Origin: an uncultured delta proteobacterium
GTDB lineage: Bacteria > Desulfobacterota > Binatia > JACPRU01
NCBI GenBank assembly: GCA_963745025.1
Contig: CAVUWD010000006.1
Location: 320,001 to 384,000 of the forward strand
Direction of reading: 5' to 3'
Length of the DNA stretch: 64,000 bases
The notes under the pieces are model-generated. The model was not told the DNA's origin. It ran no database searches and was given only the letters and a program-made list of their open reading frames with translations. A program made the translations under genes and the position numbers. Every line of letters starts with the position of its first letter. Position 1 is the stretch's first letter. Shown here piece by piece: positions 1 through 64,000 of the stretch.

Positions 1-34
1 ATCAATGTAGTGTTGCAGTCAAGACGGAGGCCGC

Positions 35-460
35 TTGGAACACTTCACCCCTTATTCGGCGACGCTCGGCGGGGTGCTCATCGGCGCGTCGGCGAGCTGG
101 CTGCTGCTCGCCACCGGCTGGATCGCCGGCATCAGCGGAATTCTCGGCGGCCTGCTCGTCTCCGGGGGCGGTGACAAGCTCTGGCGGGCGCTGTTCCTCG
201 CCGGATTGATCGGCGGCTGCTGGCTCGTTCGCTTGGCGGGCGGCGACGCGATCGCTGTCACGATCTCGGCCTCCACGGGAGAGCTCGTGCTCGCGGGGCT
301 GCTCGTTGGCTTCGGTACGCGGGTCGCCAACGGCTGCACGAGCGGTCATGGTGTCTGCGGGATGGCGCGGATGTCGCCGCGCTCGATCGTCGCGACGCTC
401 ACCTTCATGGCGAGCGGCGCGTTGACCGTTTTCGTGACGCGGCACCTGCTCGGAGGGTGA
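35..460 (+). CDS. YeeE/YedE family membrane protein (thiosulfate/sulfur transporter half)
   Basis: GGxLIG, IAGISG and [11 protein letters not shown] motifs; hydrophobic 141-aa ORF with TTG start after GGAGG. Confidence 0.9.
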
Positions 461-462
461 CC

Positions 463-993
463 ATGCGAAGGCTCTCGGCATCGTTCCTCGCGGGCGTGCT
501 CTTCGGCGCGGGTCTCACGATCTCGCAGATGGTGAACCCCAAGAAGGTCACCGACTTCCTCGATTTCTTCGGTCGCTGGGATCCGAGCCTCGCCTTCGTG
601 ATGGGCTCGGCGCTGGCGGTAACCTTCGCCTTTTTCCGCATCGTCCTCCGCCGGACGCATCCGCTCTTCGCCGAGGAGTTCCACGTCCCCGGCGGGCGGC
701 GGATCGATTCTCGATTGATCGGCGGCTCGGCCCTTTTCGGCGTCGGCTGGGGCTTGGCGGGCTTCTGCCCCGGACCAGCGGTGGCGAGCCTCGCGTACGG
801 CCGCTGGCAATCGGCGACCTTCGTCGTGGCGATGATCGTGGGGATGGTGCTGTGGGAGTGGCGGGCCCTGGCGATCCGCACCCTTTCGGAGCGAGAGGGG
901 AAAATCTTTCCGAGACGTCCGGCCCGAAAGGCTCTGGCAAACGCCAGCACGTTGCCGCCCCTAGGTTCCTACCGTTCAGGAGCCGATGGCTGA
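463..993 (+). CDS. YeeE/YedE family membrane protein (second half, DUF6691-like)
   Basis: FGxGLxISxMxNPxKVxxFLD, WDPSLAFVM and GFCPGPA motifs; starts 2 nt after the partner gene; C-terminal tail may be read-through. Confidence 0.88.
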   Translation: MRRLSASFLAGVLFGAGLTISQMVNPKKVTDFLDFFGRWDPSLAFVMGSALAVTFAFFRIVLRRTHPLFAEEFHVPGGRRIDSRLIGGSALFGVGWGLAGFCPGPAVASLAYGRWQSATFVVAMIVGMVLWEWRALAIRTLSEREGKIFPRRPARKALANASTLPPLGSYRSGADG

Positions 994-1110
994 TGCCAAG
1001 CGCCAGACCGAGGTCGTCTCGTGTGAAGAGGCGGCGCACCGGCTGGATCGCGGGGCGAGCAGCTACGTGTAGAACGACGTCCGTGAAGAATACGCGCACG
1101 AGCTTGCCCA
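986..1110 (+). pseudogene. possible rhodanese-domain remnant
   Basis: AGGAG then ATG986 reads MADAKRQTEVVSCEEAAHRLDRGASSYV*NDVREEYA, resembling a rhodanese N-terminus (..S.EEA..RL..G....DVRE) with in-frame TAG at 1070; sits next to YeeE/YedE genes. Confidence 0.35.
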
Positions 1111-1245
1111 CGCGATGCTCCGAGCGGACATGCGGCGTGCTTCCGACGCGGACCGCACGACAGGCGACCGTGAGGCGACCTTGACTCCCTCGAAGCGAGG
1201 CAGCTAGGGGTTGCCGAGCCAAATCGGCGGAGAGAGGGCAAACCC

Positions 1246-2103
1246 ATGGGCAAACTTGATCGAAAGGTCGCGGTCATCACCGGGGGAGCGAGCGGAATGG
1301 GGGCAGGAACGGTGCGCCGCTTCGTCGCCGAAGGTGCCCGCGTGGTCGTCGCGGACGTCACCGACGAGCGAGGCCGGGCGCTGGCTGGAGAGCTCGGCGC
1401 TGCGGTGGCCTATGCGCATACCGACGTATCGCGCGAAGACGACGTTGCCGGAGCAATCGCCCTGGCGGTCGATCGCTGGGGCCGCCTCGACTGCGTTTTC
1501 AACAATGCCGGCTTCGGCGGCGTCGACGAGATCCTCGAAAAGATTCCGATGGACGGCTACCAGCAGACGATGGACGTTCTCGTCAAAGGTGTACTGCTCG
1601 GAATCAAGCACGCCGCTCCGATCATGAAGAAGCAGCGCTCGGGAAGCATCATCAATACCGGCAGCGTGGCGGGAATGCAGGCGGGCTACGGCCCGCACAT
1701 CTACAGCGCCGCCAAGGCGGCGGTCATTCACCTGTCGCGCAGCGCCGCCATGGAGCTCGGTGAGTGGGGTGTGCGGGTCAACTGCATTTGTCCGGGAGGG
1801 ATCGTGACGCCGATCTTCGGCAAGGCGCTCGGCCTCCCGGCCGAGAAGGCCGACGAAACGCTCGGCGCCGTGAGCGAGGCTCTGCGGCTCTTCCAGGCGA
1901 TTCCGCGACCCGGCCACCCGGCTGACATCGCTTCGGCAGCCCTCTTTCTCGCCAGCGACGACGCGGCGTTCGTCAACGGCCACGCGCTGGTCGTCGATGG
2001 AGGACTGACCGCCGGCCGCCGCTTCAGCGACGCGCAGGAGTCTTGGAATACGTTCCGCGATCTGATGGGAATTCAAAGAAAAGAAATCCCCCACCCAACC
2101 TGA
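1246..2103 (+). CDS. short-chain dehydrogenase/reductase (classical SDR)
   Basis: TGGASGMG, NNAG, YSAAK, VNCICPG and VDGG motifs. Confidence 0.93.
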   Translation: MGKLDRKVAVITGGASGMGAGTVRRFVAEGARVVVADVTDERGRALAGELGAAVAYAHTDVSREDDVAGAIALAVDRWGRLDCVFNNAGFGGVDEILEKIPMDGYQQTMDVLVKGVLLGIKHAAPIMKKQRSGSIINTGSVAGMQAGYGPHIYSAAKAAVIHLSRSAAMELGEWGVRVNCICPGGIVTPIFGKALGLPAEKADETLGAVSEALRLFQAIPRPGHPADIASAALFLASDDAAFVNGHALVVDGGLTAGRRFSDAQESWNTFRDLMGIQRKEIPHPT

Positions 2104-2197
2104 GCGGCCTGGACACATCGCCGCCGCGCTACGCGCGGCGTGCTGGAGAATTCCGCCGCATCGATGTCTCCCTTGAGAATCCGGGGGCGGACGGCTG

Positions 2198-3343
2198 TCA
2201 GAAGGCCGCAAGACCGATCAGGTTGCGGCCGATGATCAGCTTCTGGATTTCGGACGTGCCGTCGGGAATCGTCATCATCCGCGCGTTGCGAAAATGCAGC
2301 TCGACCGGGAGCTCGCGGCTGAGTCCGTACGCGCCGTGGACCTCGATCGCACGCGAGGCGATTCGCACCGCGGCTTCGGTCGCGTAATACTTCGCCATCG
2401 AGGTTTGGGTGTCGCAGCGGATCCCCTTCTGCACCAGATGGAGTCCGCGGAGCATGAGCAGCCGCGCGGCATCGAGCTCGGTCGCCATGTCTGCAATCAG
2501 CTCCTGAACGAGCTGATGTCCGCCGATCTTCTTGCCCCATTGCTCCCGCCCCTTCACGTAAACAAGCGACGCGTCGAGCGCCGCGCGTGCGATGCCGGTG
2601 GCGATCGCGGCGACGAAGCAGCGCGCCCGCTCGAAGAGCTGGAGCGTGCTGCGCAGCCCGACCCCGGGCTCGCCGAGGCGCCGGCCGACCGGCACGAACA
2701 CGTCGTCGAACACGAGCTCCGCCGTCGACCAGTCGTTCAGCCCGAGCTTCGGAAGCTCGCGCGAGCGGTAACCGTCATCGCGCTCGACCACCATCTGAGA
2801 AAGCCCTTCCGACTCGTCCTCACCCCGTACCACCACTACCGCGAGGTCGGAGATGCCGGCGTTCGAGATCCACGTCTTCTCGCCACGAACGCGCCATCCA
2901 TCGCCGTCTCGTACGGCCCGCGTCCGTACCTTCCGCACGTTCGAGCCGACTCCCGGCTCGGTGATCGCCGAGCAGCCGATCAACTCCCCGGCGAGGAGCC
3001 GCGGCAGCCAGCGCCGCTTCTGCTCCGGAGACCCGAGCATGCCGATCGCGAGCGCCACGCCCTCGTTGATGAACGCCGTTCCGGCGATTCCGGGCGAGAT
3101 GCGGGCGAGCTCCTCGTAGAGAAGACCGCTCGTCACGAGGTCGAGCGCGAGGCCACCGTCGTTCTCGCCGAGCCAGCCGGTCCCAACGCCGTAAGGCGCC
3201 AGCTTTCGCAATAGCGTGTGAGCGAGGTCCTTCGGGATGGTGGCGTCGCGCCAGGGCTCCACGGCCGGCGCGATCTCCGTCTCCACGAAGCGCCGGAACG
3301 CGCCGAGCGCAATCGACTGTTCCTCGCTGAGATCGAAGTCCAT
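2198..3343 (-). CDS. acyl-CoA dehydrogenase
   Basis: AITEPGVGS, GEKTWISN, IEVHGAYG and IPDGTSEIQ motifs. Confidence 0.93.
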   Translation of the reverse strand: MDFDLSEEQSIALGAFRRFVETEIAPAVEPWRDATIPKDLAHTLLRKLAPYGVGTGWLGENDGGLALDLVTSGLLYEELARISPGIAGTAFINEGVALAIGMLGSPEQKRRWLPRLLAGELIGCSAITEPGVGSNVRKVRTRAVRDGDGWRVRGEKTWISNAGISDLAVVVVRGEDESEGLSQMVVERDDGYRSRELPKLGLNDWSTAELVFDDVFVPVGRRLGEPGVGLRSTLQLFERARCFVAAIATGIARAALDASLVYVKGREQWGKKIGGHQLVQELIADMATELDAARLLMLRGLHLVQKGIRCDTQTSMAKYYATEAAVRIASRAIEVHGAYGLSRELPVELHFRNARMMTIPDGTSEIQKLIIGRNLIGLAAF

Positions 3344-3396
3344 CCGACACCCCTCTCCTCGCCAGCGTTACGACCCGCGAGCCGCCAGTCAAGCGA

Positions 3397-3416
3397 TGTG
3401 CGGCGATCTTGCCAAC
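3397..3416 (-). promoter_or_regulatory. possible sigma54 -24/-12 promoter for the acyl-CoA dehydrogenase
   Basis: minus strand TGGCAAGATCGCCGCA has GG-N10-GC spacing about 60 nt upstream of ATG3343; -12 half is imperfect. Confidence 0.3.
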
Positions 3417-3506
3417 GGGCGACCCGATTCTCACGCGGGATTGCCACAACCGGCATCCAGGAGGAAGATGCGTGCAAGACGACGACGCCGCGCCGTAAGG
3501 AGGGAC

Positions 3507-4571
3507 ATGAGCATGCGCATCGATCGATCGGAGTGGGGCATCCGTCTCTCGGACCGCGTTCGCGCGGCGCTCTCGGCGGGCGACATCGAAGTCGCACGCC
3601 GACTCGTCGCCGAGGGCGACGGCATGGCGAGAAGCCTCGAGAAGGAATACTCGCTGATGGTCAAGGGCCTCGGCATCACGATCCGGATCCTACTGGATCT
3701 GCTGGAGGAGGCGGCAGGACGGCTCGCGAACGACGAGGCTCGGCGGAGTCTCGCCGAGGTGCTGTGGCGTTTCTGTAGGGACATGACGAGGCTCGTGTCC
3801 CCGGCGGAGGGCAGCGAGCCGAACGCGCAGGACAGGGCCGCGGGAGTGGCGGGCGCGCTCGCACGGACGCGGCTGCTGCTCGCGGAGTCCGAAGCGCGAT
3901 TCGACCACGAGCAGAAACAGCTCGCGGGACAGATCCTCGAAGCCCTGGATCGGCGTGACGGCAACGCCGCTCTTGAACTCAGCGACCGCAAGGAGCGCCT
4001 TGAGTTCGTGCCGCTCCACGATCGCTTGGTCCGCTTCATGGCCGAGGTGTGGGGCTACGTGCTCGAGCGTTTGGGGGCCGAAGAGCTCGGCCGCTTCCAC
4101 CTCGCGACCGCCGAGGCGCAGCGCCGCGGCTTCGAAGCCTGGGAGCGCCTCTCGCCGGCGGAGTTCGCACGGGCCACGGCCTTTCTTGCGCGCCAGCACA
4201 TGGGAGACATGGCGATCACGGAGTACGAGGACAAGTTCCAGTTCGAGTTCTCGCCCTGCGGCAGCGGCGGCCGCCTTCGCCGCGACGGCGCCTACGAAGG
4301 ATCGAGCCCGCTGCCTTACGTTGAGAAGTCGGGCGCGCTGACGTTCGGCAAAGGCAAGCTACCGGTCTATTGTTCCCACTGTCCGATGTGGAACTCGGTG
4401 GCGGCCACCGCGTGGTTCGGACATCCGCAATGGGTGTTCGACGATCCCGCGCGCGCGGACGGGTCGTGTACGATGAGCATCTACAAGCATCCCGAGAGCA
4501 TACCTGCCGAGTACTTTCGGCGCCTGGGTCTTGCCGTGCCCGCGGCCACGCCCCGACCTGGGCAGCGCTGA
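3507..4571 (+). CDS. hypothetical protein with Cys/His metal-binding motifs (PCGSGG, YCSHC, distal C)
   Basis: AAGGAGG RBS before ATG3507; 354-aa ORF with good codon usage, divergent from the ACAD gene; family not named with confidence. Confidence 0.8.
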   Translation: MSMRIDRSEWGIRLSDRVRAALSAGDIEVARRLVAEGDGMARSLEKEYSLMVKGLGITIRILLDLLEEAAGRLANDEARRSLAEVLWRFCRDMTRLVSPAEGSEPNAQDRAAGVAGALARTRLLLAESEARFDHEQKQLAGQILEALDRRDGNAALELSDRKERLEFVPLHDRLVRFMAEVWGYVLERLGAEELGRFHLATAEAQRRGFEAWERLSPAEFARATAFLARQHMGDMAITEYEDKFQFEFSPCGSGGRLRRDGAYEGSSPLPYVEKSGALTFGKGKLPVYCSHCPMWNSVAATAWFGHPQWVFDDPARADGSCTMSIYKHPESIPAEYFRRLGLAVPAATPRPGQR

Positions 4572-4695
4572 TGCAACGGACCGTAAACGGACCGTAGGAT
4601 GAAGAAGTCTCCTCCGCGCGCCGACTCGGCGCCCCGGCCGGAAACACCAGGGGCGTGTTCGGTGGGATGGCCGCGAGACTTTCGCGCGGCGCCAC

Positions 4696-4905
4696 CTATC
4701 TGGACGCCGTAACCCCGACGAAGGAGTAGAAGCTCTCGCCGGGGATCCGCGCCCTGCGCTTTACGTCCGCGAACCCCGCCTCCTTCATCTGCGCGACCAT
4801 TTCCCCGGGCGTAGGCAGTCTCCCGCAACCCGCGGTCATCGCACCCCATAGGTTTAGGATGTCGGTGACAGCGCCTCGTCGTTTGCAGGCGCGGGCGGTC
4901 AGGCG
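4696..4905 (-). pseudogene. C-terminal remnant of a class I SAM-dependent methyltransferase
   Basis: startless frame reads ...AVTDILNLWGAMTAGCGRLPTPGEMVAQMKEAGFADVKRRARIPGESFYSFVG...*, the typical final helix-strand-strand (xxxAGFxxV) of methyltransferases. Confidence 0.5.
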
Positions 4906-4936
4906 GCAGCCGGCTCCCCGGCGGGAGGTGAGCGCG

Positions 4937-5341
4937 TCACGCGGACTCGCCTCGGGTGAGTGCGCGCGCGGTCTCCACGATCGCCTGCAGCGTGGAACCC
5001 GGTGGAAAGGTCGCGACGCCGCGCTCGGCGAGCTTGCGGCAGGCGTGCGGCGCGAGCGTTCCGCCCGCGATCACCGGGGCATCGATGCCCGCTGCGCGCA
5101 GCGCGTCGAGGATGCGCTCGGCGACCTCGACCCGGCCCCCGACGTTCAGGCCGACCAAGTCGACGTCCTCGTCGGCGGCCGCCCGGACGATCTCCTCGAC
5201 GCTCGCCATGCCGGCGAAGATGACCTCGAATCCCGCGTTGCGCAGCGCCTGGGCGACCGCGAGAGGCCCCCGCCAATGGCCATCGAGGCTCGTCTTGGCC
5301 AACAGAACCCTGCGAGCCGGCGCCGCAAGCTCTCCCTTCAT
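4937..5341 (-). CDS. cobalamin-binding small subunit of an acyl-CoA mutase
   Basis: LLAKTSLDGHWRG (DxHxxG B12 motif), AGFEVI and VIAGG; ATGA overlap with the large subunit. Confidence 0.9.
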   Translation of the reverse strand: MKGELAAPARRVLLAKTSLDGHWRGPLAVAQALRNAGFEVIFAGMASVEEIVRAAADEDVDLVGLNVGGRVEVAERILDALRAAGIDAPVIAGGTLAPHACRKLAERGVATFPPGSTLQAIVETARALTRGESA

Positions 5342-6957
5342 ACGTTGACGGGCACTTTCCAAGCCCCGAAGACGTCGCGGAAAACCGCCCCGACTTCACC
5401 GAGGGTTACCTCGGCATCGAGCACCTCGAGCATGGAGGGCATGACGTTCTCCTCGGGGTCGCGGCAGGCCCGCTCGAGGCGTCGGATGGCGTCGCGGGCT
5501 CGCCGGGCATCGCGCGTGCGGCGCACGGCCTCGAGGCGTTCGAGCGATCGCTCGTAGACGTTGTCGACCGGGCGAAACCCCTCGACCTCGAGCGCACCGA
5601 CGTCGGCATCGAAGCAATTGACACCGACGATCTTCCGCTCGCCGCGCTCGATCCTGCGGCTGTCTTCGAGCTGGTTGGTGATCGCCCGCTGGTGGAGCCA
5701 CCCCGAGTCGAGCGTGGCGATGAATCCACCGTGCGCCTCGATCTCGCCGACGAACTCCCAGGCGCGACGTTCGATCTCGGCGGTGAGCGCCTCGACGAAA
5801 TAGGAGCCGCCGAGCGGATCGGCGACGGCGGTCAGGTTCGTCTCGTTCTGCAGGATCTGCTGGATGCGCACGGACATCTGATGGGCGTGCTCCGAGGGGA
5901 TCGAGATCGCTTCGTCATAGCCCGAGACGCCGAGCGACTGGACTCCGCCGAGCACGGCGGCGAACGCCATCAGCGTGCCTCGCACGACGTTGTTCAGCGG
6001 CTGCGGGTAGGTCATGGCCGTTCCCGCGGTGACGACGTGAATCCGCAAGCGCAGGGCCTGCGGATCGTCAACGCCGTAGCGCTCGCGAAGGAGGTCGTGC
6101 CACATCTTGCGCGCGGCGCGAAGCTTGGCGATGTCCTCGAAGAGATCCATGGAGACGCGGAAGCTCACTCCCCCCACGGCGTGTGCGACCGCCGCCATCT
6201 CGAGCCGCCCGCGCTGCCGGACGAGATCGAGGTACTCGATGGCGTTGGCGAGCAGTGCACCGAGCTCTTGCCACGCGTTGAGCCCGGTATCGGCGCCGTT
6301 GTAGGCGGCGATCGATACCGGCACCCAGCGCGGCACCTCGGCGGCGCAGAACTCGATGAGATCGCGGTTCAGGCGCAAGCCTGCGCGCGCCGGAATCTGT
6401 TCCTTCGGGAAGCAGCCGAGATAGGTGAGGAAGTAGTCGCTCTGGCCCGTGCCGGAGAGGTTCCTCAGGTCGAGACCGCGGCGTCGCGCGATCGTCCAAT
6501 AGGCCGCGTTGGCGTAGGGCGCGTGCTGCACGACGCCGCCGCCGCTGTGCGCGTAGTAGGCCGCTTGATCGATGCGGTCGAGAGCGATGTGGTAATCGCG
6601 AACGTGGAGGAGCACCGCTCCGGTGAGGCCGACGTCCTCGCGCCGCGCGACGACCTCCGGGTGATCGACGTCGTAGAGGTGATCGGCCGTCATGCGATCG
6701 TGCTCCATGATGAAGCCGGTCTCGCCGTGCTCGAGCAGGAACCGGATGCGCTCGTTTTCGTCTTCCGGGTTGCCGTAGCCCGAGAGCTGGAAGATCCGCC
6801 ACGGGCGGCTGCGGTACATCTCCGGATACGCTCCGCGAAGAAACGGCGCCTGCCCGGGACGGGAGTCCGCCGCGTCGCGCTGCGGCGCGGGAACGTCGGC
6901 CGGACCGTAAACCGGCCGGATGGGGATCCCCGAGGCCGTGTACCGCTCGCCACTCAC
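5338..6957 (-). CDS. methylmalonyl-CoA mutase family large (substrate-binding) subunit, atypical specificity residues
   Basis: YTASGIPI, PFLRGAYPEMY, IAKLRAARKMW, QPLNNVVR, LGGVQSL, DPLGGSYFVE and VGVN motifs; GTG start. Confidence 0.93.
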   Translation of the reverse strand: MSGERYTASGIPIRPVYGPADVPAPQRDAADSRPGQAPFLRGAYPEMYRSRPWRIFQLSGYGNPEDENERIRFLLEHGETGFIMEHDRMTADHLYDVDHPEVVARREDVGLTGAVLLHVRDYHIALDRIDQAAYYAHSGGGVVQHAPYANAAYWTIARRRGLDLRNLSGTGQSDYFLTYLGCFPKEQIPARAGLRLNRDLIEFCAAEVPRWVPVSIAAYNGADTGLNAWQELGALLANAIEYLDLVRQRGRLEMAAVAHAVGGVSFRVSMDLFEDIAKLRAARKMWHDLLRERYGVDDPQALRLRIHVVTAGTAMTYPQPLNNVVRGTLMAFAAVLGGVQSLGVSGYDEAISIPSEHAHQMSVRIQQILQNETNLTAVADPLGGSYFVEALTAEIERRAWEFVGEIEAHGGFIATLDSGWLHQRAITNQLEDSRRIERGERKIVGVNCFDADVGALEVEGFRPVDNVYERSLERLEAVRRTRDARRARDAIRRLERACRDPEENVMPSMLEVLDAEVTLGEVGAVFRDVFGAWKVPVNV

Positions 6958-7182
6958 CGCACGGCCTCTCCGGCTGGCTCGCCGAAGCGCTCGGACACGG
7001 TCACTGCACGACCTCCGCGGTTTTCAAGATTGCTTCGCATGATAACCCACCGGGCTTTCCGTCTGGCTAGTCTAGCGATCGACGGGGAGATTCCTTCTCT
7101 CTGCCCCCTCGCTTGTCAAGCAAAATTCCCAGGCCACTTTGTGACCCGCACCCGATCAGTTTTCACACGACGCTCGAGGAGA

Positions 7183-7351
7183 CGGACGCGGTCGGTTGTG
7201 GTCGGCCCGTACTCGGGTCGATCACAATCGACCGCGTCCGCGCGGAGCGCGGAAGACATAACCCTCGACACTGGTCTATTGTCTTCCGCGCTTGCGCGCG
7301 GTGGCTGGATTTTCCGGTCGACCCGGATCCGGGCCGACCGGAAAGTCCAGC
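7183..7351. repeat. three tandem long hairpins, the outer two sharing an inverted 24-nt core
   Basis: 27-bp stem 7183-7209/7214-7240; 13-bp stem 7246-7258/7280-7292; 48-nt near-palindrome 7304-7351; shared core GGTCG(G/A)CCCG-N4-CGGG(T/C)CGA(T/C)C. Confidence 0.8.
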
Positions 7352-7617
7352 GCTTCCGGATCTCGAGCGCCGGAGGCGAAGACTGAGGCATCCCAGGCCA
7401 CTAGCCGCGAGGGCGGCCTGCCCCGGGCAGGCTGCCCGGCACTCAGCCACACGGGCAGCAGCTCGCCCTCGTACTCCATCCCCCGGCACGAGACCGCCAG
7501 AATCCACCGCGCCGTTCCATGAAGACGTGCCGATACATTCTCGAGCACGCGTGAAACTCGGGAACGATCACGTGGAGTGTGGCCTCCCGCGCGTCACCGC
7601 CTGCCGCGGTCATCGGG

Positions 7618-8091
7618 TCATCGAGCCTCGAACTTCATCCTCGTCTTCTGGGCCCAGCTCTCGCCGTCGGGGAGGAAGTAATCGAAACTCACCCGCCGCG
7701 CCTTGAACTTCCACTGGCCGTCGACGCGGACGAACTCGTCGTCGTACCGGCCGGCTGCGGTGAAGCCCTTCCCCTCCGTGGTGATCAATTTCACCTCGAA
7801 ATAGCATCCACCGTCGCCACGGTCGCCCGCGAGCCGGATCACGTGGTTGTGCACGTAGTGACGCATTTCGGTGAAGTTCGCGGGGAGGTACTCGCAGTAG
7901 AATTGGCGGATCTGGTCGATCCCGTGAAAGAGGCCGATCGGCCCGAAGTCCGCCACGGCGTCGTTCGAGTAGAGCGCCGCGCACTCTGCGAGCTTTCCCT
8001 GGTCGACGTGGTAGCTGTAGAGGTGACGAAGCTCCTTGATCGCCTCCCGGTCCTCGGTCTCGCGCATCCGACTTTCCATGTCTCTGGACAT
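7618..8091 (-). CDS. NTF2/SnoaL-like protein (BaiE/LinA-type dehydratase-like)
   Basis: EDREAIKELxxxYxxxxD, RHYVHN and GRYDDEFVRVDGQWKF; AGGAG RBS. Confidence 0.88.
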   Translation of the reverse strand: MSRDMESRMRETEDREAIKELRHLYSYHVDQGKLAECAALYSNDAVADFGPIGLFHGIDQIRQFYCEYLPANFTEMRHYVHNHVIRLAGDRGDGGCYFEVKLITTEGKGFTAAGRYDDEFVRVDGQWKFKARRVSFDYFLPDGESWAQKTRMKFEAR

Positions 8092-8295
8092 TGCCGTTTC
8101 TCCTCTTGATGGATGTAAGACTCTTCGCCGTTCGCCGCCGCGGCGCTCAGACCTTCTCGACCGTACCCAGAGCCCGCCATCGAGGCATCCGAAGGCGCCT
8201 CTCGGTCGTGCGCGAACGCGTGCCGAGCTGCTACTGGCAAGTGCCAGTGCCCCGGTGCAGACTTCGCAGTGACCTCTCTTCGCGCACCCCCCCTC

Positions 8296-10266
8296 TCACA
8301 CGATTCGGCCAACTTGCGCACCTTCGTAAATCGCGTTCTCCATCCGCCGCGGGGCCACACAGTCGCCGACCCGGTGGAGCTCCGCGATCTTTCCTCGGAG
8401 CGAGCGGTAGAGACCGTCATCCGCCGCGGCTCCGACGGCGAGGACGACGGCGTCGCACCCGATCTCGCCCTCTTTCTGGCTGAGGAGATGTCGCGTCTTC
8501 ACCCCGCCCGCGTCGATCTCCGTCACGGCGGTGAAGCTCACGATCTCGACGCCCTTCTCCGCGAGGCGGGTCATGAGGAGCATCCACGTGTTGTGCTCCG
8601 CGACGGCATGCGGAGCGGGACCGAGGGCCGGGACTACGAGCGTGACCTGCTTGCCCCGGTCGGCCAACGTGTCGGCCGTCGTCGCCCCGCGGAGATGGGA
8701 ATCGGCGCTGTAGACGACCACGCGATCGCCGAGGCTCGCGCCGTCTCCGAGAACCTGCTCCGCGAGGAAGACGTTTCCCCCATCGGCGCCCTGGATCGTC
8801 GGGAGCGGTGGCGGGGGTTGGTCCACTGGGCGCGCGCCGGTGGCGACGACGACCGCGTCCGGATGCTGACTCACGACGGCGTCCACGTCGACCTCGGTGC
8901 CGAGACGGACGTCGACGCCGAGGCGCCGGAGCTCGCGCGTGTAGTAGCGGCCAACGTCCTGGAGCTCTTCGCGACCGGAAGCCTTGCGGGCGACGCTCAA
9001 TTGTCCGCCGAGTTCCGTGGCGCGATCGTACAAGCGCACGGCGTGACCGCGGAGCGCTGCCACGCGCGCCGCCTCCGCGCCGCCCGGTCCGCCGCCGACG
9101 ACGATCACGGACTTGCGCTTCTTCGCCGGGATGAGCTGCCACGCCGGATCGCTCTCATGACCGGCCAATGGGTTGAGTGCGCAGCCGATCGGCAGGCCTT
9201 GCATCGCCCGCCCCCAGCATCCCTGGTTGCACGCGACGCAGTTCCGGATCTCGTCCTCCCTGCCCTCCCGTGCCTTGCGGGGAAGATCGGGATCGCAGAT
9301 CGTCGGGCGCGTCATCGCCACCATGTCAGCCTGGCCGTTTCGGAGAATCTCCTCCGCCTGTGCGGGGTCCTTGATGCGGTGGATCGCAAAGACCGGGACG
9401 TCGACGACCTCCTTGATCGCCGCGGCGTATGGCACGGCGAACCCGAGCGGCACGTACATCGGCGCGATGATGAGCGGCAGCGAGCCGTACGCTCCGACGC
9501 TCACGTCGAGGAAATCCACTCGGCCCTGGTCCTGAAGGATCCGCGCGATCTCGCGCGTCTCCTCGAGCGTGAGCCCGCCGGGCACGAGCTCATCGGCGCT
9601 AAACTTGAAGCCGAGCACGAAGTCCTCGCCGACCGCCTTTCGCACGGCGGCGATGACCTCGAGCGAAAAGCGCATCCGGTTCTCGAGCGTGCCGCCATAC
9701 TCGTCGGTCCGGAAGTTCGACGCGGGCGACAGGAACGAGGAGAAGAGGTAGCCGTGCGCGCCGTGAAGCTCGATGCCGTCGAAGCCCCCTTCGCGGCACC
9801 GGACGGCGGCGGCCGCGAACTCCCCGACGGTCCGCTCGATGTCCTCGCGCTCCATCTCCTTCGAGGCCTCGCCGAGAAGCGGGCAGGGCGCAGTCGAGGC
9901 GGCTTGGAGAGGCAACATGCTCGCACTGGCCGAGCCCTGGCGGCCGAAGTGCCAGAGCTGCGCGAAGATCTTCGTGTCGTGGCGGTGGACAGCGTCGGTT
10001 ACCCAGCGATAGCAGGGAATCTGGCGGTCATCGACACAGCGGTCCATGTGGGCGGACACCGGCACCGAATACGGGCTGACGACCTGCGCGCCGGTGATGA
10101 TGAGCCCGATTCCGCCGCGCGCGCGTGCCTCGTAATAAGCGGCGTGCCGCTCGGTCATCAAGCCGTCGTCGTCTGCGAACAACGTGGCGTGCGCGCTGCT
10201 GAAGATACGGTTCGGGACGCTGAGGGCTCCGATTTCGAGGGGGCGAAAGAGGAACTCGTAGGACAT
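8296..10266 (-). CDS. NADH:flavin oxidoreductase (OYE domain + [4Fe-4S] + FAD/NAD domain; FadH/BaiCD/TMADH-like)
   Basis: GFDGIELHGAHGYL, NFRTDEYGG, CVACNQGC..C, VVGGGPGG and GDCVAPR motifs. Confidence 0.93.
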   Translation of the reverse strand: MSYEFLFRPLEIGALSVPNRIFSSAHATLFADDDGLMTERHAAYYEARARGGIGLIITGAQVVSPYSVPVSAHMDRCVDDRQIPCYRWVTDAVHRHDTKIFAQLWHFGRQGSASASMLPLQAASTAPCPLLGEASKEMEREDIERTVGEFAAAAVRCREGGFDGIELHGAHGYLFSSFLSPASNFRTDEYGGTLENRMRFSLEVIAAVRKAVGEDFVLGFKFSADELVPGGLTLEETREIARILQDQGRVDFLDVSVGAYGSLPLIIAPMYVPLGFAVPYAAAIKEVVDVPVFAIHRIKDPAQAEEILRNGQADMVAMTRPTICDPDLPRKAREGREDEIRNCVACNQGCWGRAMQGLPIGCALNPLAGHESDPAWQLIPAKKRKSVIVVGGGPGGAEAARVAALRGHAVRLYDRATELGGQLSVARKASGREELQDVGRYYTRELRRLGVDVRLGTEVDVDAVVSQHPDAVVVATGARPVDQPPPPLPTIQGADGGNVFLAEQVLGDGASLGDRVVVYSADSHLRGATTADTLADRGKQVTLVVPALGPAPHAVAEHNTWMLLMTRLAEKGVEIVSFTAVTEIDAGGVKTRHLLSQKEGEIGCDAVVLAVGAAADDGLYRSLRGKIAELHRVGDCVAPRRMENAIYEGAQVGRIV

Positions 10267-10296
10267 AGATTACCTCCCGTTCTTCTGGAACTACGG

Positions 10297-10312
10297 AGCA
10301 TCGAGCATGCCA
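10297..10312 (-). promoter_or_regulatory. sigma54 (-24/-12) promoter upstream of the OYE gene
   Basis: minus strand TGGCATGCTCGATGCT, close to consensus TGGCACGnnnnTTGCW, about 30 nt above the start with GGGAGG RBS between. Confidence 0.65.
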
Positions 10313-10479
10313 GGCTATTGCGAGAAAACGTCTGTCGTCGCGCGCCATCAGTTGCTCGGCTCCAAGCAGATTTGACGCCTTTTGACACATGGATGTCTCA
10401 TTCGGAGCCAATGAAACGCGATTGGCCCTGCAATGCCCGAAGCGGAGAGATGGAACATGTCGTGCTGTATTCCGCTCGA

Positions 10480-11466
10480 ATGGATCTCGCCGGATCGATC
10501 TGGGTCGTCGCGGAGGAGCGCGGCGGCGTCCTCGAGCGCGTGACGCTGGAGCTCGTCGGCGAGGCGCGCAGGCTCGCCGGGCGCGGCGAGGTCGCGGCGA
10601 TCCTCCTTGGTGAAGCCGTCGAATCGCTCGCCGCTGAGCTCGCGCATTACGGCGCAGACACCGTCCACGTGGTCGACGACCCGGCGCTCCGGCACTACGA
10701 TCCGGAACTCTTCGTAGCGACCGTAGGCACTCTCTGCGCCGCCCACGAGCCGGCGCTCGTCCTCTTCCCCACCACCACGACCGGGAGCGACGTGGCCGCG
10801 CGCCTCGCTTCGGAGCGCGGCTGGCCGCTCGTGACGCGATGCACGATGGTGCGGCGCTGTGAACGAGGGTTCGAATTCGCCCGACCGATCGGCGAGACGC
10901 TCCAGGCCATCCTCGTTGCGATCGGGGCGGGTCCCCGCCTCGCGACGATCGTTCCCGACGTGATCGGTGTCGAGCGGCCTGATCGCGGGCGCACGGCCCG
11001 GGTAATCCCCTCCCCGGTCGCCCGGCCGAAGCGAGCGCGCATTCGCGTCAGCGATGGCGACGGCGCCGCCCCGCTCGCCGTCGACCTCACCGAAGCGGAC
11101 GTCATCGTCGCCGTCGGACACGGCATCGGCTCGAAGCAGAACCTTCGCCTCGCGGAGGATCTCGCCCACGCGCTCGGTGGCACGGTCGGCGCGACGCGCA
11201 TCGCCGTCGACCTCGGCTGGCTACCGCGCGAACGACAGATCGGCCAGACCGGCAAGGCGGTCGCGCCGCGGCTCTACGTGGCCTGCGGGATCTCCGGTGC
11301 GACGCAGCACACGATCGGGATGAAGGACTCGGCGACGATCGTCGCGATCAATACCGATGCCGCAGCGCCGATCTTCAGGATCGCCGACCTCGCTCTCCAG
11401 GCAGACGTCGCGGAGCTCCTTCCGGCGCTTGCCGAGGCGTGCCGACGCGAGGGCCAACACGAATGA
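10480..11466 (+). CDS. etfA: electron transfer flavoprotein alpha subunit
   Basis: IWVVAE, ADVIVAVGHG, RQIGQTGK, LYVACGISGAxQH and IVAINTD motifs; only the 3' part of the long 8269 ORF is coding. Confidence 0.9.
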   Translation: MDLAGSIWVVAEERGGVLERVTLELVGEARRLAGRGEVAAILLGEAVESLAAELAHYGADTVHVVDDPALRHYDPELFVATVGTLCAAHEPALVLFPTTTTGSDVAARLASERGWPLVTRCTMVRRCERGFEFARPIGETLQAILVAIGAGPRLATIVPDVIGVERPDRGRTARVIPSPVARPKRARIRVSDGDGAAPLAVDLTEADVIVAVGHGIGSKQNLRLAEDLAHALGGTVGATRIAVDLGWLPRERQIGQTGKAVAPRLYVACGISGATQHTIGMKDSATIVAINTDAAAPIFRIADLALQADVAELLPALAEACRREGQHE

Positions 11467-12365
11467 GCGTGGAGCGTGAGGTCTTCGTCTGCGTAAAACA
11501 GGCGATGTCGATCGCCGGAGCGGCGAGCGTCGGGCCGCAAGCCGCTCAGCGCGCGGGTACGGCACCGCGTCCGCTCAAAAACGAAGCCGACATGTTTGCG
11601 CTCGAGGAGGCCCTTCGCGCACGCGATCGCGGGGAGGTCGAGCGGGTGGTCTGCGTCTCAGTCGGCTCGCCGCGGGCACGAGAGGCGCTCGTCGCGGCCC
11701 TCGCGATGGGCGCTGATCACGCAGTCCGGATCGACGTGTCGGACGACGCAGGCCTCGACGCCAGCGCCACGGCGGCCCTCCTTGCGGCCGCGATCGTTTC
11801 CCTCGGCGGTCGGCTCGTCTTCGCCGCCCAGACGTCCGACGATGGACGGAGCGGGCTCGTGCCGGTATTTCTGGCGCGCCATCTTGACGCTGTCTACCTC
11901 TCGAACGCCGTGACGGCTCGCTTGACGGATGGCGAGGTCGAGATCCAGCGTCGAGTCAAGCGGGGAGGCCGGCAGGTCTGGCGCGCCGCTCCCCCCGCCG
12001 TCGTCGCCTTTGACGGCGGCATCAATGTGCCGCGCTATCCGCGGGTCGCGGCACGTTTCCGCGCGCGACGGCAGACGATCGAGGAGATGAGCCCCGCCGT
12101 TCTCGGAGTCGACCTGGGCTCGCTCCCGCGCCCGGTCGCGATCCTCCGGATCGAGCCGTTGCGCCGCCGCACAAAGAAAATGGCTCTCCCCGCCCGCGAA
12201 GGCTCGGCGGCGGATCGCATGAGAGCGCTCGTCGGTGGGGGCATCGCCGCGAAGGCGAGCAAGGTGGTCGCCGGTCCGGTCGATCAGCTCGTCGCCACGA
12301 CGGTCGCGTTTTTGAAGGAGCGCCGCCTCCTCGAACACGGTCGCGCGAAGAGTGGTCGAAAGTGA
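11463..12365 (+). CDS. etfB: electron transfer flavoprotein beta subunit
   Basis: VCVKQ, ALEEALR, ALAMGADHAV and NVPRYP motifs; ATGA overlap with etfA. Confidence 0.88.
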   Translation: MSVEREVFVCVKQAMSIAGAASVGPQAAQRAGTAPRPLKNEADMFALEEALRARDRGEVERVVCVSVGSPRAREALVAALAMGADHAVRIDVSDDAGLDASATAALLAAAIVSLGGRLVFAAQTSDDGRSGLVPVFLARHLDAVYLSNAVTARLTDGEVEIQRRVKRGGRQVWRAAPPAVVAFDGGINVPRYPRVAARFRARRQTIEEMSPAVLGVDLGSLPRPVAILRIEPLRRRTKKMALPAREGSAADRMRALVGGGIAAKASKVVAGPVDQLVATTVAFLKERRLLEHGRAKSGRK

Positions 12366-12599
12366 CGGGACCAGGCGCAACGCGCACTGGTGCCGCCGTC
12401 CGGGCGGTCGCTCTCTCCGTCGAGACTGTACTTCCTGTGGTTCGCGCAGGGGCGCAACACGCCTGCGGCTGTCTGGGCCGACCGGCTGCGGCTTGAGTTC
12501 TGGCACCATCAATTTCTCGCACGTGAGCACGGGCTTCAGCTGCCAGACGATTCCGGACGCGCAGCAGGGCCGCGTGACGCTCAACGGCAGTCGCGCAAA

Positions 12600-12752
12600 G
12601 AAGTGGCGCACAGGGCCGAGGAACGTGGTATCAATCTCATGAGTGGCTATCCGGGCGGCCTGGGCTCTCTTCCCCACGAGCAGGCGCTACGCTCGCTCCG
12701 TCTGTTTGCCGAGGAAGTGATGCAGGTATTCACTGAGAGCAGAAGCCGATAA
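12600..12752 (+). pseudogene. C-terminal remnant of a luciferase-like monooxygenase (LLM)
   Basis: ...GSLPHEQALRSLRLFAEEVMQVF* matches the terminal helix of LLM-class oxidoreductases; no N-terminal domain upstream. Confidence 0.55.
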
Positions 12753-12763
12753 GGAACCAGCAG

Positions 12764-13939
12764 ATGAAAACGCCCATTTGCGAAATTCTCGGTATCGAGT
12801 TTCCCCTCCTGGCTTTCAGCCATTGTCGCGACGTCGTGGCATCCGTGAGTCGGGCGGGCGGCTTTGGCGTGCTGGGGGCGGTCGGATTCAGGCCGGAGCA
12901 ACTCGAGATGGAGCTGCGATGGATCGACGACCACATCGACGGCAAGCCGTACGGAGTCGACGTGCTCATTCCCGAAAACCTCTCCATCAAGGGTGAGAAG
13001 GGCGTGACGGCGCGCTCCCTCGCCGAGCGGATCCCGCAGAAACAAAGGGACTTCGTTCGCGAGTTGCTGGTCGAACATGGCATCGAGCCCGCGCCGATGT
13101 TCGAGGACTCGGCGCCGCCGCGTGCGGACGCGCCGTCAAACCGCGACACCTCGGTGCGGCCCTTCTTTCCCTTCCAAGAGGAAGCAGCGCTGCAGCTGCT
13201 CGAGGTCTCGTTTCGCCATCCGATCAAGTTGATCGCCAACGCGCTCGGCGTGCCGCCGCGATCGATGCTCGACATGGGCCGCGCTCACGGCGTGCCGGTG
13301 GCCGCGCTGGTCGGCGCGCCGGAGCACGCGGTCCGTCAGGCAAAGGCAGGGGTCGACATCATCGTCGCACAAGGCGGCGAGGCGGGGGGTCATTGTGGCG
13401 AAGTCTCGACCATGGTGCTGATCCCGGAGGTCCTGCGCGCGATCCAGCCCATCCGCAGCGTTCCCGTGCTGGCCGCCGGCGGCATCATGACGGGTCGCCA
13501 GATGGCGGCCTGCATGGCGATGGGCGCGGCGGGCGTCTGGACCGGCTCGGTCTGGCTCGCCACGACCGAATCCGAGACCTCGGAGATCTTCCGCGAAAAG
13601 ATGATCGCCGCCCGCTCGCGCGACACCGTCCGCTCCCGGTGCCGCACCGGAAAGCCGGCTCGTCAGCTCCGCTCGGCGTGGACCGACGCCTGGGAAGGAC
13701 CGAAGAGCCCCGGCGCATTGCCGATGCCCTTCCAGAGCATGATCAGCGAGCCTGCGCTCGCGGCCGCGCAGCGAGCGGCGGAACGGGGAAACCCGAGAGC
13801 CCGCGAGCTCGTCAACTACTTCGTCGGCCAGGGCGTGGGCTTGGTCGACAGCGTGAAGTCGAGCCGCGAAGTGGTGAGAGAGTTCATGGAGGGATTCGCC
13901 GAGGCGGTCTCCGACATGCAAGCACTGATCGAAGCGTAG
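12764..13939 (+). CDS. nitronate monooxygenase / FabK-like FMN oxidoreductase
   Basis: AFSHCRDVVASVSRAGGFGVLG, QGGEAGGHCG and VLAAGGI motifs. Confidence 0.9.
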   Translation: MKTPICEILGIEFPLLAFSHCRDVVASVSRAGGFGVLGAVGFRPEQLEMELRWIDDHIDGKPYGVDVLIPENLSIKGEKGVTARSLAERIPQKQRDFVRELLVEHGIEPAPMFEDSAPPRADAPSNRDTSVRPFFPFQEEAALQLLEVSFRHPIKLIANALGVPPRSMLDMGRAHGVPVAALVGAPEHAVRQAKAGVDIIVAQGGEAGGHCGEVSTMVLIPEVLRAIQPIRSVPVLAAGGIMTGRQMAACMAMGAAGVWTGSVWLATTESETSEIFREKMIAARSRDTVRSRCRTGKPARQLRSAWTDAWEGPKSPGALPMPFQSMISEPALAAAQRAAERGNPRARELVNYFVGQGVGLVDSVKSSREVVREFMEGFAEAVSDMQALIEA

Positions 13940-14084
13940 GGGTCACGCCAGGAGAGGCAGGGTCCAGGATCGCCCGGTCGACGGAGGCCTGATGCGCACC
14001 GCATGGCCGGCCGCGAGAAAAGAGGGAGGAAAGCTCGTTGGACCGCGTCGGATCAGCGCTTGATCGCATATGCTGATTTGATTT

Positions 14085-14192
14085 AGGCACCCACCAGCGC
14101 GCTACCTCAGCCGGATCCGTCCAGGCGCGGGAGACTTTCTCCGTCGGCGCGTCGGCTCGGCGTTCGAGGGTGAGACTGGGCTTGGTGGACAT
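14085..14192 (-). pseudogene. truncated SRPBCC/AHSA1 domain protein
   Basis: MSTKPSLTLERRADAPTEKVSRAWTDPAEVARWWVPK then loss of similarity; canonical partner of the upstream ArsR. Confidence 0.65.
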
Positions 14193-14509
14193 GAGTCTTC
14201 CTCCACGAAGGCGGCGACTCGATCGAGTTTTTCGGACCAGAAGCGTCGGTAGCGGTTCAGCCACTCCGTGGCGGCCTTGAGCGGACCCGCCTCAAGCCGG
14301 CAGGGCCGCCACTGTGCCTCGCGACCGCGCGCGATCAGACCGGCACGCTCCAGCACCTTGAGGTGCTTGGAGATGGCGGGAAGGCTCATCTCGAAGGGCG
14401 CGCCCAGCTCCGTGACCGAGGCCTCGCCCGAGGCGAGGCGAGCAAGGATCGCGCGCCGGGTGGGGTCGGCGAGGGCGGCGAAGGTGGTGCTGAGGCGATC
14501 GGGCGACAT
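14102..14509 (-). CDS. ArsR/SmtB family transcriptional regulator (SRPBCC-associated type)
   Basis: FAALADPTRRAIL, SLPAISKHLKVLERAGLI and AQWRPCRL motifs; C-terminal extension over the SRPBCC remnant. Confidence 0.9.
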   Translation of the reverse strand: MSPDRLSTTFAALADPTRRAILARLASGEASVTELGAPFEMSLPAISKHLKVLERAGLIARGREAQWRPCRLEAGPLKAATEWLNRYRRFWSEKLDRVAAFVEEDSCPPSPVSPSNAEPTRRRRKSPAPGRIRLR

Positions 14510-14518
14510 GTAATAGCG

Positions 14519-14546
14519 AACCTTTCGGTTAAATAACTATGCGGTT
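14519..14546. promoter_or_regulatory. putative ArsR autoregulatory operator (two AAC-N6-GTT palindromes)
   Basis: AACCTTTCGGTT (14519-14530) and AACTATGCGGTT (14535-14546) immediately upstream of the arsR ATG. Confidence 0.55.
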
Positions 14547-14719
14547 AGGTACCAGAGCAGCCGACGCCTGTCCAGCGCCTCATGATGCGCGTCTCACGAT
14601 GGCTGGCGTCTCCTTCGCCCCCTACGCCACGGGGCGGCGACGGATCAGCGGGGATACGCGCCGGCGTCAGGGGCTCCACGATCCGGCGACGACGGCAAAC
14701 GAGCAACAAGCCGACCCGG

Positions 14720-15364
14720 CTACGGCGACGAAACCCTTGCGAGCAGGCGTTCCCGCACCCGGTCGATTCTCTCGTTCCCCCAGAAGAGCTCGTCGTCGAC
14801 TAGATAGCTGGGCACGCCGAAGACGCCCTTGACCTCGGCGTCCGCGCGGAGACGATCGTGAAGCGCTCGGCCCTCGCCGACGAGGAACTCGCGAAAGGCC
14901 GCGGCGTCGAGTCCGGCCGCGCCGATCTCGCCGGCGATCGCCGACGCGTCCTCGATGTCGAGCGAGCGCTTCCAGAACTTCTCGAAGATGCGGTCGTGGT
15001 ATGGCCGGATCCGCCCGGCTCGCGCCGCGCAGAGAAAGCCGATGTGCGCGATCGAACTGTCGAAGATCTTCCTCGGCCCGCGGATCACCAGCCCGTGGCG
15101 GGCCGCTTCGCGCCGGCAGTCCATGTAGGCGTAGCGCACGCGTCGCCACTGATGCGCATCACGCGTGCCGATGACGTCTCGACCCGACTCGTCGAGGCGC
15201 GCATCGCCGAGATAGCTTGGGATGTCGAGCGTGTACGGGAGCCGCTCGATTGCGACTCCGAGCGGCGCGAGCTCCGCTTCGAGCGCGTCGGTGGCTCGCT
15301 GCGCGAGATACGCGTACGGGCTCTTGTAATCGAAATAGTGGATGACCTGCGGACGCGACGGCAC
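14720..15364 (-). CDS. DsbA-like / 2-hydroxychromene-2-carboxylate isomerase (kappa GST) family protein
   Basis: YFDYKSPYAYLA and GVFGVPSY...ELFWGNER motifs. Confidence 0.88.
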   Translation of the reverse strand: MPSRPQVIHYFDYKSPYAYLAQRATDALEAELAPLGVAIERLPYTLDIPSYLGDARLDESGRDVIGTRDAHQWRRVRYAYMDCRREAARHGLVIRGPRKIFDSSIAHIGFLCAARAGRIRPYHDRIFEKFWKRSLDIEDASAIAGEIGAAGLDAAAFREFLVGEGRALHDRLRADAEVKGVFGVPSYLVDDELFWGNERIDRVRERLLARVSSP

Positions 15365-15438
15365 CGGCTTGCTCTGCTACACGGCCCTGCGGGCGACCGA
15401 GCGGTCCGCGCGGCTCAACGCCCTATCGTCGAACGCGC

Positions 15439-15636
15439 TCACGATTGGGCCTTCTCTTCCGGAGTCGGCGCTGGAGCTCCTGGCTGCGACTGGAAGCCCT
15501 CCGGCAGGTCGCGTTCGGGGGAAACGCGAATGGTGACGATCCGCCCCGCGTCGAACTCGGCGCGCTTCGGATTGAACAGGCCGATTCGCGCGAGGAGATA
15601 TTTCTTGGGGATTTGCTCGATCATTGCGTCCTGCAC
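15439..15636 (-). CDS. small hypothetical protein or gene fragment
   Basis: 65-aa ORF with protein-like composition; frame extends upstream without a clear start. Confidence 0.3.
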   Translation of the reverse strand: MQDAMIEQIPKKYLLARIGLFNPKRAEFDAGRIVTIRVSPERDLPEGFQSQPGAPAPTPEEKAQS

Positions 15637-15825
15637 CGCCTGTCTGCGACCAGCTCGGCCTTGCCGATGAATGCCGGACTGCTGCGCGAGCCGATCCAGA
15701 CTAGCGAGGTTCGCCTCGAAATGGGAGCTGATTCCTCGTATCCCAGGAGACGCCGAGAGTATAGTGAGACGAGCCCGCGTCGGCCGGAGCCGGGCGCGAC
15801 CAACGGGAGCGATCCGCGGCGCGAT

Positions 15826-16968
15826 CTAGCTTCTCTTTGCGACTTCCTCGAGCATGACCTCGGTCGCGCCGCCGCCGATCGACAACACTCGCGCGTCGCG
15901 CACCATCCGCTCGATCGTGCTCTCCTGAATGTAGCCGAAACCGCCGTGGAATTGCTGGCAGGTGTACATCACCTCGTTCACCAGCTCGCCGGAATACGCC
16001 TTGAGCATCGACACTTCGCGGACCGCGTCCATGCCGCGGCTCATTCGCCATGCCGCGTGATAGAGAAGCTGCCGCGCCGCCTCGACCTTTGCCTCCAGCA
16101 TCGCGAGCCGCTGGCGGATCGCCTGCTTGTGCCACAGCGGCGCGCCGAATGCCTTGCGGTTCTTCACGTAATCGACCGTCAAGCGAAGCGCCTCGGTCGC
16201 CTCGCCGACCGCCATACCGGAAAGCGCGAGCCGCTCGTTCTGGAAGTTTCGCATGATCGAGTAGAAGCCCCGGTTCTGCTCGCCGAGAAGGTTCGCGGCC
16301 GCGATTTGACAATCCTCGAAGACGAGCTCGGCGGTGTCGGACGAGCGCCAGCCCTGCTTCTTGAGCTTGCGGCCGACGGAAAAGCCTGCCGTGCCGCGCT
16401 CGACGATGAACATCGAGATGCCCCGCGAGCCCTTGGCGCTCGGATCGGTCTTGGCGGCGACGAACACGACGTCGGCGCTGACGCCGTTGGTGATGAACAT
16501 CTTCGATCCGTTGAGCACCCAATGGTCGCCGTCGCGCCGCGCGGTCGTGCGCATCGCGGCGACGTCCGAGCCCGCGTCGGGCTCGGTGACGGCGACGGCC
16601 GTGAGGATCGCTCCCGAGACGATGCCGGGCAGATAACGCCGCTTTTGCTCCTCCGTGCCCGATCCGGCGAGGTGCGGCGACGCCATGTCGGTATGCACGA
16701 GCACCGTCGCGGAGAAGCCGCCGAAGCTCGAGTGCGCGAGCTCCTCGGCGAGGATTGCCGACGAGAGCGCATCGGCGCCGCTGCCGCCGTATTCGACCGG
16801 ATGGCGAATGCCGAGGAAGCCGAGCTCGCCCATGCGCCGCAGCACCGCGCGGGGAATTTGTCCGGCCTCCTCCCAGGTCTCCCCGTTCGGCCGAACGACC
16901 TCGTCGACGAAGCGCCGGACCTGGGTCCGGAGCATGTCGTGCTCTTCTGTGAAATGTGCCGATGTCAC
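15826..16968 (-). CDS. acyl-CoA dehydrogenase (long/branched-chain, AtuD-like group)
   Basis: AVTEPDAGSD, NGSKMFITNG, QQFHGGFGY and IGGGATEVM motifs; GGAGG RBS. Confidence 0.93.
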   Translation of the reverse strand: MTSAHFTEEHDMLRTQVRRFVDEVVRPNGETWEEAGQIPRAVLRRMGELGFLGIRHPVEYGGSGADALSSAILAEELAHSSFGGFSATVLVHTDMASPHLAGSGTEEQKRRYLPGIVSGAILTAVAVTEPDAGSDVAAMRTTARRDGDHWVLNGSKMFITNGVSADVVFVAAKTDPSAKGSRGISMFIVERGTAGFSVGRKLKKQGWRSSDTAELVFEDCQIAAANLLGEQNRGFYSIMRNFQNERLALSGMAVGEATEALRLTVDYVKNRKAFGAPLWHKQAIRQRLAMLEAKVEAARQLLYHAAWRMSRGMDAVREVSMLKAYSGELVNEVMYTCQQFHGGFGYIQESTIERMVRDARVLSIGGGATEVMLEEVAKRS

Positions 16969-17108
16969 GTGGACCTCCGGGCTTCGCCGTCTCGCGCGGC
17001 GATCGTGCGTCCCACCTTGCTACCGTTGCGTCCCTACTTCGGCGGCGGTTCCTTCGGCTCCGGGTACCACGACCGGCCGTCGCGGCTTCGGTGGCCGAAG
17101 AGTGCGGC

Positions 17109-17933
17109 TCAACCCCCGAGAAACCGCTCGACGAGCGGAGCGATCTCGGCGACGTGGGTCATGATGAAGAGGTGTCCGCCCCCGGCGACGACGTGAAGCC
17201 GCGCGCCGGGCAGGCGCGAGGCGATCATCTTCGCGTTGACGAGTGGAGCGATCGGATCGTCGTCTGCCGAGAGGACCAGCGTCGGCCGGTCGACGAGGTG
17301 AAGCCAGGGCAGGCTCGACCATCCCCAGATGGCCATCAGCTGCCAGAGATATCCGCGCACGCTCGGCGGCCGGATGAAGCGCAGGTGGCCGTGCTCCTCG
17401 AGGAGGCGCGGGTTCGTACGCGCGGCGCCGCCGTAGAGGATCGGAGCGACCTGCTCGAAGTAGGAGCGCGAGTAGTAGCGCCGCGGGGTGGCGAGCGCCC
17501 AGAGAGCCCGCGGGTGGCCCGGAACGCCGATCCATCCGGGAGTCGTGGCCGCGAGGACTAGCTTTCGTACGCGCCGGGGATGCCGCAGCGCCACCTCTTG
17601 CGCGAGCGCACCGCCCCACGACACGCCGAGCACGTCCACCGCGCGATACCCGAGCACGTCGAGCGCCCGGATCACGACCCGCGCGAAGCCCGAAAGGCGG
17701 CGCGGAAGCCGAGTCGCCTCGCTGCGCCCCGCTCCCGGGACGTCGATCACGATCGTCTCCGTGTCCGAGAGCGCGCGGCGAAACGGCTCGAGGAGCTCGA
17801 GCGAGGCGCCAATGCCGTTCAGCAAGAGCAGCGGGCGGCCGCGGCCTTCGACCGAGACCCGCAAGCGCAGCCCGTCGACCTGGATGAGCTCGGTCGGCAG
17901 GCTTCCGTCGCGCGCCGGACTCGCGGTCCCCAT
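17109..17933 (-). CDS. phaZ: poly(3-hydroxyalkanoate) depolymerase (alpha/beta hydrolase)
   Basis: NGIGASLEL and GVSWGGALAQ lipase box as in Pseudomonas-type intracellular PhaZ; directly downstream of phaC. Confidence 0.85.
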   Translation of the reverse strand: MGTASPARDGSLPTELIQVDGLRLRVSVEGRGRPLLLLNGIGASLELLEPFRRALSDTETIVIDVPGAGRSEATRLPRRLSGFARVVIRALDVLGYRAVDVLGVSWGGALAQEVALRHPRRVRKLVLAATTPGWIGVPGHPRALWALATPRRYYSRSYFEQVAPILYGGAARTNPRLLEEHGHLRFIRPPSVRGYLWQLMAIWGWSSLPWLHLVDRPTLVLSADDDPIAPLVNAKMIASRLPGARLHVVAGGGHLFIMTHVAEIAPLVERFLGG

Positions 17934-18042
17934 GACGCATTGTTAGCGGATTCCCGCGACCGAGCGAAGGGCTACGGCAGTAGGCAATCTGGTCGGAGCC
18001 GACCTCGCGACCAGCGGGAGCAGTCTGCCCCGATTCCCTCCC

Positions 18043-19776
18043 TCACTTGTCCTTTTGGTGCACGTAGCGGCCGGGAGCCGGGACGATCGGGCGGTGCTTC
18101 GCGCTGCCGAGCTCGGCCGGGGCTGAGCGCTTCCCTGCCGAGCGCTTCGTCAGCCAATCGGCCCAGTGCGTCCACCACGATCCCTTCTGCTCCTTCGCGC
18201 CCTCGAGCCACTCCGTCGCGCCGGCCGAGAGATCCGGGTTGGTGAGGAAGCGCGCCTTCAAGTTTCCGGGCGGGTTCACCAATGCCTGGATGTGGCCGCT
18301 ATTGCTCGCCACGAACGTCGCCTTTCCGCCCATGAGCTTGGGCGTACGGTAGCAGGCGTTCCACGGCGTCAGGTGATCGGTGAGCGCGCCGATCGCGTAG
18401 ACGTCGCAGGTGACCTTCTTCAGATCGATCGGCGTGTCGAGGACCGTCACGGCGCCGGGCTGCGTGAGCGAGTTCTTGAGGAAGATGTCGAGAAACTCGG
18501 CGTGCAAGGTCGCCGGGAGATTCGTCGAGTCGTTGTTCCAATACAGGATATCGAACGCCGGGGGCGTATCGCCCATCAGGTAGTTGTTGACCCAATAATT
18601 CCAGACCAGGTCGTTCGGGCGGAGCCACGCGAAGACGCGCGAGAGATCCGAGCCCGAGAGGATCCCCTTCTCCGCGGAGCGGCGAACGGAGGACGCGATC
18701 GAAGCCTCGGACGTGAAGATGCCGATCATGCCGGGATCGCCCATGTCGATCATCGTCACCGGGAACGTCGCCGAGCTGAAGCGGTCGTCGCCACGCGCGG
18801 CGAGATGGGCGAGAAGGACCGCGGTCGTTATGCCGCCCGCGCAGGCGCCCATCACGTTGATCTTCTCCGCGCCCGTGATCTCGGCGACCGCATCGCTCGC
18901 CTCGATGAGTGCGGTGACGTAGGAGCCGAGCCCCCAGTCGCGCTGCGCCGGTGTCGGGTTTCGCCAGCTCACGGCGAACGTGGTGAACCCACCCTTCACG
19001 GCGAACTCCATGAAGCTCCGGCCGGGACCGATGTCGAATACGTAATACTTGTTCACCTGCGGCGGGATGAAGAGGAAGGGACGCTCGTAGACCTCCGGGG
19101 TCGACGGTGCGTACTGGATGAGCTCGAGCACTTCGTTGCGGAAGACGACCTGGCCCGGAGTGACCGCGAGGTTCTCGCCGACCTTGAACGGCCGCCGATC
19201 GACCTGTGACGGCATTCCGTTATTCTCCACGTAGTCCGCGACGAGGTTCTTGAGCCCTGCGGCGAGGCTCACGCCGGCGGTGTCGAAGGCCCGCTTGATC
19301 GCCGCCGGGTTACCGAGAAACGTGTTCGTCGGCGCGAGCGCCTCGGTCAGGAGCGAGAGCGCGAAGCGCGCGCGATCGCGGCTCTTCGGGTCGAGATCGA
19401 CCTGGTCGACGAGCGTATGGAGCGCCGCCCGGATGGCCAGGTAGCTTTGCATGACTCGACGGTAGCCCGGATGCCTGTCGAAGGCCGGATCGCCGAAGCG
19501 CTTGTCGCCCGGCTCCGGGCGACGCTCGCTCCGCCCGATGACGATCTCGACGAGCTCGCGCGCGAGTCCCAGGCCGCGGCGAGCCAGCAGGCCCGGGTCC
19601 ATCGCCGCCCGCGCCGCGAGACGGCCGGTGGCGGCGAGGATCTGCGATCGATCCATCGAGACGAGCGCGTTGACCGCCATGGCGCTGATGAGCGAGCGCT
19701 CGGCGGCCTCCTGGTTGCTGGTGGGTGGGCGATCGGACACGACGGCAGCGGCTAGATTCAGCTTCATTTGGCTCAT
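18043..19776 (-). CDS. phaC: PHA synthase, class II-like
   Basis: PPQVNKYYVFD, SWRNP, GACAGG catalytic Cys, WLRPNDLVWNYWVNNYLMG, DHLTPW, SGHIQ and GSWW; AGGAGG RBS before ATG19776. Confidence 0.93.
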   Translation of the reverse strand: MSQMKLNLAAAVVSDRPPTSNQEAAERSLISAMAVNALVSMDRSQILAATGRLAARAAMDPGLLARRGLGLARELVEIVIGRSERRPEPGDKRFGDPAFDRHPGYRRVMQSYLAIRAALHTLVDQVDLDPKSRDRARFALSLLTEALAPTNTFLGNPAAIKRAFDTAGVSLAAGLKNLVADYVENNGMPSQVDRRPFKVGENLAVTPGQVVFRNEVLELIQYAPSTPEVYERPFLFIPPQVNKYYVFDIGPGRSFMEFAVKGGFTTFAVSWRNPTPAQRDWGLGSYVTALIEASDAVAEITGAEKINVMGACAGGITTAVLLAHLAARGDDRFSSATFPVTMIDMGDPGMIGIFTSEASIASSVRRSAEKGILSGSDLSRVFAWLRPNDLVWNYWVNNYLMGDTPPAFDILYWNNDSTNLPATLHAEFLDIFLKNSLTQPGAVTVLDTPIDLKKVTCDVYAIGALTDHLTPWNACYRTPKLMGGKATFVASNSGHIQALVNPPGNLKARFLTNPDLSAGATEWLEGAKEQKGSWWTHWADWLTKRSAGKRSAPAELGSAKHRPIVPAPGRYVHQKDK

Positions 19777-19799
19777 ACCTCCTGAGAGGCTCTTGATAG

Positions 19800-19845
19800 T
19801 CAATTTTGATGGTTTCGTCAAATTAGAAATACTTGTCAAAATTGA
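19800..19845. promoter_or_regulatory. putative TetR operator in the phaC/tetR divergent promoter
   Basis: AT-rich spacer with inverted repeat TCAATTTTGA (19800-19809)/TCAAAATTGA (19836-19845) and inner TTTGATG..CGTCAAA dyad. Confidence 0.5.
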
Positions 19846-19850
19846 TCGAC

Positions 19851-20579
19851 ATGCTTATGCTGCTCGACACGATGGTCGAGCCGGCACGTCCCCAGGTATC
19901 TACCCGCGGCCGCTACCTGCGCAAGCGCGAAAAGACCCGTGAGCGTCTGCTCCAGGCCGCCAAGCAAGTCATGGCGGGAACGGGCGTGGAAGCGGCGACG
20001 ATCGCCGAGATCGCCGCCGCCGCCGACGTCTCTCCGGGTACCTTCTACAACTACTTCGAGACCCGCGAAGAGATCCTCGACGCCGTCGCCGCCAACCTGG
20101 TCGGGGAGTTCCGCCGCGTCATGGATGTGATCCAGCGCGCGGTCGACGATCCGGCGGAACGGATCGCAGTCACCATCCGCCTGTTTCTCGAGCGCGTCCG
20201 CGACGATCGGCTGTGGGGCTGGTTCATGGCCCGGTACGCCCCGACCTTACCGATTCTGCGCGATCAGACCCGAGAGCTCATCCGCGAGCGAATCGTCGCC
20301 GATGGGCTCCGACGACGGCGGTTCCACCTGCCCTCGACGCGCGCGGTCGGCGACTTGATCGCCGGCACCTCGGTGACGGCGCTGCGATCGATCCTCGAGG
20401 GGCGCGCGCCGGTCGAGATGGCAACCGAGGTGGCGGAGCTCGTGCTGCGCGCGCTCGGCGTGCCGCTCGGCGAAGCGCACCGGATCGCCAACCGGCCGAT
20501 CCCGCCGCTGCGCACGGCGACGCAAGACCGCACGAGGCTGCGGGCTACCGCCTCCGTACTACGAGCAAGAACATCATGA
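19851..20579 (+). CDS. TetR/AcrR family transcriptional regulator
   Basis: TRERLLQAA...ATIAEIAAAADVSPGTFYNYFETREEI HTH; exact start uncertain (19851-19872). Confidence 0.9.
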   Translation: MLMLLDTMVEPARPQVSTRGRYLRKREKTRERLLQAAKQVMAGTGVEAATIAEIAAAADVSPGTFYNYFETREEILDAVAANLVGEFRRVMDVIQRAVDDPAERIAVTIRLFLERVRDDRLWGWFMARYAPTLPILRDQTRELIRERIVADGLRRRRFHLPSTRAVGDLIAGTSVTALRSILEGRAPVEMATEVAELVLRALGVPLGEAHRIANRPIPPLRTATQDRTRLRATASVLRARTS

Positions 20580-20623
20580 AGGCTCTTCCTGTAGCCCGAA
20601 GCCCGAAGTCTGTAGCCCTTCGT

Positions 20624-20686
20624 ATCGCGCGACACGACGACGAGCGTCCCGTCGCGGCCTCCCTCTTTCAAGGTCGCGAGCTTCAT
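20624..20686 (-). pseudogene. N-terminal remnant of a fumarylacetoacetate hydrolase family gene
   Basis: MKLATLKEGGRDGTLVVVSRD overlaps the hmgA stop (ATGA) then breaks off into short repeats. Confidence 0.7.
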
Positions 20687-21804
20687 CCCTTCCAGGAATC
20701 GACGTAGCCGGTCCACTCGACGCCCTCGGGAAGCGGCGCGACGTCGAGCGCGTCGCGGGCGTCGATCATCACTGCGACTTCGTCGGTCTCTTTGCGTGCG
20801 TGCTTCGCTCCCGCCGCGAACGCCTTCGGATGCGGGCCGTGCGTGAAGCCGCCGGGGTGCAGCGTGACCATTCCCGGTCGGATGTTGTCGCGACTGAAGA
20901 AGTCACCGCGGTGGTAGAAGATCACCTCGTCAAAATCGTCGTTGCTGTGGAAGAAGGGCACCTTGAGCGCGCCCGGGTCGGACTCGATCGGCCGCGGACA
21001 GAAGGTGCAAACCACGAACCGGTCGGCGACAAACGTGGCATGCGCCGATGGTGGAACGTGGAAGCGGTGACTGGCGATCGGCCGGATGTCGCGCCAGTTG
21101 AGGCGCACCGGCGCGAGCGATCCGTGCCAGCCGACCGCGTCGAGGGGGTTGAACGGGAAGCGCACCGTGCTGAGCGCTCCGCGCCGCTGGATCACCACGC
21201 GCCAAGGGGATTCGCCTTGCTGGGCGCGAAACGCCTCGTTGATCTTCGGCGTGTCGAGGACGGCCGGATCGAAGATCGCGTGTTGGCCGACGATCCCGCG
21301 CTCGGGCAGGCGGTAGCTTCCGTTCGTCGCCTCGAGGAGGAGCATCGTCGCCGGCTCGGCGCACTCGATCCGCCAGAGCGTGCCGCGCGGCAGCATCACG
21401 TAGTCCCCGTCGCGGAACGAGAGGTGGCCGTAGTCGCAGAAGAGCTCGCCCCGGCCTGCGTGGACGAAGAGAAGCTCGTCGCCATCGCCGTTTCGCACCA
21501 GATGATCCATCCGCCCCTCGGCTTGCCACAGACGGAGCCGCAAACTTCCATTGACGAGAAACTCCGTCGCCGTTGAAGGGGTGGACGATCGCACCGCGAG
21601 CTTCGTCAGATCGAATGCGCGTGGCCGGAGCGGACCCTCCCAATCCGTCCAACCGGTGGGTGGATGGGCGTGGTACATCTGCGTGGCGGGCCCGAAGAAT
21701 CCTTCCTTGCTGATCTCGCGCTCGAAGGTCCCCTCCGGAAGATCGGCGTGCGCCTGACGCGACGCTCGGCCCTCGATGCGGGGAAAGGGGATCCAAGTCT
21801 TCAT
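20683..21804 (-). CDS. hmgA: homogentisate 1,2-dioxygenase
   Basis: EGFFGP, RNGDGDELLF, NPLDAVGWHG, VPFFHSNDDFDEV and HPGGFTHGPHP (Fe ligands). Confidence 0.92.
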   Translation of the reverse strand: MKTWIPFPRIEGRASRQAHADLPEGTFEREISKEGFFGPATQMYHAHPPTGWTDWEGPLRPRAFDLTKLAVRSSTPSTATEFLVNGSLRLRLWQAEGRMDHLVRNGDGDELLFVHAGRGELFCDYGHLSFRDGDYVMLPRGTLWRIECAEPATMLLLEATNGSYRLPERGIVGQHAIFDPAVLDTPKINEAFRAQQGESPWRVVIQRRGALSTVRFPFNPLDAVGWHGSLAPVRLNWRDIRPIASHRFHVPPSAHATFVADRFVVCTFCPRPIESDPGALKVPFFHSNDDFDEVIFYHRGDFFSRDNIRPGMVTLHPGGFTHGPHPKAFAAGAKHARKETDEVAVMIDARDALDVAPLPEGVEWTGYVDSWKG

Positions 21805-21972
21805 GACGGCGCCTCCGGGGCTTCCTCTGAATACGACTCGGTGCATCCGGCGCGCAACGGTCGGAAATCAATCCGTCGACCGCGAACGCGAGTCTACGGT
21901 GCTCGAAAACGTTTCGTTAACGGCTCATCAACCCGCCGCCAGCAACACGCAAGGGCCGCGGATCATCGGCCT

Positions 21973-23229
21973 TCACCTCGCGTCTGCTTTCGCCGTGAAC
22001 CGCACCGGCATGTGCTTGATGCCGGACTGGAAGTTCGATTGCAGACGCTCGATCCGGCCGTCGAGCTCGATGTCGGGGAGCCGCCAGAGAAGCTCTTCGA
22101 AGAAGACGCGCATCTCGAGCCGGCCGAGGAAGGCGCCGAGGCAGAAGTGCGGCCCGATACCGAAGGAGAGATGATCGTTCGGCGATCGCGCCGCATCGAA
22201 CTTCCCCGGCTCGGAAAACACGCTCTCGTCGTGATTCGCCGAGGCATAGTAGACGACGACCTTGTCGCCGGCGCGGATCCGCACGCCATGAAGCTCTGTG
22301 TCTGCGGTGGCGGTGCGGCGAAAGCACATCACCGGGCTCGCGAACCGCAGCATCTCCTCGATCGCACTCGGCAGCAACGAGCGATCGGAGAGCAGCCGCT
22401 CGCGGCTGCGCGGGTGCTCGATGAGCGCGAGCATGCCGCCGGGAATGGCATTGCGTAGCGTCTCGTTTCCGGCCACCGCGAGGAGGAAGAAGAAGTTCTC
22501 GAATTCTTCGTCGCTGACCTTCTCGCCGTCGGCGTCGCTCAGCAAGAGCATGGTGAGGATGTCCTCGCCGGGACGGCGCCGCTTCTCTGCGGCCAGCGCG
22601 TGCGCGTAGTCGAACATGTCGGCGAGCGCACCCCGCGAGCGCGGGTCGATCGGTCTCCCCTGCGCGTCGTACCGCGCGTACTCCGGGTCCTGAAAGCCGA
22701 TCACCCGGTTGGCCCAGTGAAAGAGCAGATGGCGGTCGTCGCCGGGCACTCCCATCACGTCCGCGAGCGCCGAGACCGGCAGGTCGGCCGAAAGATCCTG
22801 GGAAAAATCGCAGCGCCCGAGCGGCGCGACGCGCTCCACTGCGGCGCGGGCGCGGGCGCGGATCCCTGCCTCCAGGCGAGCGACGTTGCGCGGCGTGAAG
22901 GCCTTGCTGACGATCCGGCGCAGCCGCGAATGCGCGGGCGGGTCGAGATTCAGCATCATCTTCCGCTGGAAGTCGAGATCCTCGGGCTTCGGGTCGCGAA
23001 TCTGCGTCGCGCCGAGATGAGAGGAGAAGAGCTCCGGATTGCGGTTGACGCGCTCGACGTCCGCGTAGCGGGTGATCGCCCAGTAGCCGCGCCCGGCCGG
23101 CCAGTCGAGGATCGCATGCTCCTCCTGCCAATAGACCGGGCACTCTCGCCGCAGGCGGGCGAAGGCCTCGAGCGGCAATCCCGCGAGGTAGGTGCGCGGA
23201 TCGTAGAGGTCGACCCCGAGATCCATCAC
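21973..23229 (-). CDS. cytochrome P450 (CYP124/125/142-like appearance)
   Basis: LDPPxH, AGNET I-helix, EMLR and FGIGPHFCLG heme motif; overlaps the paaK stop. Confidence 0.93.
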   Translation of the reverse strand: MMDLGVDLYDPRTYLAGLPLEAFARLRRECPVYWQEEHAILDWPAGRGYWAITRYADVERVNRNPELFSSHLGATQIRDPKPEDLDFQRKMMLNLDPPAHSRLRRIVSKAFTPRNVARLEAGIRARARAAVERVAPLGRCDFSQDLSADLPVSALADVMGVPGDDRHLLFHWANRVIGFQDPEYARYDAQGRPIDPRSRGALADMFDYAHALAAEKRRRPGEDILTMLLLSDADGEKVSDEEFENFFFLLAVAGNETLRNAIPGGMLALIEHPRSRERLLSDRSLLPSAIEEMLRFASPVMCFRRTATADTELHGVRIRAGDKVVVYYASANHDESVFSEPGKFDAARSPNDHLSFGIGPHFCLGAFLGRLEMRVFFEELLWRLPDIELDGRIERLQSNFQSGIKHMPVRFTAKADAR

Positions 23230-24536
23230 CGCGGTCGTCGATCGTAGACGCGCTGGGCCTTACCGAGCGAGCGCTCGACACCCCCCTCCGAGCGAATCTC
23301 CACGTCGACCGTGACGCCGATCCGCGACTTGATCTTGCCCGCGAGCACGCGTGCGCTCTCCTCGCGGTCCTCCGTGCCCGAGCCTGGCCGGCCCTCGCCG
23401 ACGACGCGGATCTCGTCGAGCGTCCGGGGCCGACTGATCTCGAGAAAGAAATGCCCGGTGAGGCCGGGATCCTCGAGGATCATCTCCTCGATCTGCGTGG
23501 GAAAGAGGTTCACGCCGCGGACGATCACCATGTCGTCGCTGCGCGCGTGGATGCGGGCGATGCGCCGGAAGGATCGCGCGGTGCCGGGTAGCAGGCGGGA
23601 GAGATCGCGCGTGCGGTAGCGGACGACGGGCAGCGCCTCCTTCGTGAGCGAGGTAAAGACGAGCTCGCCGGGCTCTCCGTCGGCGCGCGGCGCGCCCGTG
23701 TCCGGGTCGACGATCTCCGGATAGAAGTGGTCCTCCCAGACGTGCGGGCCGTCCTTGGTTTCGAGACATTCGCTGGCGACGCCCGGGCCGATCACTTCGG
23801 ATAGTCCGTAGAGGTCCACCGCATCGATCGCGAAGCGGTCCTCGATCTCGCGCCGCATGGGCTCGCTCCAGGGCTCGGCTCCGTGAATACCGACGGAGAG
23901 GGAGGAGTCCCGCGGATCTATGCCTTGGCGATCGAACTCGTCGGCGATCGCCAACATGTAGCTCGGCGTGACCATGATGATCCGCGGGCGAAGGTCCCGA
24001 ATCAGCTGGACCTGCCGCTCGGTCATGCCCCCCGAGGCCGGGACGACCGTGCAGCCGAGGCGCTCGGCGCCGTAGTGGACGCCCAGGCCTCCGGTGAAGA
24101 GCCCATACCCGAACGCGACGTGGACGAGATCGCCGGGCATGCCGCCCGAGGCACGAAGCGAGCGAGCGCAGACGTCTGCCCAGGTGTCGAGATCCTTCTG
24201 CGTGTAGCCGACGATCGTGGGCTTGCCGGTGGTGCCGCTCGAAGCGTGAATCCGAGCGACGCGCTCCCGCGGCACCGCGAACATGCCGAACGGGTAGGTC
24301 TCGCGGAGATCGTCCTTGGTGGTGAAGGGAAAACGGGCGAGGTCGGCGAAGTCCCGCAGGTCGCCGGGGTGCACACCGGCGGCGTCGAACGTTTCACGAT
24401 AGCGAGGGACGTTGTCGTACGCGTGCGCGAGGGTCCAGCGCAGCCGCTCGAGCTGGAGAGCGCGGATCTCGTCGATCGAGGCGCGCTCGATCGGCTCGAG
24501 CGCGTGACGTTCAGGCGGCCGCGCGCGCGTCTTCAC
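23226..24536 (-). CDS. paaK: phenylacetate-CoA ligase
   Basis: YPFGMFAVP, HASSGTTGKP, GYGLFTGGLG, YGLSEVIGPGV and RGVNLFPTQIE motifs. Confidence 0.93.
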   Translation of the reverse strand: MKTRARPPERHALEPIERASIDEIRALQLERLRWTLAHAYDNVPRYRETFDAAGVHPGDLRDFADLARFPFTTKDDLRETYPFGMFAVPRERVARIHASSGTTGKPTIVGYTQKDLDTWADVCARSLRASGGMPGDLVHVAFGYGLFTGGLGVHYGAERLGCTVVPASGGMTERQVQLIRDLRPRIIMVTPSYMLAIADEFDRQGIDPRDSSLSVGIHGAEPWSEPMRREIEDRFAIDAVDLYGLSEVIGPGVASECLETKDGPHVWEDHFYPEIVDPDTGAPRADGEPGELVFTSLTKEALPVVRYRTRDLSRLLPGTARSFRRIARIHARSDDMVIVRGVNLFPTQIEEMILEDPGLTGHFFLEISRPRTLDEIRVVGEGRPGSGTEDREESARVLAGKIKSRIGVTVDVEIRSEGGVERSLGKAQRVYDRRPR

Positions 24537-24565
24537 GATCCTGCCGCGTGTCCTGTCCGTCTCGA

Positions 24566-25342
24566 CTACCAGCGTGCGCCCGGAAACACGCGGGCAACGC
24601 TCTGCATCTCGGAGAGCATCCGTCCGAGCGCCTCACCATGCCGACCGTCACGCCCGCCTCGCTGCATCCACGCCGGGTCTTTCGGCCCCTCCAGCCCGGC
24701 TTCGGCGAAGGTCTTGAGAACTTCCTCCCGCCACGGCGCGCGCAGCACCTCGGGATCGAAGACCACGCGCGCCTCGACGAGACGGCGCACGAGATCGTCG
24801 GTCTCGAAGAGCTCTCCGGTGAAGATCCACAGCTCGCCCAGCGCCGCCTGCATCCGGCGGCGGCTCTCGTCGGTGCCGCCGCCGAGGCGGAGCAGCCACT
24901 CCCGACTGTGTCGCAGGTGATAGGCCGCCTCCCTCGCGGCCCGCACGGCGAACGACGCGAGCGGCCGATCGCCCGAGGCCTCGAGCGCCACGGACAGGTG
25001 GAGGTCGAACGCATCGAACAAATACTGTCGGGCGATCGTGAAGGCGAAGTCGCCGTTCGGCTGCTCGACGAGAAGGAGATTGCGAAACTCCGTGACGTCG
25101 CGGAAGAACGCGAGGTCGTCGGCCGACCGACCGCGGCCCTCGAGGCGACCGGCGGACTCGAGCAGCAGGCTCGCCTGATCGAGCAAGTCGAGCGCGAGAT
25201 TGCCGAGCGCGAGCTCCTCTTCGAGCACGGGAGCGTGACCGCACCACTCGGACAGGCGATGGCCGAGCACGAGGCGATCGTCGCCGAGGCGTAGCGAGTA
25301 TTCGGCGAGATCCCTCTGCAAGCGATTCTCGCTCGTCATCAA
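24566..25342 (-). CDS. paaC: phenylacetyl-CoA epoxidase subunit C
   Basis: LGDDxLVLGHRLSEWCGHAPxLEE, LVEQPNGDFA and RLGGGTDES motifs; ends PGARW. Confidence 0.92.
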   Translation of the reverse strand: MMTSENRLQRDLAEYSLRLGDDRLVLGHRLSEWCGHAPVLEEELALGNLALDLLDQASLLLESAGRLEGRGRSADDLAFFRDVTEFRNLLLVEQPNGDFAFTIARQYLFDAFDLHLSVALEASGDRPLASFAVRAAREAAYHLRHSREWLLRLGGGTDESRRRMQAALGELWIFTGELFETDDLVRRLVEARVVFDPEVLRAPWREEVLKTFAEAGLEGPKDPAWMQRGGRDGRHGEALGRMLSEMQSVARVFPGARW

Positions 25343-25641
25343 AGGCCTCGCACCCCGCGCGGCACCTTGTAGAATTGCGGATGCCGGTAAATCTTGTCGA
25401 ACGCCGGCTCGAAGAAGGGCGCGCGATCCGCGGGTGTCGTCGCCGTGATCGCGCTCGACTCGACGACCCAGAGGCTCGCCGCACGGCCGCGGCGCGCATA
25501 GACGTCGCGCGCGTTCTGCAGCGCCATCTCACGGTCGGGGGCGTGGATGGAGCCCGCGTGAACGTGCGCGGCGCCGCCCTCTTCCTGGACGAAGACCTCC
25601 CAGAGCGGCCACTCCGCAGGGCGGGATGCCGGCTCGCTCAT
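25339..25641 (-). CDS. paaB: phenylacetyl-CoA epoxidase subunit B
   Basis: WPLWEVF, HAGSIHAPDxEMALQNARDVYARR and KIYRHPQFY motifs. Confidence 0.92.
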   Translation of the reverse strand: MSEPASRPAEWPLWEVFVQEEGGAAHVHAGSIHAPDREMALQNARDVYARRGRAASLWVVESSAITATTPADRAPFFEPAFDKIYRHPQFYKVPRGVRGL

Positions 25642-26612
25642 CAACCGACTTGCGGGGCGGCGCCGGCGCGCCGCTTCGCCTCGTACGCATCCGCCGCCTC
25701 GCGCACCCAGCGACCCTCCTGGTGGGCACGGCGGCGGTCGCGGAGCCGTTCCCGATTCATCTGGCCGTCGCCGCGGACGACTCGCCAAAATTCCTGCCAG
25801 TCGATCGCGCCGAAGCGCCACCGTCCGCTCTCCTCGTCCCAGCGAAGCTCGGGATCCGGAAGCGTCAGTCCCATCGCCTTCGCTTGCGGCACGGCGAGAT
25901 CCACGAAGCGCTGTCGCAGCTCGTCGTTCGACTTGGGCTTCACCTTCCACCCCATGAGCTCGGCGCTATTCGGCGACTCGTCGTCGGGTGGTCCGAACAT
26001 CATCAGAGTCGGCCACCACCAGCGATCGACGGCGTCCTGCGCCATCGCCCGCTGTTCCGGCGTTCCTTGCGCGAGCGTCGCCAGGATCTCGAAGCCTTGC
26101 CGTTTGTGGAAGTTCTCCTCTGCGCAGATCCGCAGCATCGCCCGCGCGTAGGGCCCGTAGGAGGTCTTGGCGAGCATCGTCTGATTGATGATCGCAGCCC
26201 CGTCGACGAGCCAGCCGATCGCCCCGACGTCCGCCCAGGTGAGCGTTGGATAATTGAAGATGCTCGAATACTTGGAGACGCCGGCCAGCAGTTGGTCGAT
26301 CATCTCGTCGCGTGAGACGCCGAGCGTCTCCGCGGCCGCGTAAAGATAGAGGCCGTGGCCGGCCTCGTCCTGCACCTTGGCGAGCAGGCCGATCTTCCGG
26401 CGCAGGCTCGGCGCGCGCGTGATCCAGTTGCCTTCGGGCAGCATGCCGACGACCTCGGAATGCGCGTGCTGGGACATCATCCGCACGAGTTGCTTGCGGT
26501 AGCGCTCGGGCATCCAGTCGCGCGGCTCGATCGTCTCGCCCGCATCGATCCGCGCTTGAAAGGCGATTTCCAGCTCGGCCGTTTTGTCGCTCGGTGTCGG
26601 TTCCATGGGCAT
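25641..26612 (-). CDS. paaA: phenylacetyl-CoA epoxidase subunit A (di-iron)
   Basis: [39 protein letters not shown] and EENFHKRQG motifs. Confidence 0.94.
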
Positions 26613-26886
26613 GGTCAATCGCGACGCTGATACGAAACGATGGACCAAAGTGTCAAGCACTTGTTTCCTATCTGCATTTGTTTCCTATCCAGAACATGAA
26701 GGCTCGCAGCGAGGTCGCCCCTCAACTGCGCGGGCTACTCGCCGAGCAGCGCTCCTCGCCAAACTCGAGGGCGAGGACAAGTTCCTTAAGGCTGCCTGAC
26801 TTGCCTGCCAACGATACGTCACCGCAATTGTGAAGGAGAGTACTGCGGGCAACGGTTTCTGATCTAACCGTCGGCATGGAATGCCG

Positions 26887-28320
26887 TTAGATCAACTTCT
26901 GCGATGTAGCCCAGGCCTCGGTCTTCGCCAGTGCGTTGCCCAACCGCTCGAGCATCAGGTCGATCTCCGACGCTGAGATGATCAGCGGCGGCGACATACA
27001 GATGTTGTCGCCGATCGCGCGAATCAGCAGACCGCCGTCGAAGGCCACGCGCTTGAATTGCGCGCCGACACCGGCTTCCACCGGAAACGCTTCACGCGTC
27101 TCCGTGTTGCGCACCAGCTCGACCGCCGCCATCAGGCCGATTCCCCGGATATCGCCGACGATCGGCGAGGAACGGAACTTCCGTAGCCCCTCGTGCAGGC
27201 GCTTGCCCATCTTCGCGGCGTTCTCGATGAGCCCCTCGCGCTCGATGATCTCGAGGACCTTGAGCCCCGCGGCGCAGCAGGCCGGATTGCCGGTGTTGGT
27301 GTAGCCGTGCCACACCACCGCGCCCTTCGAGGAGTCGAGCAGTGTTTGGTAAATCTTTTCGTGAACGATGACAGCGCCCAGCGGCAGGTAACCGCTACTG
27401 ATCCCCTTGGCGGTCGAGATGATATCCGGGATCACTCCCCAGTGCTCGATTCCCCACATCTTGCCCGTCCGTCCGGTGCCGGTGATCACCTCGTCGACCA
27501 CCATCAGGACGTCATAGCGGTCGCAGATCCGGCGGATACGCGGGAAGTACTCCGGCGGCGCCGGGATCACGCCGCCCGCGCCCATCACCGGCTCCGCGAT
27601 GAAGAAGGCGACGTTGTCCGGCCCTTCTTCAAGAATTGCCTTCTCCAGTTCGTCGGCGCACACCACGCCGCATGACGGGTAGTTCTTCTTCCACGGGCAT
27701 CGGTAGCAGTAGGGCGGATCGATATGGCGAACCCTGGGCATCATCGGTTCGAAGTGCTCGTGGAAATGCTCGATCCCGGTGAGGCTGGCCGCGCCAGTCG
27801 ACGATCCGTGGTAGCCGCGATTCAGCGCGATCGCGGTGACCTTGTTCTTGTGGCCCTTCAACTTGAAGTAGAGCCGGCTGAGGCGGATCACGCTCTCGTT
27901 GGATTCCGAGCCGCCACTGGTGAAGAAGACGCGGTTGAGCCCTTCGGGCGCCAGCGACGCGAGCTTCGCCGCCAGCTCGATCGCCGGCGGGGTGGAGATG
28001 TTGAGCAGCCCCAGATGGAAAGACAGCTTCTCCAACTGGTCGCGCACCGCCTCTGCGACTTCGGTCTGCCCGTAGCCGAGGTTGACGTTCCAGATCGCCG
28101 AGCTGCCGTCGAGGTACTGCTTGCCGCGCGCGTCCCAAACGAAGACGCCCTTGCCCCTGACGATCACCATCGAGCCGTCGCGCGCGTGCTCGTCGAGCGG
28201 GGCGAAGCCCGGCAGCTTGTGTCTGCGATCGAGTTCGATCAGCCGGTCGGCGTCAAGCTCGAAACGAGTTTGCGTCTCGCGCGCCGGCTTCCTGGTCCGT
28301 TCGGATACTGTCATCGTCAA
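26887..28320 (-). CDS. class III PLP aminotransferase (omega-amino acid/amine:pyruvate type)
   Basis: FFTSGGSESNE, GYHGS, AEPVMGAGGV, DEVITGTGRTG, AKGISSGY and HGYT motifs. Confidence 0.92.
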   Translation of the reverse strand: MTMTVSERTRKPARETQTRFELDADRLIELDRRHKLPGFAPLDEHARDGSMVIVRGKGVFVWDARGKQYLDGSSAIWNVNLGYGQTEVAEAVRDQLEKLSFHLGLLNISTPPAIELAAKLASLAPEGLNRVFFTSGGSESNESVIRLSRLYFKLKGHKNKVTAIALNRGYHGSSTGAASLTGIEHFHEHFEPMMPRVRHIDPPYCYRCPWKKNYPSCGVVCADELEKAILEEGPDNVAFFIAEPVMGAGGVIPAPPEYFPRIRRICDRYDVLMVVDEVITGTGRTGKMWGIEHWGVIPDIISTAKGISSGYLPLGAVIVHEKIYQTLLDSSKGAVVWHGYTNTGNPACCAAGLKVLEIIEREGLIENAAKMGKRLHEGLRKFRSSPIVGDIRGIGLMAAVELVRNTETREAFPVEAGVGAQFKRVAFDGGLLIRAIGDNICMSPPLIISASEIDLMLERLGNALAKTEAWATSQKLI

Positions 28321-28373
28321 TCCCTCGCCGTTGTGAGGCTATCGCGATCAATACCAGTTGCCACCGGCCTGCT

Positions 28374-29729
28374 CTAGCGCTGCCGCAGCCTCTCTTTCTT
28401 CATCGCGTTCAGCACCGCGGTGGCGGCGGCGAGCGCCTCGGCGATATCGGCTTCGTTATGCGCCGACGAAATGAATCCGACGTGCCCCTGGTAGAAGAAA
28501 ATCCCGTGGGCAAGCATCCGAACATGCAGCTCACGCAAGAGCTCCTGGTCGGCGTCTTCCACCTGGCGCACCGAACGGATCTCTTCTCTGGTGAAGTGGG
28601 TATGAAACATCGAGCCGTGGCCGGTCACCTGGACCTCGTAGCCGGCCGCTTCCGCCGCCTCTTTCAGCCCCCGGCGCATCCGGTCGCCGAGCTCGTTCAT
28701 CCGGGAGAAGACGGCGGAATCCTCCATCACTTTTAGCGCCGCAAGCCCCGCTGCGACGCTCAGCGGAAATGCGCTGAAGGTGCCCGACTGGAACACGAAA
28801 TCCTCCGGATGCTTTTCCGACGACATGTGTTCCATCACCTCGGCGCGTCCGCCGAACGCCGCCATCGGATAGCCGCCGGCGATCACCTTGCCCAAGACCG
28901 TGAGATCCGGCCTGAGGCCGTATTCGTCCTGGATACCGCCCATCCGCGAGCGGAAGCCGGTGATCACCTCGTCGAAGGCGAGCAAAATCCCGTGTCTGCG
29001 CGTGACTTCGCGAATCGCGGCGAGATATTCACGGTCGGCCGGAATCGCGCCGCCGAATCCCAGCACCGGCTCGACGATCACCAGGGCAAGCTCGCTCGCG
29101 TACCTTTCGATCAGCGCGACCGTGGCCTCGATATTGTTGAACGGCAGGATGACGGTGAGCTTGAGCACGTCCTCGGGGGTGCGATTGTGGAACGGCACCG
29201 CTCGCGGCGCCTCATCGGGCCCCCGCGACGATTTGTCGGCAGTGCACGAAATCAGCACGTTCTCGCCGGTGCCGTGATAAGCGCCCTCGAACTTGGCGAT
29301 CTTGTCGCGGCCGGTGTATGCGCGCGCGAGCCGGATGATCGATTGCACGCCCTCGGTACCCGACGGCAGGAAGCGGATTCGCTCCATGCTCGGCACGTAT
29401 CGGACCAGGCGTTCGACCAGCTCGATCTGGCGCTCGGTCGCACTGAGATTCGGCACACCTTCCTCGAGCGCCACGCGCACCGCGCGGAGAATCGCCGGAT
29501 GGGCGTGACCATGAATGAGCGACCCGGCACCGATCATGAAGTCGATATATTCATTGCCGTCGCGGTCATGGAGCCGCGAGCCACGGGCGCCGGTTACATA
29601 GATCGGATGCGGTGGACGGTACTGGCTCTGCCCGCCGACGCCCGCCGGCATCACCTTGCTGGCCCGTTCGTGCAGCGCGCGCGATTGTTCGAGCTTCGTC
29701 AGTTTCGAAACCTCTCTTGGGTAACTCAT
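28374..29729 (-). CDS. class III aminotransferase, glutamate-1-semialdehyde aminomutase-like
   Basis: SGTEG, KFEGAYHG, FDEVITGFR, GKVIAGGYP and SGTF motifs; catabolic rather than heme context. Confidence 0.85.
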   Translation of the reverse strand: MSYPREVSKLTKLEQSRALHERASKVMPAGVGGQSQYRPPHPIYVTGARGSRLHDRDGNEYIDFMIGAGSLIHGHAHPAILRAVRVALEEGVPNLSATERQIELVERLVRYVPSMERIRFLPSGTEGVQSIIRLARAYTGRDKIAKFEGAYHGTGENVLISCTADKSSRGPDEAPRAVPFHNRTPEDVLKLTVILPFNNIEATVALIERYASELALVIVEPVLGFGGAIPADREYLAAIREVTRRHGILLAFDEVITGFRSRMGGIQDEYGLRPDLTVLGKVIAGGYPMAAFGGRAEVMEHMSSEKHPEDFVFQSGTFSAFPLSVAAGLAALKVMEDSAVFSRMNELGDRMRRGLKEAAEAAGYEVQVTGHGSMFHTHFTREEIRSVRQVEDADQELLRELHVRMLAHGIFFYQGHVGFISSAHNEADIAEALAAATAVLNAMKKERLRQR

Positions 29730-29834
29730 TGGAACACTCCTTTAGGCAGCAGCCTCGCGGGGAGTCGACGCCGTAGGCGGCACGGAATTGACCGTCCGCT
29801 GACTCCCCCTCCCCCCTGCGGAAGAAGACAGGGG

Positions 29835-31625
29835 TTAGAGCGAGCGCTTCCCTAGCACCCCACGCAGTTCCGCGGTTCCCTCAGCGTCCACTTTCAGCGA
29901 TTCGTCATCGGCGTGACCGGTGAAGACGACGCCGTACGTGTCGCGCGCCTGCTCAATCGAGACCCACTTTTCGAGCACGTCGAAACGCACGCGCTCGGGG
30001 TTCCGCTCCAACGGATCGCCGTAGCCTCCGCCTCCCGTATCCGCGCCAACGATGAACTCGCCAGGGAGAAGCTTCTCTGCCGAAACGCATGGCACGCGGT
30101 GCTCGGCTCCCTCGCGATCGATCTTCGCGGCGTACGCTGCCGCGCCCGGCAGGCCGCCGCGGACGCCCTTGGGCGGATGATGGTGTCCGTCGAGCGGAAA
30201 AATAACCGTCATCGGGTCATTCTTCGGCCCATACACCACGCGCGCCCCCGGAGAGCCGCGGAACTTTCCCGGCCCGCCGGCGTCGGTCATCAATCTCATC
30301 GACTCGAAATGGATCGGATATTTCTGCTCGTCGATCTCGACGCTGTCGCGATACATCAGTCCTGCGACGACCGGCAGCCCGTAAGTGACCCATCCGTCGG
30401 TCGACGGCGTGCCCGGCCCGCCGTTGCTGCCGATAATCAGTTGATTCACGTAGGGAGCACCGCCTTTGCGGAAGTCGTTGCCCGAGATCACCGCATACGG
30501 CGGACCCATGCCGAGGCCACCCTCAGCGAGACCGAAGCCGTCGCCAATTTGGGCGAACGCTGCCTGCGTGATGTTGACCAACCGGTCGCCGACGTTGGTG
30601 GTCGCGACCGAGCAGGACGTGGGAAACTTCGGGATGCCGACGACGCAGCCCTCGCGCAGATGCACCGTGATACGGCGGAAGCTGCCGGCATTGTGCGGCA
30701 CTCCCGGATCCAGCGAATTGAAAATCCCGGTGACGACGTTGTTGATCGCGCAGGTCTTGGATTCGTTGAGCCCGGCTGGTACGCAATCGATATTGTCGCG
30801 CAGGTCGACCTCGACCTTCCCTTCCTCGCCGTCGACGCGGACCTTGACTTTGATCGGTACGCCGTCGGGAACCGCCGGGAACGGATCGTGCGCACCGGTA
30901 TTGACGAGGTCGCCGCTCGGAAGCTGCTTGATCGCGTGAATCATCCGCCGCTCCGAGTAATCGAACCATTCGGCAACGAACTGCCGCATCAGATCGCGGC
31001 CATACTTGGCGACCAGTTCCTTGAGGCGCCGCTCGGCGATCCGCGCCGCGCCGAGCTCGGCCAGATAATCGCCGTACCACTGGTCGGGCACCCGGATCCG
31101 CCGCCGGCACATCCGGATGATGTCATCCACGTCCCGGTAATTGCGCTGGACTCGGACGCACGGGAAGTTGAGCGCGCCTTCCTCGTAAAGGTCGCCCGCG
31201 AACGGCATGTAGGTAGTCGGAAGGCTGTTGCCGCAGTCGGCCTGATGCGCCTTGGCGCAGGCGGTGAACATGTGCTCGCCGTCGACGAACACCGGCACTA
31301 GGATCGTGTGGTCGGCACTGTGAGTGTTGCCGAGATAGACGTCGTTGTGCAAGAAGGCATCGCCCTCGGCGAGATCCGCGTGCAGATCGCACATCGCTTG
31401 GGTCAGGAACTGCGACCCGAAGACGTGTACCGGTAATCCCTCGGCGGCGGCGAGCAACTGATTGTCGCCGGTCACCAGCGAGCAGGAAAAATCTCGCGCC
31501 ATGTTGAGCACCGCGGAGCGCCCCGAGCGCAGCAACGTGTTGGTCATCTCACGGCAGATACAATCCAAGCGGTTGGCGATTACCGCCAGCAGCGCTGAGT
31601 CTATCTTCGGCATGCTGATATTCAT
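29835..31625 (-). CDS. hydantoinase B/oxoprolinase family protein (ATP-dependent lactamase beta subunit)
   Basis: RDFSC, HNDVYLGNTHSAD, KAHQADCG, GGPGKFRG and GGGGYGDPLER motifs. Confidence 0.92.
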   Translation of the reverse strand: MNISMPKIDSALLAVIANRLDCICREMTNTLLRSGRSAVLNMARDFSCSLVTGDNQLLAAAEGLPVHVFGSQFLTQAMCDLHADLAEGDAFLHNDVYLGNTHSADHTILVPVFVDGEHMFTACAKAHQADCGNSLPTTYMPFAGDLYEEGALNFPCVRVQRNYRDVDDIIRMCRRRIRVPDQWYGDYLAELGAARIAERRLKELVAKYGRDLMRQFVAEWFDYSERRMIHAIKQLPSGDLVNTGAHDPFPAVPDGVPIKVKVRVDGEEGKVEVDLRDNIDCVPAGLNESKTCAINNVVTGIFNSLDPGVPHNAGSFRRITVHLREGCVVGIPKFPTSCSVATTNVGDRLVNITQAAFAQIGDGFGLAEGGLGMGPPYAVISGNDFRKGGAPYVNQLIIGSNGGPGTPSTDGWVTYGLPVVAGLMYRDSVEIDEQKYPIHFESMRLMTDAGGPGKFRGSPGARVVYGPKNDPMTVIFPLDGHHHPPKGVRGGLPGAAAYAAKIDREGAEHRVPCVSAEKLLPGEFIVGADTGGGGYGDPLERNPERVRFDVLEKWVSIEQARDTYGVVFTGHADDESLKVDAEGTAELRGVLGKRSL

Positions 31626-31701
31626 CGCATCGGTTCCCTTGTCCTGTGACTTGTACCCCAGCGTCCCCAGTTGAAAGTCACCTTTGGATTATTGCCTTGT
31701 T

Positions 31702-31775
31702 TGCCATTCCGAGCGAAGCGAAAAATCTACGCGGAGCGATTTTCTCTTTGCGACTACGTCCAGGAAAAGACTCAT
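31702..31775. repeat. degenerate REP-like palindromic element
   Basis: TGCCATTCCGAGCGAAGCGAAAAATCT resembles the widespread GTCATTCCGAGCGAAGCGAGGAATCT intergenic repeat, with a decayed partner arm downstream. Confidence 0.4.
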
Positions 31776-31777
31776 CT

Positions 31778-33853
31778 TCAGCCGACCGCGAACAGATAAT
31801 TGTGCAGCTCCGTTACCCGTACCGAGTTGCCCGGATAGACCACGATCGTCGTGGTCGGCTCGTCGATCATCGCCGGCCCCTCGATCACCATCCCCGGCGA
31901 TAGCGCCTCACCGAGAAAACGCGGCACCCGCGTCTCTCCGATACCGGCGAAGAACGCACTCCGCGATACACGCGGCGGCGGTAGCTTGGCACTGCCGGCA
32001 CGAAGTCTTGTCAACGGTGGATTGTCGAGGAACGCCGTCAGCCGACCGCGCCAGTAAAGACATTCGATCTGCTGGCCCGGCTCTTTGACCGCGAACACCC
32101 GCTCGTGCTCCTGATGGAACGCTTCGATCATCGCCGCCAGATCTCCCGGCCCATCGAAGCGTCCCTTGGCCAGCGGCACGTCCAACTCCCAAACCTGGTA
32201 GGGATAGCGCGCCTCGACAAAGTACTCGGTCGAGAATCGCTTCAGCCCCTTTTCGCGCAGACGGGCCGAGAAGTGTTCGATCTGCGCCGAGATTTCCTTG
32301 AGCGTTTCGTTCACCGCCGCATCGGGGAACTCGGCAGTGTACGCGATCCGGCTGATGCTGAAATCGGAGACGATATTGGAAAACTGGCCACCGCACGCGC
32401 TGAGCGCGCCCGCGGTCGAGGGCACGAGTACCTGCCGGCATCCTAGTTCCCGCGCGATCGGTAAAACGTTGAGTCCCGCCGCTCCGCCGCCGGCTACCAG
32501 TAATGCTTCTCGCGGATCGAGCCCCTGATTAATCGTGATGTCCTTGATCGCGCCGACCATGTGCTCGTTGGCAACTTCGATAATCGAGCGTGCCGCCGCC
32601 TCTGCGGTGCCGCCGAGTCGCTCCGCGAGCTTGCCGACCGCATCGCGCGCCGCCGCCGTGTCGAGTTTCATCCGGCCACCGAGGAAGTAATCCGGGTCGA
32701 TGTACCCGAGTACGACCGCCGCGTCGGTGACCGTCGGATTCTTTCCGCCGCGTCCGTAGCATGCGGGGCCTGGATCCGCGCCCGCGCTCTGCGGCCCGAC
32801 GCACAGCAATCCGCCCGGATCGATCCGGGCGATCGAACCGCCACCCGCGCCGATACTCTTGACATCGACCGATGCCAAACCGGTGATATGACCGGTGAAG
32901 GTTTCGCCCAGCCAGGTTTCGCGCGTGAACTTGATAAGCCCGTCGCGCACAAGACTCACGTCGAAGCTGGTGCCGCCGGTATCGCATACGATGATATCGA
33001 CCGGGCCGACCTCGGCGTTGGCATAGGTCCGGCCCGCCACCGGCGCCATCGCGGGACCCGATTTGACCAGATAGATCGGACGCTGCACGACGTCCTCCAG
33101 ATGCATCACACCGCCGAACGAAGTCGCGACCAGCAGTTCTCCCCGGAAGCCGGCGCGGGCGAGGTCGGCCTCCATGTCGTTCAGATGCGCCTGCATCAGG
33201 GGCTTCAGCGAGGCGTCGATCGCGGCCGACGACGCGCGCCGATATTCGCGAACGATCGGATTCAGCCGATGTGACAGCGTGTAGGGAACGCCGGGCAGCT
33301 CTTCTTCGATCAGCCGCCCGAGCACCTCTTCGTGCGCCGGATTGACGGGCGACCACAGCAGGCATGCCGCGATCGCCTGTACGCCGCGCCGACGCACTGT
33401 GTGCAGCACGTCGCGCGCCTGCGCCTCGTCGAGCCGGGTCACAACGCGGCCTTCGGAATCGACCCGTTCGCGAATCTCGAAAGTCAGCCGGCGCGGCACG
33501 TAAGGCTCCGGAAAGGATACCTGCAAGCGGAAGGGGTCGAGTTTGCCGCCCTCCCGCAGGACAAGGATATCGGGAAACCCTTCGGTGACGAGGAACGCGG
33601 TCCGGGCGGTCTTGCCCTCGACTATCGCATTCGTCGCCTGAGTGGTGCCGTAGATCAGCAGGTCGGCCTTCTCGAGCACCGAGGCGACGTCGCTCTTCAG
33701 CTGTTCGGCGACCACCTTCAGCGCGCCTTCGATTCCGCAAAAGATACGGTCTATAGTCGTCGGCGCCTTACCGAGAATCAGATTGCCGTTTTCGTCGGCG
33801 AGCACGAGGTCGGTGAACGTGCCGCCGGTATCTATTGCGATGCGGTATCCCAC
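31778..33853 (-). CDS. hydantoinase A/oxoprolinase family protein (ATP-binding alpha subunit)
   Basis: IDTGGTFTD, GTTQATNA, SGPA, DTGGTSFD, IGAGGGSIA and GPQSAGADPGPACY motifs; GTG start after AAGGAG. Confidence 0.93.
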   Translation of the reverse strand: MGYRIAIDTGGTFTDLVLADENGNLILGKAPTTIDRIFCGIEGALKVVAEQLKSDVASVLEKADLLIYGTTQATNAIVEGKTARTAFLVTEGFPDILVLREGGKLDPFRLQVSFPEPYVPRRLTFEIRERVDSEGRVVTRLDEAQARDVLHTVRRRGVQAIAACLLWSPVNPAHEEVLGRLIEEELPGVPYTLSHRLNPIVREYRRASSAAIDASLKPLMQAHLNDMEADLARAGFRGELLVATSFGGVMHLEDVVQRPIYLVKSGPAMAPVAGRTYANAEVGPVDIIVCDTGGTSFDVSLVRDGLIKFTRETWLGETFTGHITGLASVDVKSIGAGGGSIARIDPGGLLCVGPQSAGADPGPACYGRGGKNPTVTDAAVVLGYIDPDYFLGGRMKLDTAAARDAVGKLAERLGGTAEAAARSIIEVANEHMVGAIKDITINQGLDPREALLVAGGGAAGLNVLPIARELGCRQVLVPSTAGALSACGGQFSNIVSDFSISRIAYTAEFPDAAVNETLKEISAQIEHFSARLREKGLKRFSTEYFVEARYPYQVWELDVPLAKGRFDGPGDLAAMIEAFHQEHERVFAVKEPGQQIECLYWRGRLTAFLDNPPLTRLRAGSAKLPPPRVSRSAFFAGIGETRVPRFLGEALSPGMVIEGPAMIDEPTTTIVVYPGNSVRVTELHNYLFAVG

Positions 33854-33974
33854 GCGGAAGTTCTCCTTGAAGCGCTATTGTGCCGTCGCGTGCGGCCAAG
33901 CAGGTGTTTCCCTCTGTAGCAAAATCTGCGTGGTCGACAAAACCAGCCCGCCGCCTCACTCGCTTTGACCCATC

Positions 33975-35540
33975 GTGAAAGCGCTGGACGTGGGTCGGTC
34001 GCAGTGGCAAGCAGGCGCGGTGAACGAGTACGGCACGATTCTGCCCGACGACGAGCACAATCGTCGCCTCGCCGCGAACGTCCGTCCGCCCGCCTACCGA
34101 AACCCGGAACCCGCGGAGCGCTACAACCTGGTCGTCCTCGGCGCGGGTACCGCAGGCCTCGTCACGGCAGCGGGCGCAGCGAGCCTCGGCGCCAAGGTCG
34201 CGCTGGTCGAGCGGCATTTGATGGGCGGCGACTGTCTCAACGTCGGTTGCGTGCCATCGAAGGCGGTGATCCGCTCGTCGCGCCTGCTCGCGGAGGTCCG
34301 CCGCGGCGCATCGTTCGGCGCGCGGAGCGACGGCGACGTGACCCTCGATTTCGCCGCCGTGATGGACCGCATGCGCCGCGTGCGCGCGCACGTCAGTCGG
34401 AGCGACTCCGTCGAGCGGTTTCGCGGGCTCGGCGTCGACGTCTTTCTCGGCGAGGGGCGATTCAGCGGTCCCGACACCGTCGAAGTCGCGGGCGAGACGC
34501 TCCGCTTCAAACGGGCCGTCGTCACCACCGGCGCGCGCGCCACCGCGCCGCCGATCGACGGTCTCTCCGAAGCCGGCTACCTCACGAACGAGACCGTCTT
34601 CTCGCTCACCGAGCAGCCGAGGCGTCTCGCGGTGATTGGCGCAGGTGCGGTCGGATGCGAGCTGGCACAAGCCTTTCGCCGTTTCGGCTCCGACGTGACG
34701 GCCTTCGACATCCTGCCGCAGATCCTCGGCCGCGAAGACGCCGACGCCGCCCAGCTCATCCGGCGCGTGCTCGAGCGCGAGGGCGTGCGCTTTGCGCTCC
34801 CTGCGCAGATTCGCGCGGTCGAGCGGGCGCCGGAGGGAAAGACGCTCCATTTCGCAGTCGATGGCCGCGACGAGCGGATCACCGTCGACGAGATCCTGAT
34901 CGGCGCGGGCCGCGCGCCCAACGTCGAAGGTCTCGGGCTGGAAAAGGTCGGCGTCGCGCTCGACGCGAAGCGTGGCGTCGTCGTCGACGACCACTTGAGA
35001 ACCACCAACTCGCGGATCTTCGCGGCCGGGGACGTCTGTCTCGAGTCGAAATTCACCCACGTGGCGGATTTCGCGGCGCGGATCGTGATCCAGAACGCCC
35101 TCTTCCTCGGCCGCAAGCGCGTCTCTGCGCTGACCATCCCATGGTGCACCTATACGGACCCAGAAGTGGCCCACGTCGGGCTCTACGAGCGAGACGCGAT
35201 CGCCCAAGGGGTCGCCGTCGACACGTTCGTTCGACCGCTCGCGGAGGTGGATCGCGCGGTGATCGACGGCGAAGAAGAAGGCTTCGTCAAGATCCACGTA
35301 CGGCGGGGCACGGACCGGTTGGTCGGGGCCACGATCGTCGCGAGCCACGCCGGTGATCTCGTGAGCGAGATCACGCTGGCGCTGACGGCCGGCGTCGGCC
35401 TCGGCCGCCTCGCCAGCGTGATTCATCCCTATCCGACCCAGGCCGAAGCGATCCGGCAGCTCGGCGACGCTTACAACCGCACCCGCCTCACGCCCTTCGT
35501 GAAGCGGCTATTCGAGGCGTGGCTGCGCTGGACGCGGTAG
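33975..35540 (+). CDS. FAD-dependent pyridine nucleotide-disulfide oxidoreductase (MerA-like paralog of the DedA-associated type)
   Basis: GAGTAG, GGDCLNVGCVPSK redox disulfide, GAGAVGCE and HPYPT; lacks the MerA C-terminal Cys pair; start may be GTG34020. Confidence 0.88.
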   Translation: MKALDVGRSQWQAGAVNEYGTILPDDEHNRRLAANVRPPAYRNPEPAERYNLVVLGAGTAGLVTAAGAASLGAKVALVERHLMGGDCLNVGCVPSKAVIRSSRLLAEVRRGASFGARSDGDVTLDFAAVMDRMRRVRAHVSRSDSVERFRGLGVDVFLGEGRFSGPDTVEVAGETLRFKRAVVTTGARATAPPIDGLSEAGYLTNETVFSLTEQPRRLAVIGAGAVGCELAQAFRRFGSDVTAFDILPQILGREDADAAQLIRRVLEREGVRFALPAQIRAVERAPEGKTLHFAVDGRDERITVDEILIGAGRAPNVEGLGLEKVGVALDAKRGVVVDDHLRTTNSRIFAAGDVCLESKFTHVADFAARIVIQNALFLGRKRVSALTIPWCTYTDPEVAHVGLYERDAIAQGVAVDTFVRPLAEVDRAVIDGEEEGFVKIHVRRGTDRLVGATIVASHAGDLVSEITLALTAGVGLGRLASVIHPYPTQAEAIRQLGDAYNRTRLTPFVKRLFEAWLRWTR

Positions 35541-35704
35541 CGCATCGAAATGCGTCGAGGCCGCGCCCGGCGTAGCCGCGTCGCGAGCACCAGGTTCTTC
35601 GCGATGCCGTGCCTAGAAGGCGCCGACGGCCTCGGTGACGGAAGCTCGTGGGGACCCGGCCAGGCGCGGACTCGACGCGTTCCGATGCGTGAGCAAATGT
35701 CGCT

Positions 35705-38125
35705 TCAAGGCTCGTCGATGAGCCCGGCGCGACGGGCGGCGGCGAGCGCAGCGATCGCGTCGACGCGCCGGATCACCGCTCGAAGCTCGCCGGCAAAGCT
35801 CGTCCGCCGCTCCGCGAGATCCGCAAGGCCTGCTTCGAGCAAGCCGCGATTTCGCGCCAGCCGGAGCGCGGCCGCGAACAGAACCTTCGAGACCGATTCC
35901 CCACTCTGAATCCGCCGCTGCAGCTGATATTGCTTGCCGCGCGCCAGGCATCTGGCAAAGAAAGCGGCCTCATCGAACACGGCCCCCGTGTCGAGTCGCT
36001 CGAGCTCGTCGCTAACGACCCGGTAGGCTTCGAGGAAGGGGCGCAGCACGCGGTGGGCGGTGAACGGGCGCGACCGGCGGACGAGCGCCTCGATCCCGGC
36101 CGCGCCGGCTCCGAGACCCGCCTCCCACCCCTCGTCGCGCAGGATCAGCTCGCGCCGAATCTCGTCGCGGAATCCGTCCTTGTCCGCGAAGAAGAACTCG
36201 AACTTGAGAAGGTCGCGCAGCCGCAAGGCCTCCGCCCAAAACTCGCCCGTCCGATCGGCGACGCCGCCCTCGGCGGCGCGCAGCAACGCGAGCTCCGTGA
36301 TCGCCGAGCTCACGAAGAAGTGAACGATCGTATTGCGGTAGTAGGCGGCCGTCAGATGCTGGTCGTCGCCGATCGCGTAGATCGGCTCGGGGCCCTCGGC
36401 GAAGGTCGAGACGACACCGCTCGCGACCAGCACCTCGAGCGCGCGGCGGACTCCCTCGGCGGTGTCGAGCATGAGCTCTTCGGTCTTGGGCAGGTTCCGG
36501 CGGCGCACGTAGTCGATCCAGTTGCGAAGCACCGTCACCGTCTCCTCGACGGTGAGCGCACGGTCGGCGCCGAGCAGTGCCAGCGTCACCAGCGACGTCG
36601 GCGTGATCGGCGTCACCCGGTTGATGCGGACGGCGACCTCGAAGGCGATCTTGGCCACCGCCACACTCTGCTCGTCCGCGTCCAAATCGACGCTCGGCTC
36701 GCGCTCGCCGAGCGCGCCGGCGAGCGACAGCGGCTCGCCGAAGCGAATGTGGATGTTGCCGAGGCGGCCCTGCAGGCCGCGTACGAACTTGACGAACCAG
36801 CCGAAGCCCTCGCGCTGCTTGGCTGCGCCGCGGCTCTCGGCGACGTAGTCGCCGACGTCCTGGATCTGGTCGTAGGCAATCGCCGTCGGAATCAGGTACA
36901 CGTCCTCGCTGCAGCCGCGGCGCAGCGAGTCGATCACGTAGGCGAGAAGGCCGAGCCGAGGTGGCAGCAGCTTTCCCGAACGCGAGCGGCCGCCTTCGAC
37001 GTACCACTCGAGCGAGAAGCGCTTCTCGATCAGGTAGTCGACGTACTGCCGGAGCACGAGCTTGTAGACCGCGTTGTCCTTGAAAGTGCGCCGGATGAAG
37101 AACGTGCCGCTGCGGCGAACGAGCGGGCCGACGGGAAAGAAGTTCATGTTGATGCCGCCGGCGGTATGGTTCGGCGGATGCCCGTTTTCGTGGAGCGCAT
37201 ACTGCAGCACGAGGTGATCGAGGTTCGACTTGTGGGTAGGGAGAAAGACGACCGGGGATCGCTGCGCCAGCGCGTAGATCTCACGGAGCTCGCCCCGATC
37301 GTAGTGAAGACGCTCTCCGTAGCCGCGGGTGTAGAGCAGGCGGATCAGATTGGCGGTGAGATCGATGACGTAAGGACTGTGCGTGGCCGCGATCTCGCGC
37401 AGATAGCGTGCCGCCCGTTTGGTGACCTGGACTTCGGGCTTGCCGAGCGTCCGAGCGAGCATGGCGACGCCCCCGCGAAATGCCGGCCGCGCGAGGATCT
37501 CTTCGTGAACGAAGCGCGGCACCTTGTAGCGCGAGCCGCGTAAGCGCCGCTCGGCCCGCTCGAGCGCGAGCTGCGCCTGGCGGACGACGAACTCGGCGAG
37601 ACTCTGGGTGGAGTCCGCTCCCGCCCGGCTCCAACGCGCGCGCAGCGCGGTGGCCGGCGCCGGCTCGGCGATCACGACCCGATACCGGTCAGGGTCTCGG
37701 CGCACGAGCCAGACCTGCCGAAAAACGCCCGGGTCGCGAGGATCGCCGACTGTCAGCAGATCGGAGAAGCGGACTTCGCGGACCCCGTCCTTCTCCGGCG
37801 GCAGCCACGCCACGCGGAGCGGTGCGAGTATCGGATCGTCCCCCACCGCCAGGTTCGCCTCGAGTTGCGGATCGAGCTTTCGGGCGCGCCGCCGGCGGCG
37901 CGAGGGTGGGATGCCGATCCTCTCGCAGCTCGTGGGGCTCAGCCCCTCCGGACGATGGCTCTCGATCCAGCGCTCGAGGATCCGCCGCTCGATCGCGCTC
38001 GAGGCGTCGAGGAGAAAGACGAGACGCCTGCCCGGAACGAACGGCCACGCCTGCTCGGCCGGCGCCGGCGCAGCCGGAGCCTCGCTCCTCGGCGACTCCA
38101 ACCCGTGTAGGCCCCCGATCTGCAT
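35705..38125 (-). CDS. plsB: glycerol-3-phosphate 1-O-acyltransferase
   Basis: THKSNLD (HxxxxD), GGINMNFFP, FFIRR and YVEGGRSRSGKLLPP motifs; start uncertain. Confidence 0.88.
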   Translation of the reverse strand: MQIGGLHGLESPRSEAPAAPAPAEQAWPFVPGRRLVFLLDASSAIERRILERWIESHRPEGLSPTSCERIGIPPSRRRRRARKLDPQLEANLAVGDDPILAPLRVAWLPPEKDGVREVRFSDLLTVGDPRDPGVFRQVWLVRRDPDRYRVVIAEPAPATALRARWSRAGADSTQSLAEFVVRQAQLALERAERRLRGSRYKVPRFVHEEILARPAFRGGVAMLARTLGKPEVQVTKRAARYLREIAATHSPYVIDLTANLIRLLYTRGYGERLHYDRGELREIYALAQRSPVVFLPTHKSNLDHLVLQYALHENGHPPNHTAGGINMNFFPVGPLVRRSGTFFIRRTFKDNAVYKLVLRQYVDYLIEKRFSLEWYVEGGRSRSGKLLPPRLGLLAYVIDSLRRGCSEDVYLIPTAIAYDQIQDVGDYVAESRGAAKQREGFGWFVKFVRGLQGRLGNIHIRFGEPLSLAGALGEREPSVDLDADEQSVAVAKIAFEVAVRINRVTPITPTSLVTLALLGADRALTVEETVTVLRNWIDYVRRRNLPKTEELMLDTAEGVRRALEVLVASGVVSTFAEGPEPIYAIGDDQHLTAAYYRNTIVHFFVSSAITELALLRAAEGGVADRTGEFWAEALRLRDLLKFEFFFADKDGFRDEIRRELILRDEGWEAGLGAGAAGIEALVRRSRPFTAHRVLRPFLEAYRVVSDELERLDTGAVFDEAAFFARCLARGKQYQLQRRIQSGESVSKVLFAAALRLARNRGLLEAGLADLAERRTSFAGELRAVIRRVDAIAALAAARRAGLIDEP

Positions 38126-38149
38126 ATGACCGTCTACGGGATAAACCAG

Positions 38150-38300
38150 GCGCGAAGCGTCGCGCAACCGCTGGAGACCGAGAGTCGTCCGAGGGAGTCG
38201 ACGCGGTCGCGGCGCAGTGCGGGTTTGCCAGCGCAGGGGCCATGCGCCGCGCCTTCTTGCGGACGTTGCGGGCGCCGCGCCGAACGCATGCCGCATTCGC
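38150..38300 (+). pseudogene. C-terminal remnant of an AraC/GlxA-type regulator
   Basis: ...SSEGVDAVAAQCGFASAGAMRRAFLRTLRAP matches the second HTH of GlxA-family regulators; no upstream domain. Confidence 0.55.
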
Positions 38301-38374
38301 TTCCGCTCGGCGTGAAGGGCCGTAAACGGCGAGGTGCGTTCCTGCGGAACCGGAGCGTCACGGGACGCGAAGCG

Positions 38375-39082
38375 CTAACCCAGCTCCTCTCCGACCGCTT
38401 CGCGGAGGGCGCGCCGGGCGATCCGCGTCACGAGCATGGCGACGAGCAGCGTGGCTGCCAATCCGATGCCGAGGACCGTGTAGTAGCCTGTGCCGCGCCC
38501 CGCCGATTGCCCGGCGCCGAGCGCGGCGACGTCGCCTGCGATCTTTCCGTAGTACACGTAAAGGATCGTGCCTGGGATCATGCCGAACGAGGCGAGCGCA
38601 TAGTCCGCGAGCCGCACCCGCGTCAGGCCGAGCGCGTAGTTGAGAAGCGTGAACGGGAATGCGGGCGAGAGCCGGAGCAAGAACACGATCCGCAGCCCCT
38701 GCGCTCCGACCGCGCGATCGATCGCGGCAAAGCGAGGGTTGCCGGCGAGCCGCCTCTCGATCGCGCCGCGAGCGAAGTAGCGCGCGACCAGGAATGCGCC
38801 GATCGAGCCAGCGACGGCAGCGATAAAGACGTAGACCGTGCCGCGTAGGAGCCCGAAGATCGCGCCGGCGGCCAACGTGAAGAGCACCGCAGGCGCCAGC
38901 GCGATGACGGCGACCGCGTAGCCGAGGATGAAGACGATCGGTCCCCATGCTCCTAGTGCGTCGACCCATGCCGCGAACGCAGGCACGTAGCCGCCCGCGC
39001 CCCGTCCGAGCATCGCGAGGACCGCGATCGCCGCGACCGCGACGAGCCCGCGGGCGGCCGTCGACCGGCTCAAGGATGCCAC
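38375..39082 (-). CDS. TVP38/TMEM64 (DedA-like) membrane protein
   Basis: TLAAGAIFG, LLRLSPAFPFTLLNYALGLT and GMIPGT motifs. Confidence 0.9.
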   Translation of the reverse strand: MASLSRSTAARGLVAVAAIAVLAMLGRGAGGYVPAFAAWVDALGAWGPIVFILGYAVAVIALAPAVLFTLAAGAIFGLLRGTVYVFIAAVAGSIGAFLVARYFARGAIERRLAGNPRFAAIDRAVGAQGLRIVFLLRLSPAFPFTLLNYALGLTRVRLADYALASFGMIPGTILYVYYGKIAGDVAALGAGQSAGRGTGYYTVLGIGLAATLLVAMLVTRIARRALREAVGEELG

Positions 39083-39154
39083 GGGCTGCCGAGAAGATGG
39101 CGCGGCTCGAGGATCGGCGTCGACTTGCCGAGCCAGTAGCCGGTCACCGTCTTC

Positions 39155-40612
39155 TCACCCGAGCGATAGAAACCCGTCGCGGGCGAGCGCGAACCCGAGC
39201 CCCGGGAAAATGCCGAGCAGCACGGTGGCTGCGAGCGAGATGCCGATCGTCGTCGCGAGATAGGGCCGCTGGGCGAGCGACGAAGGCTCGAGGTCCCCCT
39301 CGCGCATGTACATCATGACGATGACCCAGATGTAGTAGTAGACGCTGACCACGCTGTTCAGCACGCCGATGACGGCGAGGCCGACGTAGCCGCTCTCGAC
39401 CGCGGCGCGGAACAGGTAGAACTTGCCGGCGAATCCGACCAGCGGCGGTACGCCGGCGAGCGACAGCATGAACGACCGCCATGGCCATCGCCGAGAAGCG
39501 GCTGGCGGAAGCCGATTCCCGCGTAGTCGCTCGATCTCCTCGTTCGCCTCGCCCGTCCGACCGAGCGCGATCACCACCGCGAATGCGCCGAGGTTCATCA
39601 CCGCGTAGGCGAGGAGGTAGAAGAGCAGCGCCGGGCCGCCCTGCCGCCCGCCCGCGACCATGGCGACCAGGAGGTAGCCGGCGTGGGCGATGCTCGAGTA
39701 GGCGAGCATGCGCTTGATGTTCGACTGCGTGATCGCCAGCAGGTTGCCGACCGTCATCGTCGCCACGGCGAGCCACCAGAGCACCGAATTCCAGTCCGCA
39801 CGGGTGGCGGCGAAGGTCGTCGAGGAACACGCGGGCGAACGCGGCGAACGCGGCCGCCTTCACGCCGACCGCCATGAACGCGGTGACCGACGTCGGTGCA
39901 CCCTCGTAGACGTCGGGCGTCCACACGTGGAACGGAACGGCGGCGACCTTGAAGCCGAAGCCGACGATGAGAAGCGCCGATACCGAGCATCAACATCTCC
40001 TGCCCCTCGCCGCCGCGGCGCGAGAGGTGTGCGGCGATCGCGTCGAGCCGCGTGCTCGCCGTCGCGCCGTAGACGAGCGCGATGCCGAAGAGCAGGAACC
40101 CGGTGGCGAACGCGCCGAGGAGAAAGTACTTGAGCGCCGCCTCGTTCGAGCGGACGTCCTGGCGCCAGCACGCCGGCCAGCACGTAGACGGCGATCGACA
40201 TCACCTCGAGGCCGAGAAAGATCACGATGAGGTCGGTCGCGCCGGCCATCATCATCATGCCGGACGTCGCGAACAGCACGAGCGCATAGTACTCGCCCCC
40301 GCGCACGGAGGTGGTCGTCAGAAAGTCGATCGCCATCAGCACGGCGAGAATGCTCGCGAAACAGAAGAGCAGATCGAAGAACAGCGCGTAGTTGTCGAGG
40401 ATGAAGCTGCCGCCGAGCGTTTTCGCCGGCTGGTGCCCCCAGAGAACCGCCGCCACGATCGCGGTCAGCGCGAGACCGAGAACCGACAACCAGGCGAGCG
40501 CGTCGCGGTCCGATCCCTCGAGGAAGAGATCCGCGACAAGAACGACGACCGCCGTGGCCGTGACGGCGAGCAACGGAAGCAGCGGCACCCAATCGACGAC
40601 AGGCAGGCTCAT
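39155..40612 (-). CDS. nuoN: NADH-quinone oxidoreductase subunit N (several frameshifts, probably assembly errors)
   Basis: [33 protein letters not shown] and SLAGVPP found in different frames. Confidence 0.9.
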
Positions 40613-42184
40613 AGCGATTTCCGCGCCGGCGCGGGGACGGTGACGCGCGCTTCGGTGATCGACCCGCCGTCCGCCGCAGCCGCCGCTCCAGAAGCATTCG
40701 CGCCTTTCTCGACGCGGGCGACGATCGCTCGAATCGACGGCTCCATGCGCGAGAGCAGCGGCTTCGGGTAGATGCCCATGAAGAACACGAGCGCCAGGAT
40801 CGGCGCGAAGACCACGATCTCTCGCGTCGAAGGTCCTCGAGGCCGCGGTTCTCCTCGTGGGTCACGGGTCCGAAGATGACCCGCTGGTACATCCAGAGGA
40901 GGTAGACCGCGCCGAGAATCACGCCGAGCACGGCCCACGCGGCGAAGCCGGGAGCACGCCCGAAGGCACCGAGCAGGACAGGAACTCGCCGACGAAGCCG
41001 TTCAGGCCCGGCAACCCGACCGACGACAGCATGGTGATCAGGAAGAACACCGAGAAGATCGGCACGATCTTCCAGAGGCCGCCGAAGTCGGCGATCTGCC
41101 GCGTGTGCCGGCGCTCGTAGATGATGCCGACCGCGAGGAAGAGCGCGCCCGTCGAGAGCCCGTGGTTCAGCATCTGGTAGACGCGCGCCCGACACGCCTT
41201 CGACGTTCATCGCGAAGCCAGCCCGAGCATGACGAACCCGAGGTGGCTCACCGACGAGTAGGCGACGAGCTTCTTCAGGTCCGGCTGCACCATCGCCACC
41301 AGCGCGCCGTAGACGATGCCGATCACGGCCAGCGCCACGATGTACGGGGCAGCCGTCGACGGCGGCCGCGGGGAAGAGCGGCAAGGCGAAGCGCAGGAAT
41401 CCGTAGGTCCCCATCTTCAGAAGCACGCCGGCGAGGATCACCGAGCCGCCGGTCGGCGCCTCGACGTGCGCGTCCGGCAGCCAGGTGTGCAGCGGAAACA
41501 TCGGCACCTTGATCGCGAACGCGAGCGCGAAGGCGGCGAAGAGCCAGAGCTGCGTCGTGACGCGCGATCGGCAGCTCGTAGAGCTTCAGCAGATCGAACG
41601 TCATCGCGCCGGTCGCCTCGCGGTGCAGCACCGAGAGGTAGAGGATCGCGACCAGCATCAGCAGGCTCCCGACCATCGTGTAGAGCACGAACTTGATCGC
41701 CGCGTAGACCCGCCGCGGCCCGCCCCACACGCCGATCAGCAAGTACATCGGCACCAGCATCACTTCCCAGAAGACGTAGAAGAGGAAGAGATCGAGGGCG
41801 ACGAGCGCGCCGAGCATCCCGGTCTCGAGCACCAGCATGAGGATCATGTACTCCTTCACGCGCCGGTGAATGTCACCGAAGGCGGCGAGCACGACGAGCG
41901 GCGTGAGCAGCGTCGTCAGGAGCACGAGGAACAAGCTCACGCCGTCGACGCCGAGCAGGTACTGAACCCCGAAGTCGGGCATCCATTGATGGCGCTCGAC
42001 CATCTGGAAGTCGCCACGCGCGGGATCGAAGGCCGCGAGAACGCCGAGCGAGATCAGCAACGGAACGATCGAGAAGACCAGCGCCGCGCGCTGAATGCAC
42101 GCGCTCGTCGCTCGGCAGAAAGCCGAGAAAGATCGCCCCGAGCGTCGGGGTGAAGATGAGGGCAGTGAGAACGATCTCGCTCAT
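40609..42184 (-). CDS. nuoM: NADH-quinone oxidoreductase subunit M (frameshifted)
   Basis: [32 protein letters not shown] and [12 protein letters not shown] across frames. Confidence 0.9.
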
Positions 42185-42200
42185 GGTCGGCGTCTCGATT

Positions 42201-44120
<1,920 letters not shown>

Positions 44121-44127
<7 letters not shown>

Positions 44128-44423
44128 TTGAGCAAGCTCAACTCGTCTGCGTTGACCGTGGCTCGGTTCCGGAACGAGGCGAGGATGATCGCCAGTCCGA
44201 CTGCCGCCTCGGCAGCCGCGACGGTCATGACGAAGAACACGATCACCTGGCCGTCCATCGAGCCGAGATGGCGGGCGAGCGCGACGAACGCCAGGTTCGC
44301 GGCGTTCAGCATCAGCTCGATCGACATGAAGATGACGATCACGTTCCGCCGCAGCACCACGCCGACCGCGCCGATGGCGAACAGCACCCCCGCGAGCATG
44401 AGATAGTATTCGACGGGCACCAT
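44121..44423 (-). CDS. nuoK: NADH-quinone oxidoreductase subunit K
   Basis: [20 protein letters not shown] and [12 protein letters not shown] motifs. Confidence 0.95.
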
Positions 44424-44427
44424 CTCG

Positions 44428-44940
<513 letters not shown>

Positions 44941-44941
44941 G

Positions 44942-46068
44942 TCATTGGGCGAGCAGGATCACCACGCTCGTCAGGACGACGTTGGCGAGCGCGAGCGGCA
45001 GCAGCATCTTCCAGCCGAGCCGCATGAGTTGGTCGTAGCGGAAGCGTGGCAGCGTCCAGCGGATGAGGATCTGGAGCCAGCAGAAGAAGAAGACTTTGGC
45101 GAGGAACGCCACGACTTGGCCGACGACGATCACGAGGTGCGGGAGCGGAAGCCTTCCGCCCCAGGGAAAGGCGAAGCCGTCACGGCCGAGAAACGGGATC
45201 TGCCAGCCGCCGAAGAACATCGTCACCACGAGAGCCGAGACGAGCACGATCTCGGCGAAGTCGGAGAACATGAACGCCGCCTGCTTCCCGCCCGAGTACT
45301 CGGTGAAGTAGCCGCTGATCAGCTCCGACTCGCTCTCCGGCAGGTCGAACGGAACGCGCTTGCTCTCGGCGATGCCCGCCACGAAGAAGATCAGGAACGC
45401 GAACGGCTGGTAGAGGATGCCCCAGGCCGGCAGCCAGTCGAGCACCGGCTTGCCGAAGCCGAGGAAGCTACCGAGCCCGCTCCCCTGCGCGCGCGCCATC
45501 GCCTGCAGGTCGAGCGTGCCGAAGGTCAGGACCATCGACACGAGCGCGAGGCCCATCGCCATCTCGTACGAGATCATCTGCGCCGAGCCGCGGATGCCGC
45601 CGAGCAGCGACCAGCGGTTGTTCGAGGCCCAGCCGGCGAGCACGACGCCGTAGACGCCGATCGACACCATGGCGAGGATGTAGAGGATGCCGACGTTCAG
45701 GTCGGCGACCTGCAGCGATGATCGTCATGCCGCCGACGCGCAGCACGTCGCCGAACGGCACGCACGGCGAAGGTGACGAGGATCGGGAAGACCGCAGAGA
45801 AAGGGCGCGAGGAAATGCAGCAGGCGATCGGCGCCTTCGGGAACGATGTCTTCCTTGGTGAAGATCTTCAGCGGATCGGCCATCAGCGTGTTGACGAGCC
45901 CGGGTTGAAGGGCATGACACCGAAGATGTTGGCGCGATTGGCGCCGATGCGATCCTGGATCAGCGCGCAGCCCTTGCGCTCGACCCAGAGCAAGAACACG
46001 GTCAGCTGGAGCGTGATCAGCACGACGACCAGCGCCTTGACCGCCGCGATACCGACCTCCAATCCCAT
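44942..46068 (-). CDS. nuoH: NADH-quinone oxidoreductase subunit H (frameshifted in the 5' part)
   Basis: WVERKGCALIQDRIGANR, AQMISYE, RVPFDLPESESELISGY and RWTLPRFRYDQLM motifs. Confidence 0.92.
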
Positions 46069-46094
46069 CCCGTCCGTCTCGCCCGTGTCCTACG

Positions 46095-46574
46095 TCACTC
46101 GCGCCCGAGCCGATCGAGAAGCTGGACCGTACTCTCGGCAGTGAGATTCTCGTGGTAGTCTTCGTTCACCTGCATCATCGGTGCGGTGCCGCAGGACGCG
46201 AGGCACTCGACTTCGTCGAGCGAGAACCGCCCGTCGGTCGTGCTCTCGCCGGGGCCGATCCCGAGCCGTCTCTCGATGGCGCGAACGATCTCGTCGGAGC
46301 CGCGCAGCATGCACGAAAGGTTCGTGCACACCTGGAGGTGATACTTCCCGATCGGTTTCTTGTAGTACATCGTGTAGAAGGATGCGACACCGCTGACCCA
46401 AGCGAGCGGAAGCTCCATCAAGTCGGCGACGTACCGCTGGACCTCCGGCGACAGGTAACCGAACTCCCGCTGCGCGATCCACAAGACGGGCATGATGGCC
46501 GCCCGCTTGACCGGGTATTGGGTGAGAACGCGCTGGTACTCCTCGAGCGCCTGGTTTGAGAATTGAACGGCCAT
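46095..46574 (-). CDS. nuoE: NADH-quinone oxidoreductase subunit E ([2Fe-2S])
   Basis: VASFYTMY, VCTNLSC and ECLASCGTAP motifs. Confidence 0.93.
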   Translation of the reverse strand: MAVQFSNQALEEYQRVLTQYPVKRAAIMPVLWIAQREFGYLSPEVQRYVADLMELPLAWVSGVASFYTMYYKKPIGKYHLQVCTNLSCMLRGSDEIVRAIERRLGIGPGESTTDGRFSLDEVECLASCGTAPMMQVNEDYHENLTAESTVQLLDRLGRE

Positions 46575-46619
46575 CGTGTGCTCGGCTATCGGTCTTCGGT
46601 CTTCGTTCTTCGGCGCCAC

Positions 46620-46708
46620 GGTGAAACGAGCGCAGACAATTTTTTCGCCTCCACACCGGTCGGATTCATCGGCGGCCATCCGGAGAAGTTGTCTGACCCC
46701 GTTTCACC
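46620..46708. repeat. REP-like inverted repeat pair between nuoD and nuoE
   Basis: GGTGAAACGAGCGCAGACAATTTT (+, 46620) and GGTGAAACGGGGTCAGACAACTTC (-, 46708); preceded by short TCTTCGG-like repeats. Confidence 0.55.
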
Positions 46709-46713
46709 CTTCC

Positions 46714-47928
46714 TCAGCGGTCGCACTCGCCGCCGATCATGTTGATCATGCCGAAGGTGGTGATGATGTCCGCGATCATGTGGCCCTTGAGCATCGTCGC
46801 CGAGCGCGGCCATCCCGAAGAAGCACGGCGGCCGGACGCGGACGCGATAGGGCCGCCCGCTGCCGTCGCTCACCAGATAGAAGCCGAGCTCGCCGTTGGC
46901 GCCCTCGACCGCCAGATAGATCTCGCCGGCGGGCAGCTTGATGCCCTCGATGACGATCTTGAAGTGATTCATGAGACCTTCGATGGAATTGTAGACGTCG
47001 CGTTTCGGCGGGAGCGCGAATCGGGAATCGCTGACGATCACCGGACCGGCGGACATCTTCGCCAGACACCTGCTCGACGATGCGCATGCGACTGCTCGAT
47101 CTCGCGGAAGCGGACGAGGAAGCGATCGTAGTTGTCGCCACGGCTGCCGAGCGGCACCTCGAAGTCGAGCGATCGTAGACGAGATACGGGCACTGCCTTG
47201 CGGACGTCGTAGTTGACGCCCGTGGCGCGCAGCAGCGGGCCGGTCAGCGAGTAAGCAATCGCGTCCTCTTGCGACAGCCTGCCGACTCCGGACATGCGGT
47301 CGACGAAGATGCGGTTGCGGGTCAAGAGCTTGTCGCAGTCGGCGAGCACGGCGCGGATCTTGGCGAAACGGTCGGCGAGCACCTCGCCGAATTGCGCGGG
47401 CAGATCGTTGGTGACACCACCGATCCGGCAGTAGCTCACCGTCAGGCGTGCGCCGGTGATCGTCTCGACGAGATCGTAGAGGAACTCGCGCGCCTCGTTG
47501 CGTGTAGAAGCCCGACCGTGATCGCGCCGAGCTCGACGCCCGCCATGCCGAGACAGGTGAGGTGATCGGTGATGCGCGAGATCTCCGACGGTCAGCACGC
47601 GGATGTACTGAGCGCGCTCCGGCGCCTGAATGCCCGCCAGCTTCTCCACCGCCAGCGCGAAGCCGACGTTGTTGATGAGCGGCGAGGCGTAGTTCAGCCG
47701 GTCCGTGTAGGGGAACACCTGCGTCCAGGTCCCCTGCTCGCACATCTTCTCGAAGCCGCGATGCAGGTAGCCGATCTCGACGTCGCAATCGACGATGGTC
47801 TCGCCGTCGAGCTTGAGGTTGAACTTGATCGTCCCGTGCGAAGCCGGATGGGACGGCCCCATCTGCAGCTCCATGATCTCGTGCGAGCGATCGGGGGCGC
47901 CCTCGGCGCGCTCGGCGGGCAGCGTCAT
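46714..47928 (-). CDS. nuoD: NADH-quinone oxidoreductase subunit D (frameshifted)
   Basis: MGPSHPASHG, IGYLHRGFEK, YTDRLNY, EGANGELGFY and terminal GECDR. Confidence 0.92.
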
Positions 47929-48446
47929 CGCGCGGCTCCGAGTCGGCGGGGCGGCCAGGGATTCTCGATCGGGTCTCGTTCCGGGATGATCGGCTGGCGA
48001 CGATTGTGCGGGTAGTCCTTGCGCAGCGGATGCCCCTCGAACTCCGGATACATGAGGATGCGGCGCAGATCGGGATGACCGTCGAAGCGGATGCCGAACA
48101 TGTCGAACACCTCGCGCTCGAGCCAGTTCGCGCTCTTCCAGAGCGAGCTGAGCGACGGAGCCCGGCAGTCCTTCTCGTCTACGGGCACCTTGACGCGGAG
48201 GCGGTGGCACTTCGGGAGCGAGAACAGATGGCCGACGACCTCGAAGCGCGGGGTCTTGCCGAGGTAGTCGACTGCCGTGAGATCGATCAGGAAGTCGAAC
48301 GCCATCTCCGGGTCGTCGCGCAGGAATCGGTACACTTCGAGCGCATGGTCGCGGGCGACGACGACGGTCTCGTCACCCAGCCGGTCGTGGGCGTCGACGA
48401 TCTTGTCGGCAAAGCGCTCACGGATCGTGTCGACGAGCTTGCCCAT
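47925..48446 (-). CDS. nuoC: NADH-quinone oxidoreductase subunit C
   Basis: ANWLEREVFDMFGIRFDGHPDLRRILM and GHPLRKDYP motifs. Confidence 0.95.
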   Translation of the reverse strand: MGKLVDTIRERFADKIVDAHDRLGDETVVVARDHALEVYRFLRDDPEMAFDFLIDLTAVDYLGKTPRFEVVGHLFSLPKCHRLRVKVPVDEKDCRAPSLSSLWKSANWLEREVFDMFGIRFDGHPDLRRILMYPEFEGHPLRKDYPHNRRQPIIPERDPIENPWPPRRLGAAR

Positions 48447-48449
48447 TCC

Positions 48450-48803
48450 TCAATCCCACTCGAGAGCGCCTTTGCGCCAGGCATAGAGAAGGCCGATGCC
48501 GAGCACCAAAAGAAACGTCAGCATCTCGACGAAGCCGAACATGCCGAGGTCACGGAAGAGAATCGCCCAGGGATAGAGAAACACGACCTCGACGTCGAAG
48601 AGAATGAACAGGATCGCCGTCATGTAGAAGCGAACGCTGAAGCGCCCGAAGGCCGGACCGGTCGGCGGATTGCCGCACTCGAAGGGGTCGTGCTTGACCG
48701 GGTTCGTCGCTTTCGGGCCGAGGAGAGTGTTGAGCGAAACCATCGCCCCGACGATGATCGCGGACAAGAGGCAGAGGATCACGATCGAAACGTAGGGGCT
48801 CAT
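48450..48803 (-). CDS. nuoA: NADH-quinone oxidoreductase subunit A
   Basis: PFECG, FYMTAILFILFDVEVVFLYPW and KGALEW motifs. Confidence 0.95.
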   Translation of the reverse strand: MSPYVSIVILCLLSAIIVGAMVSLNTLLGPKATNPVKHDPFECGNPPTGPAFGRFSVRFYMTAILFILFDVEVVFLYPWAILFRDLGMFGFVEMLTFLLVLGIGLLYAWRKGALEWD

Positions 48804-49011
48804 GAGTAAACGCGCCGCTTATTGCACAAAGAAGGAGCATGTCAAACGACCTCTGAGAACGGCAAAGTGGGCAAAGCGGGAACGTTGCTTCGCTCAGTCT
48901 CACTCGCGAAAAAGGCGACTTGCACGTGCAAGATCCGAACGGAGGATCGAGACCAAGCGGAGCAAGGCCCCTGCTTTGCGCGGCGTCGCGCGCTCTGGTA
49001 ACCGCGTAGCG

Positions 49012-50070
49012 GTGAGCGCGGAGAGCTTTCACGCCGACGCGGACCGTCTCGCCAAGAGTGCGTGGGGAAACCGCGCGGCGGCTCTCGAAATTCGACCGCT
49101 GGCAGGCGATGCCTCTTCCCGTCGCTACTTCCGCGTCCGGCTCGCCGGCACAGCCTCGCCGACTGCGGTGCTCATGGTGCAGGCGGGCTCGGGGCTCTCG
49201 ATCTCTTCCGATGAGCTTTCGTCGCTGGGCCAGATGCCGGACGAGATGCCCTTCCTCAACGTCCAACGCTATCTGCGAGGCGGCGGCGTCGCCGTACCGG
49301 AGGTGTATGCCGCGGATTCGCCGCGCGGCCTGGCTCTTCTCGAAGACATTGGCGACACGACGCTTTGGGACGCGGCGTGCTCCACGCAAGAGCCCGCCGC
49401 TCTCTACCGCGCCGCCATCGACGAGCTCGTCGCGCTCCAGCGCGCCGGCGCGGAGCGGCCCGATCCCGACTGCATCGCGTTCCGCCAACGCTTCGACGCG
49501 CGGCTGTTTCTCTGGGAGTTCGATCATTTCCTCGAGTACGGCTTGACCCGTCGAAGTGCCTCTTCCGAGGATCGGGAGATGCTGCGGCGCCGCTTCGAGG
49601 AGATCGCCGAGGAGCTGGCGGCGGGCTCTCTGGCGCTCACGCATCGCGACTACCACAGCTGGAATCTCTTCGTTCGCGACCAGCGGATCCGCGTCATCGA
49701 CTTCCAGGACGCGCTGCTCGCGCCGGTTCCGTACGATCTCGCCACGCTGCTCAACGACCGCGCCACACCGACCCTCGTCGATCCCGCCCTCGAGCGAGCG
49801 CTCGTCGGCTACTTCTGCGCGAAGCGAAGCGAGACCTTCGGCGACGCGCTCGGCGTCAACTTGTTCCTGCCGCGCTACTTTCTCTTCGTCCTGCAGAAGT
49901 CCTTCAAGATCGTCGGTCGCTTTCACTACCTGGAAGAAGTGAAGGGAAAGCACGGCTACGTGGCGATGCTCCCGCACACCTACGCCACGCTTCGCCGCTG
50001 CTTCGACAACCTCCCCGCGCTCGGCGACATTCGCACCGTCCTCGCGCGGAGCTTTGCGGAGCTCCGTTAG
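49012..50070 (+). CDS. amgK: N-acetylmuramate/N-acetylglucosamine kinase (phosphotransferase family)
   Basis: LAGDASSRRYFR, LLEDIGD, HRDYHSWNL and IDFQDA motifs; adjacent to a murU-like gene. Confidence 0.85.
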   Translation: MSAESFHADADRLAKSAWGNRAAALEIRPLAGDASSRRYFRVRLAGTASPTAVLMVQAGSGLSISSDELSSLGQMPDEMPFLNVQRYLRGGGVAVPEVYAADSPRGLALLEDIGDTTLWDAACSTQEPAALYRAAIDELVALQRAGAERPDPDCIAFRQRFDARLFLWEFDHFLEYGLTRRSASSEDREMLRRRFEEIAEELAAGSLALTHRDYHSWNLFVRDQRIRVIDFQDALLAPVPYDLATLLNDRATPTLVDPALERALVGYFCAKRSETFGDALGVNLFLPRYFLFVLQKSFKIVGRFHYLEEVKGKHGYVAMLPHTYATLRRCFDNLPALGDIRTVLARSFAELR

Positions 50071-50075
50071 GCACC

Positions 50076-50828
50076 ATGCGGTTTCCGCGCAAGGCGATGG
50101 TGCTCGCCGCCGGTCTCGGCACACGGCTCGCCCCGCTCACCGACTTGGTGCCCAAGGCTCTCCTCGAGATCGGCGGACGGCCGATGATCGAGTATCCCCT
50201 CCGCATGCTCGCCGCGGCCGGCGTCGAAGAGGCGATCGTCAATCTCCATCACCTCGGCGACTGCATCCGCGCAGCCCTCGGCGACGGCGCGCGCTATGGC
50301 CTCCGCATCCACTACTCGCCGGAAGATCCGATCCTCGATACCGGCGGAGCGATTGCGCGCGCTCGACCGCTGCTCGGCGACGAGCCATTTGCGATCGCCA
50401 ACTGCGACGCGCTGCTCGATCCGGATCTCGAAGCGCTGTGGCGCCTTCACGAGGTGCGCGGAGCGCTGGCGACGCTCGTCGTACGCGCCGACCCGCATGC
50501 GGAGCGTTACGGAGCGCTCGATCTCGACTCGACGGGACTCGTGCGGCGCTTCCTCGGCAAACCCCAGAGCGTCGACGCTCCCCTCGAGCGGCGGATGTTT
50601 TGCGGTGTCCACGTGCTGTCGCCCGAGGTCTTCGCGCACCTGCCCGCGGTCCGCGTATTCAGCATCACTCGTGATGTCTACGCCCCGCTCGTGATCTGCG
50701 GGGCTCCGCTCTATGGTTTCGACTATCGAGGCTACTGGCGCGACCTCGGTACACCCGACAGCTTGTCGGCCGCCCGGAGCGACTTTGCCGCGCACGTCTT
50801 CGATCCTGAGTATCTAAGGTCGTATTGA
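50076..50828 (+). CDS. murU: MurNAc-1-phosphate uridylyltransferase-like nucleotidyltransferase
   Basis: AMVLAAGLGTRLAPLTDLVPKAL, NLHHL, LDTGG and WRDLGT motifs; follows amgK. Confidence 0.82.
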   Translation: MRFPRKAMVLAAGLGTRLAPLTDLVPKALLEIGGRPMIEYPLRMLAAAGVEEAIVNLHHLGDCIRAALGDGARYGLRIHYSPEDPILDTGGAIARARPLLGDEPFAIANCDALLDPDLEALWRLHEVRGALATLVVRADPHAERYGALDLDSTGLVRRFLGKPQSVDAPLERRMFCGVHVLSPEVFAHLPAVRVFSITRDVYAPLVICGAPLYGFDYRGYWRDLGTPDSLSAARSDFAAHVFDPEYLRSY

Positions 50829-50927
50829 CACGTCACGTCAGCAAGTGATCTCCTCGAAACCGTGAACCACGCAATCAGACACGCCCGTACCGGACGTGTT
50901 GGAGGATTCATCGGCTGAGGCCCGACG

Positions 50928-52277
50928 GTGGGGATCACCATCATCCAGAAGAGCGACCTTTCGGTTCGCAAGCCGAACGCGAAGGTTGCGCTGGTGCTGG
51001 CCGGCGGTGCGGTCACGGGCGGCGCCTTCAAAGTCGGCGGCCTGAAAGCCCTGGACGACCTGCTCGTCAACCGCAAGACCACTGATTTCAACGTCTACGT
51101 CGGTCTCTCGGCCGGCGCGTTTTTAGCGGCGCCGCTCGCGGCCGGCATCTCGCCCGCGGAGATGATCCGCAGCCTAGAGGGCGCATCCAGCAAGTTCTCG
51201 ATGTTCCGCGCGGGGGATTTCTACAATCCGAATCTTCGTGAATTCATCGGCAAGCCGATCCGCTATTTCGTCGACCTGGCGATGTTCCTGCCCGGTGCGA
51301 TCCTGGACTTCATCGCCGCGACGCCGAAGCTCGCCGAGGAGCTGCGTAGCCCGCTGTCCGACTACACCCGCCGACCGACGGTCCTGAACCTCCGAAAGCT
51401 CTTCACGCCGATCGCGCGCGCGATGCTCGCCACGCGCGAGTTTCCCTTCCCGCTCGACTATTTTCCCTCCGGCATGTTCGACAACTCGATCCTCGAGACC
51501 TATCTCCGCGAGAACATCGAGCGAAACGAGATGTCGAACGACTTCAAGGTACTCTACCGCATGCGCCGCAAGGAGCTCTTCATCGTCGCGATGAACCTCG
51601 ACACGGCGGAGCGGGTCGTCTTCGGGCATAACGAGAACAGCTCGGTGACCATCTCGGAGTCGGTGCAGGCCTCTACGGCGCTTCCGGGATTCTACAAACC
51701 GGCGCGCATCCAGGGCGTGGACTACGTCGACGGCGGAGTGCGCCGTACCGCCAACATCGACGTGGCAATCGAGCACGGCGCGCAGCTCATCCTCTGTTAC
51801 AACCCCTTTCGACCGATCTACAACCGGGTGAACCCGCGTCCCAGCAAAGACGGGGAGTACGTCTTCGACGGAGTACCGCTGGCCTCGCGCGGCTTGTTCG
51901 CGGTGCTCAATCAGGTTTTCCGTACGCTGCTTCACTCGCGACTGCAGTACGGGCTACGCGAGTTCCAGGAGGATTCGAGCTTTCGCGGCGACATCATCGT
52001 CGTCGAGCCCCAGGAGAGCGACCTCTCCTTCTTCCGCATGAACCCTCTCGCCTTCTGGGAGCGCAACGTAGCGGCCGAGCATGGCTACGTGTCGGTGACG
52101 CAGTCGATCGAGCGCCAGTTCGAGCGCGTGCGCCAGATCCTCGAGAGTTACGGCATCCAGCTGACGCGCCGCGAGACCCGCGAACGACTTGAACAGATCA
52201 AGGCTTCTAAAGTAGACCAGTCGCGTTCGAGCGTTCTGTTCGAGGACGTGCCGAGGAAAAGCCTCACAGTGGCCTGA
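50928..52277 (+). CDS. patatin-like phospholipase
   Basis: LAGGAVTGG, GLSAG nucleophile and YVDGG motifs. Confidence 0.88.
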   Translation: MGITIIQKSDLSVRKPNAKVALVLAGGAVTGGAFKVGGLKALDDLLVNRKTTDFNVYVGLSAGAFLAAPLAAGISPAEMIRSLEGASSKFSMFRAGDFYNPNLREFIGKPIRYFVDLAMFLPGAILDFIAATPKLAEELRSPLSDYTRRPTVLNLRKLFTPIARAMLATREFPFPLDYFPSGMFDNSILETYLRENIERNEMSNDFKVLYRMRRKELFIVAMNLDTAERVVFGHNENSSVTISESVQASTALPGFYKPARIQGVDYVDGGVRRTANIDVAIEHGAQLILCYNPFRPIYNRVNPRPSKDGEYVFDGVPLASRGLFAVLNQVFRTLLHSRLQYGLREFQEDSSFRGDIIVVEPQESDLSFFRMNPLAFWERNVAAEHGYVSVTQSIERQFERVRQILESYGIQLTRRETRERLEQIKASKVDQSRSSVLFEDVPRKSLTVA

Positions 52278-52373
52278 TTCTGATTTTCGGCGCGGCGAGT
52301 ACGCGCCGATTCGACGTGGGGTTGGACGGGGTCGTGGCTTTGGGGGCGGGGATAGTGGGGCGGGATGGAAGAG

Positions 52374-52411
52374 AGAGGGCGGAACTCCCGGGGTTCCGCC
52401 CTCTGCATTTT
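52374..52411 (+). terminator. intrinsic terminator-like hairpin
   Basis: AGAGGGCGGAAC...GTTCCGCCCTCT 12-bp stem followed by GCATTTT. Confidence 0.55.
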
Positions 52412-52582
52412 CGAGCTCCGCGTCTCGGACGCGTTCAACGATCGTTGCAACGCCCACCGCATGCCGATCGGCCGTCATGCGTCCCGTCGAACGGTCGCGC
52501 CGCTCGATGCTGCAGCGTGCCGAGCCGGCGGCTCGGGCGGATTGTTCGAGCCGAACGCGCGTGTTAGCGTTTCCCGCTCGCT

Positions 52583-53320
52583 ATGACGGATGCCCTGCGA
52601 AAGACGGCGATTGACCCATCCGGCATCGACCTCCACGAATTGAATGCCCGGCTCGAGGGTCGCCCCCCCGCGGACATCCTGCACTGGGCAATCGAGACCT
52701 TCACGCCGGACGTCATCCTTACCTGCTCCTTTCAGCACGACGGCGTCGTGCTCGCACACATGTTGACGGCGCTCGCCCCCTGGGTGCCGATCGTGTTCCT
52801 GAACACGGGGTTTCATTTTCACGAGACGCTCGCCTATCGCGACGAGATCGTGGCGCGCTTCGGCCTGAAGCTCCGCGAGATATCCCCCTCGATGCCGCGC
52901 GGCCAGTTCGCACACGAGCACGGCCTCGACCTCTACCGCCGCAACCCCGATCTCTGCTGCCAGATCAACAAGGTCGAGCCGCTGAAGGCGGCCCTCGAAG
53001 GCGTGCGTTGCTGGATCAACGGCCGGCGGCGCGACCAATCCGCCACGAGAGGCGCGATCTCCGTGGTGGAGCGCTACGAAGGCGAAATCCACAAGGTCAA
53101 CCCGATGGTCGCGTGGACGCGCGCCGATACCTATCGGTACATGCAGAAGCACTCGATCCCGGAGCATCCGCTCTTCGAGAAGGGATACGCCTCGATCGGC
53201 TGCGCGCCGTGCACGCGGCCAATACTGGCCAGCGAGGACGAGCGGGCCGGCCGCTGGGCGGGCACGAGCAAGACCGAGTGCGGCATCCACACCTTCCTCA
53301 AACCGGCCGGCGAAAAGTAA
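52583..53320 (+). CDS. cysH: adenosine-5'-phosphosulfate / PAPS reductase
   Basis: FLNTGFHF, LCCQINKVEPL, SIGCAPCT and ECGIH; CC plus CxxC indicates the [4Fe-4S] APS-reductase type. Confidence 0.92.
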   Translation: MTDALRKTAIDPSGIDLHELNARLEGRPPADILHWAIETFTPDVILTCSFQHDGVVLAHMLTALAPWVPIVFLNTGFHFHETLAYRDEIVARFGLKLREISPSMPRGQFAHEHGLDLYRRNPDLCCQINKVEPLKAALEGVRCWINGRRRDQSATRGAISVVERYEGEIHKVNPMVAWTRADTYRYMQKHSIPEHPLFEKGYASIGCAPCTRPILASEDERAGRWAGTSKTECGIHTFLKPAGEK

Positions 53321-53359
53321 ACCGCCGCATCGTCGGCGGGGCGCTGTCGCCCCACAAGG

Positions 53360-53397
53360 AAAAGGCCCTCGAGCGATCTGCCCGAGGGCCTTTTCTC
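53360..53397. terminator. bidirectional intrinsic terminator
   Basis: GAAAAGGCCCTCG...CGAGGGCCTTTTC between convergent cysH and the small basic protein gene. Confidence 0.75.
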
Positions 53398-53458
53398 CAC
53401 TGCCTGGAAAGAGGGAACTAAGCCTTTTGTTCCAGCCTTATGAAAGCGTAACGAGCGG

Positions 53459-53551
53459 CTACTTCTTCTTCTTGGCCGCCTTCTTCTTTGCAGGAGCCTT
53501 TTTCTTGGCCTTGCTCTTCTTGCCCTTCTTTGCCTTTTTCTTCGCTGCCAT
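53459..53551 (-). CDS. 30-aa Lys/Ala-rich histone H1-like small protein (MAAKKKAKKGKKSKAKKKAPAKKKAAKKKK)
   Basis: GAGGAGG RBS 5 nt before ATG53551, own TTGACA promoter upstream, terminator downstream; absent from the ORF track because it is under 60 aa. Confidence 0.8.
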   Translation of the reverse strand: MAAKKKAKKGKKSKAKKKAPAKKKAAKKKK

Positions 53552-53627
53552 TTCTACCTCCTCGTAGCTTGGTCCACCCAACACGCCCCTCTCTCACAGG
53601 CAAGCCCCACCACCACTCCACGTGGGG

Positions 53628-53659
53628 TCGATATACCATCGTTCGCTATTTCTTGTCAA
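53628..53659 (-). promoter_or_regulatory. sigma70-type promoter for the small basic protein
   Basis: TTGACA-N18-TATATC (with TG extension) plus an A/T-tract UP-like region at about 53670-53705. Confidence 0.6.
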
Positions 53660-53830
53660 CCAAGAAATACCATTTTGGAAAACTTTTTTTATTTTATTTA
53701 CCATTCAATCCAAGCGCTTTCGCCGACCTAGAATGTTGTTCAAGCATTCGGTGCGATCGCCAGTAGCAGAACGTTTTAGGGATCCGAACACACCTCTGCC
53801 GCAAGCGAAATAAAGGCGAAGCACGCGCTT

Positions 53831-55501
<1,671 letters not shown>

Positions 55502-55580
55502 CCAGGGGACGTTTCACTGTTTTCGCCGCTTTGCGAGCCGTCCCTATCGTCAAGACTGCGAAAACGGTGAAACGTCCCCT

Positions 55581-55955
55581 TCACTCATCACCGACCAGCG
55601 CTTCGTACTGTTCTGCGTTCATCAGCGCGTCGAGCTCGTCGGGGTCGGAGAGGTCCACCTCGACGAGCCAACCGTCATGGTGAGGATCGTCGTTGACGAG
55701 CGAGGGGCTGTCCTCGAGGTCGGTGTTGATGGCGATCACGGTACCGCTCACCGGTGCGCAGAGCTCCGCCACGGTCCGGCGCGACTCGAGCTCGCCAAAC
55801 GTCTCACCCCGCTCCACGGCGTCGCCGATCTCGGGCAGCTCCACGGCCTTGATCTCTCCCAGAGTGACTTGTCCGTGCTCCGAGAGGCCGATCCGCGCAT
55901 GGCGCCCGTCGATGCGAATCCAAAGATGATCTCGAGTGAACCGGAGTGCTTCCAC
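55581..55955 (-). CDS. glycine cleavage H-protein-like protein lacking the lipoyl-lysine
   Basis: FTxDHLW, IGLSEHGQ, APVSGTV and VNDDPHHDGWL fit the GcvH fold, but ESVK is ESRR. Confidence 0.85.
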   Translation of the reverse strand: MEALRFTRDHLWIRIDGRHARIGLSEHGQVTLGEIKAVELPEIGDAVERGETFGELESRRTVAELCAPVSGTVIAINTDLEDSPSLVNDDPHHDGWLVEVDLSDPDELDALMNAEQYEALVGDE

Positions 55956-56064
55956 GCTGCGCTTCCGTACCGACGAAGAACCCGCGTGACTGTTTGAAAC
56001 AGCGAGCCGGGGCTGTCAAGGCGAGGCTTTCCTCATCTGCGAGCCTCCGCTACGAGTCTGGCGC

Positions 56065-57246
56065 GTGAACTCCCCGTTGCCTGCCCCGCTGGCGCTCGAC
56101 GAGCGCCTCTATACGCGGCATTTCTGGACCGCCTCCGCCTCTCACTTCTTGCTCGGCATGGGCTTCTGGATGTTCGTGGTGTTTCCGCTCCATCTCGCAA
56201 ACCTCGGAGCGTCAACGCCGCGGATCGGTGTGTTGATCGCCCTCGCGCCGACGGCGGCGGTACTCGTGCGGCCGGCGCTCGGCGGCCTGTTGGTGCGGCG
56301 CGGGCGCCGCTGGATCCTCCGCGGCGGCGGGTTCCTCAACCTGCTCGCGGTTTCGCTCTACGCGGTCTTCGAAGACATTGGCTGGGGCATGACGGCGATC
56401 CGGATCTTGCACGGCATCAGCATCGGCGCCCTGTTCACGACCTTCTTCACCTATGCCGCTGACATCTCCCCCGTGACTCGACGCACCGAAGGGCTCGCGG
56501 TCTTCGGAATCTCCGGCATCCTGCCGACGGCCTTTGCGCCGGCGCTCGGCGAAGAGCTGGTGCTGCGCGCCGGATTCGAGGCGATGTTTCTCGCCGCCGT
56601 GGCGTTCAGCGCCGCCTCGCTCGCTTTCACGTGGGGGCTCGCCGAGCCCGACGACGACCTCGCCGAGGTGCGGCCGCATGGCTTTTGGCGGCTCGCCCGC
56701 GAACGGCGCCATTTCGGCGTCTGGGTGACCGCGTTTTTCTTCTCGTTGGGGATGTCTTCGTACTTCGTATTTCTCGAGCCGTACGCCCGGGCGCTCGGCT
56801 TCGAGCGAGCCGGCCTCTTCTTCTTTTGCTATTCTGCGGCGGCGGTCGTCCTACGCGCGTTCGGCCGAACCCTCCCGGACCGCCTCGGGCCGCGTCGGAT
56901 GCTCATTCCGGCGCTCGCATCGCTCGCGGCGGGGCTGTATCTTGTGGCACGTCTCGACTCGCTCGCGGTTCTCGGCGCCGCGGGACTGCTCTGCGGCATG
57001 GGCCACGGCTATCTCTTCCCGATTCTCTCTGGCATGGCGATCGAAGGAACCGATCGCCGCACGCGCGGCAGCGCGATGAGCTTCTTCACGGCCGTCTTCG
57101 ACCTTGGCCAGATGCTCGGGCCACCGTTCTTCGGGGTCGTCGCAAATGTCGCCGGCTATCCGGCGATGTTCCTCTGCGCGATGGCGGGCGTCGCCGCGAC
57201 GCTGGCCGGCTGGGTCGTGACGAACCTCTCGGAGAAGGGTTCGTGA
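56065..57246 (+). CDS. MFS transporter
   Basis: about 12 hydrophobic segments; RRGRR and DRLGPRR loop motifs. Confidence 0.88.
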   Translation: MNSPLPAPLALDERLYTRHFWTASASHFLLGMGFWMFVVFPLHLANLGASTPRIGVLIALAPTAAVLVRPALGGLLVRRGRRWILRGGGFLNLLAVSLYAVFEDIGWGMTAIRILHGISIGALFTTFFTYAADISPVTRRTEGLAVFGISGILPTAFAPALGEELVLRAGFEAMFLAAVAFSAASLAFTWGLAEPDDDLAEVRPHGFWRLARERRHFGVWVTAFFFSLGMSSYFVFLEPYARALGFERAGLFFFCYSAAAVVLRAFGRTLPDRLGPRRMLIPALASLAAGLYLVARLDSLAVLGAAGLLCGMGHGYLFPILSGMAIEGTDRRTRGSAMSFFTAVFDLGQMLGPPFFGVVANVAGYPAMFLCAMAGVAATLAGWVVTNLSEKGS

Positions 57247-57974
57247 GCACCGGGAAGGAGCTGAGGTTCGCCCGCGGCGGCGAGACGCTGCGCGGATACC
57301 TTGCCGCTCCCGATGCGGCAGCCGAGCGCCCCGCGGTGGTGCTCATCCCAGACGTCCACGGCTTGTCGGACCTCTATCGCGAGATCGCCGAACGCTTCGC
57401 GGCGCGCGGATTCATGACGCTCGCGGTCGACCTCTATACCCGCGAGGGCGCGCCGAAGCTCACAAGCCCCGCGCAAGCGATGGCGTGGATCGCCGCGCTT
57501 CCCGACCCGCGCGTGCTCGGCGATCTGCAGGCGGCGGTCGATTTCCTCGCATCGAACGCCCGCGCGACGCGACGCGTCGGCATCACCGGGTTCTGCATGG
57601 GTGGACAATACGCGCTGCTCGCCGCGTGCTCCCTACGCGGCGTCTCGGCCTGTGTCAGCTTCTACGGTATGCTCCGCTACCCCGAGCGAAACCAGACGAA
57701 GCCGCAGAGCCCGCTCGACGCGGCCGCCGAGCTCACGTGCCCCTACCTCGGCATCTTCGGCGAAGACGATGCGCTCATCCCGATGAGCGACGTCGCCGAG
57801 CTCGGCGCTCGGCTCGAGAGCGCTCGCAAGACGTTCGAGATCGAGCGCTACCCCGGCTGCGGACACGCGTTCCTCAACTACACGCGCCCCGACGCGTACC
57901 GCGCCGCAGCCGCCGCCGACGCTTTCGAGCGCAGCGTCGCGTTTTTCGACGCGCATCTGCCTGCGAAGGCGTGA
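57243..57974 (+). CDS. dienelactone hydrolase family protein
   Basis: GFCMGG nucleophile elbow, GEDD and GHAF motifs; GTGA overlap. Confidence 0.9.
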   Translation: MSTGKELRFARGGETLRGYLAAPDAAAERPAVVLIPDVHGLSDLYREIAERFAARGFMTLAVDLYTREGAPKLTSPAQAMAWIAALPDPRVLGDLQAAVDFLASNARATRRVGITGFCMGGQYALLAACSLRGVSACVSFYGMLRYPERNQTKPQSPLDAAAELTCPYLGIFGEDDALIPMSDVAELGARLESARKTFEIERYPGCGHAFLNYTRPDAYRAAAAADAFERSVAFFDAHLPAKA

Positions 57975-58723
57975 GGTCGAGACGCAAGAAGCGCACGGCG
58001 CGAGCGCGGTTCGCCCGGGTGTTCACGCTGCTCGCCGCGTCGGTCGTCGGCGGACTCGTCGTCTGGGAGGCGCTCTTTCTTCGACTCGATGACCTGCGCG
58101 ACCCAAAGGAGGTGCGTGTTCTCAGCGTACCGGCGCCCCAGGGACCGAGGCAGCTCGTGGTAGGTCCGCAGAACCCGTATTGGACCCCGCTCGGTGCGAC
58201 CTCGCGCATGCTCGTCCTCTGTGTGGTGCGTTCCGAGGATGCCAAGTTCTTCCAGCACTCCGGATTCGACTGGGATCAGATGCAGGATTCTCTCGAAACC
58301 GATCTGGAGGAAGGGAAGTACAAGCGCGGCGGCAGCACGATCACCATGCAGCTGGCGCGCAATCTGTTCCTCTGGCGCGGCAAGTCGCTGCCCCGCAAGG
58401 CGCTCGAGGTGTACCTGACCTGGCGGCTCGAGCACACGCTGGCGAAGAAGCGCATCCTCGAGCTCTATCTGAACGCCGTCGAGTGGGGACCAGGGATCTA
58501 CGGCATCGGCGAGGCGAGCCGTCATTACTTCGGCAAGCCGCCAGCGGCGCTGACGCTCGGCGAATCGGCGATGCTGGCGGCGATCCTGCCGAACCCGCTC
58601 CGCTGGAACCCCGAGCGCGCGCCGCAGGCGGCGATGCGACGTCAGCAGGAGCTGCTCGCCCGCCTGCGGCGCGACAACGCCGTCGAGGACCTGCCCATGG
58701 CGGCGGAGCCGTTGCGGGAGTGA
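57971..58723 (+). CDS. mtgA: monofunctional peptidoglycan transglycosylase
   Basis: SEDAKFFQHSGFD, GGSTITMQLARNLFL, RKALE and YLNAVEWG motifs. Confidence 0.9.
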   Translation: MRSRRKKRTARARFARVFTLLAASVVGGLVVWEALFLRLDDLRDPKEVRVLSVPAPQGPRQLVVGPQNPYWTPLGATSRMLVLCVVRSEDAKFFQHSGFDWDQMQDSLETDLEEGKYKRGGSTITMQLARNLFLWRGKSLPRKALEVYLTWRLEHTLAKKRILELYLNAVEWGPGIYGIGEASRHYFGKPPAALTLGESAMLAAILPNPLRWNPERAPQAAMRRQQELLARLRRDNAVEDLPMAAEPLRE

Positions 58724-58730
58724 GCTCCGC

Positions 58731-61512
58731 TCACGAGCAGCCGCTCGTCGCGCCGCAGTTCCAGCATTTGTAGCAGGCGCCGTTGCGGATCATGATCGAT
58801 CCACAATCGGAGCATGTCGGTGCATCGGCCTGCGGGCTGAAGCCAAGGCTCGGCGGAATGGCCGGTGCGGGTTCCTTGTCCCGGACGGTGACGAGCCGAG
58901 GTGTGGCAGGCCACGGCCCGGCGTCGCTCGACGCGGAGGATTCCTGCCGCTCGATGATACCGATCTCTTTCTTGGCCTCGGGGTTCAGGAAACGCGAGCC
59001 GAGGAAGCGGAAGATGTAGTCGGTGAGCGACTTCGCCATCGGGATCTCCGGATTCTTGGTGAAGCCCGACGGCTCGAAACGGACGTGGCTGAACTTCGAG
59101 ACCAGCACCTCGAGCGGCACGCCGTACTGGAGCGCCATCGAGCGTCAGCGTGGCGATCGTGTCCATCAGGCCGGAGATCGTGCTGCCCTCCTTGGCCATC
59201 TTGATGAAGATCTCGCCCGGCGTGCCGTCCTCGAAGAAGCCGACGTGGATGTAGCCCTCGTGACCGGCGATGTCGAACTTGTGGCAGATCGCGGCACGAT
59301 CGGCCGGCAGTCGCCGGCGCGTCGGCCGGATTCGACCGTCGTCTCGGCGACCGCGGTCGCCGCCGCCGCGTCCGCCTTCTTGCCGGTGTTCAGCGGCTGG
59401 GTCCGCTTGCAGCCGTCGCGGTAGATCGCGACCGCCTTCAACCCGAGGCGCCACGCCTCGATGTACGCCTGTTCGATCTCCTCGACCGTCGCCTCGTTCG
59501 GCATGTTGACCGTCTTGGAGATCGCGCCGGAGATGAACGGCTGGACGGCGCCCATCATGCGCACGTGGCCGAGGGGGTGAATGGACGCGCGTGCCGCGCG
59601 CGGGCTTGAAGGCGCAGTCGAAGACGGCGAGGTGCTCGGGCTTGAGACGCGGCGCGCCTTCGATCGTCTCCTGCTCGTCGATGTACTCGACGATGTCCTG
59701 GATCTCGCTCGCGTCGTAGCCGAGCCGCCGCAGCGCCCGCGGCACGGTGTTGTTGACGATCTTCAGCACGCCGCCGCCGACGAGCTTCTTGTACTTGACG
59801 AGCGCGATGTCGGGCTCGACGCCCGTGGTGTCGCAGTCCATCATGAAGGCGATCGTGCCGGTCGGCGCGAGCACCGTGACCTGCGAGTTGCGGTACGCCG
59901 TCCTCGCGACCGAGCTCGAGCGTCTCGTCCCAGACGCTCGCGAATCGCGGAATAGAGCGGCAGCGGCACGAGCGAGGGATCGAGCCGGTGCGCATGGCTG
60001 CGATGCTTCTCGATCACGCTGAGCATGCGGCTCGCGGTTCTTCGCGTAGCCCGCGAACGGCCCCATGGCGCCGGCGATGCGTGCCGACTGCAGGTACGCT
60101 TCACCGCACATCAGCGCCGTGATCGCCGCCGCGTATTCGCGGCCCGGCTTCGGAATCGTAGGGCAGCCCCATCGCCATCAGCAGCGCGCCGAGGTTCGCG
60201 TAACCGAGCCCGAGCTCGCGATAGTCGCTGCGCGTTCTGCGCGATCTCCGTCGTCGGGTAGCTCGAGTTGTCGATGATGATGTCCTGCGCCGTGATCAGC
60301 ACGTCGACGGCGTGGCGGAACGAGTCGACGTCGAACTCGAGGTCCTCGTTCGACGAACTTCATCAGGTTGAGCGAGGCGAGGTTACAGGCCGAGTCGTCG
60401 AGGTGCATGTATTCGGAGCACGGATTCGACGCGTTGATCGCGGCCCGTTGCCGGGCAGGTGTGCCAGTCGTTGATCGTCGTGTCGAACTGCAAGCCCGGG
60501 GTCGCCGCAGAAGTGTGCCGCCATCGGAGATCTTGCGCATCAGCTCGCGGGCACGGAACGTCTCGCAGGGTTCCCCTGTGGTGACGTAGCGAGTCGTCCA
60601 GTCCTCGTCGTCGGCGACCGCCTTCATGAACTCGTCGGTCACGCGGACCGAGTTGTTGGCGTTCTGGAAGAAGACGGATGCGTACGCCGGTCCATCGAGG
60701 CTCGAGTCGTAGCCCGCATCGATCAACGCCCAGGCCTTCTTCTCTTCCTCCATCTTGCAGTCGATGAAATCCACGATGTCCGGGTGGTCGATGTTCAGCA
60801 CGACCATCTTCGCGGCACGCCGGGTCTTGCCGCCCGACTTGATCACTCCCGCCGACGCATCGGCTGCCCTCATGAAGGAGACCGGGCCGGAGGCCGTGCC
60901 GCCGCCGCCGAGCCGCTCCTTGGACGAGCGGATGCGGGAGAGGTTCACGCCCGAGCCGGAGCCTCCTTTGAAGATGACCCCCTCGCGGCGATACCAGTCG
61001 AGAATCGAGTCCATCGTGTCGTCGACGGAGAGGATGAAGCACGCCGAGCACTGCGGCTTCGGCTCGACGCCGACGTTGAACCACACGGGACTGTTGAAGG
61101 CCGCCATCTGGTGAAGCAGCAGATGCGTGAGCTCGTCGGCGAACGTCTCCGCCTCGCCGGGCGTGGCGAAGTAGCCCTGCATCTCACCCCACGCACGCAT
61201 CGTACGAACCACGCGCCCGATCAGTTGCCGGACGCTCGACTCGCGCTGTGGCGTGCCGATGGGGCCGCGGAAATACTTGGAGACGACGACGTTGGTCGCG
61301 AGCTGCGACCAGCTCTTGGGGATCTCGACTTCGTGCTGCTCGAAGACCACCTCTCCCTTTTCACCGCTGATGACCGCGCTGCGGTGCTCCCATTCGACGG
61401 TTGAGTAGGGGTCGACACCCGCCCGCGTGAACAAACGCCGAAGCTCAAACGCGCGCCGACGTGCTGGCCGCCCACCCGTCGCTCGCTCGCTACGCTGTGT
61501 CTGCTCTGCCAT
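58731..61512 (-). CDS. nrdJ: adenosylcobalamin-dependent class II ribonucleotide reductase (frameshifted), with C-terminal TSCPD domain and Zn ribbon
   Basis: [43 protein letters not shown] and CxxC..CYKCWNCG motifs across frames. Confidence 0.92.
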
Positions 61513-61553
61513 GAAATCTCTCCAATTTGCCGTGGATCCCGCCGATGACCTCA

Positions 61554-61607
61554 CTCGCATATCTAGTAGGTGTCCGGATCATGTGCCACTACATCTTGTG
61601 CTGTCAA
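61554..61607 (-). promoter_or_regulatory. tandem NrdR boxes overlapping the nrdJ sigma70 promoter
   Basis: CTCGCATATCTAGTAG (61554-61569) and CCACTACATCTTGTGC (61586-61601), 32 bp apart, match acaCwAtATaTwGtgt; TTGACA on the minus strand at 61602-61607. Confidence 0.8.
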
Positions 61608-61715
61608 GCGAAAACCGCGAAACCTTCGTGCCGCGCTGCGGCACCCTCGCGCGAGCTCAAAGGCACGCTCGCTGCCACGATTGCCAGAGCGTGACCGACA
61701 CCCTATTCTCCTACC

Positions 61716-62180
61716 GTGGCATCGCGAAGCGTCACGCGCGCAGGGCAGGTGCTCCACGATCTCGTCGACCGTCTCGAGTTCCGCGAGCGCCTGCGCGAAC
61801 ACGCGGTCTGGAACGTGTGGCGCGAGGTGGTCGGCGACCTCCTCGCCTCCAAGGCGGAGCCGGTGCGCATCGAGGACGGGAAGCTCTTCGTACGAGTCGC
61901 CAACTCCACATGGATGCAAGAGCTGCAGTTCCTGACGGACGACATCCGCCATCGCTTGAATCATCGCCTGGGCGCGCCAATCGTGCGCGAGTTCTTCCTC
62001 ATCCTGGGTGCCGGGAAACGGCGCAGGAAAAGAGACCTCCCTCCCACGATTCATCCGGTCGATGAGTCGGCGATTGCGGCACTGGTTCCGATGATCGACA
62101 AGCCCGAGATCGAAGCGGCGCTGCGCCGTCTCGCTCGCGCAAGGGCCCGCCGTCTCGGACCCGCCGGCGAAGGCTGCTAG
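61716..62180 (+). CDS. DUF721 / DciA family protein
   Basis: WREVVGDLLA..A.P..IEDGKLFVRVANSTWMQELQF pattern. Confidence 0.85.
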   Translation: MASRSVTRAGQVLHDLVDRLEFRERLREHAVWNVWREVVGDLLASKAEPVRIEDGKLFVRVANSTWMQELQFLTDDIRHRLNHRLGAPIVREFFLILGAGKRRRKRDLPPTIHPVDESAIAALVPMIDKPEIEAALRRLARARARRLGPAGEGC

Positions 62181-62198
62181 CGATCGCTAGGCCCCAGG

Positions 62199-62822
62199 AT
62201 GAGCGTGATCACGATCGGTCTGACCGGAGGGATCGGCTGCGGCAAGAGCGCAGCCGCGGCGATTCTCGGTGAGCTGGGCGCGGTGCTCATCGACGCCGAC
62301 AAGGTCGGGCACGAGGTCTACGAGCCGGGGACGCCGTGCTGGGACGCGCTGGTCGGTGCCTTCGGCCGGGACATCGTCGCCGCCGACCGAACCATCGATC
62401 GAAAGAAACTCGGCGTCCGCGTCTTTTCCGACCCTCTGGCGCTGAAGCGCTTGAACGCGCTCGTCCAGCCCCGCATCGCCGACAAGATCAACGAACGCGT
62501 TCGCGACCTGCGCGCCCGAGGGATCGAAGCGCCGATCGTCGTCGAAGCCGCCGTGCTGATCGAGGCCGGCTGGCAGTGGCTCGTCGACGAGATCTGGGTG
62601 ATTACGAGCTCGCGCGGGCGGGCAATCGAGCGCGTGATCGCCGCTCGAGGTCTATCGCGCGGAGAAGTCGAGCAGCGGATCGACAGTCAGATCTGCGAGG
62701 CGGAGCGGACGCGGGACGCTGACTGCGTGATTCCTAACGACGGGACGCTCGCCGAGCTCCGCGCCGAAATCGAACGTTGCTGGCGGGAACGCGTCGCTCG
62801 AGCGAAGGCCGTGAGCGAGTGA
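62199..62822 (+). CDS. coaE: dephospho-CoA kinase
   Basis: IGLTGGIGCGKS, IDAD, IDRKKLG and NDGT motifs. Confidence 0.93.
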   Translation: MSVITIGLTGGIGCGKSAAAAILGELGAVLIDADKVGHEVYEPGTPCWDALVGAFGRDIVAADRTIDRKKLGVRVFSDPLALKRLNALVQPRIADKINERVRDLRARGIEAPIVVEAAVLIEAGWQWLVDEIWVITSSRGRAIERVIAARGLSRGEVEQRIDSQICEAERTRDADCVIPNDGTLAELRAEIERCWRERVARAKAVSE

Positions 62823-63550
62823 TGAGCGAGAGCGCGAAGCTTCGCGGCATCCTGCTCGACCTCGACGGCACGATCGCCGATTCGATAGAATTCTTTTACG
62901 GCCTCGCCTGCGAGATGCTCGGAGCCGCGGACTGCGCTCCGCCCGAGCGAAGCGAGGTGCTCGACGCTATCGCCAATGGCGTGGTTCCTCACGAGCGCTT
63001 CCTGCCGGCGGACTTTCCCAACCGTGAGGCGTTCTTGGCCCGGCTCTATCGCGATCACTTCCCGAACTGGATCCGCCGCTACGGGACGGAGATCGAACCG
63101 CTGGTGGGCGCCGTCGAGACCGTCCGTGTTCTCGAATGCCGGGGGCTCCGGCTCGCGCTCGTCACGTCGTCTTCGGGTCCACTGCCGTTTCTCGATCGGT
63201 GGGGAATCCGCACCTCGTTTTCGGCGATCATCGGGCGTGACGACGTTCGCCGCATCAAGCCCGATCCCGAGGCGGTGCTGCTGGCTCTCGAGCGGTTAGG
63301 TCTCGATCCCTCGGAGGTGGTCAACGTCGGCGATACGCCGCTCGACGTGCGTGCAGGCCTCGCGGCCGGGGTCGCGACGGTCGGCGTCCTCACGGGTGCC
63401 GGGACGGAGCACCAGTTGCGCGCCGCGGGCGCCTCGCAGATTCTTCAGTCGCTCGCCGAGCTGCCAGATTTTCTCGATCGGATCTTCTCTGATAAGGACG
63501 CTGGAGAATGCGACACGCGCCGAAGCGGACCACGATCCACGAGGTCTTGA
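62822..63550 (+). CDS. HAD-superfamily hydrolase (phosphoglycolate phosphatase-like)
   Basis: DLDGTIADS, LVTS, KPDPE and VGDTPLD motifs. Confidence 0.9.
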   Translation: MSESAKLRGILLDLDGTIADSIEFFYGLACEMLGAADCAPPERSEVLDAIANGVVPHERFLPADFPNREAFLARLYRDHFPNWIRRYGTEIEPLVGAVETVRVLECRGLRLALVTSSSGPLPFLDRWGIRTSFSAIIGRDDVRRIKPDPEAVLLALERLGLDPSEVVNVGDTPLDVRAGLAAGVATVGVLTGAGTEHQLRAAGASQILQSLAELPDFLDRIFSDKDAGECDTRRSGPRSTRS

Positions 63551-64000
63551 GGATTGCCATGGATCTCGAGAAGCGGACCATGGCGCTCTACACGGCGTTC
63601 GTGTCCCAGCACGCCACGGAGCCGGAACTGCAAAAGTTCTGGTTGACGATGGCGCGGCACGAAGCCGGTCACTTCGGCGCCCTCGCGCTCGTCGAGAGCA
63701 TGATTCAGAACGACCCGAAGCTCGAGGTCCGACGCAAGGTGTGGTTCGACGAGGTTACGGTCGTGCGTCTCCGTTCGCTGCTCGGCGCGTACCTGCGTGA
63801 GGCGCAACGACCCGTGACGGTCGAGCGCGCGCTCGAAATGGCGATCGACCTGGAGAGCTCGGAGCTCGAAGACGTGGTCGTCGATCTCATGCAGGTCGTC
63901 AAAGACACGGTCTGGCGCGAACAAGCGATGCAGTTCTTGATCCACGACCTCGGCGACCTCAGCTACATGGTCGAGAAGTTCACCCGCGATCCGAAGCTCC
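63508..64000 (+). CDS. ferritin-like / rubrerythrin-type protein (truncated by the window end)
   Basis: GGAGA RBS then MRHAPKRTTIHEVLRIAMDLEKRTMALY...MARHEAGH...ALEMAIDLE; E and ExxH di-iron-type motifs; open to the window edge. Confidence 0.65.
   Translation, partial: MRHAPKRTTIHEVLRIAMDLEKRTMALYTAFVSQHATEPELQKFWLTMARHEAGHFGALALVESMIQNDPKLEVRRKVWFDEVTVVRLRSLLGAYLREAQRPVTVERALEMAIDLESSELEDVVVDLMQVVKDTVWREQAMQFLIHDLGDLSYMVEKFTRDPKL

Follow-up and report, generated by a model that had tools for sequence, protein, structure and literature searches.

Two adjacent genes at 4937-6957 of the window (the whole 64,000-nucleotide stretch of DNA analysed) encode a protein pair of the B12-dependent acyl-CoA mutase family with unusual substrate-binding motifs. 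We asked whether this pair repeats the reaction of a known mutase or belongs to an uncharacterised group, and what kind of acyl-CoA it would accept. An earlier note on the locus had proposed a new mutase subclass acting on a bulky, uncharged acyl group.

The gene pair and its upstream region

The following features were placed on the locus:

4937..5341, minus strand: B12-binding small subunit, 134 aa from the ATG at 5341
5338..5341, minus strand: ATGA overlap, large-subunit stop TGA on small-subunit ATG ('...GTC AAC GTA TGA AGG GAG')
5338..6957, minus strand: mutase large subunit (substrate-binding TIM barrel), 539 aa; begins with GTG, with GGAGAG just ahead of it
6958..7617, minus strand: upstream spacer of ~660 bp between a SnoaL-like gene and the mutase, without a called gene

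Both reading frames are intact. The large subunit matched PF01642 over its full length (E 5e-141; residues 7-531 on profile positions 2-512 of 512) and the small subunit matched PF02310 (E 3e-18), in both cases far beyond chance. Scores against TIGR00641 (391 bits, cut-off 304) and TIGR00640 (80.7 bits, cut-off 57.45), respectively, were above threshold. The best solved relative of the large subunit was HcmA (4r3u_A, E 7e-97), while HMMER aligned the small subunit with HcmB (4r3u_C, E 4e-17) and 2yxb (E 1e-22). The GTG start giving 539 residues fits, as homologues have 534-547; for the small subunit, an in-frame TTG at 5362 is an alternative start (141 aa). The ATGA overlap implies translational coupling of the two genes. 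Of 80 genome loci, 79 have a small-subunit reading frame following that of the large subunit, with DGHWRG in 73 of these 79.

All motifs quoted in the earlier note were present in the two translations: WRIFQLSGY, GQSDYFLTYLGCFPKEQ and SIAAYN in 5338-6957(-), and DGHWRG (the DxHxxG, His-on ligand motif) and GLNVGGR, together with IAGGT, in 4937-5362(-). The small subunit thus has the DxHxxG and GG elements of B12 binding and keeps the Lys upstream of DxHxxG. It lacks the SxL motif, which we take to be part of the B12-binding fingerprint: GLNV--GG aligned with GVSLLSG of HcmB and GVSILNG of 2yxb (HMMER), so that Asn-Val stands in place of SxL and two residues are missing. The same altered form was found in 70 of 79 family loci.

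The spacer at 6958..7617 is presumed to hold the promoter and 5' leader. No Rfam family, including the cobalamin riboswitch, was detected across the whole window; between 4400 and 7700 there was no sigma-70 consensus promoter, and the two terminator-like matches in this interval both lie inside genes. Three RNA libraries yielded contigs that fall on both mutase genes at 97-100% identity. One from X16 (338 nt, 8 differences) covers 5165-5502, across the junction of the two genes, and contigs extend upstream to 7027 (X16) and 7055 (X19). We regard them as weak evidence because DNA carry-over is possible, and stretches without contigs (5576-6642 and others) as uninformative.

A rebuilt pocket in a separate clade

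The register of the large subunit was checked with HMMER against HcmA (4r3u_A) and human MCM, and with MAFFT L-INS-i against reference sequences, MCM being represented by Sinorhizobium americanum ScpA, encoded beside mce. By both methods the motif segments aligned in register with zero offset, anchored in the query by W53, Q57, G60, D87, G169-T170, Q172, D174, S215-I216 and Y219. The aligned segments (MAFFT L-INS-i) were:

Query: WRIFQLSGY / IMEHDRMT / GTGQSDYFLTYLGCFPKEQIP / SIAAYN
HcmA: WTMRQIAGF / STDFDMPT / GTVQADILKEYMAQKEYIYP / NISGYH
MCM reference ScpA: WTIRQYAGF / VAFDLAT / 21-residue third segment / SISGYH

The canonical residues are therefore truly replaced, as the earlier note had held, and not offset. 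In MCM, Tyr89, Arg207, Arg87 and His244 have roles in binding the carboxylate and the thioester, and His244 is in addition a catalytic aid. The query has the same fold and the same cofactor domains as MCM (P. shermanii 1req, human 2xij) and keeps its core motifs (Gln197, Tyr243, NNxxR, DEA, DPxGGS), but Tyr89 is replaced by Leu58, Arg87 by Phe, His244 by Asn220 and Arg207 by Cys182 or Pro184, depending on gap placement; both of the latter are non-basic. Arg87 and Arg207 are lost, Phe56, Phe/Tyr175 and Phe176 are gained, and a new arginine, Arg54, stands two positions ahead of the lost one. A further segment reads Glu85-His86-Asp87-Arg88, versus Ala-Phe-Asp-Leu in MCM and Asp-Phe-Asp-Met in HCM, and the Gln of the MCM 'HCQT' motif is Val309. 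These residues are assigned to the pocket by alignment with the references. The loss of His244 is real in the query but is not peculiar to it: at least seven further cluster representatives (50% identity) have Asn at this site, as does a paralogue of the same genome (C13). Each of the His244 replacement, the shortened SxL loop and Val309 might point to a change in the chemistry or in how the cofactor is handled.

Among 121 clade members, 64-99% identical to the query, only 113 of 539 columns were invariant. These include R54, F56, L58, E85, R88, C182 and N220 (121/121 each), with H86 retained in 120. Equally invariant were the core residues common to all references: Gln172, Asp174, Tyr219, His307, Asn322-Asn323, Arg326, Asp348-Glu349-Ala350 and Asp380-Pro381. 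Invariant pocket substitutions at this level of divergence indicate purifying selection on a defined pocket.

In the tree, the query pair fell into a discrete, strongly supported clade (SH-aLRT 100 for the family with P0123, 100 with P0124/P0125 and 99 with P0128/P0131), apart from nine other mutase paralogues of the same genome and from the MCM, HCM and PCM references (33-35% identity), which were placed in other clades. The bona fide references in the tree being those of MCM, HCM and PCM, the case for separation from ICM and ECM is made by signatures and model scores. The tight clustering with a characterised mutase that would have spoken against a new subclass was thus not observed for MCM, HCM or PCM, and signature residues, curated model scores and tree position all set the clade apart.

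HcmAB of Aquincola tertiaricarbonis (4r3u) has the same split layout and the same type of small subunit. It is 34-35% identical to the query and lies in a different clade, the HcmA references forming their own with 100 support. From HcmA to the query, Ile90 becomes Leu58, Gln208 becomes Cys182 or Pro184, and the His of ISGYH becomes Asn220; an Arg is shifted by two positions (WTMRQ to WRIFQ), DFDM is replaced by EHDR, and the SxL loop of HcmB is shortened. Asp117 of HcmA, presumably the hydroxyl-binding residue, aligns with Glu85, both being acidic; RCM has Val at this site. The HCM/RCM signature of Ile90, Asp117 and Gln208 is accordingly Leu58, Glu85 and Cys182 in the query.

Xaut_5043/5044 of Xanthobacter autotrophicus Py2, which we take to be the pivalyl-CoA/isovaleryl-CoA mutase (PCM), a function reportedly described by Kitanishi, Cracan and Banerjee in 2015, is likewise split, with a MeaB-like gene (Xaut_5042) and a TetR gene adjoining. 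Leu at the Tyr89 site, given for PCM in the earlier note, was indeed seen in Xaut_5043. Xaut_5043 and the query also have in common 'QSDY' and a loop one residue longer after it. Of the pocket motifs, Leu58 and QSDY alone are shared; WTQRQ is replaced by WRIFQ, LLPCC by MEHDR and GQH by AYN. At 33% identity the two are not sisters, and the PCM reference paired instead with a paralogue from the genome of the window (C16:478593, SH-aLRT 100).

Scores against the curated models were far under the cut-offs. NF006944 gave 341 bits (cut-off 876), with the Tyr89/Arg207/His244 signature of MCM absent. For ICM/IcmF, NF045497 gave 116 bits (cut-off 1500); in ICM the Tyr89 and Arg207 sites are occupied by Phe and Gln, in the query by Leu58 and Cys182.

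Relatives are encoded in 218 of 284 pattern-matched stretches of species-representative genomes, from Gammaproteobacteria, Acidimicrobiia, Chloroflexota and others, and in 72 further metagenome loci. The carrier lineages inhabit freshwater, marine sediment and soil, and at least one carrier is cultured (Acidithrix ferrooxidans PY-F3). No clade member was found on PLSDB plasmids, where 421 records matched, all below 39% identity. Homologues bear the generic database name 'methylmalonyl-CoA mutase family protein' and no specific annotation was found. No paper on the clade was found in the literature searched, and the parts consulted of PMC2847961, PMC11599936, PMC8360864, PMC7888143 and PMC12746152 do not treat it; on these two grounds the description as an uncharacterised mutase subclass holds.

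Genomic context of the relatives and of the window copy

A survey of the homologues' neighbours, suggested in the earlier note, covered 82 well-flanked loci (at least 5 kb on each side) and revealed recurring partners. An acyl-CoA ligase of either type was found near the mutase in 63 of them, TetR in 43, enoyl-CoA hydratase in 36, Fe-ADH in 32, TonB receptor in 28, cytochrome P450 in 25 and luciferase-like monooxygenase in 15. MeaB lay within 10 kb in 38 of the 82 loci, and in 32/32 type-A loci. NCBIfam searches with ten representatives of the clustered genes gave none reaching an equivalog cut-off. As in most of these loci, a CoA ligase stands beside the mutase in HCM operons (hcmB-ligase-meaB-hcmA), which also contain the MeaB seen in many of them; copies were found on plasmid RPME01 of Methylibium petroleiphilum PM1 and at Xaut_5018-5021 of Xanthobacter autotrophicus.

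In the window, no ligase, MeaB, epimerase or other usual partner is adjacent to the pair, which is an orphan; the earlier note was correct here as to MeaB and the epimerase. The missing MeaB is probably a local accident, given the MeaB genes at 38 of the 82 loci above and the three elsewhere in this genome, two of them beside other mutase paralogues. The window neighbours were rejected as conserved partners. The SnoaL_4, OYE/2,4-dienoyl-CoA-reductase-like, ETF, NMO-like, DSBA-like, hydrolase, PhaC and TetR genes had matches in 0/80 genome loci, the SDR and ACAD only paralogue-level matches (30-39% identity), and among the 72 metagenome loci these neighbours were shared by a single one of the same species (98% identity). 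A search of this genome for the usual partners gave no orthologue of the clustered Fe-ADH and, for the ligase, best matches of only 30-40% identity. One suggestive partner-like pairing, an SDR (48%) beside a nitroreductase-family gene (42%), occurs in the genome at C18:25822-27312. The mutase gene was not found (E<=1e-150) in 40 relatives, the same genus among them (82% completeness), and the pair may here be a recent acquisition or a decaying remnant of a pathway.

The same genome holds paralogues with the MCM signature (Tyr/Arg, C11:70231) and the ICM signature (Phe/Gln, C19:83577), as well as the PCM-like C16:478593, which lies beside a MeaB. Another, C11:31617, has WLMRTYSGH and a fused B12 domain and is 30% identical to the query; we take it to be Ecm-like. 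All seven paralogues tested passed the generic TIGR00641 domain model only. A pmoA-family gene is also present in this genome.

Substrate, reaction and significance

The pocket is rebuilt and strictly conserved, and the pair therefore probably acts on a CoA-bound acid handled by no studied mutase. We consider it fairly probable that it is a functional split AdoCbl-dependent acyl-CoA mutase of an uncharacterised clade, with a polar branched substrate favoured. The data show the integrity of the genes, their family membership, the invariant pocket differences, the separate clade and the conserved neighbourhoods of relatives; catalytic activity, reaction type and substrate class are predictions from these. 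By extension from the mutase family, AdoCbl would be held base-off/His-on by the small subunit through the His of DGHWRG, and substrate entry into the TIM barrel of the large subunit would trigger Co-C homolysis. The 5'-deoxyadenosyl radical would take a hydrogen from a methyl or methylene carbon adjoining the thioester-bearing carbon, -CO-SCoA would move to the adjacent carbon (1,2-shift) and the hydrogen would then be given back. Methylmalonyl-, isobutyryl-, 2-hydroxyisobutyryl- and pivalyl-CoA are predicted not to be substrates. The favoured candidate is a branched acyl-CoA whose alpha-carbon is tertiary or quaternary and also bears a polar substituent: hydroxy, oxo, amino or a carboxylate further away. 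The invariant Glu85, His86, Arg88 and Arg54 would read this substituent, and Leu58, Phe56, Cys182 and Tyr/Phe175-Phe176 would accommodate the alkyl bulk. For most relatives, the dedicated adjacent acyl-CoA ligase would activate the acid and the product would pass to beta-oxidation-type enzymes; in the genome of the window, MeaB chaperone and CoA activation would be supplied to the lone pair from elsewhere.

The earlier note's bulky, uncharged acyl group is not established by these data. The enzyme would then resemble PCM but take a hydrocarbon acid of greater size, with a quaternary alkyl, alicyclic or aryl-alkyl group, a reading to which the features shared with Xaut_5043, the loss of Arg207 and Arg87 with the gain of aromatic residues, the P450s and luciferase-like monooxygenases near relatives, which would fit hydrocarbon-like precursors, and the pmoA-family gene all lend something. 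The pocket segments have, however, gained the invariant Arg54, Glu85, His86 and Arg88, and a purely hydrophobic site would not be expected to bury charges. Glu85 moreover aligns with HcmA Asp117, and the PCM reference is not sister to the clade; it also differs in retaining the His of the 244 site and in reading LLPCC in place of the clade's MEHDR. We hold a purely hydrophobic substrate to be rather unlikely; a hydroxy, oxo, amino or relocated-carboxylate substrate appears at least as likely from the residues gained.

A divergent enzyme with the function of MCM, ICM, HCM/RCM, ECM or PCM would agree with the generic database names, with HcmA as best solved relative and with the HCM-like operon logic (ligase, MeaB, mutase) of relatives, but the query has no reference's signature residues, scores far too low on the equivalog models and belongs to a clade separate from MCM, HCM and PCM, in a genome that already holds MCM-, ICM- and PCM-type paralogues. 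We think this very unlikely. We give still less credence to a paralogue that is degenerate or has no catalytic role, for example one that binds B12 or regulates, comparable to the inactive MutA-type MCM subunit. The loss of His244, the altered SxL loop, Val309, the orphan placement and the absence of the gene from the 40 relatives would suit it; against it stand pocket and core motifs invariant across phyla at 64-99% identity, the intact B12 ligand motif, a MeaB chaperone and dedicated ligase conserved beside the mutase in relatives, and two intact, coupled reading frames.

Returning to the polar branched substrate, one pathway can be imagined, though we think it improbable. In aerobic Gammaproteobacteria, Acidimicrobiia and Chloroflexota, oxygenases and lactonases would open the rings of alicyclic compounds of terpenoid type, similar to camphor, cineole or ionone, and the clade would supply the missing step, the linearisation of the gem-dimethyl or quaternary-carbon acids that result. 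The polar branched acyl-CoA would reach the mutase through P450s, luciferase-type (Baeyer-Villiger-like) monooxygenases, an MBL-fold lactonase-like protein, an omega-hydroxy-acid-type Fe-ADH and a CoA ligase, and the mutase would make it beta-oxidisable.

As far as is known, each new acyl-CoA mutase specificity (ethylmalonyl-, 2-hydroxyisobutyryl-, pivalyl-CoA) has opened a branched-carbon pathway and provided a metabolic-engineering tool. As an orphan pair, the window copy is the least informative member of its clade, and what it offers is a lead to that clade. Since the clade is large, its pocket invariant and its catabolic cluster (dedicated ligase, TetR repressor, MeaB, oxygenases) recurrent, and a cultured carrier exists, the substrate question is directly testable.

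The mutase gene pair and its coordinates

We located two mutase genes on the (-) strand of the window, which has a high GC content (0.61-0.69).

5338-6957, (-): large subunit (P0001), 539 aa
4937-5362, (-): stretch translated for the B12-binding small subunit (P0002)
5338-5341, (-): ATGA overlap of the large-subunit stop and small-subunit ATG

Translation recovered all motifs quoted in the earlier note (WRIFQLSGY, GTGQSDYFLTYLGCFPKEQ and SIAAYN in the large subunit, DGHWRG and GLNVGGR in the small one), and its coordinates run exactly from the stop of the small subunit to the start of the large one. The large subunit matched Pfam MM_CoA_mutase over its full length (E 5e-141) and the small subunit matched the B12-binding domain (E 3e-18). 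Only generic domain models passed NCBIfam cut-offs (TIGR00641, 391 vs 304 bits; TIGR00640, 80.7 vs 57.45); the equivalog models for methylmalonyl-CoA mutase (MCM; 341 vs 876 bits) and IcmF (116 vs 1500) stayed far under theirs. The likeliest start of the small subunit is 5341, giving 134 aa and translational coupling to the large subunit. The latter has a GTG start at 6957, preceded by GGAGAG and in agreement with homologue lengths of 534-547 aa. The ~660 bp upstream contained no called gene, Rfam match or consensus promoter.

Three sediment RNA libraries (from three coded studies that may belong to one campaign) contained contigs matching both genes at 97-100% identity; one bridges the subunit junction (5165-5502) and two extend upstream to 7027 and 7055. 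Because such libraries may contain DNA, these contigs point only weakly to transcription of the pair. A sediment metagenome DNA contig of 2144 nt spans 4956-7099 with 39 differences.

Pocket residues and position among reference mutases

We compared residues in HMMER alignments with HcmA of 2-hydroxyisobutyryl-CoA mutase (HCM; 4r3u_A, E 7e-97), human MCM (E 1.5e-67) and P. shermanii MCM (E 1.6e-59). A second alignment (L-INS-i) used references from annotated plasmids: M. petroleiphilum HcmA, X. autotrophicus Xaut_5021, the ELW1 ibc-cluster mutase, Xaut_5043 (presumably a pivalyl-CoA mutase, PCM) and S. americanum ScpA, an MCM whose gene adjoins mce. Flanking anchors were in register across all references in both alignments, so the canonical residues are truly replaced and not offset.

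Pocket-signature residues (site; MCM; HCM; Xaut_5043; query, P0001 numbering)
Tyr89 site; Tyr; Ile; Leu; Leu58
Arg of WTxRQ; Arg; Arg; Arg; Phe56, with Arg54 two positions before
HcmA Asp117 segment; AFDL; DFDM; LPCC; Glu85-His86-Asp87-Arg88
Arg207/Gln208; Arg; Gln; not assigned; Cys182 (or Pro184, depending on gap placement)
His244; His; His; His; Asn220
Gln of HCQT; Gln; Gln; Gln; Val309

In the structural literature on MCM and HCM, Tyr89 and Arg207 bind the carboxylate and His244 polarises the thioester; Asp117 of HcmA binds the hydroxyl. Xaut_5043 shares Leu at the Tyr89 site with the query but has His where the query has Asn220. The small subunit keeps the ligand motif D-x-H-x-x-G, the upstream Lys and the GG, while its SxL loop reads N-V, with two residues deleted relative to HcmB (4r3u_C) and 2yxb.

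A tree of 69 rows was built with IQ-TREE 'quick' (LG+G4, SH-aLRT only; 'quick' stars are less reliable) from the query, 45 of the 50%-identity representatives found by an exhaustive search (500-720 aa, shorter and longer ones omitted), 9 members of the family, 9 paralogues from the source genome and 5 references. The family joined superfamily representative P0123 at 100, then P0124/P0125 at 100 and P0128/P0131 at 99. The HCM references formed their own clade, ScpA clustered with two canonical-looking paralogues of the source genome, and Xaut_5043 paired at 100 with the paralogue at C16:478593. Identity to the query was 33-35% for the references and 30-38% for the paralogues. The separate subclass proposed earlier thus stands apart from HCM, ScpA and Xaut_5043, in a tree without characterised isobutyryl-CoA mutase (ICM), IcmF, ethylmalonyl-CoA mutase or RCM sequences.

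The family and its gene neighbourhoods

A word-indexed search found 5156 proteins with E<=0.001 among 8000 candidates scored. The best 120 of these were all ~540 aa and named only generically; in an alignment with the query they were 64-99% identical to it (median 66%), and 113/539 columns were invariant. R54, F56, Q57, L58, S59, E85, D87, R88, C182, A217, Y219 and N220 were invariant in 121/121, and H86 in 120/121. Among the 50%-identity representatives of an exhaustive search, identity dropped sharply (60%, 51%, 44%, 41%, then <=40%). Of 284 stretches that a pattern search picked out of 185,579 species genomes, 218 encode a relative. The 80 best (63-69% identity) came from Gammaproteobacteria (Steroidobacteraceae, Halieaceae, Woeseiaceae), Acidimicrobiia and other Actinomycetota, Chloroflexota and Alphaproteobacteria, with one isolate, Acidithrix ferrooxidans PY-F3; metagenomes yielded 72 more loci. 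Small subunits carried DGHWRG in 73/79 loci and G-x-N-[IVL]-[GC]-G in 70/79. By these comparisons, the query is a member of a family and not an oddity.

Nearly every 50%-identity superfamily cluster (P0123-P0272) differed in its Tyr89/Arg207/His244 combination, and in at least seven other clusters the His244 site is likewise Asn. A rebuilt pocket is therefore common in the dark part of the superfamily, whose uncharacterised pocket diversity is very large.

Neighbouring genes were identified by de novo ORF clustering over 80 genome loci with Pfam annotation, and counted within 10 kb in the 82 of 152 loci with a full-length mutase and flanks of 5 kb or more on both sides. An acyl-CoA ligase of either of two types was present in 63/82, TetR (TetR_C_24 type) in 43, the G-protein chaperone MeaB in 38, enoyl-CoA hydratase in 36, Fe-ADH in 32, a TonB-dependent receptor and an SDR in 28 each, cytochrome P450 in 25, an MBL-fold protein (lactonase-like, weak) in 20 and a luciferase-like monooxygenase in 15; 15 loci lacked all 16 cluster representatives tested. 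Type A (32 loci, Gammaproteobacteria) runs TonB receptor, MBL, P450, hydratase, SDR, both mutase subunits, MeaB, Fe-ADH, ligase, TetR, then ACAD, thiolase and FadB. In type B (30 loci, Actinomycetota and Chloroflexota) the mutase pair is followed by the ligase at a median distance of 466 bp, with TetR in 12/30. MeaB was found in 32/32 type-A and 4/30 type-B loci. Four Acidimicrobiia loci (L037, L049, L054, L063) have a P450 in addition and, except L037, a luciferase-like monooxygenase.

A nitroreductase-family gene adjoins the mutase-ligase pair in 16/30 type-B loci (L010:14592-15239 and 15 others, Actinomycetota and Chloroflexota); its match to BluB was weak and partial (63.5 bits vs cut-off 150). 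None of the family's cluster proteins reached an NCBIfam equivalog cut-off, which leaves the pathway unnamed, and a full-text literature search found no paper on the family or its gene cluster. Among mutases described elsewhere, an engineered lactyl-CoA mutase is an Hcm variant (PMC11599936), and Aromatoleum IaaGH is a phenylsuccinyl/benzylmalonyl-CoA mutase (PMC8360864).

The source genome and the predicted substrate

The source genome (5.6 Mb) has ten PF01642 matches, with mutase genes on contigs C11, C13, C16 and C19 (loci L001-L008; C16:360447-361991; C16:666969-668504), and three MeaB genes. C11:70231 carries an MCM signature, C19:83577 an ICM signature, and C16:478593 is PCM-like with MeaB beside it. 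Several other paralogues have non-canonical pockets of their own, among them WIQRELSGEG/FVEDTYY twice on C16, WTRRPITGF/SISGYN on C13 and, beside MeaB, FVVSAYSGFG/TVCVNH on C19. A pmoA/amoA-family gene lies at C2:26833-27528 (L173; PF02461, E 2e-110); with the many mutases, it hints at branched or short hydrocarbon metabolism.

The mutase pair has the following neighbours, and acyl-CoA dehydrogenases and an SDR also flank it.

3237-4571, (+): 449-aa ORF convergent on the pair, coding-type GC3 0.81, no Pfam match
7618-8295, (-): SnoaL_4 protein, upstream of the pair on the same strand
8296-10269, (-): OYE plus FAD/NAD(P) 2,4-dienoyl-CoA-reductase-like flavoprotein, with the SnoaL_4 gene directly after it
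~10.5-12.4 kb, (+): two ETF genes; an NMO-like gene follows them

None of these neighbours is conserved beside the family: most were absent from all 80 genome loci (SDR and ACAD gave paralogue-level matches only) and present in 1/72 metagenome loci, the same-species contig L096, which was also the only one of 152 related loci with the 449-aa ORF. This SnoaL_4/OYE-flavoprotein/ETF/NMO-like CoA-ester redox neighbourhood is specific to the source species. In 40 relatives, among them one from the same genus (82% complete) and six from the same family (65-84% complete), a search at E<=1e-150 gave no query orthologue. Nor were clear orthologues of the usual family partners found elsewhere in the source genome. 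The pair therefore resembles a cassette that was acquired laterally or left stranded.

Elsewhere in the window, 15-17 kb from the mutase, a cytochrome P450 (21973-23259, (-)) and a PaaK-type AMP-binding ligase (23226-24632, (-)) overlap at the end of the ligase. This P450 is only 29-31% identical to the family-clustered P450s, so we claim no link. Strong AT skew (+0.2 to +0.28) was seen at 38000-46700 (-) over complex-I/Mrp-type membrane subunits (NADHdh, Proton_antipo_M, Proton_antipo_N); some long ORFs match Pfam over only their first 35-45 residues, and their frames may therefore be broken or mis-called.

The genes are intact and coupled, cofactor and core motifs are kept, the rebuilt pocket is invariant, and a chaperone, ligase and repressor lie beside relatives; we infer from these sequence features an active AdoCbl mutase whose substrate lies outside the known set. 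The earlier note had argued from lost pocket residues for a bulky, uncharged acyl group. The two canonical arginines are indeed gone, but two new invariant arginines, a Glu and a His have been gained on the same strands and loops, which would favour a branched acyl-CoA that retains a polar group rather than a purely hydrophobic substrate. Among the family's neighbours, the oxygenase, lactonase-like, Fe-ADH and ligase genes would fit an oxygenase-initiated catabolism ending in beta-oxidation.
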